NCBI GenBank assembly: GCA_038251535.1 | Contig: JBBSBF010000001.1 | Coordinates: 2,232-66,231 of the forward strand | DNA: 64,000 bases | Direction of reading: 5' to 3' | Origin: Minisyncoccia bacterium | GTDB lineage: Bacteria > Patescibacteriota > Minisyncoccia > Phycocordibacterales > UBA9973 | Shown: in pieces, positions 1-64,000 of the stretch | Layout of the letters: each line of letters begins with the position of its first letter | Numbering within the stretch: position 1 is the stretch's first letter | Translations under genes and position numbers: made by a program | The notes under the pieces: model-generated | Database searches by the model: none | What the model was told of the DNA's origin: nothing | The model's input: only the letters and a program-made list of their open reading frames with translations

Positions 1-2
1 AA

Positions 3-1202
3 ATGCGAGCCGATCTCGGTCGCGCAGCGGAGATACGCTATGGACATATTCCGATGCTTCAAAAAGAACTTGAGGCAAAGAGTCTCAAACTGAAAAAACT
101 TCAGAAAACTCGTCGTATCTTAAAGGAGGAAATAAACGAAGAAGATATCGCACAAGTTGTTGCACGATGGACCGGTGTACCATTGATGAAAATGCTTGAA
201 GAAGAGCGACAAAAACTCGTCAATATGGAGGCAGAGCTCAATAAACGAGTTGTCGGGCAAAAAGAGGCAATTGAAAAAATAGCAAATGTCATCAGGCGCA
301 ATCGTGCAGGAATCGGAGACCCAAATCGACCGATCGGTTCATATCTTTTCTTGGGTCCAACAGGTGTTGGTAAAACTGAACTCACCAAGACGCTCGCGGC
401 AAGTTTGTTCAATGATGAAAAGGCGCTCATACGAGTTGATATGAGTGAATATATGGAGCGTCATAGTGTGTCAAAACTCATTGGTTCACCTCCAGGGTAT
501 GTTGGATACGATGAAGCAGGACAGTTGACTGAGAGTGTTAAACATCGACCGTACTCCGTGATTCTCTTTGATGAGGTTGAGAAGGCACATCCCGAAGTGT
601 TTAACGTGTTGCTCCAGGTATTGGACGAAGGACATTTGCGTGACGCAAAAGGCCGGCTCGTTAACTTTAAAAATACTGTCATCATTATGACGAGTAATAT
701 CGGGAGTCAATTTATCGAAAAAATGGAAACGATTGGATTTCATGCCAATACAGAGTCCAACGAATACGGCAAGACGAAGGAAAAGGTAGAAGGAGCCCTC
801 AAAGACTACTTCCGTCCAGAGTTTCTCAACCGTATTGATGAAGTTGTCGTTTTTGATATCTTGACGCCAGAAGTGATCAAAGATATAGTCACCCTTCGCA
901 CCGATGTCGTATTGGCGCGTCTCAAGGATAAAGGTATCACTGTCTCAATTGCCGATGATACACTTTCATACCTTGCTCGGGTCGGGTATAATCCACACTA
1001 CGGAGCGAGACCCCTGAATCGTTTGATTCAGAACAAGATTCTCAATCCGATTGCAACACGTATCATTGCTCGATCAATCGAGGAAGGTGATCGTGTGAGC
1101 GTTTCTATGAATAATGATGACATTGTCATCCAAGTTCAAAAAAATAAAAAGAAACGTATTAGTTCTTTCACTGGTCATAAAAAAGAAGCACAGACTTCAT
1201 AA
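3..1202 (+). CDS. clpB: ClpB disaggregase chaperone, C-terminal part (5' end outside window)
   Basis: M-domain-like AEIRYGHIPMLQKELE...VARWTGVPL; second AAA+ module Walker A GPTGVGKTELTK, Walker B ILFDEVEKAHP, sensor/D2-small region; ORF runs from window edge. Confidence 0.9.
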   Translation: MRADLGRAAEIRYGHIPMLQKELEAKSLKLKKLQKTRRILKEEINEEDIAQVVARWTGVPLMKMLEEERQKLVNMEAELNKRVVGQKEAIEKIANVIRRNRAGIGDPNRPIGSYLFLGPTGVGKTELTKTLAASLFNDEKALIRVDMSEYMERHSVSKLIGSPPGYVGYDEAGQLTESVKHRPYSVILFDEVEKAHPEVFNVLLQVLDEGHLRDAKGRLVNFKNTVIIMTSNIGSQFIEKMETIGFHANTESNEYGKTKEKVEGALKDYFRPEFLNRIDEVVVFDILTPEVIKDIVTLRTDVVLARLKDKGITVSIADDTLSYLARVGYNPHYGARPLNRLIQNKILNPIATRIIARSIEEGDRVSVSMNNDDIVIQVQKNKKKRISSFTGHKKEAQTS

Positions 1203-1233
1203 TATGACCAAATCCCTCCCATACGGGAGGAGC

Positions 1234-1316
1234 GCGTCGGTGGTAGAGTGGTCAATTACATCAGACTGTAAATCTGACGCCTTCGGGCTACGCAGGTTCA
1301 AATCCTGCCCGACGCA
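1234..1316 (+). tRNA. tRNA-Tyr (anticodon GTA), long variable arm
   Basis: Acceptor gcgtcgg/ccgacgc, anticodon stem tcaga/tctga with loop ctGTAaa, T-arm gcaggTTCAAATcctgc, discriminator A; 83 nt. Confidence 0.85.
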
Positions 1317-1321
1317 CAATG

Positions 1322-1356
1322 AAAAAATCCCGAGCTTCTAGCTCTGGGATTTTTTC
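1322..1356 (+). terminator. Rho-independent terminator hairpin after tRNA-Tyr
   Basis: aaaaaatcccgagc-ttcta-gctctgggattttttc: imperfect stem followed by a T-run. Confidence 0.5.
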
Positions 1357-1358
1357 AT

Positions 1359-1477
1359 ATGTCTCGGCGTGTGCAGGATTTGAACCGTAGGTGCCTGTTT
1401 TTAAAGAACGAGGCGACTATAAAAACAGTGCATCTCGACCGAAGGGAGAGGCATTTCTGCCCGACGCACAATCACAA
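1359..1477 (+). repeat. tRNA-3'-end-associated element, Tyr-locus copy: conserved ~55-nt core plus duplicated 3' end of tRNA-Tyr
   Basis: Ends ...ttctgcccgacgcacaa, duplicating the last 15 nt of tRNA-Tyr (ctgcccgacgcacaa). Core gaacgaggcgactataaaaacagtgcatctcgaccgaagggagaggc is ~80% identical to the cores at 45886-45938 and 47237-47289. Confidence 0.6.
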
Positions 1478-1671
1478 AAGCTTGGCTTTATGCCAGGCTT
1501 TTGTGATTGTGAGCAAGAGAGCGAGCAAACTGCTTTACTCACATCAGGTTTTGAAAGCCGCAGTCATGCCGGCGGCAGGCGAGGCGGGCGATTAACAAAT
1601 CTTGCCGAAGGAGGCTTCGTGAGTACTTTGGCTTTTATGAATGAAATGAAATAAAAGCTTTAGTAACTCGT

Positions 1672-1695
1672 GACTAAATCCTGCCCCCACATCAA
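1672..1695 (+). repeat. Degenerate third copy of the tRNA-Tyr 3' fragment
   Basis: gactaaatcctgcccccacatcaa versus the tRNA 3' end caaatcctgcccgacgcacaa. Confidence 0.3.
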
Positions 1696-1701
1696 TCTTA
1701 T

Positions 1702-2787
1702 TTGTATTCATCACATCTATCCTGTACCATTCTATGTATGGATACAGAACGCTCTCATTTGAAACCTCGTTTGATAGCAATTGGGGTTATTTTGGTTATA
1801 GGGATATTTACGGCATTGTTTTTTGTGCGACAAGTTGATACCGAACAGCGATCATTGTTATTACAACAGACGCAGTATGCCGCACTTTTAGTGAACGCCG
1901 ACCAAATTGCTCAACTGAGAGGAGATGAGGCAGATATTGATAATCCCGTTTACCAAAAGCTCAAACAACTGTTCACGCAATTTCGAGCGTACAATCCTCG
2001 TATCCGGTTTGTGTACCTCATGGGATATCGACCTAATATCGAAAAAGAATTTTTCTATTTTGATTCTGAACCGGTGACTTCAGGGGATTATTCTCCTCCA
2101 GGGCAACTTTTTGAAGACACGAACAAGAAAGATATCGAGGGATTTGTAAAAGGAAACGCTTATACGAGTGGTCCATATCGTGATGCATGGGGTGAATGGG
2201 TTTCTGGTAATGCCCCCGTCAAAGATCTCAACGGCGAAACAGTCGGCATGGTTGGTATCGATATTGCAACGAGCGTATGGCATAGAGATAGTGCATTCGT
2301 TTGGTCTACTGTGGGAACGATTACGATACTGTTGTCGATACTCGTATTGTTTTTATTGCAGAGAATATATCGCAAACAAGATTCGATTAATGTTTTACAA
2401 GACAAAAATCGCACACTGACGTATAAAGAAAAAAAATTATCAGAAATACAAACTTTGGCACAGCTTGGCAAGATCACTATATATTTTGATGAAGAAACTA
2501 TAGTGGTAGATGAACAACTCGAACATTTATTTCATGAAAAGAAATCACCGATGACAATTGCAGATTTTCTGTTATATACTCATCCGGATGACCAACAGAC
2601 AGTCAAGACAGCATTTGAAGAAATAAAAACCAGCGATAATCAATACAGCTGGTTCGATGCACGCGTTGGTAGTCGTAGTGAAGGATATCGACTCTATCAT
2701 TTCTACGGTACGATCGATCGAAAGGGAAGTGTCAGGGGAGTGAGATTTTCTGGTATTATGCAAGACATTACTGATATTAAAAAATAA
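1702..2787 (+). CDS. Membrane-anchored sensor protein: extracytoplasmic Cache-like region, second TM, C-terminal PAS-like domain
   Basis: N-terminal TM LIAIGVILVIGIFTALFFV, ~180-aa exported domain, second TM ITILLSILVLFLL, C-terminal ~120-aa PAS-like fold. No kinase or output domain. Confidence 0.5.
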   Translation: MYSSHLSCTILCMDTERSHLKPRLIAIGVILVIGIFTALFFVRQVDTEQRSLLLQQTQYAALLVNADQIAQLRGDEADIDNPVYQKLKQLFTQFRAYNPRIRFVYLMGYRPNIEKEFFYFDSEPVTSGDYSPPGQLFEDTNKKDIEGFVKGNAYTSGPYRDAWGEWVSGNAPVKDLNGETVGMVGIDIATSVWHRDSAFVWSTVGTITILLSILVLFLLQRIYRKQDSINVLQDKNRTLTYKEKKLSEIQTLAQLGKITIYFDEETIVVDEQLEHLFHEKKSPMTIADFLLYTHPDDQQTVKTAFEEIKTSDNQYSWFDARVGSRSEGYRLYHFYGTIDRKGSVRGVRFSGIMQDITDIKK

Positions 2788-2790
2788 GAC

Positions 2791-3534
2791 ATGATACGAG
2801 AAGAAAAAATATATTTGTATGGAAAGCATGCGCTGTATGAAGCGCTCATCGCCCGGCCAGCAGTAATAAAAAAAGTATACCTCGATGCAAATGCGGCAAG
2901 TGATACAGAACTACAACTTCTTTTGAAGCAACATGCGATTTCGGTCAATGAAATAAAGGGTACTGATGCCACAAAAAAGGTAGGAGGAAACGCAGTACAT
3001 CAAGGAGTCATCGTAGAGATTGCAAACGAAAAACTTTACACATCGTTTGATGAGATAGTACCCCTTTTGGAAAAGGGGCAGTCACCGTGCTTTGTATTGC
3101 TTGATGAACTACAAGACCCACATAATGTCGGCGCAATCATCAGAAGTGCGGTTGCCTTTGGCGCTTCTGCAATCTTGCTTCCCGAGCACAACCAGTCTCC
3201 TGTTACCGGAACCGTGATCAAAACTTCAGCAGGGATGGTGTTTCGTGTACCTATCGTTCGTATCGGCAATGTAAATCAGACCATACGGCTTTTGAAAGAA
3301 AAAGGAATGTGGACGTATGGGTTGGTACTGGGTGGTACAACGGTACTGAAACAGGCAGTGTTTGATTCACCGACACTATTTATTGTAGGAAATGAATCGA
3401 CAGGTATTCGTGAAAAAACATTGGAACTCTGTGATATAACCCTTACCATCCCGATGCAACCGGGTTGTGAGTCGCTAAACGCATCGGTTGCTACTGCCGT
3501 CGTGCTCTACGAATGGAGTAGAGGACAACGATAA
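2791..3534 (+). CDS. rlmB: SpoU/TrmH-family RNA 2'-O-methyltransferase (RlmB-like)
   Basis: N-terminal L30e-like substrate-binding domain; SpoU motifs DPHNVGAIIRSAVAFGA, LFIVGNESTGI, ESLNASVATAV. Confidence 0.8.
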   Translation: MIREEKIYLYGKHALYEALIARPAVIKKVYLDANAASDTELQLLLKQHAISVNEIKGTDATKKVGGNAVHQGVIVEIANEKLYTSFDEIVPLLEKGQSPCFVLLDELQDPHNVGAIIRSAVAFGASAILLPEHNQSPVTGTVIKTSAGMVFRVPIVRIGNVNQTIRLLKEKGMWTYGLVLGGTTVLKQAVFDSPTLFIVGNESTGIREKTLELCDITLTIPMQPGCESLNASVATAVVLYEWSRGQR

Positions 3535-3556
3535 TCTTTTCTGCTACTATCAACCC

Positions 3557-4918
3557 ATGGAAGACACACAAGACAAGAAAAAGGTGGTCACACGATTCGC
3601 GCCAAGTCCGACTGGACATTTACATATCGGCAGTTACCGTACGGCATTTTTTGCGTACTTGTTTGCCAAAAAAAATAATGGGAAATTCATTATACGCATC
3701 GAAGATACTGATAAAGAACGCTCAAAAAAAGAATATGCTGATGAGATATTTCGTGTTTTTGAAACGATAGGTATCGTGTATGATGAGAAATTTATACAGT
3801 CCGATCATCTCGATCGTCATCGAGCATTGCTCAAGCAACTGATCGAACAAAACAAAGCATACGTCTCTCGAGAAGAAGCAAAAGATGGCAGTGGAGTAAT
3901 CAAAGATATCATCCGATTTCGCAATCCAAATAAAATAGTAAGTTTTACTGATTTGATACGAGGAGAGATTTCTACCGACACGACTGATCTAGGGGATTTT
4001 GTTATCGCCAAGAATCTCGAAGAGCCATTGTTTCATCTCGCCGTTGTTGTCGATGACTATGATGAAGGAATCACGCATGTCATACGAGCAGAAGAGCATA
4101 TTGCAAATACTCCGCGTCAGATACTGATACACGAGGCGCTCGATTTCCCCGTACCGCACTATGCGCACTTGCCCCTAGTCCTTGCGCCTGATAAAACAAA
4201 AATGAGTAAACGCAAAGGTGCAGTACCGGTGATAGAGTATTTGGCACAAGGGTATATGCCTGAAGCGCTTTTGAATGCGATCTGTTTGTGCGGATGGAAT
4301 CCTGGCACTGAGCAAGAGATATTTTCTCGAACTGAGCTTGAACAATTATTTGATCTTGATCGGGTTCATAGAAGCGGGGCAATTTTCAATGAAGAGAAAT
4401 TGAATTGGTTTAACCGAGAATACATCAAGAAACTCTCGCAACAAGAATTTTGGGATCACGCACAATACGGACTTAACTCTAGTATCGTTTTAGATAATGA
4501 AGAACACCGAGAAATCTTGAAAAAACTCGAACCTCTTATTCGTGAGCGCATGGTGAAATTTGAAGATATGCAACTATTTTTTGGACGAGCTGATGGCTTA
4601 GTACCGGGAGAATTTGATTATTTCTTCGTCGAGCCATCGGTAGATCAAAAGATGTTGGTGTGGAAAAATGATACGCTTGAAAATGCAAAACTACATCTCA
4701 CAAAGGCGAAAGAAATGCTTGAACAAGTTGCTGATTGGACAGTAGAAAGCATACAAGCAGTACTGATGCCATATGCTGAGTCTAACGGAAAGGGAAATGT
4801 ATTGTGGCCACTACGAGTGGCACTCTCGGGGAGAGAAAAATCACCCGATCCATTTGAGATCGCAGCAATCCTCGGCAAAGAAAAAACCCTTTCACGAATC
4901 AATACTATCCTTACATAA
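3557..4918 (+). CDS. gltX: Glutamyl-tRNA synthetase
   Basis: Class I HIGH motif RFAPSPTGHLHIGS; KMSKS motif KMSKRKG; anticodon-binding C-terminus. Start taken at the ATG at 3557 (MEDTQDKKKVVTRFAPSPTGH) rather than the overlapping 3488 ORF start. Confidence 0.9.
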   Translation: MEDTQDKKKVVTRFAPSPTGHLHIGSYRTAFFAYLFAKKNNGKFIIRIEDTDKERSKKEYADEIFRVFETIGIVYDEKFIQSDHLDRHRALLKQLIEQNKAYVSREEAKDGSGVIKDIIRFRNPNKIVSFTDLIRGEISTDTTDLGDFVIAKNLEEPLFHLAVVVDDYDEGITHVIRAEEHIANTPRQILIHEALDFPVPHYAHLPLVLAPDKTKMSKRKGAVPVIEYLAQGYMPEALLNAICLCGWNPGTEQEIFSRTELEQLFDLDRVHRSGAIFNEEKLNWFNREYIKKLSQQEFWDHAQYGLNSSIVLDNEEHREILKKLEPLIRERMVKFEDMQLFFGRADGLVPGEFDYFFVEPSVDQKMLVWKNDTLENAKLHLTKAKEMLEQVADWTVESIQAVLMPYAESNGKGNVLWPLRVALSGREKSPDPFEIAAILGKEKTLSRINTILT

Positions 4919-4945
4919 AAATTCCCCTCAAAGAGGGGAATTTTT
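4919..4945. terminator. Bidirectional hairpin terminator
   Basis: aaattcccctc-aaa-gaggggaattttt: perfect 10-bp stem with A/T runs on both sides. Confidence 0.7.
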
Positions 4946-4967
4946 ATCGTTAGGCCTTGTCTATCAA

Positions 4968-5087
4968 TTACATTTCGCTTTCTTCTTCTGCAGTTTCTAC
5001 AGAAGCCATATCGGGAAGTTTACATGTCCAAACGCCGTCTTCTTCTATCCAAGTACCGCCTATTTTCTCGCAATCTTCTTGGTTCAT
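4968..5087 (-). CDS. Small acidic Cys-containing protein (39 aa), hypothetical
   Basis: MNQEDCEKIGGTWIEEDGVWTCKLPDMASVETAEEESEM; intact ORF below the 60-aa track cutoff, convergent on the 4919 terminator. Confidence 0.25.
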   Translation of the reverse strand: MNQEDCEKIGGTWIEEDGVWTCKLPDMASVETAEEESEM

Positions 5088-5180
5088 ATACAGTAAATTA
5101 CAATTATGCTGATAGGTATATATTTTACCAAAAAGTGTCTTTTAGGTAAAGAAGAAAACCTTTGCTACAATCGCCAGGTA

Positions 5181-6422
5181 ATGTATACCTATGACGTTAT
5201 TATCGTTGGTGGTGGAGCGAGCGGTATGATGGCAGCTGGAACTGCCGCCAAAAGAGGCAAGAGAGTCCTGTTGCTTGAAAAAAATAAATCTCTGGGAGAG
5301 AAATTAAAAATCACCGGAGGTGGACGATGCAACATCACCAATGCCGAAGAAGACATCAGGAAGTTGTTGGCGCACTACGGTAAGGCAGAGCATTTTCTCT
5401 ATTCCTCGTTTTCGGTCTTTGGGGTGAAAGACACGTTTAACTTTTTTGAATCACGAGGGTTGCCGCTTGTCGTACAGGCACGTAAGCGGGCGTTTCCATA
5501 TACAGAAAAAGCACCTGATGTTGTTGCAGTGATGAAAAAACACGTAACCGATAGAAACATCACGATAAAAACTGGTGTCACGGTAAGAAATATCAACATA
5601 AAAGATGGTGCGATAAGTGGTGTAGTGATTGGTAAAGATATCTACAGCGCAGCGTCCTACATCATCGCCACCGGCGGTATGTCGCATCCAGAAACTGGCT
5701 CTACGGGGGATGGGTTTGGATGGCTTACAGAGCTCGGGCACACTGTTAAACAATCAACTCCGACGATTGTCCCACTTGCGACTAGAGAGCCATGGTCAAA
5801 GGTACTCTCTGGAACATCATTGTCATTTATGAAGATCACGTTCTTTGCCGATGGCAAAAAGGCGTTCAGTAAAACTGGTAAAGTGTTGTTTACGCACTTC
5901 GGACTTTCAGGCCCACTTATCCTTAACAGCGCAAGTACGGTCGCAGACCTTATACAGGAAGGTAAACTAGTGACGGTAACTATTGACGCGTATCCTGACA
6001 CCGATCTTGGTGCACTTGAAGACAAGATCATCAAAACGCTCGATCAGTATAAAAATAAAATGCTCAAAAATGTACTCGGAGAGATTGTGCCACCCGGGCT
6101 CGCGCCAGGTCTACAACTTTTGCTTGCAAGCGATATCAATTTTGAAACAAAAGTGCACAGCATCAGCCGCGACGATCGCAAGAAGTTGGTGTATGCATTA
6201 AAAGCTCTCCCGCTTACGGTCACCAACCTTATGGGGTTTGACCGCGCAGTTGTCGCAGATGGGGGAGTGACATTGACTGAGATAGACATGAAGACGATGC
6301 GAAGCAAAAAAATCCCCAACCTCTACGTGACTGGGGACTTGCTCGACATCACGCGTCCTTCTGGCGGGTACTCACTGCAGCTTTGTTGGACGACGGGGCA
6401 TGTAGCGGGGCTTAGTTGTTAA
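5181..6422 (+). CDS. HI0933/BaiN-family FAD-dependent flavoprotein
   Basis: N-terminal Rossmann YDVIIVGGGASGMMAAG...LLEKN...GGGRCNITN; family-typical length (~410 aa from M at 5181). Confidence 0.8.
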   Translation: MYTYDVIIVGGGASGMMAAGTAAKRGKRVLLLEKNKSLGEKLKITGGGRCNITNAEEDIRKLLAHYGKAEHFLYSSFSVFGVKDTFNFFESRGLPLVVQARKRAFPYTEKAPDVVAVMKKHVTDRNITIKTGVTVRNINIKDGAISGVVIGKDIYSAASYIIATGGMSHPETGSTGDGFGWLTELGHTVKQSTPTIVPLATREPWSKVLSGTSLSFMKITFFADGKKAFSKTGKVLFTHFGLSGPLILNSASTVADLIQEGKLVTVTIDAYPDTDLGALEDKIIKTLDQYKNKMLKNVLGEIVPPGLAPGLQLLLASDINFETKVHSISRDDRKKLVYALKALPLTVTNLMGFDRAVVADGGVTLTEIDMKTMRSKKIPNLYVTGDLLDITRPSGGYSLQLCWTTGHVAGLSC

Positions 6423-6424
6423 CA

Positions 6425-7003
6425 CTATGCGATAGCTTCACACAATATACCAACCCCAACCTTTTTCTCCGCAGAAAATGGCACAATGGTATGCGGACCG
6501 ACGATTGATTGGATCTTTGCGATACTTTTTTTGACATCATTTGCCTTTAGCTTGTCGATCTTGTTTGCGACGATGATGACGTCTTTCTTTTGTTCAGTCA
6601 GGTAGAGTAGCATGTCTTGGTCGTCAGCTGTTGGTCCAACTTTTGCATCGATGATGAGGACTACTTTGTGTTGAGAGATATTGCGGTTCCCAAAGTACCA
6701 AAGGATACGATTGCGCAAGAGTTCTTTGTCTGCAAATGAACCTTTTGCATAGCCGTAGCCTGGAAGGTCGACAAAGTAGTACTTGTTGTTTATGAGAAAG
6801 AAATTGATTTCTTTGGTAAATCCAGGAGCACTACTTGAGCGTGCCAAATTTTTCTCACCAGTGATACTGTTGATGACGCTTGATTTACCAACGTTTGACC
6901 TTCCGATAAATGCTATCTGAGGGAGTGTGTCATCGGGAAGCCCTTTATCGTCGACGACGGATTTGAGAAATATTGCGCTTTTTATTGTCTTAGTTATCGT
7001 CAT
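6425..7003 (-). CDS. engB: Ribosome-biogenesis GTPase EngB/YsxC
   Basis: G1 GRSNVGKSSVIN; G3 DLPGYGY; G4 NKIDK; ~190 aa. Confidence 0.85.
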   Translation of the reverse strand: MTITKTIKSAIFLKSVVDDKGLPDDTLPQIAFIGRSNVGKSSVINSITGEKNLARSSSAPGFTKEINFFLINNKYYFVDLPGYGYAKGSFADKELLRNRILWYFGNRNISQHKVVLIIDAKVGPTADDQDMLLYLTEQKKDVIIVANKIDKLKANDVKKSIAKIQSIVGPHTIVPFSAEKKVGVGILCEAIA

Positions 7004-7752
7004 TTCGTGAGCATAGCACGAATGTAGGCTTTGGTCTCATCGATGTTTTTGACCGACACGCACTCGATACCAGAAGCCTTCGCTGGCTCATCGTTGCCAC
7101 CCGGGTAGAGCGCATCGCCAACAAAGACCATATCGGAGATGGGTATCGATAAAACTTTTGATAATTGCTGGATGCCATACGTTTTGTCGATACCTTTTTT
7201 AGTAATATCAATAGAATTCGTTCCTCCTATATGCACTGTGTATTGTGGTAAACGTTTTATGAAATAAAAAATAATTTCTTTCCGCTTTGATCTATCTGGA
7301 TCCCACGAGCTCTTTTCCTGAAGTGGAGCATCTTGGCCGAGCGCTGAAAAGGTTATTTGTGAACCCCGGTCCTCTATTTGTGCGCCGTGAATTTTTTCAG
7401 GAATATTGCCAGTTGCAAAGGCAGCTTCGTGCAGCATTGTAGTAATCTCGTCACTTTCGACGAGTGATAGCGTGTGCATATAAATTTCTTGCCAATCATT
7501 ATGTGTGTAGCGATACATGGCCGTGCCAGATGTTGGAAGGAGGTATAGTTTTTGGTACTGGAGAGAGGAGAGTGGTAATTGTGAGAGAAACTGTTTTTTG
7601 TACTGGGCGAGTGATCCACCACTCATCACGGCGATATAGTGGTCGTGATCAATCAACTGCTTCAACAATGTTGCCATCTCGCTATCGAGAGGTTGCTTGC
7701 TTTCGGCGAGCGTACCATCGAGATCAAATACGATTACTTTTTTGGACATCAT
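7000..7752 (-). CDS. HAD-superfamily phosphatase (IIB/PMM-like), possibly a sugar-phosphate phosphatase
   Basis: Motif I VIVFDLDGTL; motif IV FVGDALYPGGND; ~250 aa; 4-bp overlap with engB. Confidence 0.7.
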   Translation of the reverse strand: MMSKKVIVFDLDGTLAESKQPLDSEMATLLKQLIDHDHYIAVMSGGSLAQYKKQFLSQLPLSSLQYQKLYLLPTSGTAMYRYTHNDWQEIYMHTLSLVESDEITTMLHEAAFATGNIPEKIHGAQIEDRGSQITFSALGQDAPLQEKSSWDPDRSKRKEIIFYFIKRLPQYTVHIGGTNSIDITKKGIDKTYGIQQLSKVLSIPISDMVFVGDALYPGGNDEPAKASGIECVSVKNIDETKAYIRAMLTK

Positions 7753-7757
7753 AACTA

Positions 7758-9650
7758 TTAGGAAAGTGTTTCTAGAATTTTGGATAATTTGGCAGTTGCA
7801 ACACCGGTGACTGCATCAGCAGCGCCGTAGTAAATATATAGTGTATTACCTCGTTTGACCAAGCCACATGGGAACACAACGTTGTTAACGATACCGTTCA
7901 ATTCATAAAACGCCTTTGGTTCAAACAACGGCAGTGCAGTTCGTGCCAAAACAATGGTCGGATCATCGAGATCGAGGAGTGCGGCACCGACGCTGTAGAC
8001 ACTGGTCGGGGATACGCCGTGATACAAGAGCAACCAACCTTTTTTTGTCTTGATCGGCGGAGCACTGATACCAACTTTTCTCCCGTCCCACATTCCACGT
8101 CTCGGAGAAAGTACTTCGATACAGCGCGATACTTTTTCTTTTGAAAAATCAAATGTGGGGAGAACGTCTGCGCAGATGTTGCTATCGATACGGTGCAGCA
8201 CGACGTATCCTGCCTTTGTTTTTCCTGGAACGATGCACCCGTCTTTGTCATCAACTGATGGAGGAGTGATCAGTAATGGTTCTGACCAGTTTTTCCATTT
8301 TTTGTCGAGGAAGTCTGCTTTGGAAATAAAACTTGACGCAACTCGAGGTAGATTGCCATCATATGCAGTATAAAAGATATATATGAAATCTCCCATGACG
8401 ACAGCTCTCGGATCTTCACATCCTGAGTTTCCTGGGCGCTGTTTATTTTCATATATTCCCCGAGGTACGTAGATCGGCTTACTTCCTCGTTCGGAAATCG
8501 TAACGCCGTCTGTTGATGCGGCCCATCCAACAGTCGATGTATCATCGTCCGACATTGCTCGATAGAGTATGTAGATAGTACCAGCGAGTTCGATTGCTGC
8601 AGGGTTAAAGACTCCGTGTGCTTCCCACGCTACCTTTGGTCTTGGTGCGAGTATTGGATTGTTGGCAAATCGGGTAACGATGTCTTTCTGTCGGTACATT
8701 GCTCCAATGAGACTCTTTAGGTTTACACTTGCTCTACAGCAGTGGGTGTCTGATCCACCATAGTATATATCGAGCATATCACCGCGAATAATCGCACCTG
8801 AAGGAAAGATAATCCTTGATATGGTGCCGATTTTTTCATAAAAAAGTTCGGGTACCATAAACGGCTTGTTGGTGTTGCCGATGATTTTGCGAGGTTTCTT
8901 GAGATCAAGTAAAAGACTCTGGATACCAAATATTGGAGTACCGTTTCGGTATTCTTGGATATGCGAATAGATCAGGAGCCATCCTTCTTTGGTTTTGACC
9001 GGTGGACTGCCAATCTCTACTTGTTCGTTGTCGTTGTGAGGAATGACGAGTGTACATTCATCAACGTGTTCGTACCAGTTGTTCCAAAAATCCATATCCC
9101 AGAGTTGCTCGATTGTATCAAATTCTGCAACGGCTATCTTGGTATGTGGTCGATCGGTATCGACGGTAAGGAGTGCACAGATTTTTCCATTGATACGCTC
9201 AGGAAATAACGACATTGCCTTTGCGTTAAACGGTGTTACCAGATGTTTTTCTGACACAGTTTCCAAGTCGTCACTGATCGCGAGCGCTACCTTTATGTTG
9301 TCAGGACCAAAGGGAAAGTTAGAGATAGCGGTATAAAAGATGTAATATCTCCCTTCAAACTTTGTCACTCTCGGGTCTTCGCAGCCGTATCGTTCGTAGT
9401 CTTCGTCAGTGGTTATAAATGGTCGTCGATCGGTGAAATCAACACCGTTTGTGCTGACCGCCTTGCCGATGATTGATTTGGGGATGCGTGGTTCGGCCAA
9501 AAGCTCTGGATGCGACATCGCACGATACAACAAGTGAGTAGTTTTTCCAATTTTTATAGGACAGCCGTTAAATGTTGCTTCAGCCTCCCATGGATGTTCG
9601 GGGATAGGTGAGAGTATAGGATTGTGTGGGTATCGGTGGATGGTAAACAT
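7758..9650 (-). CDS. Tandem GH130-family glycoside phosphorylase (two GH130/DUF377 modules, mannoside-phosphorylase-like)
   Basis: Both halves carry FNPAAI/FNGCPI...LYRAMS...GCEDPR...YIFYTAYDG signatures; 630 aa is about twice a single GH130. Confidence 0.75.
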   Translation of the reverse strand: MFTIHRYPHNPILSPIPEHPWEAEATFNGCPIKIGKTTHLLYRAMSHPELLAEPRIPKSIIGKAVSTNGVDFTDRRPFITTDEDYERYGCEDPRVTKFEGRYYIFYTAISNFPFGPDNIKVALAISDDLETVSEKHLVTPFNAKAMSLFPERINGKICALLTVDTDRPHTKIAVAEFDTIEQLWDMDFWNNWYEHVDECTLVIPHNDNEQVEIGSPPVKTKEGWLLIYSHIQEYRNGTPIFGIQSLLLDLKKPRKIIGNTNKPFMVPELFYEKIGTISRIIFPSGAIIRGDMLDIYYGGSDTHCCRASVNLKSLIGAMYRQKDIVTRFANNPILAPRPKVAWEAHGVFNPAAIELAGTIYILYRAMSDDDTSTVGWAASTDGVTISERGSKPIYVPRGIYENKQRPGNSGCEDPRAVVMGDFIYIFYTAYDGNLPRVASSFISKADFLDKKWKNWSEPLLITPPSVDDKDGCIVPGKTKAGYVVLHRIDSNICADVLPTFDFSKEKVSRCIEVLSPRRGMWDGRKVGISAPPIKTKKGWLLLYHGVSPTSVYSVGAALLDLDDPTIVLARTALPLFEPKAFYELNGIVNNVVFPCGLVKRGNTLYIYYGAADAVTGVATAKLSKILETLS

Positions 9651-9673
9651 GCTGTTTGTTTTTTATTAAATAA

Positions 9674-10813
9674 TCATGCGCTCGTATCGCGGCCGTACTT
9701 CTTGAGCCACTTGAGGAGTTCGTCGAGTGGAGTGCGTGCGACGCATACATATTTGTCGCCACCACCATAGTACACGAACAAATCTGATTCATGAACGACT
9801 GCACCAGAAGCGTAGATCACTCCAGGCTTTGAATCATTTTCATAATGAAATTCTGGAGAAAGTATGGGGTGCGGAGAGCGATAGAGAATCTTTTGAGGAT
9901 TATCGATGTCGAGTATCATTGCACCAAGTTTGTATTTATTTGGATCGCGATGATCCATAGAGTGATACAACAGTAGCCATCCCAAACTGGTCTTGATCGG
10001 CGGAGCACCGGCACCACGGACCATCGAGTCCCAGTGCTCCTTTCGTCCGTAGTAGTTGTGAGCGCCATCGTGCGGGGGACGGCTTTTGATCGGAGAAAGT
10101 TCGAGGGTACGTACATCCTCGACATACTCCACGAGGATTTCTGGTGAGATGCCGTGAAGTATTGCAAATTTTCCATGTATTTTTTCTGGAAAGAGTGACC
10201 AGTTTTTATGTGGTTCGCCTTTTGGAGATATAAGGATAGGCTTTGCCCAATCCCATCGGTTTTGTTTCAAGTCATCGAGTGATATAGAAGTAAGAGCAAC
10301 TCGTATCGATTGCCATCCTTCAAATGCGACATAGGTCATGTACACTCGACCGTCTATCACTACCATTTTTGGATCTTCACATCCTGCCCAACCTCCACCG
10401 GAACCGTAGAGTACTTGGTCGTATGTTTGCTCAACAGAAGGGATTATTGAATTTTCAGGAGTTGCTTGATATACCGGATACGGAGAGCGCTCACTAAAGG
10501 TAACACCGTCCTGCGAAGTACTATGTCCGATCTGAGATGTACCACCGCGACCAATAGCACGATAAAAAAGGTGAATCATCCCATTGTCGTCTTTGACTGC
10601 GGCGGGATTAAAGGTACTTTCGTTTTCCCATTCGCGATGTTCTTGGGGACTGACTAGTGGGTTGCATACCTCACGAGTCAAATGATAAGGGGGTGCGTTT
10701 TTACTACTAGATTTGCGACGTATCCTGCGCAAGACATACGAAATCGCAAAAATGCAAAACAAAAATGCAAGCAGCACTAAAAAAAATATGTTTGAAAACA
10801 GGGATTCAATCAT
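9674..10813 (-). CDS. Membrane-anchored GH130-family glycoside phosphorylase
   Basis: N-terminal TM IFFLVLLAFLFCIFAISYVL followed by FNPAAVKDDNGMIHLFYRAIG...GCEDPKMV...YMTYVAFEG. Confidence 0.75.
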   Translation of the reverse strand: MIESLFSNIFFLVLLAFLFCIFAISYVLRRIRRKSSSKNAPPYHLTREVCNPLVSPQEHREWENESTFNPAAVKDDNGMIHLFYRAIGRGGTSQIGHSTSQDGVTFSERSPYPVYQATPENSIIPSVEQTYDQVLYGSGGGWAGCEDPKMVVIDGRVYMTYVAFEGWQSIRVALTSISLDDLKQNRWDWAKPILISPKGEPHKNWSLFPEKIHGKFAILHGISPEILVEYVEDVRTLELSPIKSRPPHDGAHNYYGRKEHWDSMVRGAGAPPIKTSLGWLLLYHSMDHRDPNKYKLGAMILDIDNPQKILYRSPHPILSPEFHYENDSKPGVIYASGAVVHESDLFVYYGGGDKYVCVARTPLDELLKWLKKYGRDTSA

Positions 10814-10818
10814 AGAGT

Positions 10819-11172
10819 TTATGTTCGACCATACAGGTCTTCGACTCTAGTAATATCATTTTCATCAAAATCCCCGTACGCAATCTCAAGTACAACCAAC
10901 GGTTCAGTGTTTGCCTGGAGTCGATGGAGCATGTCACGAGGAATGGCATAATCACCTCCAACGATGATATCGGCAGTGGATAGTCCGATCGTAATAGTTC
11001 CGTTACCCGATATAACATGCCATTGTTCATCGCGCTTGCTATGTTTTTGTAAACTAAACGCTTGACCGCGCTCTATAGTCAGCAACTTTACAGTCAGTGG
11101 TGCGTTGTGTACAAAGGTTATAAATTTCCCCCATGGTCTTTCTTCGGTTACTGGTTTTGAAGTTCCATCCAT
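10819..11172 (-). CDS. Cupin-fold protein, type II phosphomannose-isomerase C-terminal-domain-like
   Basis: ERPWGKFITF...ERGQAFSLQKHSKRDEQWHVISGNGTITIG cupin motifs; 117 aa. Confidence 0.65.
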   Translation of the reverse strand: MDGTSKPVTEERPWGKFITFVHNAPLTVKLLTIERGQAFSLQKHSKRDEQWHVISGNGTITIGLSTADIIVGGDYAIPRDMLHRLQANTEPLVVLEIAYGDFDENDITRVEDLYGRT

Positions 11173-11251
11173 GCTTTATTTTACTATAAAACATAGCGCT
11201 TTGTACACAATATCCCCACCTATTTTTTCTGTGGTAGTCTACAATACTCGT

Positions 11252-11671
11252 ATGAAATTATCGGACATCATGATATTTGCAAAAAGACGAAGTCTGAGAA
11301 GAATGGTTCGTCGAAAAAAGGCACCCAAACCCATACCTATCGAGGTTCAGCGTGCCGCTCGAGTGCTCGTTCATCAAAAACTCGCGCAGTTCAACCTGTC
11401 GTATGCTTTTCAGTACCATAGAGTGGCGATACGAAACCAGTCGACTCGATGGGGGAGCTGTTCGAGTAAGGGAAATCTCAATTTTAACTACCGCATCATT
11501 TTTTTACCGCCCGAACTCCAAGACTATCTGATCGTTCACGAGCTTTGCCATCTCAAAGAACTCAATCATGGGAAGAAATTTTGGGAGTTGGTATCACAGA
11601 CGATCCCAGACTACGAACGACGCAAAAAAGCGCTGCACTCGATGGATCGTATGATTGGACACCATGCATAA
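11252..11671 (+). CDS. YgjP/DUF45-family zinc metallohydrolase
   Basis: WGSCSSKGNLNFNYRIIFLP...LIVHELCHLKELNHGKKFWELV (HExxH). Start chosen at MKLSD within the 11105 ORF, because the upstream part overlaps the cupin gene on the other strand. Confidence 0.75.
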   Translation: MKLSDIMIFAKRRSLRRMVRRKKAPKPIPIEVQRAARVLVHQKLAQFNLSYAFQYHRVAIRNQSTRWGSCSSKGNLNFNYRIIFLPPELQDYLIVHELCHLKELNHGKKFWELVSQTIPDYERRKKALHSMDRMIGHHA

Positions 11672-11686
11672 TGCTATACTGTCGCT

Positions 11687-12052
11687 ATGAGTTCAAAACG
11701 AATACTCCTCCTGTGTACGCTACTGGTACTTGTCCTCTATGTAGTAGAGGTACGAAAGGAAAGCAATATTTCAACTGTTATTCCGTCAATTGAAACAACG
11801 ACCAACTATGATGAGGGCGAAACAGTTGAAAAATACATTCGAACGCTCGATGTGACAACCTTGACGGGGGTTAATCCTGTACTGGGTGGGAACATGTATC
11901 TCACAGCGGTCAGAGTGGATACGCTGTCCCATACTGCTGTGATCGAGTACGAAGATGGACACATTGCGGGGAACGCATCGATTTCTTATACCTTTGATTC
12001 GGTGACTGGGGGAGTGACTGTCGTCAAAGTTACCCCGGAGAGTACCCAATAG
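11687..12052 (+). CDS. Hypothetical exported protein (N-terminal signal/TM)
   Basis: MSSKRILLLCTLLVLVLYVV hydrophobic N-terminus; no recognisable domain. Confidence 0.45.
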   Translation: MSSKRILLLCTLLVLVLYVVEVRKESNISTVIPSIETTTNYDEGETVEKYIRTLDVTTLTGVNPVLGGNMYLTAVRVDTLSHTAVIEYEDGHIAGNASISYTFDSVTGGVTVVKVTPESTQ

Positions 12053-12108
12053 TACATTTGGTAGAAACTTGTGTATAATTGAGCTATTAGCAATAAATCG
12101 TAAATTGT

Positions 12109-12471
12109 ATGCAAGTAATATTTTTAATCGGACGAATTCTCCTCGGTGGATACTTTCTCTATAGCGGATACAATCACTTCGCAAACCTCGCAGGGATGAC
12201 TGGCTATGCAAAAATGAAGCGTGTGCCTATGGCAAAGGCATCAGTGATCATCAGTGGTGCCATGCTTGCGCTTGGCGGGTTAGCCATCCTTGCGAACCGA
12301 TTTGCAATCCTCGGGATGCTCCTCCTTGTTCTCTTTTTGATCCCAACGACATTTATGATGCATGCCTTTTGGAAGGAACAGGATCCTGCAGCTCGGATGA
12401 CAGAACGTGTCAGCTTTATGAAAAACATCGCAATCCTCGGTGCACTCCTCCTTCTTGTTTCGATTGGATAA
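12109..12471 (+). CDS. DoxX-family membrane protein
   Basis: RILLGGYFLYSGYNHF...; four TM segments; ~120 aa. Confidence 0.7.
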   Translation: MQVIFLIGRILLGGYFLYSGYNHFANLAGMTGYAKMKRVPMAKASVIISGAMLALGGLAILANRFAILGMLLLVLFLIPTTFMMHAFWKEQDPAARMTERVSFMKNIAILGALLLLVSIG

Positions 12472-12496
12472 ATGATCAAAATAATAGAGAAATAAA

Positions 12497-12519
12497 AAAA
12501 GCCACCTGTGGTGGCTTTC
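12497..12519. terminator. Bidirectional hairpin terminator
   Basis: aaaaaaagccacc-tgt-ggtggctttc between convergent genes. Confidence 0.65.
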
Positions 12520-12529
12520 AAATACTTTT

Positions 12530-12751
12530 TTAACCATGGGGAATGGGATTTCGCATTTCTGTTTTATCACATTTGTGACAAATATGTTTCCGGAAATACA
12601 CCGGCGAGCCATTTCTCTTGGATTTTCTACACGTTGTATCTCTACTAATCATATGCCATTCGTGCTCGCAAAACATTTGAATAATGATGCGGTGGAATAT
12701 AGTTTTATACCCCCGTATGGGATATGAAGCTTGACCTATAGTTACTCCCAT
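12530..12751 (-). CDS. Small Cys/His-rich (zinc-ribbon-like) protein, hypothetical
   Basis: ...CEHEWH...CRKS...CHKCDK...; convergent on the 12497 terminator. Confidence 0.35.
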   Translation of the reverse strand: MGVTIGQASYPIRGYKTIFHRIIIQMFCEHEWHMISRDTTCRKSKRNGSPVYFRKHICHKCDKTEMRNPIPHG

Positions 12752-12996
12752 AATTTGTTAATTTAGTTTTCTTCCATATTACATCTTTCACATTTTTTAT
12801 CAATAACAAAAAAGTCACCAACAGCAGGGGGATTTAGTCCAATTATTTATTTCTTTCTCATCACGAGTAGTGCAAATCCGAAAATCAATCCTAATACTGA
12901 CCAGAAAATTCCGTATTTTTAAATATCCCCTATTGGTCAGACCTGTAGGAGAAGTAGCGAGGGTAGGAATGGTGGGTACGGTGGCCTGGTATACTG

Positions 12997-14688
12997 GTGG
13001 AGATGACTCAATCTCAAGCACTCGATATATTGAAAACAGGGGCAAATGTTTTTTTAACTGGAGAACCCGGGTCTGGCAAGACTCATACGGTCAACGTCTA
13101 TGTGGAGTATCTGCGCGCGCATGGGATCGAACCAGCGATCACTGCGTCGACCGGTATTGCTGCGACACACATTCATGGGCAGACGATTCATTCGTGGAGT
13201 GGTATCGGGATCAACCGTACACTTTCACCGTACGATATCGATCGTATTGCAACCACCGAACACGTCGTCAAACGAATACAAAAAACAAAAGCGCTCATTA
13301 TCGATGAGATCTCAATGATCGATGCTACCACACTTGATATGGTCGATACTATTCTTCGAGCGATCAAGCAAAACGATGAGCCATTTGGTGGTATACAGAT
13401 CGTGATGGTGGGGGATTTTTTTCAACTGCCACCGATCACACAAGTAGGGCAACAACCACACTTTGCTTTTGTAGCCTCAGTGTGGGGTCGGATGAAGCCA
13501 GTCATTTGTTATTTGACCGAACAACATCGCCAACGAGATACTGAGTTTCTCTCCCTTCTCTCTGCAATACGAAAAAATACCTATGGTCCAGAAGATCACC
13601 GTGTTATCGAACGCAAGCTCTATCAACCAACTGACGATGTCATCCATGACTTTACTGCAACACGATTGTTTTCTCACAATAAAAATGTCGACGCGATCAA
13701 CACCGTAGAGCTCAACAAACTACCGACTCTTTCAACGTGTTTTCTGATGCAAAGCAAGGGGAGGGAAACACTTGTCGCGCAATTAAAAAAGGGTTGTCTT
13801 TCTCCCGAAGAACTCGAACTAAAGATCGGTGCAGTGGTCATGTGTACAAAAAACAACCAACAAAAGGGCTATGCAAATGGGACTCTGGGCACGGTCCTTG
13901 GATTTGAGCCGGGAACGAAGTTTCCCATTATCGAAACAAAAGATGGCATACGTATCACGATCGAACCAGCAGAATGGATCATCGAAGAAAACGGTAAAAC
14001 AAAGGCAATGATTACGCAAGTCCCGCTTCGGCTCGCGTGGGCTATTACGATTCACAAAAGTCAGGGAATGAGTCTCGATGCGGCAGTGATGGATCTGCGA
14101 GATGTCTTTGAATACGGACAAGGATACGTTGCACTCTCGCGAGTCCGCTCACTCGACGGGCTACATATTTTGGGTTGGAATAGACAGGCGTTTTTGGTCC
14201 ACCCTCAGATTTTGGAAAAAGATCAGTATTTTATGCGTCAATCCGAATCAGCGGCTGCGATTTTTGGCGATATGTCGCAGATAGAACGAGAAAAGATGCA
14301 GCACAACTTTGTCCTCGCCTCAGGAGGAGTGGTAGATCGTGTTAAGAAGAAATCAACAAAGAAAGTTGCAGGGGATACGTTTCAAACAAGTCTTGCGCTT
14401 GTGTTACAAGGCAGGTCTATCGGAGAGATTGCAAAGGAGCGCAGCTTGGCCCCCGTGACCATCATTGGGCATATAGAAAAACTCGTACAACAACGTAGGT
14501 TGGGCGTTGCCGATATTATCTATCTTATCGATAAAAAAACGTTCAGTGGATTTGAAGATATCAAGGCGACATTTGTAAGTCTGGACACATCTAAACTTAC
14601 TCCGATACGTGAACATTACAATGGTAAGTTTACCTATGAACAATTGCGGTTCGCTCGGATGCTGATAGAGCTCGGTTATCCACACTAA
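12997..14688 (+). CDS. PIF1/RecD-like SF1 ATP-dependent DNA helicase with C-terminal HTH
   Basis: Walker A LTGEPGSGKTH; Walker B LIIDEISMID; GDFFQLPPI; UvrD_C_2-like ITIHKSQGMSLD; C-terminal helix-turn-helix region. Confidence 0.85.
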   Translation: MEMTQSQALDILKTGANVFLTGEPGSGKTHTVNVYVEYLRAHGIEPAITASTGIAATHIHGQTIHSWSGIGINRTLSPYDIDRIATTEHVVKRIQKTKALIIDEISMIDATTLDMVDTILRAIKQNDEPFGGIQIVMVGDFFQLPPITQVGQQPHFAFVASVWGRMKPVICYLTEQHRQRDTEFLSLLSAIRKNTYGPEDHRVIERKLYQPTDDVIHDFTATRLFSHNKNVDAINTVELNKLPTLSTCFLMQSKGRETLVAQLKKGCLSPEELELKIGAVVMCTKNNQQKGYANGTLGTVLGFEPGTKFPIIETKDGIRITIEPAEWIIEENGKTKAMITQVPLRLAWAITIHKSQGMSLDAAVMDLRDVFEYGQGYVALSRVRSLDGLHILGWNRQAFLVHPQILEKDQYFMRQSESAAAIFGDMSQIEREKMQHNFVLASGGVVDRVKKKSTKKVAGDTFQTSLALVLQGRSIGEIAKERSLAPVTIIGHIEKLVQQRRLGVADIIYLIDKKTFSGFEDIKATFVSLDTSKLTPIREHYNGKFTYEQLRFARMLIELGYPH

Positions 14689-14747
14689 TATTTTTATGGG
14701 TACGATTTTGTATTATACTGTAGGTATTATCAGTAAGAAGCATTTTG

Positions 14748-14810
14748 ATGGCAAAAGGAAACAACAGTCAGAAAAAGGAAGCAAAAAAACCGAAGAAGGC
14801 AAAGAAATAA
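14748..14810 (+). CDS. Very small Lys-rich peptide (20 aa), hypothetical
   Basis: MAKGNNSQKKEAKKPKKAKK, followed by its own hairpin terminator at 14841-14869. Confidence 0.25.
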   Translation: MAKGNNSQKKEAKKPKKAKK

Positions 14811-14840
14811 TTTGCCCGTTTCGACAAACCGATATTAAAG

Positions 14841-14869
14841 AAAGACCGTAACGAGCGGTCTTTCTTTTT
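14841..14869 (+). terminator. Rho-independent terminator
   Basis: aaagaccg-taacgag-cggtctttctttttg. Confidence 0.6.
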
Positions 14870-14924
14870 GCGTAATATATGGTAGAGTAATTTCAAACAT
14901 TCACAATTTAAAAAGGAGGAAAAA

Positions 14925-15599
14925 ATGAGTGAACTGACTACGCTCACTAAAGAAGATTACATATTCGCAGATGAGTTGCTTAAGCAAATAGGATATTCAA
15001 TTATCAAGAAGAAAGACAAGAGTCAAGATTTTTTCAGACTAAAACTTGAAGCGCCACGTCGCATTACAGGAAGCGAAATTGGTTTCTATTATTCCAACAA
15101 GGAATACACGGCAAAATTTTGGACATCATTTTTATTTGAGGAAGAGAAATTTCGCGATAAAGGAAAAGATGCATTTTGGCCCATCATTACGCAAGGTGAT
15201 GCGTTAGTATATAGTGCTAAACCAATATATCGTAACGATAGAGAAGCATTACTAAAAGCTCTACGGTATGCGTGGATCAATAAATGGAAAATAGATAATA
15301 TTCCACTGTGTCCATATTGTAATGCTCGAATGATTATCTTTCGAAAGAAAGACACACGATGTTATATGTATGCGTGTAAAAAAATCGAAAGTCACCCTAA
15401 TGGTAAATGGCGGTTTAGAAGTTGGGATTATGGACTTAAAGAAAATGCACAAGCGTTTGTACAAATCAGACGTGATGCGACTGTCAAGTATAAGCAGCGT
15501 ATGAAAGCGCTGGGTAAAAATCCTATTCCTGCAGCAGTACTACGAAAAAGATGGAAGATTGGAAACAATAGTAATTTTATCGAGAATCGTTTTAGGTAA
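14925..15599 (+). CDS. Hypothetical protein with C-terminal CxxC...CxxC zinc-ribbon
   Basis: CPYCNARMIIFRKKDTRCYMYACKK; SD-like aaaggagg upstream; terminator hairpin aagccttgtttgaacagggctttttt at 15605-15630. Confidence 0.5.
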   Translation: MSELTTLTKEDYIFADELLKQIGYSIIKKKDKSQDFFRLKLEAPRRITGSEIGFYYSNKEYTAKFWTSFLFEEEKFRDKGKDAFWPIITQGDALVYSAKPIYRNDREALLKALRYAWINKWKIDNIPLCPYCNARMIIFRKKDTRCYMYACKKIESHPNGKWRFRSWDYGLKENAQAFVQIRRDATVKYKQRMKALGKNPIPAAVLRKRWKIGNNSNFIENRFR

Positions 15600-15657
15600 T
15601 TTCTAAGCCTTGTTTGAACAGGGCTTTTTTTATGTACAATTTGCTATACTAAACCAT

Positions 15658-17562
15658 ATGACCGTTCCGTATGATCCCGAACACATCACGTATTTTGCTG
15701 AAACTGATGCACGCAATCAGCGGATTAAATTTGGCATCAAAAGTCGTGATCGTACACGCCACATGTACGTCATCGGTAAAAGTGGCGTAGGGAAGTCGAC
15801 ACTTTTAGAAAACATGGCGATCCAAGACATCCAGCACGGAGAAGGTGTTGCAGTCCTGGATCCTCACGGAAGCTTTGCTGAAAAGATGCTCGAGTATATC
15901 CCCGAACACCGCATCAAAGACGTCGTGTATTTTGCTCCGTTTGATACGGACAACCCGATATCGTTCAACGTACTCGAAGACGTGGGTGCAGATCGTCGAC
16001 ACCTCGTCGTTTCGGGACTGATGAGTACGTTTAAAAAGATTTGGGTTGATGCATGGAGTGCGCGTATGGAGTACATCCTGACCAACACACTCCTCGCACT
16101 TCTCGAGTATCCAGGGGCAACACTTCTCGGAGTGAACCGCATGCTTTCTGAAAAAGGATTCCGGAAAAAAGTGGTAGAGAACATCACCGATGCGGCGGTC
16201 AAGGCGTTTTGGACTGAAGAATTTGCAAACTATACGGAACGAATGGCAGCAGAGGCAGTGCCCGCAATCCAAAACAAGATTGGGCAGTTCACCGCAAATC
16301 CACTCGTGCGCAACATCATCGGCCAATCCAAATCAACCTTTGATCTACGCAAGGTAATGGATGAACAAAAGATACTGATCATCAACCTCTCCAAAGGACG
16401 CATCGGAGATACCAACACGAGTCTTCTCGGTTCGATGATCATTACCAAGATATATCTTGCAGCCATGAGTCGTGCAGAGCTTTCACAGAGTCGTATGGGA
16501 GGACTACCCAACTTTTATTTCTACGTTGATGAATTTCAATCGTTTGCAAACGAGACGTTTGCCGATATCCTTGCAGAAGCTCGGAAATACAAACTTGCGC
16601 TTATCATTGCGCATCAGTATGTAGCACAAATGGAGGAAAAGGTGCGTGATGCAGTATTTGGAAACGTTGGTACGACGGTGTCGTTTCGCGTGGGACCACT
16701 CGATGCCGAGCTCTTGGAAAAAGTCTTTGCACCACAGTTTACGCAAAACGACATCATCAACCTCGGGATGGCTGAGATTTATCTTTCACTCATGATCAAC
16801 GACATCGGGTCACCACCGTTTTCTGCTCGGACTCTCGCACCCTTGGCGCGTCCTGCTATAACATTTCGCAATGACGCAATCGAATCATCGCGTAGTCAGT
16901 ACGCATTTCCAAAAGAAACAGTAGAAAAAAACATCGCAGAATGGTTTGCCGCAGGTAGCGAGCCGGTGGAGGATAAAACACAAAAGAAAACTCGTTTTGT
17001 AGAGGGTGATCGATCAGTGCAAGCATTTTCTCCGCGACCTTCGTACCCAGAGATACGGACCGCTTCAACAGGTCCTGGACAGACAAAGACCCCGCACACA
17101 TTTCCACCTAAAAAAGTAACACCAGCAACCCATAAACCATTTGCCAAAGCATTGATAAAGCCCGTAGTCTCGCAGGTATCCACAGATTCTCCGGCTCCGC
17201 AATCTGATGTAGTACAAAAAGAAGATAACCCACAGCCGTCTTTGACACTAAAGCATCTCCTGGATTCTCTCGATACTACCGCTCCACCGATAGTAATGAA
17301 AGATAAACCAGAATCCCCATTTGTCGGTGAGAAGCCACTTCGCGAAAGTGTTTCGCCAGTCAAACACGCCGAACGCGGTCCTACAGAGAAAAATCGCGAC
17401 CTTCTCAAAATGGCGCTACAAAAGGCAACTCAGCAACAACCATTGCGGACAGAAAAAACAGAAACTGAAGCAGTGAAAACGGTGTCTGCTGACAGCACAA
17501 CATTAACGGCAAACCACACGAGCGAAGTTTCTTCCGATGCCCTAAGGCAACTATTGGAATAA
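15658..17562 (+). CDS. P-loop ATPase of the VirD4/TraG/HerA-FtsK (DUF87-like) superfamily with a long disordered P/T/S-rich C-terminal tail
   Basis: Walker A VIGKSGVGKSTLLEN; Walker B-like FYFYVDEFQSF; LALIIAHQYVAQ motif; no N-terminal TM; last ~200 aa low-complexity. Confidence 0.6.
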   Translation: MTVPYDPEHITYFAETDARNQRIKFGIKSRDRTRHMYVIGKSGVGKSTLLENMAIQDIQHGEGVAVLDPHGSFAEKMLEYIPEHRIKDVVYFAPFDTDNPISFNVLEDVGADRRHLVVSGLMSTFKKIWVDAWSARMEYILTNTLLALLEYPGATLLGVNRMLSEKGFRKKVVENITDAAVKAFWTEEFANYTERMAAEAVPAIQNKIGQFTANPLVRNIIGQSKSTFDLRKVMDEQKILIINLSKGRIGDTNTSLLGSMIITKIYLAAMSRAELSQSRMGGLPNFYFYVDEFQSFANETFADILAEARKYKLALIIAHQYVAQMEEKVRDAVFGNVGTTVSFRVGPLDAELLEKVFAPQFTQNDIINLGMAEIYLSLMINDIGSPPFSARTLAPLARPAITFRNDAIESSRSQYAFPKETVEKNIAEWFAAGSEPVEDKTQKKTRFVEGDRSVQAFSPRPSYPEIRTASTGPGQTKTPHTFPPKKVTPATHKPFAKALIKPVVSQVSTDSPAPQSDVVQKEDNPQPSLTLKHLLDSLDTTAPPIVMKDKPESPFVGEKPLRESVSPVKHAERGPTEKNRDLLKMALQKATQQQPLRTEKTETEAVKTVSADSTTLTANHTSEVSSDALRQLLE

Positions 17563-17563
17563 T

Positions 17564-18871
17564 ATGAAGTACAGTATCCTCATTCTAATCTTTTGTTGGT
17601 TATTGAGTGCATCGTATGCGAATGCTCAAATACACATCACCGAGATAGCATGGATGGGTACTGCCAACAGTCAGTATTCAGAATGGATAGAGCTATACAA
17701 TGACGCGACAACTTCGGTAAATCTTGCAGGTTGGAAGCTGTACGAATCAAGCAGTACGCTCATCATCGCTCTTTCCAAAACGATTGCAGCGCAAGGGTAT
17801 TTGTTAGTTGAACGAACGACGGCAAGTGCTCCCGATGCAGTACCAGGAGTTGATGATGAGGCAGGTTCTTTTGGTGGTGGAGGACTTGCCAATACTGGTG
17901 AGAAACTCATTCTCAAAGATGCAAATGGGAGTACAGTCGAATCACTGGACTTTAGTAGTGGGTGGCCAGCCGGAGATGCAACAACAAAACAAACGATGCA
18001 GTGGACGGGGAGTGATTGGATTACTGCCGACCCAACCCCAAAGGCACCGACAGCTACCTCACAAGGCACCACTGAGGATACTGTACCGACCGTCGAAGAT
18101 TCCGATCCCATCCCAAAAGTATCTCCCAACAAGCCGTACATTGCATTTGAAATACCACCTGTAGTGTATAGCGGTACCGCACATGAGTACAACGCTCATC
18201 CAGTTTATGAATACAACTATCAGTTTGATACAGGTAACATGTACTGGAACATGGGGGACGCGACGATGTATCGACAAAGCGCAATCGCGCCCGTCGTGCA
18301 CACGTATCAGTTTCCTGGAACGTACACGATCTCGTACTCGTTCGCAGATCCTGAAAACCGCCAACTTCCACTCACTGGCACCAAAAAAATAACCGTCGTA
18401 GCTCCCACGTTATCACTCACCACGCTCAATCACAAAGCACTCGTCATACAAAACAATGCACCACAGCCGATCGATCTAACGGGATGGAAACTCAATACGC
18501 CTGATAAGGTCATAGCGATACCTGACCAAACGATCATCGCCGAAGGAGCAACTATCGCATTACCATTTTCTATACTTTCGATTACGAGCGATACGTATTT
18601 TTCTATCACTGATCCTTCAGGTGTACTCGTGGCAACTACAAAGCCTGGGCAGGTACCAGTTGTAACATCGCGATCTTCAGCGCCTACCACTGTCCTGGCT
18701 GACGAATCAACCCTTACTCCTTCGGCTGAAATTACAGAAAATCCGACAACACCTTCACCAGAAAAAGCTCCAACAAACAAGCGCACCAGGACATATATTC
18801 TTGGTGCGCTTGGTATATTCGTTATAGCCTTGTCGTTACTCCTTGAGCGTTTTATGGCTCGACAGGAGTAG
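17564..18871 (+). CDS. Secreted lamin-tail-domain (LTD) protein with C-terminal membrane anchor
   Basis: Signal peptide; LTD signature ITEIAWMGTANSQYSEWIELYN...GWKL repeated (second LTD near residue 290); C-terminal TM ILGALGIFVIALSLLL. Confidence 0.65.
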   Translation: MKYSILILIFCWLLSASYANAQIHITEIAWMGTANSQYSEWIELYNDATTSVNLAGWKLYESSSTLIIALSKTIAAQGYLLVERTTASAPDAVPGVDDEAGSFGGGGLANTGEKLILKDANGSTVESLDFSSGWPAGDATTKQTMQWTGSDWITADPTPKAPTATSQGTTEDTVPTVEDSDPIPKVSPNKPYIAFEIPPVVYSGTAHEYNAHPVYEYNYQFDTGNMYWNMGDATMYRQSAIAPVVHTYQFPGTYTISYSFADPENRQLPLTGTKKITVVAPTLSLTTLNHKALVIQNNAPQPIDLTGWKLNTPDKVIAIPDQTIIAEGATIALPFSILSITSDTYFSITDPSGVLVATTKPGQVPVVTSRSSAPTTVLADESTLTPSAEITENPTTPSPEKAPTNKRTRTYILGALGIFVIALSLLLERFMARQE

Positions 18872-19604
18872 CAGTTGTAGTCTTGGTTTCTGGGGAAACA
18901 ATGGGGGTAATACTATCGGGTATTGAAGTAGCTTCAACTTCCGTCGTGATTGCATCAACTTCTTTTGAGATGATTATTACTTCTTGGTCAGAAACTTTTT
19001 GAATGGTTGCGTCAACTGCGATGAGTGCGGCGTCGTTGTTTGATCCGTCACTGTTTTCGGTATTTTCGATGACGAGTTTATTTGCTTTGAGCGTTTCCTC
19101 GAGTGATGTAGTTGCACTGAGTGCTGCATTAGGAGCAACGGCACTGAGGGTATTGAGGTCAACTGAAAGGTTTTTGATGTGTGTATCGAGTGCTTTTTGT
19201 ACTGTTGCTTGCTTTGCCTTGGTTAAGGTCTTTGACTCTGCCAATGTTTTTATTTCGTTGACTCGATTTTCTACACGCTTTGCTCCGTAGGCAACTTTTT
19301 CTTGTGGAGTGTTCTGAAAGAAACCTTTTACTTCTTCGTTTACATTGAGTTTGAATGCGTAGAGCGGATCTCCCGGGAGGGCATTGTCAGCAACGGCAGA
19401 GATAGTCCCACCGATAAATATGAAAAACAAAAAACTCGAAAGTGCAATGCGCAAGCCGTGGTAGATGCCGCGTTGCAACAATGAATGACGATATACACTT
19501 TCTTGCTGCATGATGTGCGCAAGGTGCGCGCGTATATGACCACGCTCACTTTCGGAAAGCTTGATATCTTTTACTTGCACAAGTTGTTCAAAATTATATT
19601 TCAT
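18852..19604 (-). CDS. Putative membrane anti-sigma factor
   Basis: Immediately downstream of, and overlapping, the ECF sigma gene; single TM LSSFLFFIFIGGTIS; extracytoplasmic helical domain. Confidence 0.5.
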   Translation of the reverse strand: MKYNFEQLVQVKDIKLSESERGHIRAHLAHIMQQESVYRHSLLQRGIYHGLRIALSSFLFFIFIGGTISAVADNALPGDPLYAFKLNVNEEVKGFFQNTPQEKVAYGAKRVENRVNEIKTLAESKTLTKAKQATVQKALDTHIKNLSVDLNTLSAVAPNAALSATTSLEETLKANKLVIENTENSDGSNNDAALIAVDATIQKVSDQEVIIISKEVDAITTEVEATSIPDSITPIVSPETKTTTATPVEP

Positions 19605-20157
19605 TATATTGTTTTCGTAATTTTTTGATGATCCGGTGTATCTGCACAGTCATAGCATTTACGCTTTTGTTATACAGGAGGGCGATTTCTTCGATAGGTT
19701 TTTCTTCGGTATAGCGCAAAAAGATGATCTGGTAGCTTTCGTCATCGAGGATATCGAGGATTTTGCGGATGTCTTGAATATCATCGTTGCGCAAAATCTC
19801 GTCAGTATCTTTGTTGGACTCCGGGTCATATCCTGCCTCCATCAGCATGTCGAGAGAGCCAGCTTTTGACTTTTTGTAATAATCAATCAGCGCATTTTTG
19901 GCAGCTCTATAAAGAAACGCTTCCGGATACTCGATTTCTTTGCCGGACGAAAGATATACCCACGTTTTTGTGAATGTGTCTTGGGTAATATCAACCGCAA
20001 TAGCGCGAATACCGACGCGAAAGTATATAAAACGGAATATTGCATCTTGGTATTTCTCGACCATTGCCATGAAAACCCCTTCAATATCAGGGCCCTTTTG
20101 TATTGGATCAATCTTATCTTGTGACGATTCAGGAACTTCCACCTTACAAGTATACAC
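19594..20157 (-). CDS. ECF-type RNA polymerase sigma-70 factor
   Basis: Region 2 (FRFIYFRV) and region 4 FLRYTEEKPIEEIALLYNKSVNAMTVQIHRIIKKLR. Confidence 0.8.
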   Translation of the reverse strand: MYTCKVEVPESSQDKIDPIQKGPDIEGVFMAMVEKYQDAIFRFIYFRVGIRAIAVDITQDTFTKTWVYLSSGKEIEYPEAFLYRAAKNALIDYYKKSKAGSLDMLMEAGYDPESNKDTDEILRNDDIQDIRKILDILDDESYQIIFLRYTEEKPIEEIALLYNKSVNAMTVQIHRIIKKLRKQYNEI

Positions 20158-20217
20158 GAACTATGTTCTAAAAACCCCTCTCGTGCGTTGTGCCTTCTGA
20201 CAATGTATACTTATGGC

Positions 20218-21477
20218 ATGAAAATCAAGACCAAAACCCCTCATGTAGTTGTCGTCGGTGGCGGGTTTGCAGGTATTGAGGTAGTGAAGACACTCCGCGC
20301 AATCGATGCAACTGTTGATATTACACTTGTGACAAAAAGTCGTATTTTTGAATACTATCCCGCGCTGTATAAACTGGTCACCGGAGCTCTCCCAATAGAG
20401 GTCTCAGTACCGGTCGAAAAAATAGTTCCAAAAAACAAGGTACATATTGTCTATGCAACATATACTGCATTGGATCAGGAACGACAAGTTATAACGATCA
20501 ATGATGGAGATGATACAACGAGAGAAGTTGCGTATGACTACCTCGTGCTTGCGCTCGGAAGTGAGACCAACTTTTTCAACATCAAAGGCTTGCCCGAACT
20601 TTCGTACAGTTTCAAATCAGTTACTGCAGCGCTCGCACTGAAGCAGCATTTTTGTGAATTGTTTTCCAAAGCGCATACGATGACCAAAGAAATACTCGTC
20701 TCGATGCTCCACGTCCTTATCGTCGGTGCTGGTCCATCAGGAGTAGAGCTTGCGGGGGATTTGCGAAGTTATCTCAGTCGACTTGCGAGAGAATTTGCAG
20801 TTGATCCGGGGCTCGTCACGATTGATCTGATCGAAGCTGCAGGTAGAGTACTACCGTCTATGCCCGAAAAAGTTTCATTCATTGCAGAAGCACGGTTGCG
20901 AAAAATGGGAGTCAACATTTTTGTCAATCGAGCACTTGCTTCCCAAGAAGTCGAAGAAGTCATACTCAAAGATATGTCGATGAACTCACATACGGTGATA
21001 TGGACTGCCGGGACTCGCATCAACACCGCATATACGGCAATCCCCAATATCCAACTAGACGAACATAAACACGTCATAGTGTCAGAAACACTTTCATTAC
21101 CACACGACAATCATGTGTTTATTGCTGGAGATGGCGCGGCGACGAAGTACGGGGGACTCGCACAATCTGCGATCGAGCACGGGAAATACATCGCGATGAC
21201 GATTGACGCAACGATCAAAAATAAGAAAGTCAAACCCTTTGTACCGATCCGACCAACCTTTGTTATCCCGATCGGAGTCGACTGGGCGATTCTCAACTAC
21301 AACAACTTTGTTATGACAGGATTTATTCCCTGGATACTACGAAGTATGGCTGATTTTCGGTATTTTTTGCATATTGTGCCATTGTCGTACGTGTTTGGGG
21401 TTTTTGAACAAGGAAAAAAATACCGCAAAACACAAGGCGGATGCCCGGTACCTCCCACTGAGAAAACGATTTCATAG
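20218..21477 (+). CDS. ndh: Type II NADH dehydrogenase (NDH-2)-like FAD/NAD(P)-binding oxidoreductase
   Basis: PHVVVVGGGFAGIE...; second Rossmann ILVSMLHVLIVGAGPSGVELAG; start at MKIKTK. Confidence 0.75.
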   Translation: MKIKTKTPHVVVVGGGFAGIEVVKTLRAIDATVDITLVTKSRIFEYYPALYKLVTGALPIEVSVPVEKIVPKNKVHIVYATYTALDQERQVITINDGDDTTREVAYDYLVLALGSETNFFNIKGLPELSYSFKSVTAALALKQHFCELFSKAHTMTKEILVSMLHVLIVGAGPSGVELAGDLRSYLSRLAREFAVDPGLVTIDLIEAAGRVLPSMPEKVSFIAEARLRKMGVNIFVNRALASQEVEEVILKDMSMNSHTVIWTAGTRINTAYTAIPNIQLDEHKHVIVSETLSLPHDNHVFIAGDGAATKYGGLAQSAIEHGKYIAMTIDATIKNKKVKPFVPIRPTFVIPIGVDWAILNYNNFVMTGFIPWILRSMADFRYFLHIVPLSYVFGVFEQGKKYRKTQGGCPVPPTEKTIS

Positions 21478-21528
21478 CTATTGACTTAATTTTAAATATA
21501 TGTAGTATTGTAAAAAAATACTACAACC

Positions 21529-22605
21529 ATGAAAGTACAGTTATTTAATAAACCAAAGAAGCAAATACTTTTTGTCCGTTATTTCTTATTATGTTTCTAT
21601 CTACATCAAAAGAAAATAAATACGGAAGGAAAAAAAGCATGGCTACGGGCCATCTTTCTTCAAATCCAATACGGATTGGATATTGTCATTTTTTCATCTA
21701 CCTCCTATATTTCACACAAAACTATAACAAAAGGTAGAAAATGGGAATTTCCGAATGATCTTAATGTAGTTAGTATAGAAAAAAGAAAAGCTAATTATTG
21801 TATGCACTTTTCTTTTAACGAAAATCCGAAAGAGATACTCAATCAAGGAACCGTGTTTTATGTAAAAAAAGGACACTGGTTTATAAAAAGGTTCCCAATC
21901 GAAGAGTTTTTTCGCTCAAACAATATATTTACGTTTGAGACCAGGCCGGTAATTTCAAAAATGAGAGCACTTCCGTTAAGAGGAAGTATTGGTCCAGAAC
22001 AAAAACTAGTTATTGATTATCCAAAGGAAATTGCTGCATTAGAACTTGAGATTAAGAGATTGGAGATTAACAAGGATGAGCGCTTAAAACAATCACCACT
22101 TTCTGATGAAATAGTTGCGTTGAATGATGAGATACAAAAAGCAAAAGAACACCTCTTGTTTTTTGTAAAAAATGGCCATGTTGCATATGAATCAGTCCCT
22201 GCTTTACTTGCGCACTCAAAAATTGAGGATGCTATAGCGCATGAATATGCCAAGAAAATACGCAATCTTGATCTGAGCATTGCTCTAACAGACGCGTCAG
22301 AAATAGTCCCCACTAAGAAGGATCAACTATTTATCACCCAAACAAAAGATTTGGAGGAGCTGGTTAGAAAGAACGATGCTATGCCAGCTATTCACGTTTC
22401 AAAAAAAATAGACACTGATTTCCAGGCTTTATGCAAAAATGCACAGCAGCGCATAGAGAAAAAAGATATGTCATCCGCGAAACTATTGTTTGTTTTTTTG
22501 AAAACCAGGAAAGAAAAAGATTGGGTTTCGTTTAAGGAAAGTGTAATAATTCCCATAAACCACAATTTTTTTCGCCCCCACCGTTATGAGAGGAAAAGTT
22601 CGTAA
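21529..22605 (+). CDS. Hypothetical protein (coiled-coil region); start uncertain
   Basis: Long intact ORF, no recognisable motif; terminator at 22611. Confidence 0.4.
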   Translation: MKVQLFNKPKKQILFVRYFLLCFYLHQKKINTEGKKAWLRAIFLQIQYGLDIVIFSSTSYISHKTITKGRKWEFPNDLNVVSIEKRKANYCMHFSFNENPKEILNQGTVFYVKKGHWFIKRFPIEEFFRSNNIFTFETRPVISKMRALPLRGSIGPEQKLVIDYPKEIAALELEIKRLEINKDERLKQSPLSDEIVALNDEIQKAKEHLLFFVKNGHVAYESVPALLAHSKIEDAIAHEYAKKIRNLDLSIALTDASEIVPTKKDQLFITQTKDLEELVRKNDAMPAIHVSKKIDTDFQALCKNAQQRIEKKDMSSAKLLFVFLKTRKEKDWVSFKESVIIPINHNFFRPHRYERKSS

Positions 22606-22610
22606 CCTAG

Positions 22611-22636
22611 AGCCGCATTCACTGCGGCTTTTTTAT
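22611..22636 (+). terminator. Rho-independent terminator
   Basis: agccgca-ttcact-gcggcttttttatt. Confidence 0.7.
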
Positions 22637-22850
22637 TGTTTAATTTTTCGTAACACCATGGGTATCTTTTTAAAATCATTCATACAATGTTCGCGTAGTC
22701 GACCGTTGTACAGAGCTGCAGCAGGGAACTAACGAAGATGTATCCAATTGAATGCTGCCTTTTTTTCAGTACGGTATATAGCTCAATAAATCGAAGTTTT
22801 CCACAGTCATTATTGTAGACACACAAAAAGTATTTTATAATTTAGTAATA

Positions 22851-25800
22851 ATGAAAAAATTGAAAAGGTACGGTGTACTTTTTATTTTCTTCGCCTCACT
22901 ATCTCTTTGCCATACAAGTTCTGTTTTTGCTGCGACAATTATACAAGATGTCATTACGACAGACACAATGTGGACTAAGGACAATAGCCCCTACGTTATT
23001 TCTGGCATCGTTGACGTAAATCCAGGCGCGACGTTGTCGATACAAGCGGGAACAATTATTAAATTTGAAGATAATGCAACTATTGAAATCTTTGGTGCAA
23101 TGGCCATCATGGGTACTCAGACTGAACCAGTCTACGCTACATCAATCGCTGACGATTCTATTGGTGGAGATACAGACAATAATGGCATAACAGACCCTGC
23201 TAACATTACAAATTCATTTGTTAACTTTGCCTTTTTGTCGCCACAAGGTGTACAGAAAATGGACTATCTACACTTTAAATATGGGCAAGTTTATATTGAT
23301 AGTGGAAATCTAGATATTGCTTACTCACTATTTGAACATAGCGCTATTTCTGCAGATACATCTACTATACATATCAGCGCTACTTCTTTCTTGGATCCAG
23401 ATTTAATAGCTTTAGACGCAAACAATAATACCACGATAGTCGCTGATACAATTACTATACAAAATGGCAAAACTGATGGTGTAAATATATATGATAATAG
23501 TAGTCTTGTAATGAGTAATTCAACTATTGATACACTCTACGGTAGTGCGATTGTTGGATTTAACACATCGGCAATCACCATAAAAAATACAAATATTGAT
23601 TCAGCTGATATAGGTATTGAAATATTTAACCACACCTCTCTTGTTGCCGACAACACAACTATCGCTCATATGCAGTATGCAGGTGTAAGTGTCTATGAGA
23701 CATCAACTGCAAAGATTACAAAGAGTTTAATTACTGATACGTATGATGGTGTAGAAATATTTAACAATTCAATTGTCAATTTAGACCACGATAAAATACA
23801 AGACTCCTTAGATACGGGAATCATCAGTTTTGGCAATTATGGCAGCAATAGTATTGATATATCGAACACTGATATTTCGCAAAACTTTGTTGGTATCTAT
23901 TCCATAAATTTTACCCACATAAATACTTTTATCGATAATAGTATTTATAACAATGTTAATGGAGCTCAAACATTTGAAACAAATACTATCGATATGAAAA
24001 ATAATTGGTGGGGGGGTGTAACAGGACCAACACATCCATCCAATCTTCTCGGCACGGGGGATGTTGTCAGTGATTACATTTTATTTACCCCATGGCTAAC
24101 GATAGACCCTATTAACCCTACAGCCGTTATTCCTTTACAGTATTATGCCAAACTAGATGCTTCAGGCGTTATCAATCTCTATGAATTGCCAGATACAACA
24201 AGTCTGCTTGTGAAGACACTGCCACATGATTGGATTGTCAAAGTGCTTTCTGTTGATCCCGTGATAGCCAATGGGTCACTGTGGTACAAAGTAGAAGATC
24301 CTACAGATGGTAGCCAGATGTGGACAATTGCTGCACCAGCCTCAATCTCTACGCCTATTTATCTTCCGTATAATGAAAATAACCAAGGGGTATACCAGCA
24401 GTCTGGAGTAGATATACTGACAACCAAAGCTTCTCGCGCACAGTCGATCGTAAATGCAATTGATCATTATTATGGCAATACGAGTACTACTCCTTCAATA
24501 GATAGTTCCGATGATCACTCGCTCAAGATTTCAACACTCGTTCAAGCTGGATTTCCCAAAGAATTAATCATGGCAATTGCAGCGCAGGAAAGCGGTGGAA
24601 TTAATTTTAATAATGAGTATGTAAGTTTTGATTACGGGCATGGTGTAATGCAAGTTACACCAGATGCATATAAAAATGAAAAACCGGGTGGAAAATTTAC
24701 TAACAACAAAGAAGATAGTAGAGGCGTACTAAGTGATATACATTTAAAAAAGTGTGATGAAGTAAATTCAGATAATTATAAAAAATGTTATAAAAACACA
24801 GAAAGTTTTAATAATAAATTAAAATCATATGATAATTATCAACACGACCCAGTAAATTTTGTATACAAGCAATATACCAACACTACTCAATCAATCTTTG
24901 CAAATATCAAAGACGGGTTAGGTATTCTCAGCAGCAAATACAGACATGTCTTTGTTCACCCGTGCTCCAGTAGTGTCACTTATGGGGGAGAAGTATTTAG
25001 TTGTACAGATATTGATATGATAAAGGCAGTGTGGGGATACAACGGAGCGGTGACGACGCCGGCAAACAATTATTTGAAATTAATATCCCAAAAGCTCACA
25101 AACCTAAATGCATATTTTGCAAATCACTCATATCCCAACAGCGATCACCTGATCCAAAAGCTTGCGATCGCTAACGACAATAGAATAGAGCTCAAGGCGC
25201 ACAGCCCTATTGCTATTGAGGCGATAGATTCCCAAGGTCGTGTCACGGGATTAAACAATGCCGGTGATATGTTAAGTGATATTCCCAATTCTTATTATGA
25301 TCCTGAAGACGAGACGGCGTTGATCCTTTTCCCAGAGGATACCTATACGTATCAAGTCACTGGTGACGGTACGGGTCCGAGTTATGGATTTGATATTACT
25401 ATAGAGCGTGATAGTGCAAGTCCGCTCGTATTTCAAGCGAGCGACATTCCCATTGCTGAAGGAGAGATACATACGTTTCATATTGATGAAGCAGTGCTTG
25501 CTGCGGGAGGAAATGGCACCACGATCGATATAGACTCCGATGGCGATGGCACTCCCGAAAAGACTATTACTACCGGGGCGTTACTCAACGATACGACGCC
25601 TCCGTTGATCGACGAGACGTTGATCGCCCCAAACTATATCCTTGGCGATAAGATAAATCTCAAAAAAATAATTAGTGATAACCAAACCAAAAAAAAGAAT
25701 ATTGTCCTGTCAGCGACATGGGATATGGTGCCACTTGCCCTGACAAACAATACGATTATCCTCCCTTCAATCGGATCACACTCATTGACAATAACTGCGA

Positions 25801-26201
25801 CAGATCAGGTAGGTAATACAACAACATTAATCAAATCAATTCTGGTCACTTATATATTCAAAGGTTTTAAACCAGTGTCATTTGATACTATTTCCTTCGA
25901 TCAAAACAATAAAGTCCCTATTAGATTTAGCTTGAAATCAAAAAACGGAATAGTCATTCCACTACTTCATCCAACCCTGTCTATCGTTCGATCTGCGGAT
26001 GGGTATCATTTGCCAGTCAACCCTGATACCTTTGACGAAGATCCCAATTGCGATTCTGATGACGATTGTTTCATCAACCATCACAATAGATATAAATATG
26101 TTGTTCCGGGCAATTCGTTTCCGTCTCTTGGACAATGGATAATTACAGTTGGATTAGATGATGGGAAGAGTTATACTGCTACTGTGAATATAATTTCTTA
26201 A
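22851..26201 (+). CDS. Giant (1116 aa) secreted surface protein: parallel beta-helix repeats plus an internal lytic-transglycosylase (SLT/lysozyme-like) motif
   Basis: Signal peptide MKKLKRYGVLFIFFASLSLCHTSSVFA; repeated N/T/I-rich ~22-aa beta-helix (PbH1-like) units; IAAQESGGINFNNEYVSFDYGHGVMQVTPDAY matches the SLT E-S...G-(L/V)-M-Q signature. Confidence 0.7.
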   Translation: MKKLKRYGVLFIFFASLSLCHTSSVFAATIIQDVITTDTMWTKDNSPYVISGIVDVNPGATLSIQAGTIIKFEDNATIEIFGAMAIMGTQTEPVYATSIADDSIGGDTDNNGITDPANITNSFVNFAFLSPQGVQKMDYLHFKYGQVYIDSGNLDIAYSLFEHSAISADTSTIHISATSFLDPDLIALDANNNTTIVADTITIQNGKTDGVNIYDNSSLVMSNSTIDTLYGSAIVGFNTSAITIKNTNIDSADIGIEIFNHTSLVADNTTIAHMQYAGVSVYETSTAKITKSLITDTYDGVEIFNNSIVNLDHDKIQDSLDTGIISFGNYGSNSIDISNTDISQNFVGIYSINFTHINTFIDNSIYNNVNGAQTFETNTIDMKNNWWGGVTGPTHPSNLLGTGDVVSDYILFTPWLTIDPINPTAVIPLQYYAKLDASGVINLYELPDTTSLLVKTLPHDWIVKVLSVDPVIANGSLWYKVEDPTDGSQMWTIAAPASISTPIYLPYNENNQGVYQQSGVDILTTKASRAQSIVNAIDHYYGNTSTTPSIDSSDDHSLKISTLVQAGFPKELIMAIAAQESGGINFNNEYVSFDYGHGVMQVTPDAYKNEKPGGKFTNNKEDSRGVLSDIHLKKCDEVNSDNYKKCYKNTESFNNKLKSYDNYQHDPVNFVYKQYTNTTQSIFANIKDGLGILSSKYRHVFVHPCSSSVTYGGEVFSCTDIDMIKAVWGYNGAVTTPANNYLKLISQKLTNLNAYFANHSYPNSDHLIQKLAIANDNRIELKAHSPIAIEAIDSQGRVTGLNNAGDMLSDIPNSYYDPEDETALILFPEDTYTYQVTGDGTGPSYGFDITIERDSASPLVFQASDIPIAEGEIHTFHIDEAVLAAGGNGTTIDIDSDGDGTPEKTITTGALLNDTTPPLIDETLIAPNYILGDKINLKKIISDNQTKKKNIVLSATWDMVPLALTNNTIILPSIGSHSLTITATDQVGNTTTLIKSILVTYIFKGFKPVSFDTISFDQNNKVPIRFSLKSKNGIVIPLLHPTLSIVRSADGYHLPVNPDTFDEDPNCDSDDDCFINHHNRYKYVVPGNSFPSLGQWIITVGLDDGKSYTATVNIIS

Positions 26202-26204
26202 ATT

Positions 26205-26846
26205 ATGAAACCGAAGTACAAGACAAATTATTACATGTTGCTGTTAGTCACAATAACGGGCGCTATGTTTGTATATTTTATAATGCAAAAGATATATTTT
26301 AATACGCAAAGTAATGATGTTGTCTACGACAACATAAATATTATAAAAACTGTTGTTGTGGGTAGGATTACCAAAGGCAGTGTCGGAAACTTATCATTTT
26401 TCTATCCAAATAATTGGCATTTAACAACTGAAAATAACAGCATTGGACTTAAACCTGAATTTAAAATAAGTAATTTAAATACTGATATTTATAGCTTGGA
26501 TTTTATTGTAACTTACTTGAAAGACGATAATAAAGAAAGATTAACGACATCAGATTGGATTCAAAAAAACACAGACAGTGGAACAGGAGATCAAAAAGGA
26601 AAAGATATTGTAGTTGGAGATATTCGAATGTATCATGAATTTTATAATGACCGAACGAGCGATGAGCTCGGTTATTTTTCTCCAGTTGTACTTACAATAA
26701 CTCATGGAACCGACGTGTATGAAATATTTATGCACGAAATACCCACTGAACTAGACCCTGATCTTTCTCCTACAGATATCCAAGCCGCAAAAGAATATGA
26801 ACAAACAGTTAATCAAATTCTCCAGAGTTTTAAATTTTCTGACTAA
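26205..26846 (+). CDS. Hypothetical membrane-anchored protein
   Basis: N-terminal TM YYMLLLVTITGAMFVYFIM; no known domain. Confidence 0.45.
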   Translation: MKPKYKTNYYMLLLVTITGAMFVYFIMQKIYFNTQSNDVVYDNINIIKTVVVGRITKGSVGNLSFFYPNNWHLTTENNSIGLKPEFKISNLNTDIYSLDFIVTYLKDDNKERLTTSDWIQKNTDSGTGDQKGKDIVVGDIRMYHEFYNDRTSDELGYFSPVVLTITHGTDVYEIFMHEIPTELDPDLSPTDIQAAKEYEQTVNQILQSFKFSD

Positions 26847-27426
26847 CTATCTTTCGCATTTTTTTTAATATGAGTGGGATTTGTTTGAAATCTGAAAGGA
26901 GAGTTGCGCGCATACCGCCGTTGTAGAGTGCAGCAGCAGGATGGTAGAGGGGGAGGAAATGAGTTGTTGGGATATCGGGGAATTTTTTGAGGAGGAGTTT
27001 GCCATGAGCTGTAGAAATCTTTTCGGTCGGGAAGAAATCATTCATTGAGTGCCGTCCCAAAAAAACGATGAGTTCAGGGTTTATAAGTGCGAGTTCGGCA
27101 TGAAGCCACCCCTTACACGCATTCTTTTCTTCATCAGACGGATCTCGGTTGTCAGGCGGTCTGTATTTGACGATATTGGTGATGTACACACTGCCACGTT
27201 TGAGGTTGATTGAGGCGAGCATTTCATCGAGAAACTTACCTGCAGCACCGACAAAAGGTACTCCTGTTTGATCTTCTTTTTTTCCCGGGGCTTCTCCGAT
27301 AAACACAACTGAGGCCGCAGGGTTGCCATTTCCAAATACAGGTTGAGTAGCAGTTTTTTTGAGTTCGCAGGTATTTGTCTGTGCCCAGTGATGGTTGAGT
27401 TCGGTGAGCTCGAGTGTGGTTGCCAT
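26830..27426 (-). CDS. Uracil-DNA glycosylase, family 4
   Basis: VVFIGEAPGKKEDQTGVPFVGAAGKFLD...; HPAAALY motif. Confidence 0.85.
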   Translation of the reverse strand: MATTLELTELNHHWAQTNTCELKKTATQPVFGNGNPAASVVFIGEAPGKKEDQTGVPFVGAAGKFLDEMLASINLKRGSVYITNIVKYRPPDNRDPSDEEKNACKGWLHAELALINPELIVFLGRHSMNDFFPTEKISTAHGKLLLKKFPDIPTTHFLPLYHPAAALYNGGMRATLLSDFKQIPLILKKMRKIVSQKI

Positions 27427-27465
27427 ATGGTTTGATTATAACTCGGATTTTGCTATAGTAATCGG

Positions 27466-27768
27466 ATGTCTATCAAATCATTTTTAATCAAAAAGACACT
27501 CCAGATGAAAGGCTTGTCCAAAGAACAAGCAGAAAAGATCGCAACTGAACTCGCGGCAAATCCCGAACTCGCCAAAAGCCTCAAATCACTTGAATCCAAC
27601 CCCGAGGTCAAAGAACTCTTTGAAAAGATTCAAAAAGATATCGAGGAAAAGAAAAAAGGTGGCATGGCAGAGATGTACGCGGCAGTAGCAGTGATGGAAA
27701 AATATAAAAGTCAGATTGCTAAATATAAAGATGAACTCGCACCGTTAATGCAATTGATGAGGAAATAA
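27466..27768 (+). CDS. Hypothetical small helical protein
   Basis: 100 aa, charged/helical; no motif. Confidence 0.4.
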   Translation: MSIKSFLIKKTLQMKGLSKEQAEKIATELAANPELAKSLKSLESNPEVKELFEKIQKDIEEKKKGGMAEMYAAVAVMEKYKSQIAKYKDELAPLMQLMRK

Positions 27769-27985
27769 AAAAGAAACCCAAGATGTAGATCTCAGGTTTA
27801 AAGCGTCATTGTTGGCTGCAATATTCTGTTTAGTTGTAAGTAAATGCCAATCCGCATCGACACCCCTAGTCTTAAAGTACCTCACTTATTGGAGCAACCA
27901 GGACCAGACCAGATTCCTGTGTATTAAATATAATAATAGGTTTTTTTAATACTAAGTCAATATAGCTACTTTTCATGGACATTAT

Positions 27986-28366
27986 ATGCAACATTATGTT
28001 CGGAATAGAGTATATGGTAGGATAGGAAAAACATTTTCTATGCAAAGTAAAAAAGAGCTCTCTAGGCTTAAAAATCAAAACATCCTTGAATATATTGTAA
28101 AACACGGAGTATGGAGATTGAAAAGAGGAAGAAGGCTTTCAGCTACACTCCCAATGCCATATAATATACTCAATCCGGAAAAGGCATTTAAGGCCGCAAA
28201 AGAAATGCTAGATCATACGAAATCAAATAGAGCAAGAATGAGAATTCGACGCCAAATGTTGCTCACTGGACAAACACCACTTGAAGCAATGCTTGGTGTC
28301 CGCCCTCCAAATGAACCACCATGGCCTGGAGCACGAAGAGTTCCGCATACCACCAATTGGTATTAA
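27986..28366 (+). CDS. Hypothetical protein
   Basis: 126 aa basic protein; no motif. Confidence 0.35.
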   Translation: MQHYVRNRVYGRIGKTFSMQSKKELSRLKNQNILEYIVKHGVWRLKRGRRLSATLPMPYNILNPEKAFKAAKEMLDHTKSNRARMRIRRQMLLTGQTPLEAMLGVRPPNEPPWPGARRVPHTTNWY

Positions 28367-28433
28367 TCTACATACAGCCATCCTATAAGATGGCTTTTTT
28401 CTTTTCTTCATATTTCTGCTAGTATAAAGCTCT

Positions 28434-29423
28434 ATGAGTTTAAGTATCGGTATTGTCGGGCTTCCCAATGTGGGCAAAAGTACGCTCTTTAATGCGTTGA
28501 CCAAAAAGAGTGTGCCGGCAGAAAACTATCCCTTTTGTACGATTGATCCATCAGTCGGTATCGTTGCGGTACCCGATGAACGGCTCTGGAAGCTCTCTCA
28601 GTTGTCACACTCAGCATCGACGATCCCTGGCGCGATCGAGTTTGTCGATATCGCAGGACTTGTCGCCGGCGCGTCCAAAGGAGAGGGTTTGGGCAATAAA
28701 TTTCTCACCAACATTCGTGAAGTAGATGCGATTGCACACGTCGTGCGTGTCTTTGCAGACCCTTCAGTTATCCACGTCGCCAACACGATCGATCCGTTGA
28801 ACGACATTGGTGTCATTAATCTTGAGCTTATACTCTCTGATATGGAGATCGTATCCAAGCGCATTGGGACACTCGCAAAGGATGTGAAAAAAGGTGACAA
28901 GGGCGCACTCTCTGAGGAAGCTATTTTGAAAAAGATCGAAACAGTCCTCGAGGCAGGGCAGCTCGCAAAAGATGCGGGTATATCGACAGAGGAGCAACTC
29001 ATCATCAAATCGCTCAATCTCCTCACCCTCAAGCCGATGCTCTATGTGTTAAACACCTCTGAGGCAAATGAAAATGTCGTATTTGAAGTTCCGGGTGCAT
29101 TTGTCAAAATAGATAGCGTATTTGAGACAGGATTTGATGACCTGATAACTGAAAGCTACAAACTCCTCGGACTCGAGACATATTTTACGACAGGGGAAGA
29201 CGAGACGCGTGCGTGGACTATAGCCGTAGGAAGCACAGCCCCGATCGCAGGTACGGCGATCCACACTGATTTTAAAGACAAGTTCATACGCGCCGAAGTG
29301 GTGTACTGGAGCGATCTCCTCGAGGCGGGGAGTTATACAGAGGCAAAGGCAAAAGGAAAAGTACGGACAGAAGGCAAAGACTATATCGTCAAAGATGGAG
29401 ATGTGATTGAATTTAAGATCTAA
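28434..29423 (+). CDS. ychF: Ribosome-binding ATPase YchF (Obg-family)
   Basis: G1 IGIVGLPNVGKSTLFNALT; IEFVDIAGLVAGASKGEGLGN; C-terminal TGS-like domain. Confidence 0.85.
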   Translation: MSLSIGIVGLPNVGKSTLFNALTKKSVPAENYPFCTIDPSVGIVAVPDERLWKLSQLSHSASTIPGAIEFVDIAGLVAGASKGEGLGNKFLTNIREVDAIAHVVRVFADPSVIHVANTIDPLNDIGVINLELILSDMEIVSKRIGTLAKDVKKGDKGALSEEAILKKIETVLEAGQLAKDAGISTEEQLIIKSLNLLTLKPMLYVLNTSEANENVVFEVPGAFVKIDSVFETGFDDLITESYKLLGLETYFTTGEDETRAWTIAVGSTAPIAGTAIHTDFKDKFIRAEVVYWSDLLEAGSYTEAKAKGKVRTEGKDYIVKDGDVIEFKI

Positions 29424-29556
29424 CATACATGTATTGTTGATTTACATTCAATCACGTCGCGTAGTCATAAGCCCAGCAACGAAGCGACGCCGAGTGAATG
29501 TAAAATTTTATGGACATATGCATCAAATTTCACATATGATACAACACCTGTATTGA

Positions 29557-29585
29557 TTGACAAGTATCATAAAAGGTGCTATAAT
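29557..29585 (+). promoter_or_regulatory. Consensus sigma-70 promoter (TTGACA-17 nt-TATAAT)
   Basis: ttgaca agtatcataaaaggtgc tataat; perfect hexamers, 17-nt spacer, ~30 nt upstream of the small ORF at 29617. Confidence 0.6.
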
Positions 29586-29616
29586 AGAAGAAATTAAACC
29601 ATTAAATTCCTTGAAT

Positions 29617-29730
29617 ATGAAAAAGTTTCTCAAAGCAGTAGTTATTATTATAATAATACTTTTAATTGCATCATTGTTTCAAAATACAGGGCCAAACATG
29701 GAAAATCCTAAAATCCATGTACGACCGTAA
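29617..29730 (+). CDS. Small hydrophobic peptide (37 aa), hypothetical
   Basis: MKKFLKAVVIIIIILLIASLFQNTGPNMENPKIHVRP; single TM; driven by the consensus promoter. Confidence 0.35.
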   Translation: MKKFLKAVVIIIIILLIASLFQNTGPNMENPKIHVRP

Positions 29731-29741
29731 ATTTAAAATAA

Positions 29742-30254
29742 TTATTTCTTCTTTAAGCTCTCAATTTCATTTGAGAGTTTTTTTAATGTCTCCTGTATCG
29801 AGATGAGCATGTCGTGCTCTTTCTTTTCTTGTTGTGCTTCTGTAGTGTCGTCTTCTTCTATTTCTTCGATATCTTCCTGGATCTCATCAACGTCTTCTTG
29901 GATTTCGTCCACATCCTTTTGGATCTCATCAACGTCTTTTTCAATCTCTTCCACGTCTTCTTGGATCTCGCCGACGTCTTCGGCGATCTCTTCTATGTCG
30001 GCCGTGTTTTTGTTCACGGACATTTGGATAAATATAGAGAGATAGATCGCCTCGAGCGATACGATCGTTGTCATGACAAGCAGCATTCGATCAAATGGAA
30101 CCCCAAAAATGGGAAGAGAGAATGCCACAACAAAGAGTATCGTGTGCGTCACGAGTGACGCCGTCGATCCGATCCACTTTGTCGCAATATCTGCCCCACG
30201 TTCCAATTTGATGTTACTTCGTTTTGAGAAAGGCATAGGTATATGTTGTAACAC
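29742..30254 (-). CDS. DUF1003-family membrane protein with C-terminal acidic heptad tandem repeats
   Basis: ADIATKWIGSTASLVTHTILFVVAF (DUF1003 N-terminal signature), two TMs, then (E/D)(D/E)V(D/E)EIQ repeated ~8 times. Confidence 0.6.
   Translation of the reverse strand: MLQHIPMPFSKRSNIKLERGADIATKWIGSTASLVTHTILFVVAFSLPIFGVPFDRMLLVMTTIVSLEAIYLSIFIQMSVNKNTADIEEIAEDVGEIQEDVEEIEKDVDEIQKDVDEIQEDVDEIQEDIEEIEEDDTTEAQQEKKEHDMLISIQETLKKLSNEIESLKKK
29850..30000. repeat. 21-bp tandem repeat array inside the DUF1003 gene (encodes EDVDEIQ heptads)
   Basis: atcttc(c/t)tggat(c/t)tc(a/g)tc(a/c)acgtc units reiterated. Confidence 0.7.
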
Positions 30255-30316
30255 AAAACCGAAATATAAAAAAATTTGTAATAAAAAAGACCCCTTTTCC
30301 GAGGGGTCTTACTAGA

Positions 30317-31390
30317 TTAACTTGCCATTTTTTTTTCTTCATCAAAGACAAGTTTTTTTAAATTTTCAAAACCTGGTGCAGTGCTTAATGCGCGGGGTTT
30401 TTTGCTGTACTGAAGAGATCTTAATACAATTGCCATTAGTACATTTGGAGCAATTCTTGTCGGGGTTTTTTCTGGTGAAGATATACTACCATTAAAAATC
30501 CGATTTGCTTCCTTTTGGAAATGCCATTCATCGAGACCAACCATATGTCCTTCTTCCAAAAGTCTTGGATCTCTCGGATTAAACTTCATGTTTTTTATAG
30601 ACATTTCTGTGATGGCTATATCCCGATAAACATAGGCAAGGTTAACAAAAGGGCGTTTAGAAGTTGAGATATACACGTTTCCCCGGGAATTTTGACAAAT
30701 AACCACATTAGCGGATACTCCCTGTGAAGTTTTTGCAATGGTTGTCATCTGTGGATCATCGGTTTGAATAAATGCAACTTTGATTTTAAAGTCTTTGTAT
30801 CGAATTTTTTCCACTATTGCATTCTTTCTGCAATAGTTTGCTGATTCATGGGAAAATTGATCTTGTGAAGCTATAAGCCATTGAAATGGCTCTATGGCAC
30901 GTTGAAGCATATATGTTTGCGCTTCATGACTTGTGCCATGATACAGTTGCCCCCTCCTTATGTGAGAAGAAAAACTCAAGAAATCATCTTCGCTTTTCCT
31001 GTCGCTTTTGACCAAGCCATTTAACATTTTTTCGATACCATTTCCTTTGAGTTTTAATGCTCGCGCAACTAATGTTGTTGAACACTCAAATTGTCGTATT
31101 TCTTCTGGAAGGTAGTGTTCGTCGTATGGGCTGTCCATAGTGCCAACAAATATTACTCCTTTGTCTTCCCATTGCTCCCAGTTCAATCCCTCGTAAATAG
31201 TAATACCTGCCGGTACAAAGAGGAATTTTTTTTGTTCGATCGCGTTAGTAATGCCGGGATGAATTTCATCACCATAAAAGCTCAATTCTGCATAACTCGC
31301 TGCCTCTTCGTCGTGGAAGTTTATGTGCGTACCAACAGTGTGGCACTCCTTGCCGGGCGTATAGCTCCGGAATTGAAAATTTTGATTCAT
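30317..31390 (-). CDS. Hypothetical protein (357 aa)
   Basis: Intact ORF; no recognisable motif. Confidence 0.4.
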   Translation of the reverse strand: MNQNFQFRSYTPGKECHTVGTHINFHDEEAASYAELSFYGDEIHPGITNAIEQKKFLFVPAGITIYEGLNWEQWEDKGVIFVGTMDSPYDEHYLPEEIRQFECSTTLVARALKLKGNGIEKMLNGLVKSDRKSEDDFLSFSSHIRRGQLYHGTSHEAQTYMLQRAIEPFQWLIASQDQFSHESANYCRKNAIVEKIRYKDFKIKVAFIQTDDPQMTTIAKTSQGVSANVVICQNSRGNVYISTSKRPFVNLAYVYRDIAITEMSIKNMKFNPRDPRLLEEGHMVGLDEWHFQKEANRIFNGSISSPEKTPTRIAPNVLMAIVLRSLQYSKKPRALSTAPGFENLKKLVFDEEKKMAS

Positions 31391-31505
31391 TTGTAAAGAA
31401 TTTATTTGGTTAAGAAATATTTTTACTTATTATAGCATATTGTAATCAAAAGTCAATGTATTGAGGATTGCCTAAAAATGACCTATCTGCTATAGTTTTG
31501 CCACT

Positions 31506-31664
31506 ATGTCACAAGATAACCTCATCAAATTGACCAATAAAGAAACAGGGGAAACCTATTGGAGTACTAAAAACCGCAAAAAGCTTGCCGGTATCAAAAT
31601 CGAGTCAAACAAGTATTCGAAAAAACTTCGCAAAGTTGTGAAGTTTAAAGAGTCAAAGAAATAA
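31506..31664 (+). CDS. rpmG: 50S ribosomal protein bL33
   Basis: MSQDNLIKLTNKETGETYWSTKNRKKLAGIKIESNKYSKKLRKVVKFKESKK (52 aa) matches the bL33 pattern (TKN-K/R...KLE...KY...RK.V.FKE.K). Absent from the ORF track because it is <60 aa. Confidence 0.75.
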   Translation: MSQDNLIKLTNKETGETYWSTKNRKKLAGIKIESNKYSKKLRKVVKFKESKK

Positions 31665-31673
31665 ATAGTAGAT

Positions 31674-31702
31674 AAAATACCTTCCGATCGGAAGGTATTT
31701 TA
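31674..31702. terminator. Hairpin terminator between rpmG and tRNA-Trp
   Basis: aaaatacc-ttccgatcggaa-ggtatttt. Confidence 0.7.
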
Positions 31703-31705
31703 TTG

Positions 31706-31776
31706 CGGGCGATAAGGGAATCGAACCCCTACCAAAGGTTTTGGAGACCTTCGTTCTACCACTAAACTAATCGCCC
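31706..31776 (-). tRNA. tRNA-Trp (anticodon CCA)
   Basis: Reverse complement gggcgat...aaggt-ctCCAaa-acctt...ggggTTCGATTcc...atcgccc-g; 71 nt. Confidence 0.85.
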
Positions 31777-31813
31777 AGAACTTTAATACTATATCAAAAT
31801 AGGCGCAATCGAG

Positions 31814-32686
31814 CTATTTCCCATATTTCTTAAACCACGTACGCTGACGTTTGGCATAGTTCCAGATTTCTTTTTCTAGTTTCTCAAGCATATCTGATTT
31901 GGAAAGTTTATCCTGAGCTGTGTCGAAGGGTTTATCCTGAGCTGTGTCGAAGGGTTTATTCTGTAAGTACTGCGCGATGTATCGGTACTCAAGTCCCAAC
32001 GCTTCGAGGCGTTTCCATGAGACTCCACTGTCATGAAGTCTCTGTACTTCGCGTACCATACCCGACTTCATTCGTTTGAACAGTCGATCGTGAATGCGTT
32101 GCTTCAACACGTCGTCAGGGAAGTCGAGGTAGTGCCACTCGACGACGTACTTTGAGATACGGGTGACTTTTGGTACAGAGCCGAGAGATTTGGCTATCTC
32201 GATTGCACGAATCAGTCTGACTTTGTTTTTGGTATCGATAGTTTCAAATCGTTTTGGATCGAGTACTCCGAGTTGTTGAGCCAGCTGCTCTGTCGAAAAC
32301 TTCTCAAGCTTTTTGCGTAGTGCAGTGTTTGGTTTAACGACCGGGAAATTTTGTCCGTATACGACGCTATCGATATAGAACCCAGTCCCGCCGCATATGA
32401 TCGGTACCTTGTTGCGCTTCAAGATATCTCTGATCGCCTTGTCGGCAAGCGTTTGGTACTGTGTTACTGAACATGTGCGTTTGGGACTTACGACGTCCAG
32501 GAGGTGATGCCGAACACCACGCATTTCTTTCTTTGTAATTTTTCCACTTCCAATATCGAGCCCACGGTAGACTTGGCGGGAATCAGCAGAAACAATCTCG
32601 CCACCAATTTGTTTTGCTCGCGTTACTGCATAGTCGGACTTACCAGTAGCAGTTGGACCGCAGATGACGATAATTTTTTCTTTCAT
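31814..32686 (-). CDS. miaA: tRNA dimethylallyltransferase MiaA
   Basis: P-loop IIVICGPTATGKSDYAV; start at MKEKIIV; the longer ORF to 32839 would overlap tRNA-Leu. Contains an in-frame 24-bp tandem duplication. Confidence 0.85.
   Translation of the reverse strand: MKEKIIVICGPTATGKSDYAVTRAKQIGGEIVSADSRQVYRGLDIGSGKITKKEMRGVRHHLLDVVSPKRTCSVTQYQTLADKAIRDILKRNKVPIICGGTGFYIDSVVYGQNFPVVKPNTALRKKLEKFSTEQLAQQLGVLDPKRFETIDTKNKVRLIRAIEIAKSLGSVPKVTRISKYVVEWHYLDFPDDVLKQRIHDRLFKRMKSGMVREVQRLHDSGVSWKRLEALGLEYRYIAQYLQNKPFDTAQDKPFDTAQDKLSKSDMLEKLEKEIWNYAKRQRTWFKKYGK
31906..31953. repeat. 24-bp perfect tandem duplication inside miaA (encodes KPFDTAQD twice)
   Basis: tttatcctgagctgtgtcgaaggg x2. Confidence 0.8.
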
Positions 32687-32688
32687 TG

Positions 32689-32771
32689 TGCCGGAGAGAG
32701 GACTTGAACCTCCACACCCTTGCGAGTATTCGATTTTGAGTCGAACGCGTCTACCATTCCGCCACACCGGC
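32689..32771 (-). tRNA. tRNA-Leu (anticodon CAA), long variable arm
   Basis: Reverse complement gccggtg-tggcggaatggtag...tcga-ctCAAaa-tcga...ggaggTTCAAGTcctct-ctccggc-a; 83 nt. Confidence 0.8.
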
Positions 32772-32942
32772 AATGTACAAAATATACTGCGTATTTTGTA
32801 TCCCTTTCGGGACCATTGCCGGTGTGTCGGCCACATCATTCCATTCTGATATAAAGCAAAGCAGTTTGCTTTATATCCACACCTGCAATTTCCTTATTCT
32901 ACAGTGCATTTTGGGGATTGCAAGAAAGAGTTTTGGGGATAC

Positions 32943-32970
32943 TTGACATATATTTTGTATAGTGTATACT
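32943..32970 (+). promoter_or_regulatory. Candidate sigma-70 promoter (TTGACA-16 nt-TATACT) with no protein gene downstream
   Basis: ttgaca tatattttgtatagtg tatact; the next plus-strand CDS is 350 nt away. Confidence 0.35.
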
Positions 32971-33251
32971 ATAGTTGAGTAAATAATAATTGTTCATCAA
33001 AAAAATCAAAAGTATGACACGACGGCAAAGGTTAAATTTAACAAAAAAAGTTGAATGTTTACAAAGCGCGGGCCGCTTGAAAGCCCAACTCATAGTAATC
33101 GCGTAAGCTGCCGGCCAGGTTAAAAGAATTGCCCATGCAAAAAAAGTATCAAACCGTGCGTGTAGAAGGCACGCAAATTAAATTACATTTTAGTAATACA
33201 TAGGATATTAATGCAGATGTGTCTGCAGCATGCACCCCGCATGCTATCACA

Positions 33252-33287
33252 ATCCCTCCAATAGATTTTGGAGGGATTATTTTTTTT
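33252..33287 (+). terminator. Rho-independent terminator
   Basis: atccctccaa-tagatttt-ggagggat + tttttttt. Confidence 0.65.
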
Positions 33288-33317
33288 ACCTATTTATTTT
33301 TATGCTATTATATCTCC

Positions 33318-34364
33318 ATGTCTGAACTCTATACCAACTCCATTTTCTTCATCGACACCGACAAGATATTGCCCAACCCATTTCAACCTCGTCGTGAGTT
33401 TGAAGAAGGCCCACTCAAAGATCTCGCAGAGTCTATCCGTCAGTACGGCGTGCTTCAGCCACTCGTCGTTTCTCGTATTGAAAAAGAAACGGGAGATGGG
33501 GGACTGATCACTGAGTACGAACTTATCGCCGGAGAGCGTCGACTTCGCGCATCTCGTCTTGCAGGACTTTCACAGGTACCTGCCATCATTCGAGTGGGAG
33601 ATGACTCCATGATGAAGCTCGAGATCGCCATCATAGAAAACTTGCAGCGAGAAGACCTCAACGCAGTTGAGCGTGCACGAGCGTTTGAACGTCTTGTCAG
33701 CGAGTTTAAGTTCACTCATACACAGATCGGTCAAAAGATGGGAAAAAGTCGTGAATATGTTTCCAACTCAATCCGTCTTTTGGCACTCCCGCAAGAGTTT
33801 CTCGACGCGCTCTCAGCTGGCAAAATCAACGAAGGTCATACTCGGCCGCTCATGATGCTCTCGACTCGCCCCGAAGAACAAATGACGTTATTCAAAGAAA
33901 TCATGATGCGCAAGATCAGCGTTCGCGAAGCAGAGCGTATCGCTCGCCGGATTGCCGTCGACAAAGTGCGCAAAAAAGAATTGCTTCCAAGTACTGAGCT
34001 CATGGAGATCGAACAAAAACTCCAAGAATCGTTGGGTACCCGTGTCCACATCGAACCGCGTGAAGTAGGAGGGAAAATCACGATTGATTATTTCTCTCCG
34101 GAAGATCTCGATACGATCATTTCTGTACTCGGTACGCACGAACATGCGCACAAAGGCCCACTCGAAACCCTCAAAAATCTTTTTATAAAAAAGGACGAAG
34201 AAACCACAACGCCAGTATCGGCTGAACTTGAGCCAGCTACACTTCTATCAGTCCAAGAAGCCAAAGAAGAAGTCGCACTCTTGGATGATCGAGACAAAGC
34301 AGAGGCAGTACAAGCCGAAGAAGACGTTGATGACCTCTACAATGTCAAAAACTTCAGTCTTTAG
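33318..34364 (+). CDS. parB: Chromosome partitioning protein ParB/Spo0J
   Basis: ParB box LIAGERRLRASRLAGL; HTH region; start at MSELYTNSIFFIDTDKILPNPFQPRREF. Confidence 0.85.
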   Translation: MSELYTNSIFFIDTDKILPNPFQPRREFEEGPLKDLAESIRQYGVLQPLVVSRIEKETGDGGLITEYELIAGERRLRASRLAGLSQVPAIIRVGDDSMMKLEIAIIENLQREDLNAVERARAFERLVSEFKFTHTQIGQKMGKSREYVSNSIRLLALPQEFLDALSAGKINEGHTRPLMMLSTRPEEQMTLFKEIMMRKISVREAERIARRIAVDKVRKKELLPSTELMEIEQKLQESLGTRVHIEPREVGGKITIDYFSPEDLDTIISVLGTHEHAHKGPLETLKNLFIKKDEETTTPVSAELEPATLLSVQEAKEEVALLDDRDKAEAVQAEEDVDDLYNVKNFSL

Positions 34365-34372
34365 GATATAAA

Positions 34373-34400
34373 TTGACAACACTAGATTTTTGCGTATAGT
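34373..34400 (+). promoter_or_regulatory. Sigma-70 promoter (TTGACA-16 nt-TATAGT)
   Basis: ttgaca acactagatttttgcg tatagt, 40 nt upstream of the 34441 ORF. Confidence 0.5.
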
Positions 34401-34440
34401 AGATTTATAACACAACATTGTTCATTTTAAACGAATTGCT

Positions 34441-34848
34441 ATGAAAGTATTCATTTTCCTGATTCTTATGTTTGCATTTCTACAAGATAATGCGCAATAT
34501 AATCGACAGAATAGGCGAGGATATTTAAACAATACTAGACCTCGTAACTACCGTGTAAACAATACGTATTCTTACGGCCTGAGAAATAGTAATAACCTAT
34601 ACAGTAATGGATATTACAATCAATATCTGCCTGTAGTACGACCTGTGTATTCAGATAATAATTTATACAGTAACGGTTTTTATAATCAATACCCAAGGAT
34701 ATATCGAGCACCTCGCTGTATCGGATATCGATCCTATTATGGCCAGCGGAGAAATATATTTAACCAACTGGTTTCGATATTATTACGGGAACCTATTTAC
34801 GAAACAGTGCCGTACGAACAACCATATTATTTTACCAACGGTTATTAA
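34441..34848 (+). CDS. Small secreted Tyr/Asn-rich repeat protein
   Basis: Signal peptide MKVFIFLILMFAFLQ; repeats NLYSNG(Y/F)YNQY(L)P; 135 aa. Confidence 0.5.
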   Translation: MKVFIFLILMFAFLQDNAQYNRQNRRGYLNNTRPRNYRVNNTYSYGLRNSNNLYSNGYYNQYLPVVRPVYSDNNLYSNGFYNQYPRIYRAPRCIGYRSYYGQRRNIFNQLVSILLREPIYETVPYEQPYYFTNGY

Positions 34849-34884
34849 ATAGTTACAAAGTAAGCACCTCTATGGGGTGCTTTT

Positions 34885-36351
34885 TTATTTTTTACTACTA
34901 AAAAATTTATCGATCAATCCTCCGTGTTCGGCTATATAACTACGAATCCTACGTTTTGCAAAGCTTGTCTTTGTGTACTCGAGCCATTTGCTCGATGGAT
35001 GAGTATGTTTACTCGTCTGGATTTCAACGATGTCCCCGTTGTGGAGCACTGTCTTTAGTGGAGCCATCTTGCTGTTGACCCGTGCAGACGAAACAGCATC
35101 TCCGATGTCAGAGTGTATGGCGTAGGCAAAGTCGATCGGGGTGGCTTCTTCGGGGAGATCGATGACGTCGCCTTTAGGGGTGAAGACAAAGATGCGCGCC
35201 TTGAACAGATCCATGTGGAGCTGTTGGAGGAACTTACTCGGACTTCCCGGGATATCACCGACATCTTTGAGACTATCGATCCACGCCAGATGGTTGTGAG
35301 TTGAAGGTACTTTCTTTTTTGAAGTATCTAGTTCTTTGTATACGAGATGCGACGTGATTCCCATCTCTGCTTCGTGATGCATGTCGATAGTTCTGATCTG
35401 TACTTCGATAATGCCGAGTTCGGTGACGACGGTTGTGTGAAGCGATTGATAGCCGTTTGGTTTGGACAGCGCGATGAAGTCCTTGATACGTTTTGGGATA
35501 GGTTTCCACAGCATATGGATGAGTCCGAGCACTTGGTAACAGTCGGTGACCGAGTTGGTAATGACGCGCAACGCGACAATGTCGTAGACGAGTTCAGTAT
35601 TCATATTGTACTTGATCAATTTTTTGTACGTTGAGTACGTTGCCTTTACTCTCGACAATATCTGACTAGAAATAGAAAATGTCGCAAGTGTTTCGGTAAT
35701 CTTTTTGTGTGCAAAGTCTGCAACTTTTTGTGCCTCTGGCACGATGTCTTCCATAATCTTTTTTGTTGCCACGTATTCCTTGGGGAATGCAAATGGAAAT
35801 GCAAAATCCTCAAGCATGTTTTTGAGCTTTTCCATACCGAGACGCCCTGCAAGTGCGGCGTGTACTTCGATGGTTTCAAGCGCGATACGTTTTTGTTTTT
35901 CGGGTGGGACGTGTTGGAGAGTAGAGACGTTGTGAAGACGATCGGCGAGTTTGATGATGAGCACGCGCAAGTCTTCGGCCATCGCCATGAAAAATTTGCG
36001 TAGGCTCTCGACGTGCCGTTCTGCGCCATGGTATTTGAGATGTCCGAGCTTCGTTACTCCTTTGACGAGGAAAAGTATGTCATCTCCAAATGCCTCACGC
36101 ATCTCTTCTTCGCTCGTATCCGTATCTTCGAGTACGTCGTGCAAAAGCGCACCGATGATAGTCTCAGTGTCCATGTTGAGTCGTGCGCAGTTTTCTGCGA
36201 CTGCAAGCGCGTGGGTGAAGTAGGGCTCGCCGCTATTTCTTTTCTGCGATGCATGTTTTTCTTTAGCAAACTCAAACGCTTTTTCAATGAGTGCCTTGTC
36301 AGCATCCGTCAGCGGATGAGTGATAAGCGAAAAAAGGGAATCGGGATTCAT
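34885..36351 (-). CDS. Bifunctional (p)ppGpp synthetase/hydrolase, RelA/SpoT homolog (no ACT domain)
   Basis: HD domain HDVLEDT; RelA_SpoT synthetase domain; TGS domain near the C-terminus. Confidence 0.85.
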   Translation of the reverse strand: MNPDSLFSLITHPLTDADKALIEKAFEFAKEKHASQKRNSGEPYFTHALAVAENCARLNMDTETIIGALLHDVLEDTDTSEEEMREAFGDDILFLVKGVTKLGHLKYHGAERHVESLRKFFMAMAEDLRVLIIKLADRLHNVSTLQHVPPEKQKRIALETIEVHAALAGRLGMEKLKNMLEDFAFPFAFPKEYVATKKIMEDIVPEAQKVADFAHKKITETLATFSISSQILSRVKATYSTYKKLIKYNMNTELVYDIVALRVITNSVTDCYQVLGLIHMLWKPIPKRIKDFIALSKPNGYQSLHTTVVTELGIIEVQIRTIDMHHEAEMGITSHLVYKELDTSKKKVPSTHNHLAWIDSLKDVGDIPGSPSKFLQQLHMDLFKARIFVFTPKGDVIDLPEEATPIDFAYAIHSDIGDAVSSARVNSKMAPLKTVLHNGDIVEIQTSKHTHPSSKWLEYTKTSFAKRRIRSYIAEHGGLIDKFFSSKK

Positions 36352-36436
36352 CTACTAATAATACCTTAATTTTTAGGGAAAGTATGAAATATTGACATCA
36401 GAAAAATAAAATGTAATATCAAAAAAAAATAGTATC

Positions 36437-36859
36437 ATGATAAATCAAATAAATGCAAAACAACTCTTTTTGCTTTGTGCATTAAGGCACAAGTCAGTTC
36501 GAGCAAAAAACCTTGAGGTGTATAGTTGGACTATACGTCATAGCCATGAACATATCGAAAGAGCTAATAAAGCACTTGAAGATAAATCGAGAACGTATAA
36601 AGAAGTAATGGCTACTATCAAAGAAGAAATAAAAGATAAATTTCCAGTTCATGAATCCCGCTTCAGAAATTTTATTGTTTACGATGGACAGATGGGATGC
36701 GATCTGACAGATCAGGATGAAGATATGGCTTGGTATTCAAACTGTAGCCATGGTTGGGATTATAGTGGCATGTTCGAAATTGAGCAGTCACTTTCAAGAA
36801 GAGAACAAGATTTCCTTTTTTCTTTTCTTGAAATAAGTAGACCAAAAGTATTTATTTAG
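36437..36859 (+). CDS. Hypothetical protein (140 aa)
   Basis: Intact ORF with upstream TTGACA-N16-TAATAT promoter at ~36393. Confidence 0.4.
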   Translation: MINQINAKQLFLLCALRHKSVRAKNLEVYSWTIRHSHEHIERANKALEDKSRTYKEVMATIKEEIKDKFPVHESRFRNFIVYDGQMGCDLTDQDEDMAWYSNCSHGWDYSGMFEIEQSLSRREQDFLFSFLEISRPKVFI

Positions 36860-36906
36860 CAAAATTCCAAAATAGGATTATTAGAATTTTTTCTGATAAT
36901 CTTTTT

Positions 36907-39192
36907 TTATTTCTTTTTCTGAAACCCTCTCGGTTTTTTTTCTTGCGCGAGGAGCTCGAGCGCTTGGTCGAGGGTGATCGTGTAGGGATCAAGCGGCTTT
37001 TTGATCGAGCGGAAGTTTCGTTCATGTCCGACGTATGGACCAAAGCGGCCGATGTTTGCGATGATGTCTTTGCCATCGCTCGGGTGTGTTCCGAGGATGC
37101 GAGGAAGTGCGAGGTAGTGGAGTGCCATGTCGAGCGTTACCGTACTTGGGTCGATCTCTTTGGGGATGCTTGCCATTTTTGGTTTCGCAATTTTTGCAAG
37201 TGCTGCTTTTTCTTCTTTTGCGGCGAGTTTTTGTTCAGGAGTTTTTTTTATGAGTTTTCCATTTTCGTCTCTCGCAGCTTTTGTTGCGACTTTTTTGGGT
37301 GCTCGGGTGCCGAGTTGTACATAGGGTCCGAAACGACCTACGAGGACAAATATTGGGAGTTTTGTCTCTGGGTCGATACCGACCGGCTCATCTTTTTTGA
37401 TTTCGGTGCCATCTATCGTGAGAGCGCCTTCGCAGTCAGGGTATCGATCACATGAGATGAACTTGCCACCACGGCCGAGTTTGACGATCATACTACTCCC
37501 ACAAACAGGGCATCTGAACTTTGGATCAGCGGCTTCGAGGATCGTTGCTTTATCAAGCTTGTCCTTTTCTTTGACTTCTTTTTGAAATGGACCATAAAAG
37601 TCTTTGAGTGTTTTTACATAATCACGTTCGCCGTTGGCGATCTCATCAAGTTCGTTTTCCATTTCGGCTGTAAAAGTGTCAGAAATATACTGCATAAAAT
37701 TTTGTTCGAGAAATGTCGATACGACCATGCCAGTATCGGTAGGTTTGAGAGAGCGACCGATCTTTTCTATGTAACCTCTCGTTTCAATCGTGCGAATGAT
37801 GGCTGCGTAGGTACTTGGTCTGCCGATGCCACGTGCTTCGAGTTCTTTCACCAAGCCTGCTTCAGAATATCTGTTAGGTGGCTGTGTTTGTTTTTCGGTA
37901 TCGAGTATGTCGACGAGGTCGAGCGACTCTTTTTCTTTGACCAACGGTAGTTCGACGTCTTCTCCGCGGGCATCGGGGTCTGCGATGAGCCATCCAGGGA
38001 ACAGCACTCTACTTCCCGTAGTAGTGAAGTCAGGGATACTCTCTGTACTCTCTACATTTGCGACCATGCGCGTTTTGAGTACTTTTGCATCAGCCATTTG
38101 TGAAGCCACGGTGCGTTCCCAGATGAGTGCGTAAAGTTTTTTCTGCTCTTCATTGTTTCCTGTAGAAAATTTCTCAACATGCGTTGGTCGGATCGCCTCA
38201 TGAGCTTCTTGGGCATTTTTTGCCTTTGTTTTGTAGGTACGTATTTCTAAGTATTCCTTGCCGTACTTTTTCTCAACTATTTTTGAGATAGCGGCGAGTG
38301 CGACAGCAGAAAGAGTGGTTGAGTCAGTACGCATATAACTGATATGTCCGGCTTCGTAGAGTTTCTGTGCGACCTGCATGGTGCGGCTCGGGGAGAAGCC
38401 AAGTCGCGAACTCGCTGCTTGCTGCAATGTCGAAGTAGTAAAGGGAGCACGAGGGCTTCTCTTTTGTTCACTTTCTTTTAGTTCTTTGACAAACCACGGC
38501 TCCTTTTTTCCGATAGCGATGATTCGATCAACTTCTTTTTTTGCTCGTGGTTCGTCGACGCAAGTCACTGTGATAGTAACACCTGTGGTTGTTTTGAAGT
38601 CTGCAGTTAGTACCCAGTATGTTTCAGGGATAAATGCATCAATCTCGCGTTCTCGTTCGACGAGTATGCGTAGTGCAGGGGATTGTACTCGGCCCGCAGA
38701 GAGTCCATATCGAACCTTTTTCCAGATGATACCAGAGAGATCATAGCCGACGAGACGATCAAGCACGCGGCGTGCCTCCTGGGCTTTTCTGAGATTGGTA
38801 TCGACACTACGCGGATGAGTAAGGGCGAGGGTTATGGCTTCTTTGGTGATTTCATTAAAGGTCACTCGAGAGATCGGGGACTTGACCTTTTTGTCTGCTT
38901 TCAAGAGCTCTTCGATATGCCATGCGATCGCCTCACCTTCGCGGTCCATATCAGTAGCGAGAATGATTTCGCCAGCTTTTTCTGCCAGTGAACGGAGTTC
39001 GTCGACTACTTTTTCTTTGCCTTTACTGATCTCATAGTGCGGCACAAAACCAGCATCGATATCAATGGCTTTTTTTTGGGACTTGGGCAAATCACGGATA
39101 TGTCCGACCGAAGCGCGCACGGTATATGCACCATCGAGATACTTCTCAATAGTTTTTGCTTTTGAAGGGGATTCGACGATCAATAATTTCAT
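36907..39192 (-). CDS. topA: DNA topoisomerase I
   Basis: Toprim start MKLLIVESPSKAKTIEKYL; active-site region; C-terminal zinc-ribbon CPVCGSSM...C..C. Start set at MKLL rather than the upstream ORF start. Confidence 0.9.
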   Translation of the reverse strand: MKLLIVESPSKAKTIEKYLDGAYTVRASVGHIRDLPKSQKKAIDIDAGFVPHYEISKGKEKVVDELRSLAEKAGEIILATDMDREGEAIAWHIEELLKADKKVKSPISRVTFNEITKEAITLALTHPRSVDTNLRKAQEARRVLDRLVGYDLSGIIWKKVRYGLSAGRVQSPALRILVEREREIDAFIPETYWVLTADFKTTTGVTITVTCVDEPRAKKEVDRIIAIGKKEPWFVKELKESEQKRSPRAPFTTSTLQQAASSRLGFSPSRTMQVAQKLYEAGHISYMRTDSTTLSAVALAAISKIVEKKYGKEYLEIRTYKTKAKNAQEAHEAIRPTHVEKFSTGNNEEQKKLYALIWERTVASQMADAKVLKTRMVANVESTESIPDFTTTGSRVLFPGWLIADPDARGEDVELPLVKEKESLDLVDILDTEKQTQPPNRYSEAGLVKELEARGIGRPSTYAAIIRTIETRGYIEKIGRSLKPTDTGMVVSTFLEQNFMQYISDTFTAEMENELDEIANGERDYVKTLKDFYGPFQKEVKEKDKLDKATILEAADPKFRCPVCGSSMIVKLGRGGKFISCDRYPDCEGALTIDGTEIKKDEPVGIDPETKLPIFVLVGRFGPYVQLGTRAPKKVATKAARDENGKLIKKTPEQKLAAKEEKAALAKIAKPKMASIPKEIDPSTVTLDMALHYLALPRILGTHPSDGKDIIANIGRFGPYVGHERNFRSIKKPLDPYTITLDQALELLAQEKKPRGFQKKK

Positions 39193-39294
39193 ATAAGTAG
39201 TTGCAGTAGTACCACGTGGAGAATTATTTAGCAAATTAGAAACATTTTTCAAATAAAAAACCGCCATATAATTGAATTAATACGGCGGCTATTT

Positions 39295-39786
39295 TTATGC
39301 GGCTTTTAAAGCTCTTCTTGAGATTTCATATAAACTTTTCAGCAAAGCTCTTTGCCTAAAAGGGATTTGGTCATTATTTACATCTAACACAAAAATGATT
39401 ACATCATCTATATCTTTTAATATTTCTTTAAATAAAGAAATAGCAATTAGAAATTGTCTTTGTGATGGCTTAATTCGAATATTTTTTTCAAAAGCACGAT
39501 CTTCAAATTTGATTACATGCTTTTTGACTAGGGCTCGCTTGCCGATTTGAGCCTTTGCATCAAATATTTCTTTTAGTATACGTCTATTGTGAATGCAGTT
39601 TGATATTTCTTCATTATCAATTAAATGCAATTCTTCAATGGTTGTGACGCCCAGACGTAGTGCTAATCGTTTTATAGAACCACTTGATAAGTTCTTTAAA
39701 AAAAATAACGGAATTTGTGCATTGCATACAATTTTCTTAGGAGGATTACCTTTTGAGTATTTACTCCGAATTACAGATACGATCAT
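39295..39786 (-). CDS. Hypothetical protein (163 aa), possible helix-hairpin-helix motif
   Basis: SGSIKRLALRLGVTTIEEL resembles an HhH/RNAP-alpha-CTD-like motif; between dprA and topA. Confidence 0.4.
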   Translation of the reverse strand: MIVSVIRSKYSKGNPPKKIVCNAQIPLFFLKNLSSGSIKRLALRLGVTTIEELHLIDNEEISNCIHNRRILKEIFDAKAQIGKRALVKKHVIKFEDRAFEKNIRIKPSQRQFLIAISLFKEILKDIDDVIIFVLDVNNDQIPFRQRALLKSLYEISRRALKAA

Positions 39787-39830
39787 AGTTAAAGATTTGG
39801 TTTGAAAGTACTCTACAACAAAAGTTTGAT

Positions 39831-40700
39831 TTACACAATACGCTGGACAAACCCCATACTTTCAGTGATCGCACCCTTGATTTCGAGTGTAGAAAAGATG
39901 ACGTTGGCGCTACTGGGGTCGAGGTCGAGTTCGCGCATAATCTGCTCTTTGGTTTTGGGTTCGTTCAGTGTTGCGAGCACTCGTTCTTCGTCGGTATTTA
40001 ACATCAGATATGCTGAAACATCTCCGGTCGGCTTTTCGGCAAAACCGAGTTCTTGGAGGATGTCTTTTGTCTCGGTGATCGGCGTTGCACCGAGTCTGAT
40101 GAGCCAGTTCGTCCCTTTGGAGTTTGGAGACGTGATGGTCCCTGGGACGGCGCCAACGATCTTGTTGTACTCAGTGCCAAGACGTGCGGTGATGAGGGTC
40201 CCTGATTTTTCTTCTGCCTCGATAATGATAACCATGTCTGAGAGTCCTGCCTTGAGGCGATTGCGACGGGGAAATGTCCAGATGGCACCACGAGTGTCGT
40301 GTGGAAATTCTGAAACGAGTGCGCCGCCTGACTGCAAGATCTCTTCGGCGAGTCCGCGGTGTTGTGCTGGATGCAAGACATTCCAGTTGAGTCCTGAGCC
40401 AGGGAACGCAATGGTAGGAAGTCCGGCGTCGAGTGCTGCTCGATGTGCGATGGAGTCGATACCGATGGCAAGTCCTGAGACGATCGTGACGGGATATCCC
40501 GCAAGCCCTGCGATCAAAGCTTGGCAGACACTTTTGCCGTAGCTGGTGTAGTTGCGACTTCCAACGACGGTGATGTACTTTGTTCCTTTCGCTTGAGTAA
40601 GTGACCCACGCATAAAGAGTGACTTGGGAGGTTGGGGAATTTCGGCGAGTGCCGGGAATGCGTCAAAGGGATCAATCGTTGTGATAGGAAACCGCTCCAT
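39831..40700 (-). CDS. dprA: DNA processing protein DprA (Smf)
   Basis: Rossmann-like motif VVGSRNYTSYGKSVCQALIAGLAGYPVTIVSGLAIGIDSIAHRAAL; start at MERFPITTID. Confidence 0.85.
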   Translation of the reverse strand: MERFPITTIDPFDAFPALAEIPQPPKSLFMRGSLTQAKGTKYITVVGSRNYTSYGKSVCQALIAGLAGYPVTIVSGLAIGIDSIAHRAALDAGLPTIAFPGSGLNWNVLHPAQHRGLAEEILQSGGALVSEFPHDTRGAIWTFPRRNRLKAGLSDMVIIIEAEEKSGTLITARLGTEYNKIVGAVPGTITSPNSKGTNWLIRLGATPITETKDILQELGFAEKPTGDVSAYLMLNTDEERVLATLNEPKTKEQIMRELDLDPSSANVIFSTLEIKGAITESMGFVQRIV

Positions 40701-40733
40701 TGAATAATTGTACCATTTTGGTACTATGTCCTT

Positions 40734-41999
40734 ATGCTCGATATTAAATTTATCAAAGAAAACCCCGACCTTATCAAAGACGCAGTTCGTAAAAAACACC
40801 TTTCATTTGATGTCGACGCGCTCCTGTTGGTTGAAGAAAAACGAAAAGCGGCGCAAGCGTTGTTTGAAACATTGCGCACTGAGCAAAACACTCTCTCGGA
40901 TGAAATTCCCAAAACAACTGATGGGGCAAAACGAGCCGAACTCATCGAATCGTTGAAACCACTCAAAGAAAAAGTACAAGCAGCCGAAGAAGACATCAAG
41001 ACCATCATGAAAGAGTGGCATACGCTCATGCTCCAGGTACCCAACGTGCCAGATGTATCAGTTCCAGAAGGAGCAAATGATGAAGAAAATGTTGAGTGCA
41101 AAATTTGGGGAGAGCAACCGATGTTTGATTTTGAGGTGAACGATCATGTAGAGCTTATGGAAAAGCTCGATATGGTGGACTTTGATAGAGGAACCAAAGT
41201 TGCAGGTTTTCGTGGGTACTTTCTCAAAAACGATGCAGTGTTGTTGCAGTTTGCATTGTGGCAGTACTGTATGCAACATGTCATCGCAAAAGGATTTTCG
41301 CCATTTGTCGTTCCTTCGTTGGTTACCAAACACTCTTTATATGGTACTGGGTATTTACCTCAAGGTGAAGAAGATTTGTACAAGACACAAGACGACGATT
41401 ACCTCGCAGGTACAGGAGAAGTAGCAATGATGTCATACCATTCTGATGAAGTGTTGGCAGTAGGCGATCTTCCCAAAAAATATGTGGCCTTCTCACCGTG
41501 TTTTCGTCGTGAAGCGGGAAGTCACGGCAAAGATGTAAAAGGGCTCATTCGAGTGCATGAATTTTACAAACTAGAACAAGTCGTACTCTGTGAGGCAAGT
41601 CACGAGATGTCAGTAAAATACCACGAAGAAGTCACCGCAAATGTTGAAGAATTGTTGCAGGCGCTTGGGCTGCATTATCACATCGTGACGAACTGCGGTG
41701 GAGATCTCGGACTAGGACAAGTCAAAAAATATGATATCGAAGTATGGATGCCAAGTCAGAAAAAATTTCGCGAGACACATTCGGCCTCATATTTTCATGA
41801 TTTTCAGACACGACGACTCAACATCAGATACAAAGATGCCGAGGGGAAACTTCGCTATGCACACTCACTCAACAACACACTCATCGCAACACCATCACGG
41901 ATGATCCCCGCTATTATAGAAAATTTTCAACAGCCCGATGGTCGTATCAAAGTGCCCGAAGTCCTTCGTCCATATGTTGGTAAAGAGTATCTTGGATAA
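40734..41999 (+). CDS. serS: Seryl-tRNA synthetase
   Basis: N-terminal coiled-coil arm; class II motifs (FRREAGSHGKDVKGLIRVHEF; GLGQ...). Confidence 0.9.
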   Translation: MLDIKFIKENPDLIKDAVRKKHLSFDVDALLLVEEKRKAAQALFETLRTEQNTLSDEIPKTTDGAKRAELIESLKPLKEKVQAAEEDIKTIMKEWHTLMLQVPNVPDVSVPEGANDEENVECKIWGEQPMFDFEVNDHVELMEKLDMVDFDRGTKVAGFRGYFLKNDAVLLQFALWQYCMQHVIAKGFSPFVVPSLVTKHSLYGTGYLPQGEEDLYKTQDDDYLAGTGEVAMMSYHSDEVLAVGDLPKKYVAFSPCFRREAGSHGKDVKGLIRVHEFYKLEQVVLCEASHEMSVKYHEEVTANVEELLQALGLHYHIVTNCGGDLGLGQVKKYDIEVWMPSQKKFRETHSASYFHDFQTRRLNIRYKDAEGKLRYAHSLNNTLIATPSRMIPAIIENFQQPDGRIKVPEVLRPYVGKEYLG

Positions 42000-42001
42000 G
42001 T

Positions 42002-42829
42002 ATGTATGAACGGACATACCATAAAACAGTACTGAAACAAGACAGTAATGCAAAAAAGCAAAAACCCTTTCCATGGAAACTTTTCTTGTTCATCGTCGGT
42101 ATTGTGTTCGTCGTCGTTGGTATCGTCTTGTTGATCAAGCTCCCCAAATTTCAAGTGAGTCAGATACATGTAGAAGGCACGCACGTTGCTGATCCGATGG
42201 ATGTATCACAGTCCGTCATGGCTCTCCTTCAAGGTCAACATTTATGGATACTACCAAAGTCGAGCATTTTTTTAGTATCTACCTCAAGCATTTCTCATGC
42301 AGTGTTGCAGTCATATCCTCGATTTAAAACAATAGAAGTAACGCGTGACTCGATGCACTCGCTACGAGTAGTCGTATCCGAATACACTGGTCTGTATCTC
42401 TGGTGTGATAGCGATCAGGTGTGTTCATTTATGGATGAACAGGGTACCGTGTTTGCCGATGCGCCATATTTTTCAGGTAATGCATATCTCAAAATATATA
42501 AAGGAGAGCGAAAGCCGTACCCGTTCGATCCGCTCGATGATCAGGAGCGAGCTAAGATTGCGTTGATACAAGATCGACTCAAGGCGATCGACGTCGAACC
42601 GATTTCATTTTTATTTATTTCAGAGCACAATCTTTCAGTGGTATTTGATCATAGTAAGCACGACGCGAACATTATATTTGATCCAGCAAAAGATACTGAA
42701 GCTGCACTCGACATACTCTATAGCGCACTTCGTACTGAACCACTGTCGAGTCAGTATCGCGATGCATCAAAGGTACTCGAATACTTGGATGTTCGATTTG
42801 GAAATAAGGTAATTTATAAATTCCACTAG
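42002..42829 (+). CDS. FtsQ/DivIB-like cell division protein (TM + POTRA)
   Basis: N-terminal TM LFLFIVGIVFVVVGIVLLI then a POTRA-like beta-alpha region; 275 aa. Confidence 0.5.
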   Translation: MYERTYHKTVLKQDSNAKKQKPFPWKLFLFIVGIVFVVVGIVLLIKLPKFQVSQIHVEGTHVADPMDVSQSVMALLQGQHLWILPKSSIFLVSTSSISHAVLQSYPRFKTIEVTRDSMHSLRVVVSEYTGLYLWCDSDQVCSFMDEQGTVFADAPYFSGNAYLKIYKGERKPYPFDPLDDQERAKIALIQDRLKAIDVEPISFLFISEHNLSVVFDHSKHDANIIFDPAKDTEAALDILYSALRTEPLSSQYRDASKVLEYLDVRFGNKVIYKFH

Positions 42830-42830
42830 T

Positions 42831-43901
42831 ATGAATTTTTGGCAAACACTGCGACATGAGCGAAAGCCGTTTTTTTGTGTCGCACCCATGGCTGATGTGA
42901 CCGATGCGGCATTTCGTCGTCTCATTGTTCGATACGGCAAACCAGACGTCATGTGGACTGAGTTTGTCTCTGCCAACGGACTGATGAGTGGCGGGCGTGA
43001 GGTGCTCGCTCGCGACCTGGTGTATAGCGAAGGAGAGCGACCGATTGTGGCACAGCTTTTTTCTTCAGATCCGGTGATGATGGAAGGTGCAGTGAAGCTT
43101 GCGTGTGAGCTTGGGTTTGATGGAGTAGATATCAACATGGGTTGCCCTGACAAAACGATCGAGAAGCAAGGATCGGGAGCCGCAATGATCAAAGACCCCG
43201 ATGCAGCACTTGCCGTTATTAACGCCGCGAAGCGTGCGATCAAGGCCTCGGGCAAAGATATCCCACTTTCAGTCAAAACACGTGTTGGGTACAACAGCGT
43301 GCAGATCGATACCTGGATACCGATGCTCCTCTCTACGGGTATCGCCGCGCTGTCCGTGCATGCACGCACTCGCAAAGACATGTCAAAAGTTCCTGCTCAG
43401 TGGGACTATATCAAACAGGTCGTCCTCCTTCGTGACGCTCTTGCACCCGACACGGTCGTCATCGGTAACGGGGACGTGACGAGTCTCCATGACGGGAGAG
43501 CAAAGGCAACGATGAGTGGCTGCGACGGCGTGATGGCAGGGCGTGCACTGTTTGGAAATCCATGGTTTTTTGACGAGAGTAGGGAAGTCAATGCAACGCT
43601 TCCAAAGCGATCGATGTTTTACAAGGTGCCACTACTGAAAATGTTTTTTGATACAAAGCGTGGCGCTCCGATGTCAAAAACAAATCCGATCACGATAGAA
43701 GAACGGCTCCATGTTTTAGTGGAGCACACAGAGCTTTTTGAAGAACTTCTGGGTGATATCAAAAGCTTCGCCATCATGAAAAAACATTTCAAGGCGTACT
43801 GCACAGGGTTTACTGGTGCAAAAGAGTTGCGTATACAACTCATGGAGACCAAGAGCAGTGAAGAGACGAGACATATTGTGGAAGGATTTCTAAAGAATTG
43901 A
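42831..43901 (+). CDS. dus: tRNA-dihydrouridine synthase
   Basis: FCVAPMADVTDAAFRRL; TIM-barrel FMN site; ...GNGDV... motif. Confidence 0.85.
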   Translation: MNFWQTLRHERKPFFCVAPMADVTDAAFRRLIVRYGKPDVMWTEFVSANGLMSGGREVLARDLVYSEGERPIVAQLFSSDPVMMEGAVKLACELGFDGVDINMGCPDKTIEKQGSGAAMIKDPDAALAVINAAKRAIKASGKDIPLSVKTRVGYNSVQIDTWIPMLLSTGIAALSVHARTRKDMSKVPAQWDYIKQVVLLRDALAPDTVVIGNGDVTSLHDGRAKATMSGCDGVMAGRALFGNPWFFDESREVNATLPKRSMFYKVPLLKMFFDTKRGAPMSKTNPITIEERLHVLVEHTELFEELLGDIKSFAIMKKHFKAYCTGFTGAKELRIQLMETKSSEETRHIVEGFLKN

Positions 43902-43916
43902 CAAAAATGTATACTT

Positions 43917-44417
43917 ATGGTATTGTTTCAAAAAATATTATTTATGAGACATGAAGATATAACAGCTATTGTAGGTGGAGCTGTAGAAACAAATTTACAA
44001 CTTACAAACCACGCCTGCTCATTAAAAGAAATTTTGAAAGAAAAAGAACAGAAACTTGATTTATCACATCATAACGTGAAAAGTCAGATTAGGTTTGTAA
44101 TAAACAATTATTACGACCATAATAATGATTACTTTTCTGATTTTTTAAATCAACAAGTGCCCGCAGGGCATGAAAAAGATTATGGATTGGAAATACAACA
44201 TGTTGCGGATCGGTTCGGAGCAAGCAATCTACTGTATCTGACTTATGCTATCAAGCACACATTACTGACTGGTACGCGTACAGAAGTTGTACTCAAAGAT
44301 AAGCAGACTCTTGAAAAATTGGAAGATTTTTTCTCAGGAATTGAAAAAGCGCTTGATCTGTTTATTCAGCGAATTGCAGTTGATAATACATATGTGGTTA
44401 TAGATAAGAAAAAGTAA
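43917..44417 (+). CDS. Hypothetical protein (166 aa)
   Basis: Intact ORF; terminator at 44425. Confidence 0.4.
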   Translation: MVLFQKILFMRHEDITAIVGGAVETNLQLTNHACSLKEILKEKEQKLDLSHHNVKSQIRFVINNYYDHNNDYFSDFLNQQVPAGHEKDYGLEIQHVADRFGASNLLYLTYAIKHTLLTGTRTEVVLKDKQTLEKLEDFFSGIEKALDLFIQRIAVDNTYVVIDKKK

Positions 44418-44424
44418 ATAAGTA

Positions 44425-44455
44425 AATCCCTGCCCAAAAAAGCAGGGATTTTTTA
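44425..44455 (+). terminator. Rho-independent terminator
   Basis: aaatccctgc-ccaaaaaa-gcagggattttttaatt. Confidence 0.7.
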
Positions 44456-44474
44456 ATTCTGTTACAATAGCGCT

Positions 44475-45533
44475 ATGAAAGATGCGATGCTAAACCAGGT
44501 GTTTTACCGAAAATATCGGCCAGATGATTGGAAAAAAGTCATCGGGCAAGAACACATCGTATCAGTACTCGAAGCATCCATACGAAACAACACCTTTTCT
44601 CACGCGTACCTGTTCACGGGTAGCCGTGGTACGGGCAAAACGTCAGTTGCCCGTATCTTTGCGGCTTCTCTTGGTACTAACCCCGAAGACATCAATGAGA
44701 TCGATGCCGCATCAAACCGGAGTATCGACGACATCCGAGAGTTGCGCCAAGCAGTACGCGTGTTGCCGTTTTCATCAGTGTTCAAGGTTTACATTATCGA
44801 CGAGGTACACATGTTGACCAAGGATGCATTCAATGCACTTTTGAAGACGCTCGAAGAGCCACCGGCGCATGTGATATTTATCCTCGCGACAACAGAGCAG
44901 GGCAAAGTACCTGAGACGATACTCTCGCGATGTCAGGTGTTTTCGTTCAGAAAACCAACAGAAAAAATACTTGCACAAACGCTGCGTGATGTCGCCACGA
45001 AAGAATCATTTACCATCGACGCAGAGTCGGCGTCCTTGATCGCTTTTCTTTCTGAAGGATCGTTTCGCGATGCGCTCGGCATGCTGCAAAAGATTTGCTC
45101 AGGTTCCCCGACTCGAGTGATCACGAGAGAGGTCGTAGAGATGATCACTGGCGCCCCGACGCTCTCGACCATCACCGAGCTCTACCGCGCACTGATCGTA
45201 CGAGATATCGATCTCGCGTACCAGACACTCGCTCGTGCACAGGCACATCACACTGATATGATGCTGTTGGCGAGCCTGTTTCTCGATGTTATGCGTGCAT
45301 CTCTCATGTATCGGTATGCGCCGTCGATGCGAGAGACATTTGAAGATGAGCATTCGGAGGTGTATGTCGAGCTTGTCAAAGCGGGTGCGATCGAAGGTAT
45401 GGAGGCGATATCATCTCGCGGCGTTATCGCGATGATTACGGCGATTGAGCGCATCGCGTACGCAGCAGTCCCGGCGTTACCGCTCGAACTCGCGATGATC
45501 GAGATGATGGGGATTGAATCTTCGTTGAAATAG
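44475..45533 (+). CDS. dnaX: DNA polymerase III subunit gamma/tau, short form
   Basis: Walker A FTGSRGTGKTSVARIFA; Walker B YIIDEVHML; sensor SRCQVF; 352 aa. Confidence 0.85.
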   Translation: MKDAMLNQVFYRKYRPDDWKKVIGQEHIVSVLEASIRNNTFSHAYLFTGSRGTGKTSVARIFAASLGTNPEDINEIDAASNRSIDDIRELRQAVRVLPFSSVFKVYIIDEVHMLTKDAFNALLKTLEEPPAHVIFILATTEQGKVPETILSRCQVFSFRKPTEKILAQTLRDVATKESFTIDAESASLIAFLSEGSFRDALGMLQKICSGSPTRVITREVVEMITGAPTLSTITELYRALIVRDIDLAYQTLARAQAHHTDMMLLASLFLDVMRASLMYRYAPSMRETFEDEHSEVYVELVKAGAIEGMEAISSRGVIAMITAIERIAYAAVPALPLELAMIEMMGIESSLK

Positions 45534-45565
45534 CATACATTTTGTGTTATAAAATATCAGCGTCT

Positions 45566-45760
45566 CGGGGAATCGTTCTCATGCTCCCGTTTTCTTAAAC
45601 CGAAGGTTTGTAGAAAACGCAGTGCAGAGAGAGCGAAGCTCGAATCGTAGTACGACGCGAGTCCTACTATTGGGGAATCGTCTGGTGGTGGGAATACAAA
45701 TGAATCTGCTTTCATTTGTATCCGGTTCCGAAGGAATGCAGTGCTTTTTGTAAACAAAGC
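45566..45760 (+). repeat. Cluster of partial tRNA-Gln copies (5' acceptor/D-arm and T-arm fragments) with an 11-bp perfect hairpin
   Basis: ggggaatcgt appears at 45567 and 45672 as well as at the true tRNA start 45762; gcgagtcctac at 45655 mimics the T-arm 3' half; hairpin atacaaatgaa-tctgct-ttcatttgtat. Confidence 0.5.
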
Positions 45761-45831
45761 TGGGGAATCGTCTAATGGTAGGACAACGGATTTTGGTTCC
45801 GTTTATCTAGGTTCGAGTCCTAGTTCCCCAG
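45761..45831 (+). tRNA. tRNA-Gln (anticodon TTG)
   Basis: Acceptor tggggaa/ttcccca; anticodon arm acgga-ttTTGgt-tccgt; T-arm ctaggTTCGAGTcctag; discriminator G; 71 nt. Confidence 0.85.
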
Positions 45832-45959
45832 CTTTGAGTGCAAATCACTGCAAGGGGATTTTGGTTCCGTTTACTATAGGTCCCTATTTTTAATGAACGA
45901 AGTGATTATAAAAATAGTGGATCTCGACCAGCGGAAGAGGCGAGTCCTAGTTCCCCAGC
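45832..45959 (+). repeat. tRNA-3'-end-associated element, Gln-locus copy A1
   Basis: Pseudo anticodon arm ggggattttggttccgttta, conserved core gaacgaagtgattataaaaatagtggatctcgaccagcggaagaggc, then cgagtcctagttccccagc (exact copy of the tRNA-Gln 3' 17 nt). Near-identical to 47182-47307. Confidence 0.7.
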
Positions 45960-46009
45960 AAACAAAAAACTGTATTTAATAAATACAGTTTTAAAATAGT
46001 TTTTTAATT

Positions 46010-46354
46010 TTAAGCAATGCCTAAAATCTTCCGCTCTTCCGGTGAAAGCTTTTTAAGTGCAGCTTCTTTAATTTTCAAAATTTCTTTTTCATCATCAAAG
46101 TGCAAGGCTGTTCTTGATTCATTCATAGTAAATCCATTTTTACCGTCTGAAAGTACAAATACTTCATCAACCTTTACTCTGTTAGAGTCATTTTGTTGCC
46201 CAGCAAATGCTTTAGCAACATCAGGGTTTTTGAAGAAACCAAGAGAAACAGGATTTAGTCCGTCTACGTCTACTCGGTAGACTTCGCTCATGAGAACAAT
46301 TTTATAAGAACTTAAATCTTGTCCAATGAGTTTCTCAAGAAATTTGTTTATCAT
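46010..46354 (-). CDS. Hypothetical protein (114 aa), cassette ORF 1
   Basis: Intact ORF with minus-strand terminator aaaaaactgtattta-ataaatacagtttt at 45962-45995. Confidence 0.45.
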   Translation of the reverse strand: MINKFLEKLIGQDLSSYKIVLMSEVYRVDVDGLNPVSLGFFKNPDVAKAFAGQQNDSNRVKVDEVFVLSDGKNGFTMNESRTALHFDDEKEILKIKEAALKKLSPEERKILGIA

Positions 46355-46400
46355 TGTATGGTAGTTTTAATTTAAATGGATATTATAATATTTCCTTTAT

Positions 46401-46442
46401 TTGTCAATCAATATGGTTCTAACATCGTCCCAGACCCCTAGC
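46401..46442 (+). repeat. Cassette boundary repeat R1
   Basis: ttgtcaatcaatatggttctaacatcgtcccagacccctagc. Confidence 0.65.
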
Positions 46443-46480
46443 AAATAAAAAACTGCATCAATTGTTGATGCAGTTTAAAG

Positions 46481-47101
46481 CTATCTATTCCAGAAATAGG
46501 CGAACAGGAAAATAATCACACCGCCACAGATAACAATCCATAAACGTAAGAGGAAGACCCTGATAGGAGTGTCGTGTACTTCAATAGGTGAACTAAACCA
46601 ACCAAAAGGACTTATAAAGCGTTTAATAATATTTTTCTGTATTGCTGAATAGATGATTACCCATTCTGCAACAAAAACATCTTTTCCGTTTTGGTTCATT
46701 CCTTTGATCTGCCAGATACATTCTGCGTGACATTTTGTCTCTGGAAGTTTTTTCTGTAAAAGTGTATAGGTATACATTATCTTATCTCCCATATTTACAG
46801 GGCGTAGGTAACGAATATTGTTATAACCTTTTGCAATAATTTCTGTAGGTTCGGCAAACTTGAGAATTTTAAAAATAAAACTTTCAGCTTGTGCCAGTGT
46901 GCTAATACCATGTCTAGCTAATCCGCCAAGTTTTGATTTGAAGTTTGTGGTCGTAAAGGGGTTAATATGAATGGGATTTAAATCGCCAGTCAAAAATCCA
47001 AACAGGAGTGTCCACAAGTATTTCGCCTTTTTCTTTGGGGAAGTATAGGTGTAGTTTTCTGGAATAGTAGCTATGTCTGAGTAAGATTTAAGGTACAACA
47101 T
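46481..47101 (-). CDS. Hypothetical protein with C-terminal TM (206 aa), cassette ORF 2
   Basis: Intact ORF; minus-strand terminator ctgcatcaa-ttg-ttgatgcag at 46453-46475. Confidence 0.45.
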   Translation of the reverse strand: MLYLKSYSDIATIPENYTYTSPKKKAKYLWTLLFGFLTGDLNPIHINPFTTTNFKSKLGGLARHGISTLAQAESFIFKILKFAEPTEIIAKGYNNIRYLRPVNMGDKIMYTYTLLQKKLPETKCHAECIWQIKGMNQNGKDVFVAEWVIIYSAIQKNIIKRFISPFGWFSSPIEVHDTPIRVFLLRLWIVICGGVIIFLFAYFWNR

Positions 47102-47140
47102 GCTATATGATTTTTCTGTATATTACATACTATTTATAAT

Positions 47141-47181
47141 TTGTCAATAATTCGGTTCGAATATCGTCCCAGGCCCTCAGC
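47141..47181 (+). repeat. Cassette boundary repeat R2 (tRNA-T-arm-like)
   Basis: ttgtcaataattcggttcgaatatcgtcccaggccctcagc; followed directly by element copy A2, exactly as the tRNA-Gln 3' end is followed by A1. Confidence 0.65.
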
Positions 47182-47307
47182 TTTGAGTGCAAATCACTGC
47201 AAGGGGATTTTGGTTCCGTTTACTATAGGTCCCAATTTTAAGAAAGGGAGTGATTATAAAAATAGTGGATCTCGACCAACGGAAGAGGCGAGTCCTAGTT
47301 CCCCAAC
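47182..47307 (+). repeat. tRNA-3'-end-associated element, copy A2
   Basis: ~95% identical to 45832-45959; ends gagtcctagttccccaac. Confidence 0.7.
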
Positions 47308-47364
47308 AAGTAAAAATAAGCAATAAAAAAAGAAGCAATTTTAATGCTTCTTAATAACTTTGTA

Positions 47365-47640
47365 CTAAAACCCATCTAATAAAAGTCTTGTGAACGCTAT
47401 CGTCCACATGACGATCAATCCGTATATATCTGCAGGAATTGTTTTCTGTGCCCCAGAATGTATGCCGTAGCCGATTCGACCAATGAAGATCGTACCCGAT
47501 AGAAAGGCAAAGAGGAAACTGGAGTGTATATGATGAGTAGTTATTCCAAAATATAATTCGTACCCGCCACCAATAGTTACATAAATAAATACAATGATTT
47601 TTGTTATGTTGCCCCATTTAGCAGCTTTTAGACTATTCAT
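47365..47640 (-). CDS. Small membrane protein (91 aa), cassette ORF 3
   Basis: Three predicted TM helices; preferred over the overlapping W/C-rich 47351..47617 frame; terminator hairpin at ~47318-47348. Confidence 0.4.
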   Translation of the reverse strand: MNSLKAAKWGNITKIIVFIYVTIGGGYELYFGITTHHIHSSFLFAFLSGTIFIGRIGYGIHSGAQKTIPADIYGLIVMWTIAFTRLLLDGF

Positions 47641-47685
47641 TTGTAAACGTTTTAATTAATTGTATTATAGCATTATTATTCTATA

Positions 47686-47729
47686 TTGTCAATGTAATAC
47701 AAGTTCTAACATCGTCCCACAGCCTCAGC
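47686..47729 (+). repeat. Cassette boundary repeat R3
   Basis: ttgtcaatgtaatacaagttctaacatcgtcccacagcctcagc. Confidence 0.65.
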
Positions 47730-47776
47730 TCGTAAAATGGAAATAAAAAAGTCTCTCAAAAAAGAGAGACTCTGGT

Positions 47777-48178
47777 TTAATTATTTCCCGCATTTTTCTT
47801 TGAAAGTAAATCAAGCTGCATGTCGATATCTATATCTTCCAATTTTGTATTTGGAAGATCGATTTGTAGACCAATACTTACAGAAAATTTATGCCCTTCA
47901 TTATTTAGGATACCTTGCAATTTTTCTTGAAGGAAAAGGTATTCACCCATAGGGGGTAAAATAATTTCTATTTCTTCAACAATTATTCCTTTGCGTACAC
48001 AGCTTCCTGCAAGAAACCCTATAATATGAAGTAGCTCTTTTTCAAACCCACGCATGTCTTCATTTTTGATAATAACAGGAATAGAAGCGGGTAAAGATTT
48101 TGTATAGGGAAGTATAATTTTAAAGAACTGGTTAGGTTGACGAACACAATACACAGTTTCAAAAGAAGTATTTATCAT
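47777..48178 (-). CDS. Hypothetical protein (133 aa), cassette ORF 4
   Basis: Intact ORF; minus-strand terminator agtctctc-aaaaaa-gagagact at 47748-47771. Confidence 0.45.
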   Translation of the reverse strand: MINTSFETVYCVRQPNQFFKIILPYTKSLPASIPVIIKNEDMRGFEKELLHIIGFLAGSCVRKGIIVEEIEIILPPMGEYLFLQEKLQGILNNEGHKFSVSIGLQIDLPNTKLEDIDIDMQLDLLSKKNAGNN

Positions 48179-48217
48179 CTTTTATTGTTTTTAGTATAAT
48201 GCTATATATTAACAATA

Positions 48218-48259
48218 TTGTCAATGATTTTAGTTCCAATATCGTCCCACAGCGCCAGC
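48218..48259 (+). repeat. Cassette boundary repeat R4
   Basis: ttgtcaatgattttagttccaatatcgtcccacagcgccagc. Confidence 0.65.
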
Positions 48260-48296
48260 AAACACAAAGGAATCGAACTTTTAGTATAATTAAGGC

Positions 48297-48845
48297 ATGT
48301 CAATAAAAATTACATATTTTGTTCATGGGACTACGACTGATAATGAGAACAATATTTCTTCAGGATGGAAAGATGTCCCACTTTCTGATCTCGGAATTAA
48401 GCAATCAATAGAACTAAAGGAACAAACGAAATATCAGAAATTTGATATAGTATTTTGCTCTGATTTAAGGCGCGCAGTTGATTCAGCAAAACTATCTTGG
48501 GAAGGCATGTATGAGATTATTCCTGATGCACGACTACGAGAATGTAACTACGGAAGCTTGAATGGTGCATCATCAGACATAGTTGAACCAATGCAGGAGG
48601 ACGAATGTATTGTGAATAAATTTCCAGAAGGTGAAAGTTATGAAGACGTCAAGATTAGAATTACAGACTTCCTCAAATTTCTAAAAGCTAACTATGATGG
48701 CAAACATATTGCAATAGTTGCTCACAAGGCTCCACAACTAGCTTTGGACGTTTTGATCAAAGGTAAGATATGGAAACAAGCGCTCGCCGAAGATTGGCGT
48801 AAAACTAGGTCTTGGAAACCCGGCTGGGAATATCAGGTTAACTAA
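48297..48845 (+). CDS. Histidine phosphatase superfamily (phosphoglycerate-mutase-like) protein, cassette ORF 5
   Basis: ITYFVHGTTTDNENN (RHG-type catalytic His in the hGtT context)...GWKDVPLSDLGIKQS...; 182 aa. Confidence 0.65.
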   Translation: MSIKITYFVHGTTTDNENNISSGWKDVPLSDLGIKQSIELKEQTKYQKFDIVFCSDLRRAVDSAKLSWEGMYEIIPDARLRECNYGSLNGASSDIVEPMQEDECIVNKFPEGESYEDVKIRITDFLKFLKANYDGKHIAIVAHKAPQLALDVLIKGKIWKQALAEDWRKTRSWKPGWEYQVN

Positions 48846-48848
48846 TCA

Positions 48849-48876
48849 AAGTTCTAACAACGTCCCACAGCGCCAG
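48849..48876 (+). repeat. Cassette boundary repeat R5
   Basis: agttctaacaacgtcccacagcgccagc. Confidence 0.6.
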
Positions 48877-48912
48877 CAAGTAAGTTTCAACATAATTTGA
48901 TATAATCATTTC

Positions 48913-49491
48913 ATGAATGAAGAAATGAAAAGTGGTCCGAGCCCTGAAGAAAAACAAAGATTAGAAAAGATTGCACAAGAAAAGGAAGAAAGTGAATGGT
49001 TACAAGATTACTTATCGAGACAACCTCAAGAGGAAGTGACTACTCCAGAAGAAGCTGCTGAGCTCGTGGCACGTTTTGAAAAATTGACATTGGCCTTTGA
49101 TGCAGCCCATTCTCTTGAGGCATTGCTATCAATAGAAGAAATTTCTTCTGACCTTGCGGAGTTGTACCTCAATGCCCCCATACTCGACAATCCATTACGG
49201 ATAATTGCGGATATAAAAACTTTAGAAAAGCACAATCCTACACACGTACCTATCTATAAAGCAAAGATTGAGAGGCTTCAGTCTTTGGTGTTGAACGACG
49301 AAGAGAAAAGAATATATAACTTGCGAATGGCTGCGCGTAAAGATTATGATTATATGAATATGATATTGGGATTTATTAAAAAATGTTCTTCTTTACCCAG
49401 TGATCAAGTTGAAGCACTTGCAAAACGAAGTAAGACTTACTCAAACGCTATTGGAATACTCAGAAACAATAAAATTGTTCACGATCTTTGA
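48913..49491 (+). CDS. Hypothetical protein (192 aa), cassette ORF 6
   Basis: Intact ORF between R5 and R6. Confidence 0.45.
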   Translation: MNEEMKSGPSPEEKQRLEKIAQEKEESEWLQDYLSRQPQEEVTTPEEAAELVARFEKLTLAFDAAHSLEALLSIEEISSDLAELYLNAPILDNPLRIIADIKTLEKHNPTHVPIYKAKIERLQSLVLNDEEKRIYNLRMAARKDYDYMNMILGFIKKCSSLPSDQVEALAKRSKTYSNAIGILRNNKIVHDL

Positions 49492-49505
49492 TTTTGGCGC
49501 AAATA

Positions 49506-49533
49506 GGTTCCAACATCGTCCCACAGCGCCAGC
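49506..49533 (+). repeat. Cassette boundary repeat R6
   Basis: ggttccaacatcgtcccacagcgccagc. Confidence 0.6.
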
Positions 49534-49846
49534 AAAATAGTTATAAAAAAACCACCCGAAGGCAGTTTAAAATAAGTGTCCAAGTAAGAACAGACTAGGA
49601 CCGTTAAAGGTACGGCCGACGTTCTCGAGAATGATCTTGCTTTGTATTTCGAGTCAGTCATATCAAATGCAGTCTGTATACTTAGACACTTATTAGGTAA
49701 TCAATTCTTCATTCAGCTCTATCTTCTGGGAAATGATAAGGATGTCCGGTCTTGTACTTCAAGATCCTTTGCAGAAGCGGGTGCAGAGATGACAGAAAAC
49801 GTAATTCAATTTGAATGTAGCATAGCTCTTAAAAAAGTTCAAACAT

Positions 49847-49863
49847 CAACCTAGACCTTCAGC
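49847..49863 (+). repeat. Cassette boundary repeat R7 (degenerate)
   Basis: gttcaaacatcaacctagaccttcagc; followed by AAATAAAAAG and a minus-strand terminator, as for R1. Confidence 0.4.
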
Positions 49864-49901
49864 AAATAAAAAGAGTGGCTGTTAGCCACTCTGCAAGTAT
49901 A

Positions 49902-50243
49902 TTATTTATTGCAATATTTTTTTGCTGCGGTATGTAAAACTTTAGGAATATTATTCAGAGCAAGAATCGATTTCGTTTGATATACATACGAAAGTTTCAA
50001 GGATTGAAAATTTTTAACAAAATATTGTTCCACTGATTCTATCGAATCAGTTTCTACTTTTTCATTTCTTGCACATTTACAGATGAACTGAATGAAATCA
50101 CTTTCACACTCAGCTATTTTGATATGAGGTACATTTCTGAGGGGAACAGTTTCTATTTTAGAATTTTCTCTCCGCCTTGTGAATAATACAATTGCAATTA
50201 TTATTGCAACAAAAAGCACTGATAAAATAAATATTAATGTCAT
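49902..50243 (-). CDS. Hypothetical protein with N-terminal TM (113 aa), cassette ORF 7
   Basis: Intact ORF; minus-strand terminator agagtggct-gtt-agccactct at 49872-49892. Confidence 0.4.
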   Translation of the reverse strand: MTLIFILSVLFVAIIIAIVLFTRRRENSKIETVPLRNVPHIKIAECESDFIQFICKCARNEKVETDSIESVEQYFVKNFQSLKLSYVYQTKSILALNNIPKVLHTAAKKYCNK

Positions 50244-50284
50244 ATCTATATATTTTATTCTACTATACTCAATTTAATTTATAT

Positions 50285-50309
50285 GTCAACATCAACCCAA
50301 ACAGCTAGC
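50285..50309 (+). repeat. Cassette boundary repeat R8 (weak)
   Basis: gtcaacatcaacccaaacagctagc. Confidence 0.25.
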
Positions 50310-50344
50310 GAACACTTTTCGGTCAGATTTGATACAATGAAATT

Positions 50345-50554
50345 ATGCAAAAAATAGCAACACGGATATTTATCTACGCATCTATCGTTTTTGGAATTAT
50401 CGGTATGTTGATTGTGGTGACTGCTTCTGGACCAGATATGCCGGATTCAACTGCAACCAAGGTATTGATCCGGCTCTTGTTCGCTACGGTCTTTGTGATC
50501 CTGCCTTCGTTTGCTCTAAGTCTGGCCAGTAAGTACCTAAACGATAAATCATAA
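50345..50554 (+). CDS. Small two-TM membrane protein (69 aa), cassette ORF 8
   Basis: Hydrophobic ORF after R8. Confidence 0.35.
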   Translation: MQKIATRIFIYASIVFGIIGMLIVVTASGPDMPDSTATKVLIRLLFATVFVILPSFALSLASKYLNDKS

Positions 50555-50579
50555 GTACACCACATCCTTAGTTTGTAAA

Positions 50580-51290
50580 TTGGAAATAAAAAAAGCACCT
50601 ACGGGAAAACAAATGAAACTGGTAACGTACAAATTTTTAGAAAACATCATCAACGTTTTTCGCGGGCGTACTATCCTTTGGCACATCTTATTTTGGGGAG
50701 TCAGCTTTGTGTTAGTGAGCAGCGGATTTGACTGGTGGTACTTTGAGCACACTCGTGGAGCGACGGTCCAAGCGATATTGTTCCCACCGGTATTTCTCGG
50801 AATGCTTGTTCCGTTTGGTATGTTCTTCGTGCTCATCACCTGTGGAATGGTGCGAAAAAGTACATCTCTCATACACACTGCCTTTGCCACTGCTCAAGCG
50901 GGCATCCTCGGCTTTGGTATTTCTTCACTCTACAAAGTGTTCACTGGTCGCTCAGGACCACCTGGATTTAGGTCAATGGTGAGTACACTATCCGACACGA
51001 GTCATGGGTTTAAGTTTGGATTTTACCGAGGTGGGGCCTTTCAAGGCTGGCCTTCGTCGCATACTACGGTGGCATTTGCTATGTCAGCCGCTCTTGTTGC
51101 GCTCTATCCCGGCAACGACACAAAGAGCAAGGTCATTCGTTTTGTCGCCATGCTCTATGCGCTCTATATCGGCATCGGAGTCTCAGTCAACATTCATTGG
51201 TTTTCTGACTTTGTCGCCGGAGCTATCTTGGGGACACTCATCGGGCTCGTCGTCGGCAAAGCTTTTTACAACCGATTAAAAAGGCAATAA
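50580..51290 (+). CDS. PAP2-family (type 2 phosphatidic acid phosphatase-like) membrane phosphatase
   Basis: Multi-TM; PAP2 motif elements R(S)GPPGFRS, PSSHT, S...H...D (SVNIHWFSD). Confidence 0.75.
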   Translation: MEIKKAPTGKQMKLVTYKFLENIINVFRGRTILWHILFWGVSFVLVSSGFDWWYFEHTRGATVQAILFPPVFLGMLVPFGMFFVLITCGMVRKSTSLIHTAFATAQAGILGFGISSLYKVFTGRSGPPGFRSMVSTLSDTSHGFKFGFYRGGAFQGWPSSHTTVAFAMSAALVALYPGNDTKSKVIRFVAMLYALYIGIGVSVNIHWFSDFVAGAILGTLIGLVVGKAFYNRLKRQ

Positions 51291-51320
51291 AGAACCTCTC
51301 AACTCTGCTATACTGATACT

Positions 51321-52244
51321 ATGAAAAATAAAATCATTTTTGTAGTACTCAGTCTTGTCGCCATTGTTGTTGTCGGGATATTGTTACAAGGTCATTCGAG
51401 CAACAACATACCGGTACCAGACAACAACACCGCAAGTCCAAAAAACGCTACCTATACAGTCGATGGTCAGGCAGTGACGTTGGTAGATGGTCAGGCGAGT
51501 GTACCTGCTGCTCCTGGTTCAGCATCCAACATCACTACTCAATATGTCGGCGATGAAGTGTCGCATGATTTTGATGGTGATGGCAGGATGGATACTGCAT
51601 TTATATTGACTCAAAACACTGGTGGGAGTGGGACGTTTTATTATGTTGTAGCAGCGCTCAATACAGCAAATGGATATGTGGGTTCTGATGCAGTGCTTCT
51701 CGGAGATCGTATTGCGCCTCAAACGTTGGAAATGTCACAAAATCCATCTACTCCAGATGTGCTCGTCGTTAACTACAGTGATAGGAAACCACAAGAATCT
51801 TTTGTAGTTGCGCCATCAGTTGCAAAGACCATCTGGCTCAAGCTCGATACCAAAACAATGCAGTTTGGTGAAGTCGCACAAGGCTTTGAAGGTGAAGCGA
51901 ATCCATCCAAAATGTCTCTGGGTATGAAGACGTGGAGTTGGGTACAAACGATATACAGCAATGATACAAAGGTAACACCAAAGACAAATAAATTTACCCT
52001 TACCTTTAAAGCCAACAAAACTTTTTCTGCAACAACGGACTGTAACGGCGTGGGTGGGGAATACATCGTGAGTGATGAAAAGATTTCGTTCACCAACATG
52101 CTCTCTACGCTCATGTACTGCAAAGGTTCACAAGAGCAGGACTTTACCAAAATGCTAAGTGAAGCACAAAGCTACATGTTCACTGCAAAAGGCGAACTGG
52201 TTTTCATGTTGAAATACGACAGCGGATCGGTGATTTTCAAATAG
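51321..52244 (+). CDS. Secreted protein with C-terminal META (HslJ-like) domain
   Basis: Signal/TM N-terminus; C-terminal FTLTFKANKTFSATTDCNGVGGEYIVSDEKISFTNMLSTLMYC. Confidence 0.55.
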   Translation: MKNKIIFVVLSLVAIVVVGILLQGHSSNNIPVPDNNTASPKNATYTVDGQAVTLVDGQASVPAAPGSASNITTQYVGDEVSHDFDGDGRMDTAFILTQNTGGSGTFYYVVAALNTANGYVGSDAVLLGDRIAPQTLEMSQNPSTPDVLVVNYSDRKPQESFVVAPSVAKTIWLKLDTKTMQFGEVAQGFEGEANPSKMSLGMKTWSWVQTIYSNDTKVTPKTNKFTLTFKANKTFSATTDCNGVGGEYIVSDEKISFTNMLSTLMYCKGSQEQDFTKMLSEAQSYMFTAKGELVFMLKYDSGSVIFK

Positions 52245-52301
52245 AAATTAGCAAGAACCGTTCTTGCTAAACACCACGACCAAAGATGATATACTAGGGT
52301 T

Positions 52302-52466
52302 ATGCATAATCAAATTGTAAATCATCAAGACTTTTTTGGGACACTATGGATTATCGGGTGGCTCTTTTCGATCGGGTACCTCAACCTAACGTTTTGGAAA
52401 GGGGTTCTCGCACTTTTTGTGTGGCCGTATTTCATGGGAATAAAGTTCCACAATACAAAAAACTAA
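52302..52466 (+). CDS. Small membrane protein (54 aa), hypothetical
   Basis: MHNQIVNHQDFFGTLWIIGWLFSIGYLNLTFWKGVLALFVWPYFMGIKFHNTKN; hairpin agcaagaaccgttcttgct upstream. Confidence 0.3.
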   Translation: MHNQIVNHQDFFGTLWIIGWLFSIGYLNLTFWKGVLALFVWPYFMGIKFHNTKN

Positions 52467-52522
52467 GTTTTGATTAAACCGTCAACAAAGTCCGGTATTG
52501 TGTCATGTGATATACTGATGCT

Positions 52523-52990
52523 ATGAAAAAATTATTGATTGTAATCCTGCTTATTGTAGCAGTAGTGTTGATCGCACGGTCTACTAAAAAGACTTCAGCA
52601 CCAGTAGAAGTACCAACAACGACCCAAACATCCGCCATTGTCGGCTGTTATGTTGCAGGGACAGATAAAGATGTATTTACCATGCACATTGCGAGTCAGG
52701 AAGGACAAGCGGTGGCGGGGGATTTGAAGTTTAACAACTTTGAAAAAGATAGCTCGAGCGGTACCTTTACTGGTACATATACCAATGACACCTTGATCGG
52801 GGATTATACGTTCAACTCAGAAGGAACGACATCGGTGATGCAAGTCGCATTCAAAAAATCCGGACAAGACTTTGTCCGAGGATACACTGATGTGAACGCT
52901 GACGGAACGCAGTTTACCGATGTCTCAACACTGACATACGACGCGTCATCACCGTTGAATGTATTTAAAAAAGGGGAATGCGCTCTGTAA
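52523..52990 (+). CDS. Secreted hypothetical protein (155 aa)
   Basis: N-terminal signal/TM KLLIVILLIVAVVLIA. Confidence 0.45.
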   Translation: MKKLLIVILLIVAVVLIARSTKKTSAPVEVPTTTQTSAIVGCYVAGTDKDVFTMHIASQEGQAVAGDLKFNNFEKDSSSGTFTGTYTNDTLIGDYTFNSEGTTSVMQVAFKKSGQDFVRGYTDVNADGTQFTDVSTLTYDASSPLNVFKKGECAL

Positions 52991-53046
52991 TACGTCCGAT
53001 ACTGTTGTAGAAAAAAAGCCACTCATTTGGGAGTGGCTTTTGTATG

Positions 53047-53583
53047 TTATGCACTTTTTTCGGCATAGCATGTGTTTTGAATTATGAATTTTCCGTATGG
53101 TTCACTGATACTTATGAATTGAGCATCCGTGTTGTGCGGCAAAAATAATCCTTTACGGCTATGTTCTAAATATACATGCTCCGCGTGGATTAAATTTCGG
53201 GCGATGTTATTGTTTGCCCATAGTACGATCATGGAGATTTCCGCATTAATACGGAATATCTGTTTTGGTTTGTAACGATAGAACTCAACTGCTTCTGAGA
53301 ATGTACGGCACTTACCGTTGCTCTTTTCTATTCTGTACGCCCTCTTACGGCTGTCATAATAGGTGCCGGTGCAGTCGTTTCTTGTGCGTACATTCAAACA
53401 AGCTTTTAAAACAGGAATCCAAAAAAAGATACATCTTTTTTCTAAAACAAATTTATTTGTAGCTGTTTGGTGAATACGATAATTTTTTGGTAAACAAGCT
53501 TCTGTAGTTTCGGTAGTGAGGGGTTTATTTTCCATTATTAATTTTTTATGTAGCCTACTGCTAGAAACAGACGTTGTCAACAC
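53047..53583 (-). CDS. Hypothetical protein (178 aa)
   Basis: Intact ORF, basic, Cys-containing; weak resemblance to HNH/NUMOD-type nuclease motifs (NNNIARNLIHAEH) that cannot be confirmed by eye. Confidence 0.35.
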   Translation of the reverse strand: MLTTSVSSSRLHKKLIMENKPLTTETTEACLPKNYRIHQTATNKFVLEKRCIFFWIPVLKACLNVRTRNDCTGTYYDSRKRAYRIEKSNGKCRTFSEAVEFYRYKPKQIFRINAEISMIVLWANNNIARNLIHAEHVYLEHSRKGLFLPHNTDAQFISISEPYGKFIIQNTCYAEKSA

Positions 53584-53626
53584 GTCGTTTGAATGAGATA
53601 TATAAGCATGGTATAACAGTCATGCA

Positions 53627-55135
53627 ATGATAAAAACCATATCAATCAAAAATATCTCACAATCATTCTTGGAAAAGAATATTTTGGATCAAGTATCATT
53701 TAAAGTCACCGCACATGAACGGATGTGTATTGTCGGCGACAACGGCACGGGCAAATCAACACTGTTGAAAATCATCGTCGGTGAGATCGAGCCGACCGCA
53801 GGAAGCATTGAACACAACGGCCATATCCGCTGTTACTACGTTCCTCAGGAGTTCACACCTGAAAATGCGGCCCTGACTATCGAGGCATATATACAAAAGC
53901 ACGGTAGTGTAACTCTTTACAAGAAAATATTTGCCGTTGGACAAAGTCTCGGATACAACCTCGAAAAAAACATGCACATGCAGTGCGCACTCCTCTCTGG
54001 TGGACAACAAAAGGTACTCGCGCTTTCGGTGGGGATTGCAAATGCACCCGACTTTTTGCTCCTCGATGAACCAGAAAACCACCTCGACATCGTGAGTCGA
54101 CTCGAGCTCATGGTACAACTACAGGAATACCGTGGTGGTATTTTGTTCGTGTCACACGATCGACTGATGATTGATTCGGTTGCGACAAAGGTAGCCGAGG
54201 TCGCGACAAAGAAAGTATATATCTCAGAAGGAACGTACGAAGATTACATCGAAAACAGACTCACCCGCATCGCAGGACTGCAACGCAGTTTTGATACTGA
54301 CACCAAACGCATCAAGCAACTGCAAACGATGCTTCCGATTCTTGCGCAAAAAGCATATCGTGGCAAAGACGTGCCGACCTATCTCAAACGCAAAGAAGAG
54401 CTGCGACTGTTGAAAGAAAAACAGGCAGACAGTCCGCGCGCAGATGATACCCGAACAAAAATCAAGCTCGCACACTCGGGAAGTGCGCTACACAACGGTA
54501 AATTGCTCTGCCGTATTACCGATGCAACGTTTGGGTATGACAAAGGAGGGAGCGATATCTTTCGAGATATTTCAGTCGATGTTCGAATTGGTCAACACAT
54601 CGTGTTGCTTGGAAGAAACGGATCGGGTAAATCTACTTTTCTCAAGGCGCTCACCGGAAACGTATCACTCACCAGAGGATCGATCGCGTGGTCTCCTGAT
54701 ATAACGACGAGCTACTTTGATCAACATGCCGTGTTTGACCCCGGGCAAACTCCCGTCGAGATCGTTGTCGAAGCGCTCGCGTGTGATGACAACAAGGCTC
54801 GTGCGCATCTCGGTGCGATGAAATTTACCAAAGAAAAAATGGAAACCATGGTCGGAGAACTATCGGGAGGTGAGCGGATGCGTTTGCGTTTTGCACTCGT
54901 GTTTGGAAGTAAACCAGATGTCATCATTTTGGATGAGCCAACAAACCATCTCGACGAAGTGACCTGGCAAATACTACTCGATGCTTGTAATGCGACGACG
55001 AGCACGATACTGCTCGTTACGCATGATTATGAATTTATAGAAAATCTCGAGTCAAAGTTGTTTTGGCTTATAAAAAACCATGTCTTACGAGAGAGATACA
55101 AAGATCTCAAGGATATCATTGAAGAATTGAGATAA
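53627..55135 (+). CDS. ABC-F family ATPase (two tandem ABC domains, no TM; Uup/EttA-like)
   Basis: Two Walker A sites (GDNGTGKSTL, GRNGSGKSTF); two signature motifs (LSGGQQ, LSGGERMR); two Walker B sites (LLLDEPENHLD, IILDEPTNHLD). Confidence 0.85.
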   Translation: MIKTISIKNISQSFLEKNILDQVSFKVTAHERMCIVGDNGTGKSTLLKIIVGEIEPTAGSIEHNGHIRCYYVPQEFTPENAALTIEAYIQKHGSVTLYKKIFAVGQSLGYNLEKNMHMQCALLSGGQQKVLALSVGIANAPDFLLLDEPENHLDIVSRLELMVQLQEYRGGILFVSHDRLMIDSVATKVAEVATKKVYISEGTYEDYIENRLTRIAGLQRSFDTDTKRIKQLQTMLPILAQKAYRGKDVPTYLKRKEELRLLKEKQADSPRADDTRTKIKLAHSGSALHNGKLLCRITDATFGYDKGGSDIFRDISVDVRIGQHIVLLGRNGSGKSTFLKALTGNVSLTRGSIAWSPDITTSYFDQHAVFDPGQTPVEIVVEALACDDNKARAHLGAMKFTKEKMETMVGELSGGERMRLRFALVFGSKPDVIILDEPTNHLDEVTWQILLDACNATTSTILLVTHDYEFIENLESKLFWLIKNHVLRERYKDLKDIIEELR

Positions 55136-55152
55136 ATGGTATACTAGGAGCA

Positions 55153-56013
55153 ATGAATGTACGAATAGCAGTAATATTGTGTTTATCCCTTTCATTTCTA
55201 GGGGTTACAAGTACTTATGCGATAGATCCGCCACAAATAACGGCAAAGGGGATTGCAATATATGGATGGAAAGACAATGTAGCAACTCCGATCTTGCTTA
55301 AAAAAGAACATCAACTTTTTCCAATCGCGAGTTTGACCAAACTAATCACGGCAAAGATCGCCGAGGACCTCTATCTGCCGGATAGAGTATTTACTATCAG
55401 TAAGGTAGCCGCTGCAACCGAAGGCACGATACCGGGTATAGTCGCCGGAGCGACGTTCACTCGCGATGATTTGCTCAAGGCACTCTTGATCAACTCGAGT
55501 AACGATGCGGCAGTTGCACTGATGGAGCCAGTTGGAGCAAAGACATTCATCGATCGCATGAACGATGAGTTGCATACGAAAAATTATACTACGACTTCGT
55601 TTATCAATCCTTCTGGATTGGACCCAAGTAAAAAAAGCAAACTCAAACCAAACCGTTTGACACCGTATCATCTCACTGAAATACTCAATGATATATACCT
55701 AAATGATTCTTTTTTGGCGGGGATCCTCGACAGTAACAATGTCGAGATTACCAATCTAACTGACAACACACCGGTGTCGCTCAAGCAAACCAATGCGTTG
55801 TTTCGGGATGACATATATAAAAATAAAATGTGGATGAGTAAGACTGGGCTGACCAATATGGCAGGACAAAACCTTGCCTTTGTCACTGACGGAGGGACCG
55901 CCTATGACTATGTGACGGTAGTGTTTTTGGGGTCAAAGGGGAGAACAGTGGATTCAAAGAAACTACTGGATTGGCTCGACCTCGTCGTCAATAATCAAAA
56001 CTATGGAGGATAA
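55153..56013 (+). CDS. D-alanyl-D-alanine carboxypeptidase (serine peptidase S11, PBP5-like)
   Basis: Signal peptide; SxxK IASLTK; SxN SSND; 286 aa. Confidence 0.75.
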   Translation: MNVRIAVILCLSLSFLGVTSTYAIDPPQITAKGIAIYGWKDNVATPILLKKEHQLFPIASLTKLITAKIAEDLYLPDRVFTISKVAAATEGTIPGIVAGATFTRDDLLKALLINSSNDAAVALMEPVGAKTFIDRMNDELHTKNYTTTSFINPSGLDPSKKSKLKPNRLTPYHLTEILNDIYLNDSFLAGILDSNNVEITNLTDNTPVSLKQTNALFRDDIYKNKMWMSKTGLTNMAGQNLAFVTDGGTAYDYVTVVFLGSKGRTVDSKKLLDWLDLVVNNQNYGG

Positions 56014-56095
56014 ATCAAATTCGTGATTATCAATACTGATTGATTGTTGAAAAAGGAGTATACTGGGGGTATTATCATAATAGATCAACACACTA

Positions 56096-56197
56096 TGAAC
56101 CAACAAAAAGGAAACACGAACGGTACTCTATTGGTAGTAATCCTCGTCGTCATTGTCGGGTTTGTTGTCTGGTATGTGACGTCGCTTAATACATAAC
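56096..56197 (+). CDS. Small single-TM peptide (33 aa), hypothetical
   Basis: MNQQKGNTNGTLLVVILVVIVGFVVWYVTSLNT. Confidence 0.25.
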
Positions 56198-56340
56198 CAC
56201 AGCCTCAAGGAGTCCAAATCAATCTCGGTGGTACCTCTAGGCAACAATAAGACAATAAACGATCTTGGTTGACTGGGAAGTAGATTTTGGGAAAGCATTT
56301 CGCATGATATGCATCAATAATACCAAGGCTCAGGTCCGAG

Positions 56341-56369
56341 TTGACATTCAAAACAAAGGGTGTTATCAT
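56341..56369 (+). promoter_or_regulatory. Sigma-70 promoter (TTGACA-17 nt-TATCAT) upstream of the DEAD-box helicase
   Basis: ttgaca ttcaaaacaaagggtgt tatcat. Confidence 0.5.
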
Positions 56370-56448
56370 AGCTCATTATTCTAAATATATTGTGTTATTG
56401 ACTACTCGGTCAGGTTGACACAGTAGAACAATAAAAATAACACAACAT

Positions 56449-57726
56449 ATGATCATCACGAACACGCGCCCAGCGCGAAAAACAACACGTACTTTTTCTA
56501 GTAAAACAAGCGCACCATCTCGACCCTCTTCGGGTTCTCGCTATTCGAGCGCAAAACCATCGTACGGTGGGAGTCGATATGGCGCCAAGCGTCCGACGAG
56601 CAACCGACGCGGACCCAAAGCAGACTTCATCGACGAAAACCGGTTTATCAACAAAGCAGCCGTAAATGAAGTGGAAGTAGTATACAATCCAAAACACACG
56701 TTTTCTGATTTCAATATTCACGAACAGCTTGGGATAAACCTCGCAAAGAAAAATTTTATTCACCCTTCTCCGATCCAAGATCAGGCGATCCCCGTGCTCC
56801 TCGAAGGTAAAGACGTTATCGGTATTGCAAGTACTGGTACTGGCAAGACTGCGGCGTTTTTGATCCCGATCATCAACAAGTTTGTCGAAGACCGTCGTCA
56901 TCAGGCGATGATACTCACTCCAACACGTGAACTCGCACAACAAGTCGAAGAAGAATTTCGAATCTTTACCGTAGGGATGCGTCTCTACAGTGTCTCTGCA
57001 GTTGGTGGACTTCCGATCACGAAACAGATTCGTGAGATCGATCAAGGTGTTCATATCGTCATTGGTACTCCAGGACGAGTCAAGGACCTCATCGCTCGCG
57101 GCAAAATCAAAATGGCTGACTTCAACACGATCGTCCTCGATGAGGCTGATCGAATGCTTGATATGGGATTTGTCGATGACATGCGTGAGATACTCGGGGC
57201 GATGCCAAAGGAAAAGCACGGGATGTTTTTCTCTGCAACGTTTTCTGGTCCGATCAAAGCACTTTGTAGCGACTTTTTGCGCGATCCAGTGACGATCTCA
57301 CTTAAAACACGTGATACCTCAGCAAGCGTTGATCAAGACGTTATTCGTGTACCTCGTGGGATGGAAAAGATCGAAGTGCTTCAGGACTTACTCAATAAGC
57401 CTGATTTCAAGAAAGTGCTCATTTTCCGTGAGACAAAACGAAATACTGACGATCTCGCAAAAGATCTCAAGAAACGTGGATTTTCTGCTCTGGCACTTCA
57501 TGGAGACATGCGCAGTCGTGAGCGAATGCGCGCAGTTGAATCCTTTTCAAAAGGCACAACTGCAATTGTTGTTGCAACAGATGTTGCAGCACGAGGTATC
57601 GACATCCCTGATATCACCCACGTTATCAACTATGACGTACCTTCGACATACGATACCTACATTCACCGTATTGGACGAACGGGCCGTGCCAACAAAAAAG
57701 GTGTGGCATTGACATTTGTTCGGTAA
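56449..57726 (+). CDS. DEAD-box ATP-dependent RNA helicase with N-terminal Arg/Ser-rich extension
   Basis: Q motif; motif I ASTGTGKTAAF; motif II VLDEADRML; SAT; HRIGRTGRA. Confidence 0.9.
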   Translation: MIITNTRPARKTTRTFSSKTSAPSRPSSGSRYSSAKPSYGGSRYGAKRPTSNRRGPKADFIDENRFINKAAVNEVEVVYNPKHTFSDFNIHEQLGINLAKKNFIHPSPIQDQAIPVLLEGKDVIGIASTGTGKTAAFLIPIINKFVEDRRHQAMILTPTRELAQQVEEEFRIFTVGMRLYSVSAVGGLPITKQIREIDQGVHIVIGTPGRVKDLIARGKIKMADFNTIVLDEADRMLDMGFVDDMREILGAMPKEKHGMFFSATFSGPIKALCSDFLRDPVTISLKTRDTSASVDQDVIRVPRGMEKIEVLQDLLNKPDFKKVLIFRETKRNTDDLAKDLKKRGFSALALHGDMRSRERMRAVESFSKGTTAIVVATDVAARGIDIPDITHVINYDVPSTYDTYIHRIGRTGRANKKGVALTFVR

Positions 57727-57747
57727 GTAACTTTTACTATGCTTTGA

Positions 57748-57819
57748 GCCGTTGATCGGGATTGAACCGATGACCTCCCCATTACCAATGGAGTGCTCTA
57801 CCAACTGAGCTACAACGGC
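57748..57819 (-). tRNA. tRNA-Thr (anticodon GGT)
   Basis: Reverse complement gccgttg-ta-gctcagttggtagagc...ctcca-ttGGTaa-tgggg...atcggTTCAATCccgat-caacggc-t. Confidence 0.8.
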
Positions 57820-57980
57820 ATTTAATTGAACCTATAAAAAGATACCACAAAAACTTCTTTTTTCAACATAATTGATATTAGGGTGGTTTAACCTGGCTTT
57901 GTCTTTTTTAATTTTTCTGTTATAGTGGAGTGCTTAAGTTCTGCCCCATAGCGGGCCTTTATTTTATAAAAAACAACATT

Positions 57981-59780
57981 ATGGAAATTCGAAATATCGC
58001 AATCATTGCCCATGTGGACCATGGAAAAACAACACTAACAGACAAAATGCTCGCCTTTTGCGGAGAGGTGCTTGATGGCGCGTCTATGGACTCCAACGCC
58101 ATCGAACTCGAACGTGGGATCACCATCTATGCAAAAAACACTGCAGTTTTTTACAAAGATACAAAAATCAATATCGTCGACACTCCTGGACACGCGGATT
58201 TTGGCTCAGAGGTAGAGCGTGTATTGCGAAGCATTGACTCAGTGCTCTTGATTGTCGATGCGCAAGAAGGACCAATGCCTCAAACTCGCTTTGTTTTGAA
58301 AAAATCCCTCGAACTCGGTCTCAAACCCATCGTCGTCATCAACAAGATAGATAAACCAGGAGCTGATTGTGCTGGTACGCACGATGCAGTGTTTGAACTC
58401 TTTATGGAGCTCGGCGCTACTGATGAACAACTTGATTTCACTACCGTCTATGCGATTGGGCGAGATGGAGTAGCTATGCGAGAACCAAACGATGAGAAAA
58501 AAGATCTCGCGCCACTTTTTGATACGATCCTTGAAAAAGTCCCGGTTGCGATCAACGATACGACCAAGTCATTTCGTATGCAGGCATTTAACCTTGCGTA
58601 TGACAACTTTCTCGGACGTCTCGCCGCAGGACGTGTGTATGAAGGAATTGCAAAGGCAGGAGACATCGTATTTGTTAAAACGATTGATGGCGAAGCTCGA
58701 CAAGCAAAGATCACCAAACTCTTTACCTTTCACGGTATGAAGCGTGAAGAAGTAGCCGAGGCGGTTGCAGGAGACATCGTCATGGTGGCAGGTATTCCGG
58801 ACATCTTTATCGGAGAGACCATCAGTACGGACAAAAACGCCGAACTATTGCCTGCGATCACGATCGATGAACCGACTATTGTGTTGGACTTTTTGGTCAA
58901 CAACTCACCGTTTGCAGGGAAAGAAGGGAAGTTTGTAACGAGTCGACAGATTCGAGAACGACTTGAGCGAGAGCTTGAAGTGAACGTTGGACTCAAGGTT
59001 GATTTCACTGCAAACCCTGATCGTATCGCCGAAGGCTTTACGGTGTTTGGACGCGGAGAAATGCACATTGCAGTCTTGCTCGAAACCATGCGACGAGAAG
59101 GATACGAAATCCAAGTCTCACAACCACAGGTCATCATCAAAGAAATAGAAGGCAAAAAGAGCGAGCCGTTTGAAGAAGTCACGATCGACGCACCTACCGA
59201 ACATCAGGGCGTTATTATCGAGAAGCTCGGCATGCGTGGGTTTATCATGGGAGATATGAAGTTGCACTCAACTACCGTGCGCATGGTGTTTACTGGTCCT
59301 ACTCGTGGACTCCTCGGATATCGAAACCAGTTTCTCGTTGATACAAAAGGCGAGGGCATCATGAGTGCTCGTGTGCTCGGGTTCCGTGCCTACGCAGGTG
59401 AGATCACGCGTCGCCAAGTTGGAAGCATGATCTCTATGGAAAACGGCAAGGCACTCGCATTTGCGCTCTGGGGACTACAAGATCGTGGCACGCTCTACAT
59501 CGGTCCGCAGACGGAAGTCTACGAAGGTATGGTGATCGGAAATACCAGTAAGGGTGAAGAAATGAAAGTAAACCCAACAAAAGGAAAGCAACTCACTAAC
59601 ATGCGTGCATCAGGAACTGATGAAGCAGTAACGATCATCCCACCTTGGACGATGACGATCGAACGTGGACTGGAAGTCATGAGTGATGATGAATTTCTCG
59701 AAGTTACTCCGATGAGCGTACGCTTGCGCAAGCAGTATCTCAATGAGACAGAACGGACGAAGGCGAAACGAGGGAAATAA
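57981..59780 (+). CDS. typA: Translational GTPase TypA/BipA
   Basis: [19 protein letters not shown]; [14 protein letters not shown]; NKIDK; EF-G-like domains II-V. Confidence 0.9.
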
Positions 59781-59784
59781 AAAA

Positions 59785-59802
59785 CCATCACGTACGTGAT
59801 GG
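59785..59802 (+). terminator. Hairpin terminator after typA
   Basis: ccatcacgtacgtgatgg, a perfect palindrome. Confidence 0.55.
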
Positions 59803-59811
59803 AATATTTGT

Positions 59812-60066
59812 CTATGAGAGTTGTATATGCTCCCATGTAAAGGCCATTGCATAAAATATTGTGCAGCAAATAGCAACCAAAAAAAAGATTTTTTTAGCGA
59901 TCTTTATATCCCTTTTGGATTGTTCTATCTCGCTAAAATGACGAAGGGAATGATCGCTTGATTTTACTAACTGGTGTAAATGACTGTGTGCATTCAAAAT
60001 CACCCATATCACTATCCCCGAAAGCAGGAAGCATACGGTCGCAAGTATCAAGAAATATATTTTCAT
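59812..60066 (-). CDS. Small two-TM membrane protein (84 aa)
   Basis: IYFLILATVCFLLSGIVIWVIL...FFLVAICCTIFYAMAF. Confidence 0.4.
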   Translation of the reverse strand: MKIYFLILATVCFLLSGIVIWVILNAHSHLHQLVKSSDHSLRHFSEIEQSKRDIKIAKKIFFLVAICCTIFYAMAFTWEHIQLS

Positions 60067-60080
60067 ATTAAATGTAGTTT

Positions 60081-60824
60081 TTGCAATATTACAACTTATC
60101 TGGTACTATGTCAACCATGAACGAAAAACGACTCAAAGAATTTTGGAACAAGGAATACAACGACCCAGGGATGTTTGCGCTCTCAGATGAAGTGAGCGCT
60201 GACTTGGTGAAATTTACTCGTTGGATGCAAAAGGAGTATGGCAAGGATGCCATCCGCTCTGATACTACTGTCGTAGATGCAGGGTGTGGTAATGGTCGCA
60301 ATCTCCTTTGGCTCAACGAGATGTATCGTGTGCGCGGATATGGATATGACATTTCCGAAATAGCGATTGCACAAGCGCAGGCAATAGCAGTCAAACAAAA
60401 GTGGGGGAGCAAACTCGCATTTTCTGTCCGTTCTCTTGATGAGCTTATCGCACTTCCAAATGACAGCGTTGATATCGTCATCGACGCGATGAGTAGTCAC
60501 TTTCTCAAGAACGTCGAACGAGCGAGATTTATCTTAGAAGTTGCACGAATACTCAAACCGCAGGGAGTGCTTTTTTTCAAGTCATTTTACGCAGAGCGCG
60601 ATACACACACGAAAGAAATGCTTGAGAAATACGGCGCAGGCGAAGAAAATGCATACATCCATCCCAAGCTCAAAGTGTACGAATACGTTTGGACCGACAA
60701 GGCACTAGAGGAATCGTTTGGTGAGCAGTTTGTCATGATGAAAAAAGAAGCGTCGGGTAAGCACCACATCAAAGGCAAACCCGCCAAACGTCGCAGTATC
60801 GTGTGTTATTTTGAGAAGAAATAA
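60081..60824 (+). CDS. Class I SAM-dependent methyltransferase
   Basis: Motif I VVDAGCGNGRNLL; motif post-I GYDISE; true start may be an internal Met (MSTMNEK / MNEK). Confidence 0.7.
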   Translation: MQYYNLSGTMSTMNEKRLKEFWNKEYNDPGMFALSDEVSADLVKFTRWMQKEYGKDAIRSDTTVVDAGCGNGRNLLWLNEMYRVRGYGYDISEIAIAQAQAIAVKQKWGSKLAFSVRSLDELIALPNDSVDIVIDAMSSHFLKNVERARFILEVARILKPQGVLFFKSFYAERDTHTKEMLEKYGAGEENAYIHPKLKVYEYVWTDKALEESFGEQFVMMKKEASGKHHIKGKPAKRRSIVCYFEKK

Positions 60825-60827
60825 AAA

Positions 60828-60846
60828 ATCCCACAAAGTGGGACTA
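60828..60846. terminator. Bidirectional hairpin terminator
   Basis: aaaaaatcccac-aaa-gtgggactaaaaa between convergent genes. Confidence 0.6.
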
Positions 60847-61278
60847 AAAATGAATACGATGCCAAAGAGTTGGTGAATGCAAAATTTGGCTTATCGCCAT
60901 AATAATCATCCACATCACTACGTCTAGAGCAAAAAAAATAATTAATTGTTTATTGCGTTTCGTAGATATTCGAATTTTGAGGAAAGGGATTTTATACGTT
61001 TCCTTTACCTGAGTCGGTTCTTCGTAAAAGTTTCCAACATCGATGCAAGCCGCAACAATAAAGACGAAAGAAATACTGATAAAAATCCAGAAAGAACAAA
61101 ACAACAACGCAGCAAAGGTAATCATGTGGCGAATGATTAAAAACCACATAAATGCAAAGCTGATAAGTGGATCTTTGCGCATGCTCAATAGTTGAACAAG
61201 CACGATGAAACCATATATCGCAACAATAAAAAGCTGACTTGTCGTTGTTGTGCTTTCATTAAAAAATGAAGTCATCAT
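60844..61278 (-). CDS. Multi-TM membrane protein (144 aa), hypothetical
   Basis: Four hydrophobic helices. Confidence 0.45.
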   Translation of the reverse strand: MMTSFFNESTTTTSQLFIVAIYGFIVLVQLLSMRKDPLISFAFMWFLIIRHMITFAALLFCSFWIFISISFVFIVAACIDVGNFYEEPTQVKETYKIPFLKIRISTKRNKQLIIFFALDVVMWMIIMAISQILHSPTLWHRIHF

Positions 61279-61368
61279 AGTAAAGTTTTGATTGACTTTA
61301 CTTTTTTTATAGGGAATGTCAAATAACGCCTTTTAAAAAAACATAAATTACTATAGGATATCTTTGTT

Positions 61369-61441
61369 GCCACCTTAGCTCAGTTGGTAGAGCACAGCTT
61401 TCGTAAAGCTGGGGTCCCGAGTTCGATCCTCGGAGGTGGCT
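61369..61441 (+). tRNA. tRNA-Thr (anticodon CGT)
   Basis: gccacct-ta-gctcagttggtagagc-a-cagct-ttCGTaa-agctg...cgaggTTCGATCctcgg-aggtggc-t. Confidence 0.85.
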
Positions 61442-61460
61442 CAAGAATAGAGAGGTAGAT

Positions 61461-62654
61461 TTGAACAAAAAGCGCTATACTAGAGGTATGAAGGTACCGC
61501 TCAAGCAAAAATTGCCTCCAAAACCCCGTGTATTGTTGTTTTATGATGCGGACCACCAGATAGATGTAGCACACCCTCTCTACTCAGAGATCACCGTGTT
61601 TGGAGAAAAGTTCGAAGAAGTGCATGTCATCGTTACGCTCAAACAACTACCCAACAAGTTTCCCTTTGCGAGTACTCTCGGATCAAATATATTTCTTTAC
61701 TACATTTGTGAAGGCAGCATTATATTTACCTTTGATGAGATTCGGCCATTTTTGCGTTATCACCTCGTATGGAGAGCGAGATTTCGTCCTGACCTCATAC
61801 TCAACTATTCGGAGCGCAGTACGATATGGATCGCGTATTTCTTTGCGAGACACTATCAGCGCCCGCTCACCATGGTGACGTCGGGTACATTTTTAGACCT
61901 CCCTTTTTTCTCTCGCATGCAACTGCGTCAGTATATAGTTGCAAAGAGTGCAACGCAGATCATTGCTCCAGGGGAATTCATTGCAAATAACCTCATTAGT
62001 CGAATTCATGTTAGAACAGAAAAAGTTTCTGTGATAACACCAGCCATTGATATGAAATTTTTAGAAGGAAAGATTGCTCCAATCAGTTTTGCCAAACAAT
62101 TTCCTCCAAGTGTTTTTTTTCTCGTCAGCCATGTTACTGCCGCACACCAGAGAGATTTGGCATTTTTGTTGAATGTCTATACTGAGATTCATGCGCGATA
62201 TCGATGGGCTGGATTGGTGCTCATGGTGCCGAGCGCCCATGTTGGAGCGATTGAAAAAATCGTTGCGACAAAACAGGATACATCTATCAACGTTGTTGGA
62301 GCAGACGATACGATCGGCAATTATTTTGCAGGAGCGAATATATTTTTGTCAGTATCCGAATCAGCCGACACCACAAAAGCATTGATCCAATCGCTGAGTC
62401 TCCATACGCCAGTAGTCACTACTGCCACTCCTACTGCAAAAGAAATATTTACCGGATCGAGATACGAGCAGTTTGTGCAACCCTTTGGAGATGTCCGCGC
62501 GTACAGCGCCGCAGTCATTGAGCTGATCGAACATCAACAGGTGCGAGACGAGTATCGACTAAACGCATCAGTGTTGTTGGATAAAATTAAAGTGCAAACG
62601 GTGCCAGGGTATATGGCGACTCTCATCGCAACCATAACAAAGACTGTAGAATAA
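61461..62654 (+). CDS. Glycosyltransferase, GT-B fold (group 1/GT4-like)
   Basis: Two-Rossmann-domain architecture; C-terminal donor-binding region (...VVTTATPTAKEIF...); no strong motif legible by eye. Confidence 0.5.
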   Translation: MNKKRYTRGMKVPLKQKLPPKPRVLLFYDADHQIDVAHPLYSEITVFGEKFEEVHVIVTLKQLPNKFPFASTLGSNIFLYYICEGSIIFTFDEIRPFLRYHLVWRARFRPDLILNYSERSTIWIAYFFARHYQRPLTMVTSGTFLDLPFFSRMQLRQYIVAKSATQIIAPGEFIANNLISRIHVRTEKVSVITPAIDMKFLEGKIAPISFAKQFPPSVFFLVSHVTAAHQRDLAFLLNVYTEIHARYRWAGLVLMVPSAHVGAIEKIVATKQDTSINVVGADDTIGNYFAGANIFLSVSESADTTKALIQSLSLHTPVVTTATPTAKEIFTGSRYEQFVQPFGDVRAYSAAVIELIEHQQVRDEYRLNASVLLDKIKVQTVPGYMATLIATITKTVE

Positions 62655-62655
62655 T

Positions 62656-63537
62656 ATGGATGCGGAAATGATACAAAAGCAAATACTTGAGATAGAACAC
62701 GCGATGACGCAGAATAATTTTTGGCAAGACAAAGTAGTGGCACAAGAAAAGATAAAGCTACTCCAAGAGCTCAAGGATCAGTTGCTAGGGGGTGAAAAGT
62801 ATGACAAAGGAAATGCAATCATCACTATTTTTTCTGGAGCAGGAGGGGACGACGCCGAGGACTTTAGCGCCATGTTACTGCGTATGTACTCTAAATACAT
62901 TGAACAAAAAGGCTGGGGACTACAACCGCTTCATGAACACACCAATGATCATGGAGGATATCGCAATGTGGCGTTTGAGGTCGAGGGAAAGGGTGCATTT
63001 GGTGCACTAAAAAACGAATCAGGCGTGCATCGATTGGTACGTATTTCACCGTTCAATGCAAATGCGAAACGGCACACCTCGTTTTCGCTCGTAGAAGTTA
63101 TTCCTAAACTTACCAAGGCAGATACGACAGTGGTGATCCCAGAGAAGGATCTTGAGATATCATTTGCGCGTTCTGGTGGGCCAGGTGGACAAAATGTAAA
63201 CAAACGCGAGACAGCAGTTCGTATCGTACACATGCCAACGGGGCTCGCGGTGCATGTGACGAGTGAACGCAGTCAAGAACAAAATCGCGAGCGAGGACTC
63301 GAGTTGTTGAAAGGGAAGCTCTACAAACGTCAAGAAGAAGAACGCATAGCCCGCGAAAAGGGTCTCTACATCTCAAAGACAACAGAAATCGAATGGGGCA
63401 ATCAGATTCGTTCGTACGTATTGCATCCGTACAAAATGGTCAAAGACCACCGTACTGGTGTAGAGACCGGTAATGTTGATAAAGTCTTGAACGATGGCGA
63501 TATTGATGAGTTTATTGAGGCAGAACAATCGCTGTAA
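62656..63537 (+). CDS. prfB: Peptide chain release factor 2 (short form, no programmed frameshift)
   Basis: SPF tripeptide RISPFNANAKRHTSF; GGQ motif SGGPGGQNVNKRETAVRIVHMPTG; 293 aa. Confidence 0.85.
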   Translation: MDAEMIQKQILEIEHAMTQNNFWQDKVVAQEKIKLLQELKDQLLGGEKYDKGNAIITIFSGAGGDDAEDFSAMLLRMYSKYIEQKGWGLQPLHEHTNDHGGYRNVAFEVEGKGAFGALKNESGVHRLVRISPFNANAKRHTSFSLVEVIPKLTKADTTVVIPEKDLEISFARSGGPGGQNVNKRETAVRIVHMPTGLAVHVTSERSQEQNRERGLELLKGKLYKRQEEERIAREKGLYISKTTEIEWGNQIRSYVLHPYKMVKDHRTGVETGNVDKVLNDGDIDEFIEAEQSL

Positions 63538-63577
63538 AAAAACTTTAGAACTCAATATGTTATACTAAAACATTGTT

Positions 63578-64000
63578 ATGATAAAATTTGTAAATGTCTC
63601 CAAAGTCTATCCAAATGGTTCAGTTGCCCTAGAAAATATCAACCTCGATATTGCCACAGGGGACTTCGTAACTATTATCGGCCCATCGGGTGCTGGCAAA
63701 ACGACACTGACCAAACTCATACTTTCCGAAGAAGAACCAACTGAAGGATCAGTATTGTTTGAAAACATCGATATCAACACGCTCTCTCGAGGAGAAACCA
63801 CACAGCTACGTCGTCGTGTCGGGACAGTATTTCAAGAATTTCGACTACTCGGAAGCAAAACTGCATATGAAAATATCGCCTTTGCAATGGAAGCCGCGGG
63901 TAAAAGTGATGAAGAAATAGTCTCTGATGTACCACACGTCCTGCAACTCGTTGATTTACAGGATCGAATGTTTCATTTCCCAAATCAACTATCCGGTGGA
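63578..64000 (+). CDS. ftsE: Cell-division ABC transporter ATP-binding protein FtsE (3' end outside window)
   Basis: MIKFVNVSKVYPNGSVALENINLDIATGDFVTIIGPSGAGKTTL...; the signature LSGG sits at the window edge. Confidence 0.8.
   Translation, partial: MIKFVNVSKVYPNGSVALENINLDIATGDFVTIIGPSGAGKTTLTKLILSEEEPTEGSVLFENIDINTLSRGETTQLRRRVGTVFQEFRLLGSKTAYENIAFAMEAAGKSDEEIVSDVPHVLQLVDLQDRMFHFPNQLSGG

Follow-up and report, generated by a model that had tools for sequence, protein, structure and literature searches.

Serial tRNA 3'-end copies behind a tRNA-Tyr gene accompany a conserved, tRNA-linked structured element of CPR bacteria and may stem from stacked small hairpin-type insertions

Introduction

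What fills the space between a tRNA-Tyr gene and the PAS-sensor gene downstream of it, and why does this space hold repeated copies of the tRNA 3' end? The locus lies in a 64-kb stretch of DNA, here called the window, and an earlier note on its sequence had described the segment as a gene-less miniature of the tRNA-Gln array of the same window, with an unusual GC-rich piece. Serial partial tRNA copies that result from successive integrations are documented (bioRxiv 10.1101/2020.12.28.424599), and tRNA-targeting integrative elements leave serial att scars, as in genomic-island accretion, CIMEs and tycheposon arrays (bioRxiv 10.1101/2020.12.28.424599; PMC5704250). Here we dissect the tRNA-Tyr locus, follow its parts into related genomes, and weigh an origin by insertion against a role as RNA and against other explanations.

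Results

Serial copies of the tRNA-Tyr 3' end

The tRNA-Tyr (GTA) gene occupies 1234-1316/1317 on the plus strand (ARAGORN; Rfam tRNA, 63.7 bits) and encodes no CCA. A 16-nt block, CTGCCCGACGCACAAT, at 1305-1320 comprises the 3' strand of the T-stem, the 3' strand of the acceptor stem, the discriminator and 4 nt of trailer, and is repeated exactly, on the same strand, at 1457-1472; at 91% identity the repeat reaches 23 nt. The duplicated tRNA end that the earlier note had placed at 1463-1477 is therefore real but lies about 6 nt away from that position and is 16 nt long. Farther downstream, again on the plus strand, are a piece of the T-loop and T-stem at 82% identity (AAATCTTGCCG, 1597-1607) and a degenerate sense copy of the tRNA end, probably the oldest, with an 11-mer match to the tRNA (AAATCCTGCCCCCACATCAA, 1676-1695). 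The latter was known as a degenerate third copy and starts at 1676, with AAATCCTGCCC occurring in the whole window at positions 1300 and 1676 only; its orthologues are present in the related loci L025 and L026. The copies at 1305-1320, 1457-1472, ~1597-1607 and 1676-1695 are thus serial and increasingly degenerate, as had been proposed, and the inserted DNA is enclosed by directly repeated tRNA 3' ends (16 nt exact; degenerate copies at 1597 and 1676). Directly behind the gene stands T1 (1319-1358, not assigned to a strand), a bidirectional terminator hairpin between an A-run and a T-run, the arms of which (1319-1331/1346-1358) are 100% complementary.

An antisense arm, a structured core and a sense arm

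Between T1 and the end of the exact repeat, repeat search and alignment reveal a 5' arm on the plus strand (1366-1386) that is an antisense copy of the 3' part of tRNA-Tyr: 14 nt of it (1373-1386) are the perfect reverse complement of the T-arm at 1295-1308, and its outer acceptor portion is degenerate. A conserved 76-nt core follows (1377-1452, plus strand), scored at 95.9 bits by our covariance model R1, and consists of a junction, AACCGTAGG, a long hairpin P2 (1391-1433) and a second hairpin P3 (1434-1450), the latter with a tandem G.A internal loop and backed by the variant at locus L010. The 3' arm (1453-1472, plus strand) is a sense copy of the tRNA-Tyr end and contains the exact block 1457-1472; arm-to-arm pairing is imperfect in this copy. 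The inverted T-arm copy at 1373-1386 and the structured core at 1377-1452 had both been overlooked. What the earlier note called an element copy does exist, not as a plain duplication but as a member of a widespread structured family that has antisense and sense arms and lies on the tRNA-sense strand.

A family of cores behind many tRNA genes

We find the core in three copies in the window and at 14 public loci from Saccharibacteria, Paceibacterota and metagenomes, with R1 scores of 68-101 bits; a 21-nt core pattern expected 0.02 times by chance in the window is found three times. Four metagenome matches (L008, L013, L016 and L019) were set aside as chance. The two other window copies, both on the plus strand and detected with R1, lie after tRNA-Gln (45866-45941), where a 19/19 sense copy of the tRNA-Gln end follows, and inside the tRNA-Gln cassette array (47215-47289). 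The first tRNA-Tyr unit and this pair of copies in the array are one and the same element, and the likeness of the two loci drawn by the earlier note holds. In every locus with a called tRNA, the core is co-oriented with the tRNA and lies just 3' of it, the tRNAs being Tyr, Gln, Lys-TTT, Arg-TCT, Arg-GCG, Ser-CGA, Gly-GCC and Val-GAC.

The arms follow the adjoining tRNA. The 3' arm begins exactly at C56, after GAGAGG, and in most loci equals the local tRNA end over 16-23 nt including 1-4 nt of trailer, and the 5' arm carries that end in reverse complement, perfect mainly in its T-loop/T-stem part. L004 and L006 are orthologous loci whose arms each follow the T-stem of the local tRNA-Lys, CCTAC versus CCTGC. 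A 20-nt tail 3' of the sense arm is common to L006 (tRNA-Lys) and L012 (tRNA-Arg), which suggests that the mobile unit can extend beyond the sense arm. At the tRNA-Lys locus of Saccharibacteria the site is variously empty, filled by the canonical element or by an antisense/sense hairpin that lacks the core, or occupied by unrelated inserts of 380 nt. A literature search returned nothing relevant on a tRNA-linked hairpin element in CPR bacteria; as judged from sequence, this is an uncatalogued family in which a conserved structured core and tRNA-matching arms stand behind many tRNAs.

The core is conserved as a fold of the tRNA-sense strand. Six pairs of P2 show double changes, a number reached in 0 of 500 shuffles, the core alignment holds 22 G.U cells, one of them invariant, and P2 is completely different in sequence from the rest at L015 and L010. 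In the L010 variant the strands are flipped and P3 becomes a perfect 8-bp helix; here, the core directly follows tRNA-Ala, is armless and ends at a terminator. The tRNA-sense strand outfolds its complement in 5/5 loci tested, and the pairing of the arms, P1, forms in the minimum-energy folds of five loci, with 62-76 nt of core between the arms. The unpaired core nucleotides are nearly invariant across phyla. Covariation in P2, the G.U cells, strand-biased folding and the replaced P2 of L015 and L010 argue for a folded nucleic acid rather than a protein site in double-stranded DNA.

The position of terminators varies. Eight loci, tRNA-Tyr among them, have a strong bidirectional terminator between tRNA and element that leaves no room for a promoter; such a terminator is absent from this position at the Gln locus, L004, L005, L012, L018 and L021, and at the Gln locus, L018 and L021 a terminator lies 3' of the element.

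Hairpins and a GC-rich stretch downstream

Hairpin T2 (1467-1511, not assigned to a strand) has 20-nt arms (1467-1486/1492-1511) that are 95% complementary, and its stem begins within the sense copy of the tRNA-Tyr end (CACAAT). The 9-bp hairpin previously noted here is part of this stem, CACAAAAGC falling at 1473-1481 and GCTTTTGTG at 1497-1505; it is genuine, but a few bases off in its coordinates and longer than described, and it is a tRNA-type terminator, orthologous to the one directly 3' of tRNA-Tyr in L027. The minimum-energy fold then gives hairpin H2 (UGUGAG...CUCACA, 1508-1543, plus strand), for which no homologue was found.

The strikingly GC-rich stretch stands up to measurement: 1557-1590 has 82.4% GC relative to a window mean of 42.5%, and is the GC-richest 34-nt window in the 64 kb. 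Local GC is exceptional at 34 nt but ordinary at 100 nt (55%) and 200 nt (46%). The two origins suggested for it, a structured RNA or a foreign remnant, are both still candidates: the piece sits in strongly folding surroundings (z = -4.2) and does not look foreign at 100 nt and above; no homologue of the 82% GC stretch was detectable. A weak full-length match to R1 (4.5 bits, E 0.09-0.28) marks a putative decayed second core at 1534-1615 on the plus strand, and the GC-rich stretch sits where P2 would fall in it; the stretch could belong to an older unit that has since decayed. An SRP/Alu-like origin of the GC-rich piece was dismissed, the by-eye likeness being confined to about 16 nt of low complexity and finding no support in Rfam.

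A long hairpin with G.U pairs, H4 (1617-1673, plus strand), emerges from folding and from comparison with relatives. Its 3' strand and the adjoining tRNA-end copy (TAGTAACTCGTGAC.AAATCC) are kept in L025 and partly in L026, its apex scores 11.6 bits against the P2 apex of R1, and it is also similar to T2; a clear homologue of the middle part, 1512-1675, was not found.

The block comes and goes among relatives

Relatives that keep the order ClpB, tRNA-Tyr and sensor gene differ in what lies between the last two. The block is absent from L022 and L028, which read tRNA-T1-sensor, and from L027, which reads tRNA-T2-sensor; L026 carries the same element, and L023 and L025 carry other structured inserts. 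Unoccupied sites are thus represented by L022, L027 and L028 at tRNA-Tyr and by L052 at tRNA-Lys. The terminator that follows tRNA-Tyr in L022 and L028 is an orthologue of T1 and shows compensatory changes in the stem. The comparison of relatives that the earlier note had called for accordingly reveals a variable block, and so what we find is not the conserved leader of the sensor gene that the note had held against its own proposal.

Coding potential, RNA families and recombinases

Only three open reading frames cross the segment (78, 87 and 62 aa), and none matches Pfam significantly, the sole hit (E 0.15) falling below the curated cut-off; with the whole block missing from three relatives, the description of the segment as gene-free is upheld. 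A protein-coding reading was rejected on the lack of a Pfam match, on a TAG in the conserved frame through the core in about half of the family members, and on the wholly replaced hairpin sequence of L015 and L010. Rfam, at gathering and permissive thresholds, returned tRNAs only for the window, the Tyr and Gln loci and the relatives, and at E<=10 nothing relevant over 1200-1760 or the Gln locus (T-box, tmRNA, SRP, Y RNA, IS605-orfB, HEARO and others). The 5' arm in reverse complement resembles a tRNA 3' end, which raised the possibility of a tRNA-like gene on the minus strand. This was discarded: ARAGORN was negative, the minus strand is the poorer folder, and the conserved G.U would turn into A.C there. 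A tag frame like that of tmRNA (GCA after AAAAAUAGU) was also dropped, as it has no consistent stop or tag.

No tyrosine recombinase was found among the window ORFs with phmmer and an approximate XerD query, nor a recombinase among the ORFs of the tRNA-Gln array, nor an intI-like ORF in either set; the cassette-like array at tRNA-Gln is built on a different 30-nt repeat. The ORFs beside 10 elements look housekeeping-like from their translations. The element was absent from phage and plasmid sequences searched with BLAST and from IMG/VR, which was covered by three pattern scans, with hits then scored with R1; those hits were chance occurrences in GC-rich coding sequence or in unrelated intergenic regions of phages, and R1 gave a score to none of them.

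Discussion

Our preferred reading, to which we assign a probability a little below one half (roughly 0.45), is that two or three small insertions without protein genes have piled up at 1321-1695, on the 3' side of tRNA-Tyr, by recombination through hairpin att sites. The newest unit, 1321-1472, is an intact member of the uncatalogued CPR family, with elements of about 110-150 nt that run from a short hairpin or terminator through an antisense tRNA copy (acceptor 3' strand to T-loop) and a two-hairpin conserved core, folded on the tRNA-sense strand, to a sense tRNA copy extending from C56 to 1-4 nt beyond the tRNA end. When single-stranded, the arms would pair and rebuild a duplex copy of the tRNA gene from T-loop to 3' end, in effect a folded att site, and a recombinase encoded elsewhere may swap strands between this hairpin and the tRNA region, with replication fixing the product. 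The outcome would be a duplicated identity block (1305-1320 and 1457-1472), and an earlier terminator (1467-1511) and decaying scars (~1597-1607, 1676-1695) would have been pushed towards the sensor gene, the GC-rich stretch probably lying within the decayed middle unit. An element without a terminator after its tRNA would be transcribed as a tRNA trailer, so that the same fold would also exist as RNA.

The crossover point can be placed in two ways. The 16-nt block is shared and its flanks differ, tRNA-block-T1 versus core-block-T2, and L027 resembles an unoccupied tRNA-block-T2 site; because T2 is native there, L027 fits a crossover inside the tRNA. T1 is, however, orthologous in the element-free L022 and L028, so that the simplest history would have the insertion point after T1, not within the tRNA, in which case the 16-nt duplication would not be a classical attL/attR pair.

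Comparison with known systems gives partial likenesses. As in the scars of integrative elements, the insert lies between directly repeated copies of the tRNA 3' end, distal copies are more degenerate, relatives offer occupied and empty sites, and the gene-carrying tRNA-Gln array of the same genome is alike; unlike them, the units here measure about 70-150 nt and have no integrase or any gene, the element adds an antisense tRNA-end copy and a conserved structured core, and the native T1 appears retained beside the tRNA, with a crossover that may be outside the tRNA. In the CTX geometry reportedly described by Val et al. in 2005, inverted target-like sites enclose a spacer, and the integrated order is inverted copy, spacer, direct copy and host flank. 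Our element shares with attC and CTXphi attP(+) the inverted target-like copies, a spacer of tens of nucleotides, pairing that mimics a double-stranded target, strand specificity and the order of parts in the integrated state; the match to a CTXphi-type hairpin attP is architectural only (antisense arm, core, sense arm; P1 in five loci), since the target-like sequence here is a tRNA end, not dif/XerCD, and there are no phage genes. Folded single-strand att sites as such are documented for attC and CTXphi (PMC4792948). Unlike attC, the element has a tRNA T-loop/3' end instead of attI as its target, arms that equal the local tRNA in place of R and L boxes (RYYYAAC/GTTRRRY), and a spacer highly conserved in sequence, which attC centres are not. 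It resembles MITEs and REP/BIME in being small, non-coding, hairpin-forming, intergenic, multi-copy and often beside terminators; its inverted arms, however, vary by locus with the local tRNA and are not the constant terminal inverted repeats of MITEs, and, unlike MITEs and REP/BIME, its placement is strictly tRNA-linked and strand-specific, with no transposase family implicated.

The strong rival to a hairpin att site is a function as RNA: either the element is a gene for a small structured RNA, or it serves as a tRNA 3' trailer with a function of its own, and its transcript would arise together with the tRNA or from read-through. We think this possible, if rather unlikely. The arm stem would imitate the acceptor/T-arm minihelix of its neighbour and bring about excision by RNase P, RNase Z or RNase III, the core would act in trans, for example by binding protein or as a decoy for an enzyme that recognises tRNA ends, and the serial copies would be by-products of local duplication and deletion; a role as RNA is compatible with mobility. 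Consistent with this are folding specific to the plus strand with G.U pairs, the near-invariance of the unpaired core nucleotides, the change of the tandem G.A motif of P3 into Watson-Crick pairs in L010, and the six loci without a strong intervening terminator, three of which end in one; at L010, tRNA-Ala, P2/P3 and terminator together resemble a single transcription unit. Imitation of the acceptor/T-stem by a co-oriented, tRNA-adjacent sequence, probably co-transcribed with its tRNA in many loci, also recalls tRNA minihelix mimics and trailers (tRNA-like domain of tmRNA, Y RNA YrlA, 3'ETS-leuZ sponge), but the mimic here follows the adjoining tRNA with no fixed identity and has no T-loop, CCA or tag frame. 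A trailer RNA is further at odds with the terminator that precedes the element in eight loci, with the frequent decay of the outer half of the 5' arm, which leaves the acceptor mimic often incomplete, and with the dispensability of the element in close relatives. In most loci, moreover, the sense arm copies the trailer of the gene and not CCA, which indicates an origin at the DNA level, and an RNA role leaves unexplained why the arms match whichever tRNA adjoins. Several observations count against the hairpin att site in turn. The searches for a recombinase and for the element in phages and plasmids came up empty, T1 is orthologous in element-free relatives, and the tail shared by L006 and L012 places the sense arm inside the unit. 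A near-invariant unpaired core is unusual for the centre of an att hairpin and more typical of a functional RNA, the armless core between tRNA-Ala and a terminator at L010 looks like a trailer RNA, and the arm pairing at tRNA-Tyr is imperfect.

Other explanations fare less well. Were the element to encode a guide RNA like bridge RNA, omega/reRNA or a homing crRNA, serving an RNA-guided recombinase or nuclease, its 3' arm would direct the enzyme to the tRNA gene end and its core would be the protein-binding scaffold, and the conserved scaffold hairpin followed by 16-23 locus-specific nt identical to the tRNA gene, as well as arms that vary while scaffold and tail are common to elements at different tRNAs, would suit this idea; we nonetheless hold it improbable, as no TnpB, IscB, IS110 or Cas-like ORF, nor any other recombinase or nuclease ORF, adjoins a copy, the arms pair mutually and cover a single tRNA segment, which sets them apart from the guide halves of bridge RNA, and Rfam families of transposon-associated RNAs gave no match. 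Quasi-palindromes can arise through template switching, and neutral debris of slippage or template switching at tRNA hairpins, with no element family behind it, would agree with the lack of a clear homologue of 1512-1675. Overall this is very improbable: 17 core copies at eight tRNA species in different phyla, their covariation and the excess of the 21-nt pattern refute it for 1366-1472 and leave it possible only for details of 1512-1675. Least probable of all, and only barely credible, is that the block serves the PAS-sensor gene as its leader, 5' UTR or riboswitch. The block does lie directly upstream of that gene on the same strand, folds strongly, and has its final ~25 nt kept in L025, but relatives largely refute the idea, L022, L027 and L028 keeping the sensor gene without the block; elsewhere the same element precedes unrelated, even convergent, genes, and Rfam holds no match.

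CPR/Patescibacteria have tiny genomes, few recognised mobile elements and highly variable gene content. Because the element stands behind at least eight tRNA species in several CPR lineages, with both tail orientations, and within a cassette array, it could mark the recombination machinery that builds variable regions, or else represent a class of tRNA-mimicking RNA that has gone unrecognised. Tentatively, and with the odds against the two taken together, we raise the idea of a programmable tRNA-linked element, either a protein-less mobile unit that integrates as a folded single strand and has its stem rewritten for each tRNA, or a new class of small RNA in which an unchanging scaffold carries a custom acceptor/T-arm mimic of the neighbouring tRNA, perhaps to decoy or sense enzymes acting on tRNA 3' ends. 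If either were true, the element would also seed the tRNA-Gln gene-cassette arrays in CPR bacteria. Either outcome would provide a searchable motif, R1 with its pattern, for work on tRNA biology and genome plasticity in organisms that resist cultivation.

A tRNA-copying element behind tRNA-Tyr

The tRNA-Tyr(GTA) gene (1234-1316, plus strand, called by ARAGORN and Rfam) is followed directly by a bidirectional terminator hairpin, T1 (arms 1319-1331/1346-1358), and then by an element of ~100 nt. The window has three copies of it, this one and a pair in the tRNA-Gln array; against a chance expectation of 0.02 occurrences in the window, the 21-nt pattern ATCTCGACCNNNGGRAGAGGC is observed three times. 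Each conserved two-hairpin core (1377-1452 at tRNA-Tyr; 45866-45941 and 47215-47289 at tRNA-Gln) is followed directly by the end of the local tRNA, repeated in sense orientation (Tyr 16/16, Gln 19/19), and the Tyr core is preceded by 14 nt (1373-1386) that are perfectly reverse-complementary to the T-arm of the tRNA (1295-1308). The duplication of the tRNA-Tyr 3' end described in an earlier note on this DNA is real, an exact 16-mer, CTGCCCGACGCACAAT, at 1305-1320 and 1457-1472, a few bases from where that note placed it, and the repeat reaches 23 nt at 91% identity. The 9-bp hairpin reported next to it (CACAAAAGC from 1473, GCTTTTGTG from 1497) is present as described, but within a longer stem, T2, with 20-nt arms (1467-1486/1492-1511). 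A GC-rich stretch had been noted at ~1557-1596; 1557-1590 is 82% GC, the top 34-mer for GC in the 64 kb (window mean ~42.5%), but 100- and 200-nt windows around it have ordinary GC.

We also recover the degenerate third copy of the tRNA 3' end, with AAATCCTGCCC present in the whole window only at 1300, inside the tRNA, and at 1676, and find an additional copy of this type at 1597 (82% identity). ORFs across the segment give no significant family match, in agreement with its description as gene-free. The plus strand of 1473-1695 folds strongly (-78.9 kcal/mol, z = -4.2; complement, -72.4 kcal/mol, z = -3.4), and we read this region as successive older layers behind the newest element: T2 (1467-1511), hairpin H2 (1508-1543), a possible decayed core that would include the GC-rich stretch (1534-1615; weak match to our covariance model of the core, R1, 4.5 bits, E 0.09-0.28), a degenerate tRNA piece (1597-1607), hairpin H4 (1617-1673), with an apex like that of core hairpin P2 (11.6 bits) and also like T2, and the oldest tRNA-Tyr end copy (1676-1695), which has orthologues in the related loci L025 and L026.

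Downstream of tRNA-Gln (45833-50600) lie ~10 one-gene cassettes, many with their own TTGACA/TATAAT promoter and terminator and each ending in a ~30-nt repeat, GTTCnAAyATCGTCCCAs...CAGC; the array contains no integrase. The ATCGTCCCAC motif of this repeat also precedes the element in an unrelated metagenome locus, L014. Upstream of tRNA-Gln (45560-45760), part of its 5' end recurs as GGGGAATCGT at ~45567 and ~45672, together with a T-arm-like GAGTCCTAC at ~45660; the partial copies thus indicate duplication on both sides of this tRNA. Elsewhere in the window, seven tandem 21-nt repeats inside a minus-strand ORF (29849-30016) suggest a repetitive acidic protein segment.

The element family and its core structure

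The core turned up in four MAGs (three Saccharibacteria, one Paceibacterota) in one scan of species-representative genomes, and one metagenome scan returned 10 further true loci and four chance matches. Wherever ARAGORN calls a tRNA, the element lies just 3' of it on the same strand; L009 has no called upstream tRNA, L014 lies within an array and the L026 contig begins inside the element. The host tRNAs are Lys-TTT, Arg-TCT, Arg-GCG, Ser-CGA, Gly-GCC and Val-GAC, with Tyr and Gln in the window. The layout is constant, 5' to 3': tRNA, short hairpin or full terminator, 5' arm, core, 3' arm. The 5' arm is an antisense copy of the tRNA from the acceptor 3' strand through the T-loop, while the 3' arm is a sense copy that begins exactly at C56 and ends 1-4 nt beyond the tRNA. 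R1 scores 17/17 copies at 68-101 bits and also picks up the L026 copy (81.8 bits); the element itself matches no Rfam covariance model.

The long hairpin P2 has six pairs changed on both sides, which 0/500 shuffles attain, and its sequence is wholly different in L015 and L010/L017 with pairing kept. At L010, a divergent match (45 bits), tRNA-Ala(GGC) is followed directly by a strand-swapped P2, a P3 that is a perfect 8-bp helix, and a terminator (7341-7470), with arms absent; the tRNA 3' end, CCCCGTAGGTCCA, coincides with the core junction CCGTAGGTsCC, and the core may here have an ancestral form or a trailer form. Because of the perfect L010 helix, we favor for P3, rather than the alternative given by RNAalifold, a pairing of UCUCGACC with GGGAGAGG that has a tandem G.A internal loop. 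G.U pairs are frequent in the core (22 cells, one invariant) and at 5/5 loci folding is better on the tRNA-sense strand than on its complement, which points to a single strand of tRNA polarity, RNA or top-strand DNA, as the functional form. A coding role for the core was rejected, as TAG lies in frame through it in about half of the copies.

Turnover behind tRNA-Tyr and tRNA-Lys

Relatives of the tRNA-Tyr locus, found via homologues of the downstream PAS sensor (46-58% identity), retain the sensor and SpoU genes, and ClpB is visible where the flank is long enough, e.g., in L022. All of the upstream flanks read contain the tRNA-Tyr end except that of L026, whose contig opens within the element; L029, outside this set, has UvrC as its upstream gene. 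The block is not a sensor leader conserved in all relatives, being absent from three: L022 and L028 have a T1-type terminator and then the sensor promoter, and L027 a terminator orthologous to T2. L026 carries a canonical element in the same place, plus an insert of ~55 nt and, last, a copy of AAATCCTGCC. In L025 a ~100-nt structured RNA is fused to tRNA-Tyr-CCA, followed by a terminator, antisense arm, different two-hairpin core, sense arm and a tail, TAGTAACTCGTGACCAAATCC, common to window 1660-1686; L023 and L024 have the fused RNA and an antisense arm broken by a hairpin. The fused sequence (L023 658-765, L024 40-150, L025 30-135) is conserved between these relatives, has a closing stem that pairs with GCACCA of tRNA-Tyr-CCA, and is not in Rfam. 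Element-free L022 is sister to insert-bearing L025 and L023 in the sensor-protein tree, and turnover at the locus is therefore fast.

A tRNA-Lys - thioredoxin-like gene locus in Saccharibacteria shows a similar pattern, with a canonical element in L004 and L006, an empty site in L052-L055, a core-less hairpin of antisense and sense acceptor-strand copies in L058-L061, and unrelated ~380-nt inserts in L050 and L056. The core-less hairpin (L058 1051-1125, also L059-L061) reads GTGCTCCAGTA-TGAAA-TACTGGGGGCAC, copies of the acceptor 3' strand; the two inserts (L050 821-1200, L056 816-1200) are non-coding and mutually unrelated, and occupy one site downstream of tRNA-Lys in loci closely related to L004. 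The variability at both loci thus marks the space behind tRNAs in these bacteria as a general hotspot for insertions, at which the recurring feature is the antisense/sense arm pair, with a varying center. Since GAAATTAyTTGTGACCACA lies 20-30 nt past the sense arm of both tRNA-Lys and tRNA-Arg elements (L006 ~4045, L012 ~1810, L058 ~1138), the element or a companion unit may extend past that arm. CG(A/T)AGTG occurs just upstream of the antisense arm in L004, L005, L012 and L058 spacers, behind different tRNAs.

Integration or processing

We prefer a model of hairpin-att integration at tRNA ends, at a probability of about 0.45. The flanks of the 16-nt block differ, tRNA-block-T1 versus core-block-T2, and L027 resembles an unoccupied tRNA-block-T2 site; together these follow an attL, attR and attB logic. 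In single-stranded form, the inverted and direct arms would pair across the spacer and so restore the tRNA end as a duplex, resembling CTXphi and integron attC sites, which are presented to tyrosine recombinases as such a folded arm pair (PMC4792948). Counting against integration, no recombinase is found in the window or beside the 10 other copies with flanks read, T1 is orthologous in element-free L022 and L028, elements at tRNA-Lys and tRNA-Arg have a 20-nt tail in common past the sense arm, the core loops are nearly invariant, and the L010 core behaves as a plain tRNA trailer. The main rival, that the element is a trailer RNA or small RNA processed at a tRNA-like stem formed by its arms, seems to us less likely and is compatible with mobility; we regard a guide RNA, a leader or chance as weak explanations.

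Serial tRNA-end scars as such are already known, and partial tRNAs left by successive integrations are documented in other streamlined bacteria (bioRxiv 10.1101/2020.12.28.424599). For a protein-less structured element of ~110-150 nt we found no description in Rfam or the searched literature, and it is possible, though less likely than not, that this is something more unusual, namely a hairpin-att element that is programmable or a tRNA-mimic RNA of a new class. Here the arms copy whichever tRNA precedes them, and the element is spread across several CPR lineages.

Follow-up and report, generated by a model that had tools for sequence, protein, structure and literature searches.

Published criteria for family GH130 comprise a proton-donor Asp (D104 in UhgbMP, D92 in Teth514_1788), a phosphate-binding Arg and His, and the +1-subsite residues R, E, K or D (PMC7660257, PMC12814180). 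The phosphate-binding Arg, which corresponds to UhgbMP R168, Uhgb_MS R202 and Teth514_1788 R161, is present in all GH130 GPs (PMC12814180), and beta-1,2 specificity is marked by a Glu immediately before the catalytic Asp together with a Lys at the column of BT3780 K199 and UhgbMP R150 (PMC4599007, PMC7660257). Passage of Man-1-P from GH130 phosphorylases to PMM, PMI and glycolysis has precedent (PMC4264767). Teth514_1788 and Teth514_1789 of Thermoanaerobacter sp. X-514 (GH130_6), the nearest characterised relatives of the enzymes treated here, are two paralogues encoded side by side, and the Thermoanaerobacter cluster includes an ABC importer, a GH5, a GT4 and a Man-1-P guanylyltransferase.

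We describe a locus with three GH130 modules, a HAD-IIB protein and a PMI-type cupin (Table 1) in a stretch of 64,000 nucleotides from a Minisyncoccia bacterium (GCA_038251535.1, JBBSBF010000001.1:2232-66231), referred to as a whole as the window. The operon probably acts on beta-1,2-linked mannosides in the cytoplasm and connects them to fructose-6-phosphate, with a net catabolic direction favoured.

Gene content and conservation

The earlier note had described five consecutive minus-strand genes with short or overlapping junctions. The junctions are as it said, being 5, 23 and 5 nt in the order cupin, anchored GH130, tandem GH130 and HAD, with a 4-nt overlap between the HAD stop and the start of the EngB/YsxC gene. 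Four of the genes are conserved together; the sole candidate for a fifth, EngB/YsxC, lies outside 7000-11172 and is no conserved neighbour at 80 related loci.

Table 1. Features of the locus, in coordinates of the window
Feature	Coordinates	Strand	Basis
PMI-type cupin, 117 aa	10819-11172	minus	PF01050 MannoseP_isomer
Membrane-anchored GH130 ('T-type'), 379 aa	9674-10813	minus	PF04041 plus N-terminal hydrophobic helix
Transmembrane helix of anchored GH130, about aa 4-28	10730-10804	minus	Hydropathy; basic cluster RRIRRK after helix
Tandem GH130, 630 aa	7758-9650	minus	Two PF04041 stretches
N-terminal module of tandem GH130 (N-module), aa 1-320	8691-9650	minus	
C-terminal module of tandem GH130 (C-module), aa 321-630 plus stop codon	7758-8690	minus	
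HAD-IIB protein, 250 aa	7000-7752	minus	TIGR01484, 75.8 bits (cut-off 41.8)
EngB/YsxC ribosome-biogenesis GTPase	6425-7003	minus	TIGR03598, 180.9 bits

Relatives of the tandem GH130 protein occur in at least 578 species-level genomes, and anchored and fused double GH130 proteins, which had been thought uncommon architectures, are in fact common in this lineage. Synteny was counted at the 80 loci that matched best, where the tandem match is full-length in every case; about 75 of these, from different species, could be assessed. The order cupin, anchored GH130, tandem GH130, HAD is nearly invariant among the 80: the anchored GH130 is present at 73 of 74 assessable loci, the cupin lies upstream of it in 68 of 73, and the HAD gene lies directly downstream of the tandem gene in 65 of 75. 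Because the same four-gene order recurs in related genomes, far beyond chance, the set is not a coincidence of neighbours but a conserved operon of Paceibacteria (Patescibacteria/CPR), kept very widely in genomes under strong reduction. The genes flanking the conserved four vary between loci. One further locus has the same four families in rearranged order, and a 971-aa homologue, P0038, fuses T-type, N and C modules into a single protein, a case of Rosetta-stone evidence.

In neither the window nor the 80 loci is the operon linked to a gene for a sugar transporter, binding protein or extracellular mannanase, and the 10 kb around each of the 80 contain no Man-1-P guanylyltransferase (ManC), glycosyltransferase or other source of GDP-Man. 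The missing uptake genes count against the proposed use of mannosides, as does the rarity of natural beta-1,2-mannans known so far.

The three GH130 modules

PF04041 matches the tandem protein in two stretches (E 5e-87) and the anchored protein with E 1.5e-33, and both were modelled by AF2 (tandem, pLDDT 92.9 and pTM 0.88; anchored, pLDDT 90.4 and pTM 0.87). The best 35 Foldseek matches of the tandem model are all GH130 structures, led by 7FIR, 7FIP, 9GPH and 9FJ8 (TM on target 0.85-0.89); MTP1, MTP2 and MTP4 of family GT108 are also matched, at E 1e-9 to 1e-11 and 15-19% identity. Membership of GT108 itself was rejected, the likeness being at the level of fold with no sequence-level match in PDB searches. 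The nearest solved or characterised relatives of all three modules are Teth514_1788 and Teth514_1789, at 33-35% identity and E 1e-40 to 1e-47: 7FIP and 9FJ8 for the N-module (E about 5e-44), 9FJ8 and 7FIP for the C-module (E about 1.5e-47), and Teth514_1788 (9FJ8, E 1.8e-45) and Teth514_1789 (7FIP) for the anchored enzyme. In a neighbour-joining tree all three module types group with the Teth514 enzymes and at a great distance from BT3780 and BACOVA_03624, and by these sequence relationships all three belong on the beta-1,2-mannoside side of GH130. Against NF052550, the NCBIfam equivalog model for beta-1,2-mannobiose phosphorylase, the N-module, C-module and anchored enzyme score 186, 218 and 194 bits with a cut-off of 450, which makes them, as judged by profile, relatives and not members of the characterised equivalog.

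The catalytic Asp is invariant in each module, as D92 of the N-module and D413 of the C-module (119 homologues each) and D147 of the anchored enzyme (120 homologues), and so are the +1-subsite Glu and Lys of the beta-1,2 signature (E91/K144, E412/K469 and E146/K203, respectively). Of the three modules, only the C-module has the phosphate-binding Arg. At the phosphate-binding His column (UhgbMP H231), H544 of the C-module and H284 of the anchored enzyme are conserved; the N-module has Ser229 with an invariant His230 adjoining, and alignments differ here by one position. The identification of these proteins as GH130 made in the earlier note is borne out by profile and relatives, and for the tandem protein also by fold. 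On the grounds for refutation that the note had named, the outcome is split: every module retains the catalytic Asp and none clusters with the hydrolase clade, yet two of the three lack the canonical phosphate Arg. Its picture of three phosphorylase modules agrees with the residues of the C-module, which are canonical, but is not supported for the other two, which deviate, conservedly, at the phosphate site.

The C-module looks like the sole one with a canonical beta-1,2-mannoside phosphorylase signature, having, on residue pattern, the full phosphate-binding set. Its invariant residues among 119 homologues are N349, R364, E412, D413, K469, H486, R487 (the phosphate Arg, in 119 of 119), H544 and D612, and K525 sits at the basic position of the 'RVG' motif. 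We propose that the N-module and the anchored GH130 are ancient, separately conserved paralogues with altered nucleophile and phosphate sites, both keeping the -1 and +1 residues expected to bind beta-1,2-mannosides.

In the N-module, N28, R43, E91, D92, K144, D166, E212, H230, F241 and D301 are invariant among 119 homologues. The phosphate-Arg column (position 167) holds R in 66, L in 22, K in 9 and N in 7 of the 119, the Arg of the 'RVG' motif is replaced by Gln or His, and a Trp-rich helical insert at about 178-200 is specific to this module. E212 (codon 9015-9017) aligns with Glu268 of BT3780 ('TECGPP'), the general-base column of GH130 beta-1,2-mannosidases, where phosphorylases have Gly, and the chemistry of the N-module may resemble that of the GH130_3 hydrolases. 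Family membership in GH130_3 was considered and rejected: D166 falls outside the Glu227 column of BT3780-type hydrolases, the tandem protein has no signal peptide, the GH130_3 beta-1,2-mannosidase model NF058598 gives 68 bits with a cut-off of 550, and the tree places the module apart. Judging from invariant Glu212 and Asp166, the N-module most likely cleaves part of the substrate by hydrolysis or with an acceptor other than phosphate.

In the anchored enzyme, N69, R85, E146, D147 (the proton donor), K203, Y294 and D353 are invariant among 120 database relatives, and H220 and H284 are nearly so. Position 221, the phosphate-Arg column, is Gly here (codon 10151-10153) and S, G, A, C, N or T elsewhere, never Arg, in 72 plus 120 sequences; R266 is conserved one residue off register from the Arg of the phosphorylase 'RVG'. 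The anchor is present in 107 of the 120 relatives, and the model predicts a helix at 2-33. Across 72 homologues the helix has a median Kyte-Doolittle value of 2.78 over 19 residues, an N-flank of median length 2 with on average 0.26 K/R, and a mean of 4.9 K/R in the 15 residues that follow it, the C-flank being the more basic in 70 of the 72. Because of this charge asymmetry, and by the positive-inside rule, the topology is predicted to be N-out/C-in with the catalytic domain cytoplasmic, which answers the question of topology that the earlier note had raised. A Sec signal peptide was rejected as a reading of the helix. Tethered to the inner side of the membrane and without a phosphate Arg, the enzyme most likely works on a membrane-proximal substrate, incoming or lipid-associated, or acts as a transferase. 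The roles assigned to the anchored enzyme and the N-module are weak, because in GT108 active-site residues alone do not tell a phosphorylase from a transferase (PMC10913872).

Such an anchor would also suit a module concerned with a beta-mannosylated glycan or glycolipid of the membrane or cell surface, whether in its assembly, remodelling or recycling; the substrate of the anchored enzyme would then be lipid-linked and in the inner leaflet. Its conservation fits this, as do several features of context: P0038 is co-oriented with ManC, a 652-aa processive GT2, a sugar-nucleotide dehydrogenase and an epimerase; a Man-1-P guanylyltransferase and a GT4 are likewise found in the Thermoanaerobacter GH130 cluster (PMC4264767); and DD-carboxypeptidase, pilin and PAP2 genes frequently adjoin the operon. 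Those neighbours, however, are encoded on the opposite strand and differ from locus to locus, the clade of the window has no linked glycosyltransferase, flippase or ManC, the natural fusions P0038 and P0202 do without the anchor, and the presence of PMI and PMM suggests central carbon metabolism. A role in the envelope is, in our estimation, improbable. In the organism that encodes P0038, ManC and the processive GT2 hint at glycan biosynthesis, which counts against a catabolic reading there.

The putative mutase and isomerase

The best solved relative of the HAD protein is the L. lactis alpha-phosphoglucomutase (4BND, E 1.8e-38, residues 4-248), followed by the PMMs 6I5X, 2I54, PMM1 and PMM2 (E 5e-14 to 6e-8), and PF03332 (PMM) scores 41.9 bits with a cut-off of 22.4. 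Its 66 homologues keep the motifs FDLDGTL (D10, D12), EDR..Q.T.S.LGQ, GG.TS.D.T and GD.L..GGND, with R129, S180-I-D182 and G212-D...G218-G-N-D conserved. S180-x-D182 and DKTY match the PMMs (ISFDV, DKTY), unlike the L. lactis enzyme (TINGF, NKEF); we take the S-x-D residues to be sugar-phosphate ligands, as in the structural literature on PMM1. On these similarities the protein is a homologue of the eukaryote-type PMM/alpha-phosphoglucomutase group and not a generic phosphatase. Its mannose specificity is putative, being read from cap motifs and gene context although the closest solved relative is a glucose-phosphate mutase.

The earlier note had termed it a HAD-IIB phosphatase. Taken literally, with all three GH130 modules as phosphorylases and the HAD protein as a sugar-phosphate phosphatase, that account would lead to free mannose or a dephosphorylated mannosyl solute and not to Man-6-P. 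HAD-IIB membership (TIGR01484) holds, sucrose-6-P, trehalose-6-P and phosphoglycolate phosphatase models match weakly, and mammalian PMM1 also has bisphosphatase activity. Yet all the phosphatase models score below their cut-offs while the PMM model passes, the similarity to mutases is full-length and includes the PMM-type GD....GGND, and a phosphatase would waste the energy of phosphorolysis and leave the adjacent PMI without substrate. Moreover, two of the three modules lack the phosphate Arg that is common to all GH130 GPs (PMC12814180), and we regard this outcome as very improbable.

The cupin matches PF01050 at 61.6 bits (cut-off 23.6) and just the C-terminal PMI part of the GMP/PMI model TIGR01479 (positions 361-467 of 467). 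At least 90% conserved among 68 homologues are RPWG, SLQ.H..R.E.W, HR and LE..G.F..DI.R..D.Y.R; Q42, H44, R47, E49, W51, H83 and R84 fall in these putative metal or substrate motifs. Searches by sequence found no solved relative and no characterised close relative. We propose a stand-alone type II phosphomannose-isomerase-like protein, predicted to interconvert Man-6-P and Fru-6-P, in keeping with the type II PMI assignment made earlier. A phosphomannomutase, which the note would have sought elsewhere in the genome, has its candidate in the operon's own HAD gene.

Proposed pathway

What the analysis shows is gene content, conservation, residue patterns, predicted fold and the uneven charge on either side of the anchor helix; we infer all enzymatic activities, where the mannosides come from and which way flux runs. 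In the catabolic scheme that we favour, the C-module would be an inverting beta-1,2-mannoside phosphorylase, Asp413 donating a proton via substrate O3 and K469, R487, K525 and H544 holding the phosphate, with alpha-mannose-1-phosphate as product. The HAD-IIB protein, as a PMM-type mutase, would convert this to Man-6-P through an Asp10 phospho-enzyme, and the cupin would isomerise Man-6-P to Fru-6-P. Since the HAD protein is a PMM/alpha-PGM homologue, the route from Man-1-P through Man-6-P to Fru-6-P would be complete inside the operon; the flow suggested in the earlier note is supported, and so is the mannose specificity of the flanking genes. The cytoplasm-facing anchored enzyme and the signal-less tandem protein fit the use of Pi and sugar phosphates, and the lack of Man-1-P guanylyltransferase and glycosyltransferase genes around the 80 loci speaks for catabolism. 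Cellular Pi far exceeds Man-1-P, which favours phosphorolysis.

The same gene set could instead serve an endogenous reserve, a beta-1,2-mannan or oligomannoside that Paceibacteria would build up inside the cell and later draw on, like the mannogen of Leishmania. On this view the anchored, Arg-less GH130 would serve as synthase or as a transferase that extends primers, the C-module would mobilise the store by phosphorolysis, the N-module would trim it hydrolytically, and PMI and PMM would be a reversible link to Fru-6-P. A self-contained, transporter-free and wholly cytoplasm-facing operon, retained so widely in strongly reduced genomes, is what such a cycle would lead one to expect; three diverged paralogues recall the MTPs of Leishmania, an array in which some members are strict transferases and others dual transferase/phosphorylases, and to which Foldseek also points. 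Synthesis by reverse phosphorolysis is nevertheless unfavourable at cellular Pi. GDP-Man transferase activity can be measured in GH130 beta-1,2 enzymes, Teth514_1788 among them, which also have a short L2 loop, but changing the equivalent Arg to Ala in Uhgb_MS abolished transferase activity (PMC12814180). No source of GDP-Man lies near the 80 loci, and the literature searched reports no beta-1,2-mannan in these bacteria. An intracellular or inner-leaflet pool of this kind, a bacterial counterpart of mannogen whose chains the tethered enzyme starts or extends, is accordingly a tentative and rather unlikely proposal. If it is true, a major group of ultra-small bacteria would have a carbon and energy reserve that has so far gone unrecognised, and Glu212 of the N-module would mark a second, independent phosphorylase-to-hydrolase conversion within GH130.

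Comparison with known systems

The GT108 enzymes MTP1-7 of Leishmania and the dual-activity GH130 Uhgb_MS are cytoplasmic five-bladed propellers acting on beta-1,2-mannosides, as we propose for the proteins here, and the MTPs also form paralogue arrays that vary at the phosphate site and divide transferase and phosphorylase roles. GT108 is a separate sequence family, however, and a linked supply of GDP-Man is absent here; the MTP switch residue is His or Arg, whereas the anchored enzyme has Ser, Gly or Ala. The literature cited on GH130 and GT108 mentions neither a membrane anchor nor a fusion in tandem. With the GH130_3 beta-1,2-mannosidases BT3780 and BACOVA_03624 the modules share the fold, the -1 subsite and the Lys determinant, and the N-module further resembles BT3780 in its Glu at the Glu268 column and in basic phosphate ligands that are lost or variable. 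Those enzymes are secreted proteins of a distant clade; the N-module scores 68 bits on their model and 186 on the phosphorylase model, and it differs from BT3780 in the His beside the phosphate-His column, in Phe for the O1-contacting Tyr and in the off-column D166.

The HAD protein shares the HAD-IIB fold, DxDxT, EDR...S.LGQ, GD....GGND and full-length alignment with PgmH (4BND), PMM1/2 and the Leishmania PMM. PgmH is reportedly glucose-specific, and lacks the PMM-type S-x-D and DKTY of the HAD protein, which is located in a mannose operon. The cupin has the same domain, with RPWG, SLQxHxxRxExW, HR and DIxRxxDxYxR, as the type II PMI domain of bifunctional GMP/PMI enzymes (TIGR01479; AlgA/ManC type), but in 117 aa it stands alone without the nucleotidyltransferase domain, and the second His of HxH is not conserved.

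The parallel with the Teth514 pair is closest. Both systems have the Glu-Asp and Lys determinants of beta-1,2 specificity, adjacent paralogues in the one case corresponding to a fusion in the other, and Man-1-P as the product that would be passed on. The Teth514 genes are separate and their products soluble, with a full phosphate site in both enzymes, whereas here two modules are fused, one is anchored and the C-module alone has the full site. Where the Thermoanaerobacter cluster leads to salvage of GDP-Man, the present operon, with a HAD-type PMM and a mini-PMI as partners and no transporter, would lead to Fru-6-P.

Gene content and surroundings of the operon

The operon comprises four minus-strand genes, which encode a cupin, a GH130 protein with a putative membrane anchor, a tandem GH130 protein and a HAD-IIB protein, and in the ORF calls they are separated by gaps of 5, 23 and 5 nt. 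An earlier note had counted five genes; four of these stand, and the fifth must be the gene for EngB/YsxC, which never recurs beside the cassette. It was rejected as an operon member together with the YgjP-like and DoxX genes, since none of the three recurs beside the cassette in the 80 best-matching loci. Elsewhere in the window lie ordinary Patescibacteria housekeeping genes, including those for tRNA synthetases, topoisomerase I, RelA/SpoT, ParB, DprA, an RF-2-like protein, BipA, a DD-carboxypeptidase and a VirD4-like ATPase. The 64-kb window holds no sugar importer, classical phosphomannomutase (PMM) or ManC, and its sole GT4 gene is unrelated and lies 50 kb from the operon. A promoter and terminator scan of positions 6000-12200 returned matches no more numerous than in shuffled sequence. 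An Rfam scan of the window found tRNAs only, with no riboswitch near the operon.

Features of the operon and of the surrounding window
Feature	Position	Strand	Family match or remark
Cupin, 117 aa	10819-11172	-	PF01050 (Pfam/NCBIfam)
GH130 with N-terminal hydrophobic helix, 379 aa	9674-10813	-	PF04041
Tandem GH130 protein, 630 aa	7758-9650	-	PF04041, two stretches
N-module-specific helical insert, aa 179-198	9057-9116		
HAD-IIB protein, 250 aa	7000-7752	-	TIGR01484 and PF08282
EngB/YsxC ribosome-biogenesis GTPase	6425-7003	-	NCBIfam; start overlaps HAD stop by 4 nt
YgjP-like metallopeptidase ORF	11105-11671	+	HExxH; PF01863, profile positions 109-206 of 207 only
Pif1-family helicase with C-terminal HTH_40 domain	12997-14688	+	followed by a 224-aa ORF without Pfam match
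VirD4/TrwB-like coupling ATPase	15610-17562	+	
Lamin-tail-domain protein	17564-18871	+	
1116-aa protein	22851-26201	+	right-handed beta-helix, sole Pfam match
MiaA (IPP transferase), longest possible ORF	31814-32839	-	Pfam match begins at residue 55
tRNA-Leu(CAA)	32688-32771	-	inside the longest MiaA ORF
MaoC-like dehydratase	46481-47101		
Histidine-phosphatase-family protein	48297-48845		

Several neighboring features deserve mention in their own right. The YgjP-like ORF, with a TTG start, overlaps the 5' end of the divergent cupin gene by 68 nt; the Logan record has no gene called at this position, and the true product is probably a short form initiated from a downstream Met. The genes from the Pif1-family helicase to the lamin-tail-domain protein (12997-18871) may belong to the machinery for type IV secretion or DNA uptake that recent preprints describe in Patescibacteria. 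The 1116-aa beta-helix protein, which may be surface or adhesin-like, lies in the 22-28 kb region, where the GC content of the window is lowest (0.35-0.40). The real MiaA start must lie downstream of tRNA-Leu(CAA), as evidenced by where its Pfam match begins. The MaoC-like and histidine-phosphatase-family genes fall within a stretch of low GC (0.34-0.37) and several short ORFs at 46000-50000.

Conservation of the cassette

The exact tandem protein was found twice, on a single Logan contig and in a single NCBI record. Its hit list is filled with full-length relatives of 626-640 aa and 52-82% identity, whose named sources are Candidatus Paceibacterota, Parcubacteria, Taylorbacteria, Nomurabacteria, Wolfebacteria and Minisyncoccota. 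In a collection with one genome per species, relatives are encoded in at least 578 species-level genomes, and the anchored GH130 is as widespread. Both architectures, which the earlier note called uncommon, are therefore typical of Paceibacteria.

To assess synteny, ORFs were called in the 80 best-matching loci and searched with the proteins of the window. The order cupin, anchored GH130, tandem GH130, HAD was found almost everywhere. Of 74 assessable loci, 73 have the anchored GH130 gene directly upstream of the tandem gene. A cupin gene occurs in 68 of 73, and the HAD gene directly follows the tandem gene in 65 of 75, with two more having it nearby. When all flanking ORFs of the 80 loci were clustered, no family beyond these four exceeded 37 loci. 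Those that recur often (DD-carboxypeptidase, type IV pilin, PilB/PilC, BipA and a PAP2 protein) are mostly encoded on the opposite strand, and no linked transporter, glycosyltransferase or nucleotidyltransferase is among the clusters. Many of the loci, such as L003, L004 and L008, come from TPA-assembled MAGs titled 'uncultured Candidatus Saccharibacteria bacterium'; this title looks generic rather than taxonomic, and is no evidence that the cassette occurs in Saccharibacteria.

Three differentiated GH130 sites

PMC7660257 (Table 2), PMC4599007 and PMC12814180 name as GH130 criteria a proton donor Asp and the phosphate ligands Arg (UhgbMP R168, equivalent to Uhgb_MS R202) and His (H231). To these are added +1 residues, namely Arg, either Glu (beta-1,2/1,3) or Tyr (beta-1,4), and either Lys (beta-1,2) or Arg (PMC7660257, PMC4599007, PMC12814180), and a C-terminal Asp (PMC7660257 Table 2, PMC4599007, PMC12814180). 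GH130 hydrolases are without the basic phosphate residues and use Glu227 and Glu268 (PMC7660257, PMC4599007, PMC12814180). According to PMC12814180, Uhgb_MS holds phosphates by K184, R202 and R242, the phosphate Arg is found in all GH130 phosphorylases and separates them from hydrolases, and the R202A change leaves Uhgb_MS with 16-fold lower phosphorolysis and no transferase activity. For GT108, a sister family, PMC10913872 cautions that the activity of an enzyme cannot be predicted from its active-site residues alone.

The C-terminal half of the tandem protein (C-module) has, judged by its residues, a complete beta-1,2 phosphorylase signature: N349, R364, E412, D413, K469, H486-R487, K525, H544 and D612 are invariant or nearly so in 119 homologues. 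In the N-terminal half (N-module), N28, R43, E91, D92, K144 and D301 are invariant across the 119, and the sugar subsites and acid are therefore intact. The HR motif of the N-module reads D166-x, with the Asp invariant and the Arg column occupied by R in 66, L in 22, K in 9 and N in 7 of the 119 homologues. Its RVG motif has become [Q/H]-[V/I/L]-E212 with an invariant Glu, an invariant Phe241 replaces the Tyr that contacts O1 or phosphate, and Ser229 stands in the His column, with an invariant His230 right after it. Sequences of the GH130_3 beta-1,2-mannosidases BT3780 and BACOVA_03624 were recovered by a chimeric PDB query (paper numbering equals chain numbering minus 4). E212 aligns with Glu268 of BT3780 ('TECGPP'), a position that is Gly in all phosphorylases examined. 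On this pattern the N-module is most likely hydrolytic. That it is a dead scaffold domain was rejected, given the invariance of the catalytic Asp, all sugar-binding residues, D166 and E212.

The anchored GH130 (T-type) has the invariant residues N69, R85, E146, D147, K203, Y294 and D353, and its H220 and H284 are almost invariant. The phosphate-Arg column is S, G, A, C, N or T (Gly221 here) and never Arg in 72 locus-derived and 120 database relatives, and a conserved Arg266 is offset by one residue from the RVG Arg. The chemistry of this enzyme may be phosphorolysis in a weakened or altered form, or it may be transfer. The three GH130 sites thus differ, each under selection.

Two inserts, one in the N-module and one in the anchored GH130, might each shape the plus subsites. 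The helical insert of the N-module, between its HR- and RVG-equivalent motifs, carries invariant E181, W184, W189 and W192. That of the anchored GH130, right before the catalytic E-D, has an invariant S-G-G-x-W-x-G (SGGGW.G consensus) and low pLDDT.

The closest characterized relatives of all three modules are the beta-1,2-mannoside phosphorylases 7FIP and 9FJ8 of Thermoanaerobacter sp. X-514 (E 1e-40 to 1e-47), followed by Lin0857 and Uhgb_MS, and then by beta-1,4 enzymes. The best NCBIfam model of each module is beta-1,2-mannobiose phosphorylase, but the scores of 186-218 bits fall short of its cut-off of 450. Single modules could not be assigned as orthologues of Teth514_1788 versus Teth514_1789 (long-chain versus disaccharide), there being no signal at identities of 33-35%. 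An AF2 model of the tandem protein (pLDDT 92.9, pTM 0.88) indicates by its pTM that the two propellers are held in a fixed arrangement, and a Foldseek search with it places the Teth514 structures first (TM on target 0.85-0.89). A neighbor-joining tree built from 25 sequences per type recovers N, C and T as three monophyletic groups, which radiate together with the Teth514 pair, far from BT3780 and BACOVA_03624; the N type has the longest stem. Together with the HMM scores, this tree rules out true GH130_3 membership for the N-module. The mutual identity of the three types, about 30-34%, marks them as old paralogues.

Membrane anchor and cellular location

Across 72 homologues of the anchored GH130, the tail before the helix has a median of 2 residues and 0.26 K/R on average, and the 15 residues past it average 4.9 K/R; in 70 of the 72, basic charge is higher on the C-flank than on the N-flank. 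In an AF2 model, residues 2-33 form a single long helix. By the positive-inside rule, the enzyme is predicted to have its N-terminus outside and its catalytic domain on the cytoplasmic side, some 20 residues away from the membrane. A secreted or surface-exposed enzyme, with either a signal peptide or an N-in anchor, was rejected on the same charge distribution. The tandem protein begins directly with a catalytic domain and has no signal sequence, which, with the predicted anchor topology, implies that all operon enzymes act inside the cell. This location fits enzymes that use Pi and sugar phosphates.

The HAD protein and the cupin

The best solved relative of the HAD protein is the alpha-phosphoglucomutase 4BND of Lactococcus lactis (E 1.8e-38, residues 4-248 of 250), and next come eukaryote-type phosphomannomutases from several organisms. 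It scores 41.9 bits against PF03332 (PMM; cut-off 22.4), and all phosphatase models stay under their cut-offs. The motifs FDLDGTL, EDR..Q.T.S.LGQ, GG.TS.D.T and GD.L..GGND are kept across 66 homologues, and in printed alignments the last, with its PGG insertion, is common to the HAD protein, 4BND and the PMMs. Its cap, with S-I-D and DKTY, resembles that of PMMs (ISFDV, DKTY), as opposed to TINGF and NKEF in the L. lactis enzyme. Given these mutase-type features and a predicted mannose-6-phosphate isomerase two genes away, phosphomannomutase is the simplest reading. The operon itself would thereby supply the PMM that the earlier note had proposed to seek elsewhere in the genome.

The match of the cupin to bifunctional GMP/PMI enzymes is confined to their C-terminal PMI part (TIGR01479 positions 361-467). 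It keeps RPWG, SLQ.H..R.E.W, HR and DI.R..D.Y.R across 68 homologues, and a sequence search found no solved relative. Family membership and gene context together suggest PMI activity.

As first described, the operon held three phosphorylases and a phosphatase. The catalytic Asp is indeed kept in all three modules and the C-module has the full phosphate set, but the N-module and the anchored enzyme deviate at the phosphate site, and the HAD protein is better read as a mutase; this literal version is the least likely of those we consider.

Variant architectures

A 971-aa relative, P0038, fuses a T-type module without anchor, an N-type and a C-type module, in that order, and thereby ties all three together in the Rosetta-stone sense. 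The gene for P0038 belongs to a one-strand array at L082 18-8916 (Logan SRR23086387) and overlaps an upstream ManC, which combines a nucleotidyltransferase with a beta-helix and has no PMI domain. Also ahead of it in this array are genes for a 652-aa GT2, an epimerase/dehydratase, a BcsS-like protein and a UDP-Glc/GDP-Man dehydrogenase; the locus has neither PMM nor PMI. A phmmer search of the 80 loci with the L082 proteins found no homologue of ManC, GT2 or the dehydrogenase and one weak match to the epimerase. Another locus has the changed order HAD-PMM, cupin, 624-aa protein, 637-aa tandem GH130, in which the 624-aa protein is a degenerate propeller joined to a T-type module.

A second kind of tandem, in which an N-terminal propeller-like domain of about 290 aa replaces the anchor before the T-type GH130, was observed in P0157, P0202, P0208, P0222, P0232 and P0239, at L081 (7958-9886) and, by ORF length only, at L076 (1056-3035). 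The catalytic E-D motif was not seen in the N-terminal propeller of P0157 or P0202. One such tandem is encoded in the complete Candidatus Wolfebacteria genome CP011209.1.

A proposed route and its significance

We propose, as the probable function, a cytoplasmic route from beta-1,2-mannoside through Man-1-P and Man-6-P to Fru-6-P, which would be served by one canonical phosphorylase (the C-module) and two specialized paralogues. Phosphorolysis is favored at cellular phosphate levels and no GDP-Man supply is linked to the cassette in this clade; for these reasons the catabolic direction is favored. Beta-1,2-mannans are rare and no importer is linked, which keeps two other readings in play: an endogenous, mannogen-like reserve, although unlikely, deserves some weight, and an envelope-associated glycan is more doubtful still.

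Our literature search for GH130 and for mannobiose or oligomannan phosphorylase in CPR, Patescibacteria or Parcubacteria gave, among the top 10-15 matches listed each time, one paper that combines the two subjects, with a single GH130 mention, on a Microgenomates genome. The family of every component was already known, as were GH130 clusters that hand Man-1-P to other enzymes. New relative to the literature searched are the conserved trio of differentiated beta-1,2-type GH130 sites, the GH130 fusion and, on the other GH130 protein, the anchor predicted to face the cytoplasm, the combination of these enzymes with a HAD-type PMM and a mini-PMI that stands alone, and the near-universal conservation of the cassette in a large CPR class.

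Paceibacteria, with genomes of about 0.6-1 Mb, have very few carbohydrate-active enzymes, yet at least 578 species-level genomes encode a relative of the tandem enzyme, and in the 80 best-matching loci about 4.2 kb is given over to this cassette. This implies a core place in the lineage, as substrate or product, for beta-1,2-mannosides, a kind of glycan recorded in few organisms. To know which mannoside is involved would give some concrete insight into the food, reserves or host-derived supplies of these uncultured cells. The operon also presents three natural, deeply conserved active-site variants (full phosphate site, Arg-less and Glu-bearing), one pair of which, N and C, is fused in an arrangement confidently predicted to be fixed. 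It is thus suited to asking what sets phosphorylase versus hydrolase versus transferase chemistry in GH130, and it also provides new catalysts with which to make beta-1,2-mannosides.

Unlike the secreted GH130 hydrolases (PMC4599007), the enzymes of this operon are all predicted to be cytoplasmic. Man-1-P appears to be the hub, tied to Fru-6-P in the clade of the window and to GDP-mannose in the organism of P0038. The latter arrangement is that of Thermoanaerobacter (PMC4264767), from which the clade of the window differs.

Follow-up and report, generated by a model that had tools for sequence, protein, structure and literature searches.

A membrane-anchor-free VirD4/TrwB-like ATPase and its LTD/PKD surface partner: a conserved two-gene unit of Paceibacteria with a possible role in DNA capture

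The genes considered here lie on the plus strand, between positions 12997 and 18871, of a 64-kb stretch of DNA (64,000 nucleotides, referred to below as the window) from an ultrasmall bacterium of the class Paceibacteria. All four of the consecutive open reading frames claimed in an earlier note on this DNA were found when the window was checked, and every domain assignment made there holds in a Pfam profile search. What does not hold is the reading of the four as a single DNA-handling module: because terminators and promoter-like boxes divide the genes, the sequence resolves into four predicted transcription units, namely a helicase gene, a mini-gene for a 20-aa Lys-rich peptide, a zinc-ribbon gene, and a two-gene operon made up of an ATPase gene (15658-17562) and the gene for a surface protein (17564-18871), beyond which pair the linkage is lost outside near relatives. 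Nor does the region resemble a remnant or an island, as had also been suggested: its composition is typical (tetranucleotide deviation z -0.29), housekeeping genes flank it, and the core of the ATPase is more conserved than YchF or UDG. The relaxase/MOB, VirB4 and pilus genes that one would look for in a conjugation-like module proved absent, in that no relaxase, VirB4, VirB6 or pilus gene occurs within the 64-kb window, while no relaxase or VirB4/mating-pair gene occurs among the annotated recurrent neighbour clusters of the 81 species-level Paceibacteria loci used for synteny.

The first gene (12997-14688, plus strand) encodes a PIF1/Dda-like SF1B helicase of 563 aa; the database copy of this protein has 561 aa, which corresponds to a database start probably at 13003. 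Its description as an SF1 helicase with a C-terminal HTH is borne out by Pfam matches to PIF1 (6e-37, 127.8 bits), AAA_30, Pif1_2B_dom (31.9 bits) and a C-terminal HTH_40 (9e-16, 58.4 bits), and by a match to the Dda-like phrog_325 (1e-67), the RecD2/RecD equivalogs of NCBIfam remaining below cut-off (87 vs 500 bits). The helicase is widespread in Paceibacteria (more than 8000 matches, the best 120 of which have a near-constant length of about 550-610 aa, bar two truncated entries), but it adjoins the ATPase only in the nearest relatives (L001, L006-L008 and L089), lying six genes off in L094 and elsewhere altogether in a 56%-identical relative. The Lys-rich mini-gene (14714-14867, plus strand) comprises a TATACT box (14714-14719), an open reading frame (14748-14810) encoding MAKGNNSQKKEAKKPKKAKK, and a terminator hairpin (14837-14867; -18.4 kcal/mol, z -5.4); the tiny peptide with its own terminator is thus real, being present in the window and in six other genomes with variation at third codon positions and compensatory changes in the hairpin, and by its sequence it is an independent gene. 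The third gene (14925-15599, plus strand; terminator 15605-15626) encodes a 224-aa protein with an alpha/beta N-domain, a zinc ribbon and a basic C-terminus. The ribbon had been correctly recognised, but its motif is C-C-C-H (family-invariant C129, C132, C151 and H157) and not CxxC...CxxC. This protein, for which Pfam, NCBIfam, PADLOC and PHROGs give no match, is a low-GC orphan that is rare and evolves fast, and its gene occupies a variable slot that is filled differently in different relatives, so that here too the proposed linkage fails. Helicase, mini-gene and zinc-ribbon gene are accordingly best described, as far as the sequence goes, as separately transcribed neighbours that are not part of any machine formed by the remaining two products.

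The ATPase starts at the ATG at 15658 and is 634 aa long; it had been rightly described as a P-loop ATPase, though with a length of 635 aa. Its core (aa 1-430; 15658-16947, plus strand) passes the Pfam gathering scores of four families, these being TrwB_AAD_bind (2e-11, 43.9 bits vs cut-off 20.5), T4SS-DNA_transf (2e-9, 37.3 bits vs 20.1), TraG-D_C (2e-5, 25.2 bits vs 22) and, weakly, DUF87 (2e-6, 28.7 bits vs 23.2), among which FtsK_SpoIIIE does not figure; the profile assignment that the earlier note had called for thus matched TrwB_AAD_bind, T4SS-DNA_transf and DUF87 for the ATPase, as it matched PIF1 and AAA_30 for the helicase. In a profile search against solved structures, TrwB ranks first (5.8e-10), ahead of DotL (7e-5), HerA (5e-4) and FtsK (2e-3), which upholds the assignment to the VirD4/TrwB type and not to FtsK, and no gamma/KOPS-recognition-like domain was detected. 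With the type IV coupling proteins (VirD4, TrwB of R388, TraD, DotL) it shares the P-loop, Walker A (GKSGVGKST) and Walker B (YVDE) motifs and a Q-containing motif (AHQ), and with TrwB also the Walker A-to-B spacing. The insert of roughly 115 aa between these two motifs is putatively all-helical, its helices (residues about 120-237) being predicted by a structure model of low confidence (pLDDT 42). It also differs from them clearly: it scores far below the NCBIfam coupling-protein equivalogs (the best, conju_CD1115, gives 52.8 bits vs cut-off 250, and SXT_TraD 47.9 vs 366), it is conserved at a housekeeping level, its partner is an LTD/PKD surface protein, it has no VirB4, relaxase or mating-pair genes beside it, and it lacks the N-terminal membrane domain. 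That it has no membrane anchor, as had been noted, is confirmed by hydropathy windows, none of which is hydrophobic, and there is no room for an N-terminal extension because the frame could be prolonged upstream by at most 16 codons, reaching into the preceding terminator; in the 81 relatives with a complete open reading frame, the gene start lies within a few codons of the start of the alignment to the window ATPase. Other ATPases of the ASCE P-loop superfamily, such as HerA and FtsK/SpoIIIE, are related in this wider sense, as the weak DUF87 match reflects, but they rank under TrwB and DotL, and the ATPase has neither a NurA/defence partner nor the gamma and membrane domains of FtsK. A homologue that is 30% identical is encoded on an Embleya plasmid, within a conjugation cluster (PrgI, ATP-binding protein, coupling protein, replication-relaxation protein, NlpC-P60). 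On this sequence evidence the ATPase is a homologue of the conjugative type IV coupling proteins in which the N-terminal membrane domain has disappeared and a long disordered tail has been added.

This tail (about 204 aa plus stop; 16948-17562, plus strand) matches the earlier description of a Pro/Thr/Ser-rich, unstructured C-terminus of some 200 aa, with 11% Pro, 11% Thr and 9% Ser, and it is also rich in Lys. It is poorly conserved (33-46% identity where detectable) apart from short islands, and its estimated length ranges from 116 to 360 aa across relatives, but nearly all tails terminate in an E[IV]P[ED]xxL[RK]x[IVM]L-like motif, of which the window version is SEVSSDALRQLLE. TraD of the F plasmid likewise has a disordered C-terminal tail that closes with a motif, and this tail docks the partner protein TraM, a precedent for tail-mediated contact. 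The 430-aa core shows 68-95% identity over 83 loci, as compared, for the same genome pairs, with 35-89% for YchF, 63-74% for UDG and 23-51% for the LTD protein; the core therefore evolves more slowly than the housekeeping neighbours compared here (YchF and UDG), while the surface partner evolves fast.

Between the terminator of the zinc-ribbon gene at 15605-15626 and the ATPase lies an extended -10-like box, TGCTATACT (15642-15650, plus strand), which ends 7 nt 5' of the ATG and suggests that the two-gene unit has a promoter of its own, leaderless or with a short leader. In 70 of 83 loci a TATA[AC]T box stands within about 0-16 nt of the point where the ATPase is estimated to start, often immediately after a hairpin and T-run; the ATPase box is of the housekeeping TGnTATACT type and not of the ECF type.

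The second gene of the unit (17564-18871, plus strand), whose ATG lies 1 nt past the ATPase stop, encodes a surface protein of 435 aa in which there follow in order a signal peptide, an LTD, a Pro/Thr linker, a PKD-like domain, a second LTD, a stalk, a C-terminal membrane helix and a short cytoplasmic tail (LLERFMARQE). This agrees with its earlier description as a secreted, membrane-anchored protein with two lamin-tail domains: the N-terminal signal-peptide-like hydrophobic segment ends at an Ala-x-Ala-like site (YANA/Q; hydropathy and reading by eye), and Pfam finds LTD in two stretches (7.6e-20, 71.8 bits vs cut-off 34.3). The PKD-like middle domain, matched weakly by PKD_4 (4e-4), is absent from the earlier note. 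An NCBIfam match to ExeM is weak (1e-5) and covers the LTD alone; like ExeM of Shewanella and Xds of Vibrio, the surface partner begins with a signal peptide that leads directly into an LTD, but it has neither the OB-fold nor the EEP nuclease domain of those proteins. Neither ExeM nor Xds needs its LTD for activity, which counts against the DNA-receptor proposal made below. Downstream and on the minus strand lies a putative anti-sigma factor, a DUF5667 membrane protein (18852-19604; Pfam 2.4e-8, one membrane helix) whose gene converges on the LTD gene, the two sharing 20 nt, together with an ECF-type sigma factor (19594-20157; Sigma70_r2 and r4_2 above cut-offs, GTG start) that has a conserved TATACT box just 5' of its start in an upstream alignment. 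The sigma/anti-sigma pair and the ATPase-LTD pair occur linked in 13 loci, in two different arrangements, the former in L068 immediately preceding the ATPase on the same strand, so that control of the unit by the ECF sigma factor is possible; against this stands the housekeeping-type TGnTATACT box on the ATPase itself.

Only the succession of ATPase and LTD protein is widely conserved among the four genes. When synteny was checked across the 81 loci, an LTD/PKD family member was found directly downstream of the ATPase and on the same strand in 47, with a median gap of 3 nt, and 42 of these 47 partners have a C-terminal membrane helix. Two further members lie near the ATPase (L044 and L049), and these account for two of the only three matches, out of 52 to the family in the flanks, that fall outside the directly downstream position. 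A glycosyltransferase, a Wzy-like protein or an epimerase takes the downstream place in 32 of the 81 loci. The coupling persists while the genes on either side are reshuffled, and the pair, being syntenic across the class where the helicase and zinc-ribbon linkages are not, appears from its sequence context to be a conserved chromosomal core feature of the class Paceibacteria (Patescibacteria/CPR). The wider neighbourhood is one of cell-envelope biosynthesis (MurC, MurB, a penicillin-binding protein, DUF4015), and for this reason the adjacency could be a matter of envelope biology or of a gene order that was inherited. Conserved motifs mark the cytoplasmic tails of the partners, LLERFMARQEY in the clade of the window and [DE][DE][FY]x[IL]xE in about 13 further partners; where classes of ATPase tail and of partner tail correspond, phylogeny is a confounder.

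The distal part of the surface protein also varies among relatives. In the window protein Pfam and NCBIfam find only LTD, PKD and LTD, with no ComEA helix-hairpin-helix (TIGR00426 / HHH_3), but in six species (L038, L047, L063, L081, L082 and L084) the partner has the order SP-HHH_3-PKD-LTD, the first (distal) LTD being replaced. Five of these pass TIGR00426 (56-74 bits vs 53.1) and L084 gives 51.0, while the PKD and second LTD of such partners still align with the window protein (E 4e-10 and 1e-11). T2SSK also matches these helix-hairpin-helix partners, more weakly than ComEA; helix-hairpin-helix domains are found in the pseudopilin GspK too.

It is from this gene context and this one domain swap that the best reading is tentatively drawn, in which a coupling ATPase has been repurposed and works together with a DNA receptor at the surface. 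The distal domain of the surface protein would capture extracellular double-stranded DNA; the cytoplasmic ATPase, which as in other coupling proteins presumably forms a hexameric ring, would be brought to the membrane by its tail motif, docking either on the conserved cytoplasmic tail of the partner or on a channel encoded elsewhere (ComEC or VirB-type), and would spend ATP on drawing the DNA in or processing it, the import of which might serve nucleotide scavenging or transformation. The DNA uptake that the earlier note had entertained as an alternative thus gains from the class-wide synteny and the ComEA domain of six species as far as the ATPase-LTD pair is concerned, but not for the four genes together. 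The logic resembles that of monoderm competence (ComEA receptor, ComEC channel, ComFA ATPase), where a membrane-anchored extracellular receptor is likewise combined with a cytoplasmic motor, and a true ComEA domain is carried by the partner in the six species, though not in the window. The differences are that the motor is coupling-protein-like and not DEAD-box-like as is ComFA, that the receptor is built as LTD-PKD-LTD and anchored at its C-terminus, and that no ComEC is adjacent; indeed, no channel, nuclease or ComEC gene adjoins the pair, which as a two-protein import machine would therefore be incomplete. Precedents for secretion-family ATPases in DNA import are the ComB system of H. pylori and the crenarchaeal Ced system (PMC11665869, PMC12857230), but these use VirB4/HerA-like ATPases with dedicated membrane channels, and the window ATPase is not a member of CedD (4e-8, 32 bits vs cut-off 600).

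Several other explanations must be weighed against this one. The ATPase might be the true coupling protein of a Patescibacterial type IV secretion system encoded elsewhere, its tail delivering protein or DNA substrates to VirB4/VirB6 and the LTD-PKD-LTD protein acting as an adhesin or host-contact factor. The homology itself and the TraG-D_C match fit this, as do the conjugation cluster around the Embleya homologue and the docking of TraD on TraM. Coupling-protein genes are moreover often distant from virB4 (PMC12102498), and monoderm systems do use large surface proteins (PMC12857230). We nevertheless consider it rather unlikely, given the missing membrane domain, the lack of virB4, virB6 and relaxase in the window and of such genes among the annotated neighbour clusters of the 81 loci, and a ComEA swap that favours DNA capture over adhesion; in addition, only 148 of the 5,713 VirD4-like homologues in 2,918 Patescibacteria genomes lie near virB4, and in S. 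epibionticum the homologue is non-essential where the secretion system is essential; the same survey left room for exaptation, in line with a repurposed ATPase (PMC12102498). Considerably less credible is a housekeeping cytoplasmic DNA translocase, for instance one engaged in FtsK-like chromosome segregation or nucleoid handling at division, for which the linkage would be inherited gene order only. The solubility of the ATPase, the conservation of its core above YchF and UDG, its housekeeping-type promoter box and the MurC, MurB, penicillin-binding-protein and RsmI genes nearby in many Paceibacteria would suit such a role, but TrwB and DotL outrank FtsK in the profiles, FtsK_SpoIIIE and a gamma-like domain are missing, and a tight same-strand coupling of about 3 nt to a fast-evolving exported protein survives in reshuffled flanks.

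It is similarly improbable that the ATPase, with no part in DNA handling, powers a different envelope process together with the surface protein (such as the display, turnover or assembly of surface glycoprotein or of an S-layer). The recurrent GT4, GT2, Wzy_C, epimerase, DUF4015 and GH3 neighbours point in that direction, and LTD and PKD are generic Ig-like surface domains, the former of unsettled function; but the characterised relatives of the ATPase include DNA translocases and secretion-coupling ATPases (TrwB, DotL, HerA, FtsK), the Sec signal peptide of the partner makes a dedicated exporter unneeded, and the ComEA-domain variants argue for DNA. As for one four-gene module, be it a remnant or island of conjugation genes or a defence pair of HerA and helicase, all four products could plausibly touch nucleic acids, and the order of helicase, mini-gene, a slot gene of about 220 aa and ATPase does recur in the nearest relatives; PADLOC also matches the ATPase to mad8 (2.7e-14) and gives RecD-like matches for the helicase. 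These matches are weak as evidence of defence, however, HerA itself reaching only 2.6e-6 or worse, and no NurA, Sir2 or other effector gene adjoins the ATPase, so that the defence pair would have no nuclease partner. With the genes in separate units, the helicase displaced beyond the nearest clade, a varying slot gene, a composition that is not island-like, no relaxase or VirB4, and helicase and ATPase both lineage-wide core genes, the module is largely refuted and must be regarded as very improbable.

To return to the repurposed coupling ATPase with its surface DNA receptor, the interest of such a system lies in what is known of the phylum. Patescibacteria form a large part of bacterial diversity and, according to literature at the level of the phylum, are expected to be unable to make nucleotides (PMC11665869, PMC12102498). 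In the one Saccharibacterium species studied genetically, ComEC is dispensable for growth (PMC11665869), and another route of nucleic-acid acquisition is therefore expected (PMC11665869, PMC12102498). Orphan VirD4-like genes, of which Patescibacteria carry thousands, have no assigned role in the literature (PMC12102498); orphan coupling proteins have thus been noted before, but no report of the ATPase-LTD pairing was found. The boldest form of the proposal, that Paceibacteria carry an unrecognised nucleic-acid import machine in which a soluble, hexameric, coupling-protein-derived motor is recruited by its tail motif to the cytoplasmic tail of a single-pass LTD/ComEA receptor or to a channel gated by that receptor, and takes up host or environmental DNA independently of ComEC so as to supply nucleotides, is a long shot. 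Even so, the view that four adjacent genes make up a single conjugation-like module, which was too broad, has been corrected, and one orphan VirD4-like ATPase of Paceibacteria can now be placed as anchorless, highly conserved and paired with a surface protein whose distal domain is of the ComEA type in some species, the pair offering a concrete, testable candidate for nucleic-acid acquisition.

The window encodes ClpB, GltX, TopA, DprA, ParB, RelA/SpoT, SerS, BipA and six tRNA genes, and its closest homologues carry the database names Candidatus Paceibacterota, Minisyncoccia and Nomurabacteria; it is a piece of a Paceibacteria (Patescibacteria/CPR) chromosome. The comparison drew on GTDB representative genomes, which supplied at least 80 loci at species level, and on extra contigs from metagenome assemblies; each related locus (given below by handles of the form L001) was viewed over roughly 10 kb on either side of its ATPase gene. 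ORF calls and domain searches located the four plus-strand genes of 12997-18871 as the earlier note had described them. Its reading of these as one DNA-handling module is not supported, as hairpins and promoter-like boxes divide the genes and synteny is kept for the ATPase and LTD genes only. There is a strong hairpin (-18.4 kcal/mol, z -5.4) 3' of a 20-aa Lys-rich ORF, another (15605-15626, -11.3 kcal/mol, z -3.5) 3' of the gene for a 224-aa zinc-ribbon protein, and an extended -10-like box, TGCTATACT (15642-15650, plus strand), ending 7 nt before the ATPase ATG, while the LTD ATG lies 1 nt past the ATPase stop codon; because of these features the units are taken to be helicase, mini-gene, zinc-ribbon gene and ATPase plus LTD. 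The last of these is a conserved, separately promoted two-gene operon, comprising the ATPase and a surface-anchored, fast-evolving Ig-like protein.

Origin as an island was rejected on composition, the tetranucleotide distance of the four-gene region being ordinary for the window (z -0.29, rank 29/59), and on the syntenic backbone in relatives. The proposed conjugation remnant is not supported either; the 64-kb window holds no relaxase, VirB4 or pilus gene. A HerA-type defence reading of the four genes is likewise not supported. PADLOC and PHROGs searches gave no assignment at system level. A match to phrog_5156 (2e-56) concerns a family lacking functional annotation and having a 390-residue N-terminal extension that is missing here, and phage matches are remote (at most 29% identity). 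An Rfam scan of 12000-21000 gave no match.

The ATPase (15658-17562, plus strand) starts at the ATG at 15658, has 634 aa and matches database entry P0001 without a difference. In Pfam it scores above the cut-offs of TrwB_AAD_bind, T4SS-DNA_transf, DUF87 and TraG-D_C, and when solved structures were ranked against a profile that included distant plasmid homologues, TrwB came top (5.8e-10), followed by DotL (7e-5), HerA (5e-4) and FtsK (2e-3), so that the VirD4/TraG/HerA-type assignment made from sequence stands. TrwB also has the same spacing from Walker A to Walker B. The predicted lack of a membrane anchor and the long unstructured tail are both borne out, no hydrophobic segment being found in the protein and its last 204 residues being rich in Pro, Thr, Ser and Lys. 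An AlphaFold model was of no use (pLDDT 42), its input alignment of 27 sequences being too shallow and too similar.

The 430-aa core is 68-95% identical (median 70%) across 83/83 loci, and in no genome pair does YchF (35-89%), UDG (63-74%) or any other neighbour reach its level of conservation. The tail shows 33-46% identity where detectable and has an estimated length of 116-360 aa, yet its end is nearly always formed by an amphipathic motif of the kind E[IV]P[ED]xxL[RK]x[IVM]L. A homologue on an Embleya plasmid (30% identity, 812 aa) lies in a cluster encoding a PrgI-family protein, an ATP-binding protein, the coupling protein, a replication-relaxation protein and NlpC/P60; the ATPase family therefore descends from monoderm conjugative coupling proteins. 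The Embleya coupling protein has a long N-terminal extension. In the Paceibacterial ATPase the nucleotide-binding domain comes at the very start of the chain, and a membrane anchor is missing.

Behind a signal peptide, the partner (17564-18871, plus strand) carries two LTD stretches and, in the middle, a weak PKD-like domain, and a membrane helix lies at its C-terminus. When its family was delimited by an iterated HMM of the LTD/PKD protein, 47/81 loci among the matches listed proved to have a same-strand member directly 3' of the ATPase; in these the median gap is 3 nt, and 42/47 partners have the C-terminal helix. Only three of the listed matches lie elsewhere, two of them (in L044 and L049) very near the ATPase without being directly downstream. 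Pfam searches on 67 proteins encoded downstream of the ATPase found LTD in 44 and PKD in 39, the rest being products of GT4, Wzy_C or epimerase genes. Short motifs are conserved in the partners' cytoplasmic tails: LLERFMARQEY for the window clade, [DE][DE][FY]x[IL]xE for about 13 others.

In six species (L038, L047, L063, L081, L082 and L084) the protein directly 3' of the ATPase instead combines a signal peptide with HHH_3, PKD and LTD, and in 5/6 of these the helix-hairpin-helix region passes the NCBIfam cut-off for ComEA. These proteins occur at the same locus, and their PKD and second LTD align with the window protein (E 4e-10 and 1e-11); homologous proteins thus have, at one and the same position, either the distal LTD or a bona fide DNA-binding domain of competence type. 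A literature search for work on LTD with ComEA, LTD in CPR or FtsK in CPR found nothing relevant.

The helicase (12997-14688, plus strand) is of PIF1 type with a C-terminal HTH, as had been noted (PIF1 6e-37, Pif1_2B_dom, HTH_40; PHROG 325, "Dda-like helicase", 1e-67). It adjoins the ATPase locus only in the nearest relatives (L001, L006-L008 and L089), lying six genes upstream in L094 and in an unrelated gene context in a 56%-identical relative. The helicase gene is itself lineage-wide, with more than 8000 matches, of which the best 120 are near-constant at about 550-610 aa, except for two truncated entries.

Between helicase and zinc-ribbon gene lies a self-contained mini-gene (14714-14867, plus strand), made up of an invariant TATACT box, the 20-aa Lys-rich ORF (MAKGNNSQKKEAKKPKKAKK) and the terminator hairpin; the suggestion of a Lys-rich peptide with its own terminator is thus upheld. 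It is conserved in seven genomes (the window, L001, L006, L007, L008, L010 and L089), where its codons differ at third positions and the changes in the hairpin stem compensate one another; at the L010 locus no helicase was detected.

The slot between mini-gene and ATPase holds in each near relative a different basic, fast-diverging protein of about 185-240 aa (window 14925-15599; L008 9231-9947; L094 9779-10423; L006 9265-9930). The window's 224-aa protein (14925-15599, plus strand) has an invariant C129/C132/C151/H157 ribbon and no match in any domain or family library searched; clustering at 50% leaves its family with only 237 representatives, one member of which (L088, 44% identical) has a different gene context. 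The L008 slot protein is remotely homologous to the N-domain of the window's protein (E 7e-8), that of L001 shows no detectable kinship, and in L094 a clear member of the family is encoded three genes before the ATPase. Among the four genes this one alone is GC-poor (36% overall, 30% at third positions), which, together with the rapid turnover, suggests a conflict-related or accessory gene.

A TATA[AC]T box occurs about 0-16 nt from the estimated ATPase start in 70/83 related loci, often directly past a hairpin and T-run. An ECF-type promoter was considered here and rejected, the conserved element proving to be a housekeeping-type TGnTATACT box. Such TG-n-TATACT or TATACT boxes lie about 7-11 nt 5' of the start codons of both ATPase and ECF sigma genes (15642-15658, 20155-20200), and in the alignment Pyr_redox_2 has a conserved box no more than about 10 nt from its start codon; no Shine-Dalgarno sequence is visible for the ATPase gene. 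The closeness of boxes to starts, kept across relatives, suggests that leaderless or very short-leader mRNAs are widespread in the lineage. In 13 loci the operon has the sigma/anti-sigma pair (18852-20157, minus strand, in the window) linked to it, in two arrangements.

Elsewhere in the window, 21529-26846 (plus strand) has the most deviant composition (GC about 0.35-0.38, tetranucleotide distance ranked top) and, between Pyr_redox_2 and UDG, contains a 1116-aa right-handed beta-helix protein flanked by an unannotated ORF of 358 aa and another ORF of 213 aa. At this place L001, L003 and L005 have just one small gene, for a 174-aa ORF or a methyltransferase; the stretch has the look of a strain-specific insertion with a large protein. 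A second low-GC block (0.34-0.38; about 45000-52000), also deviant in composition, holds several short ORFs. The block 5106-11671, between GltX and a DoxX-like ORF, is not seen in L089 and L005, in which one to four other genes separate GltX from DoxX; its products (an HI0933-like flavoprotein, a GTPase, a HAD phosphatase, two GH130 mannoside phosphorylases and a YgjP-like metallopeptidase) are functionally mixed, the GH130 enzymes pointing to sugar use.

Three other explanations of the pair are retained. The ATPase could be a conventional coupling protein serving a distant secretion system; it is of the right type. It could alternatively have a housekeeping, FtsK-like role; its core is more conserved than YchF or UDG, but FtsK stands behind TrwB in the structure ranking. 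Finally, the pair could serve the envelope without DNA: its broader neighbourhood is one of cell-envelope biosynthesis, and the LTD is dispensable in ExeM and Xds, which calls for caution in reading the partner as DNA-related, while the ComEA-type partners point to DNA. Outside the window's clade (L019-L085) the ATPase typically sits amid such envelope genes, preceded by MurC, RsmI, an 87-aa ORF, DUF4015 or a PBP/YkuD protein and followed by GT4, GT2, Wzy_C, CofD or MurB.

The preferred reading is that the ATPase is a coupling protein without an anchor that was probably exapted and is paired with a partner of LTD/ComEA type, and of the earlier suggestion of DNA uptake we infer that it applies to the ATPase-LTD pair; for the helicase and zinc-ribbon genes it is not supported. 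Caution is needed, given the envelope setting, the lack of any channel gene adjoining the pair and the absence of the partner from this position in about 40% of loci (among the matches listed). The reading fits published counts for Patescibacteria, in which 2,918 genomes have 5,713 VirD4-like genes and only 148 of these lie near virB4, exaptation being described as not ruled out (PMC12102498). It also fits the expectation that the phylum has a ComEC-independent source of nucleotides (PMC11665869). In the proposed scheme the surface protein would bind extracellular DNA, and the ATPase tail would recruit the ATPase to the cytoplasmic tail of the partner, or to a channel whose gene lies elsewhere, where it would power DNA handling or import.
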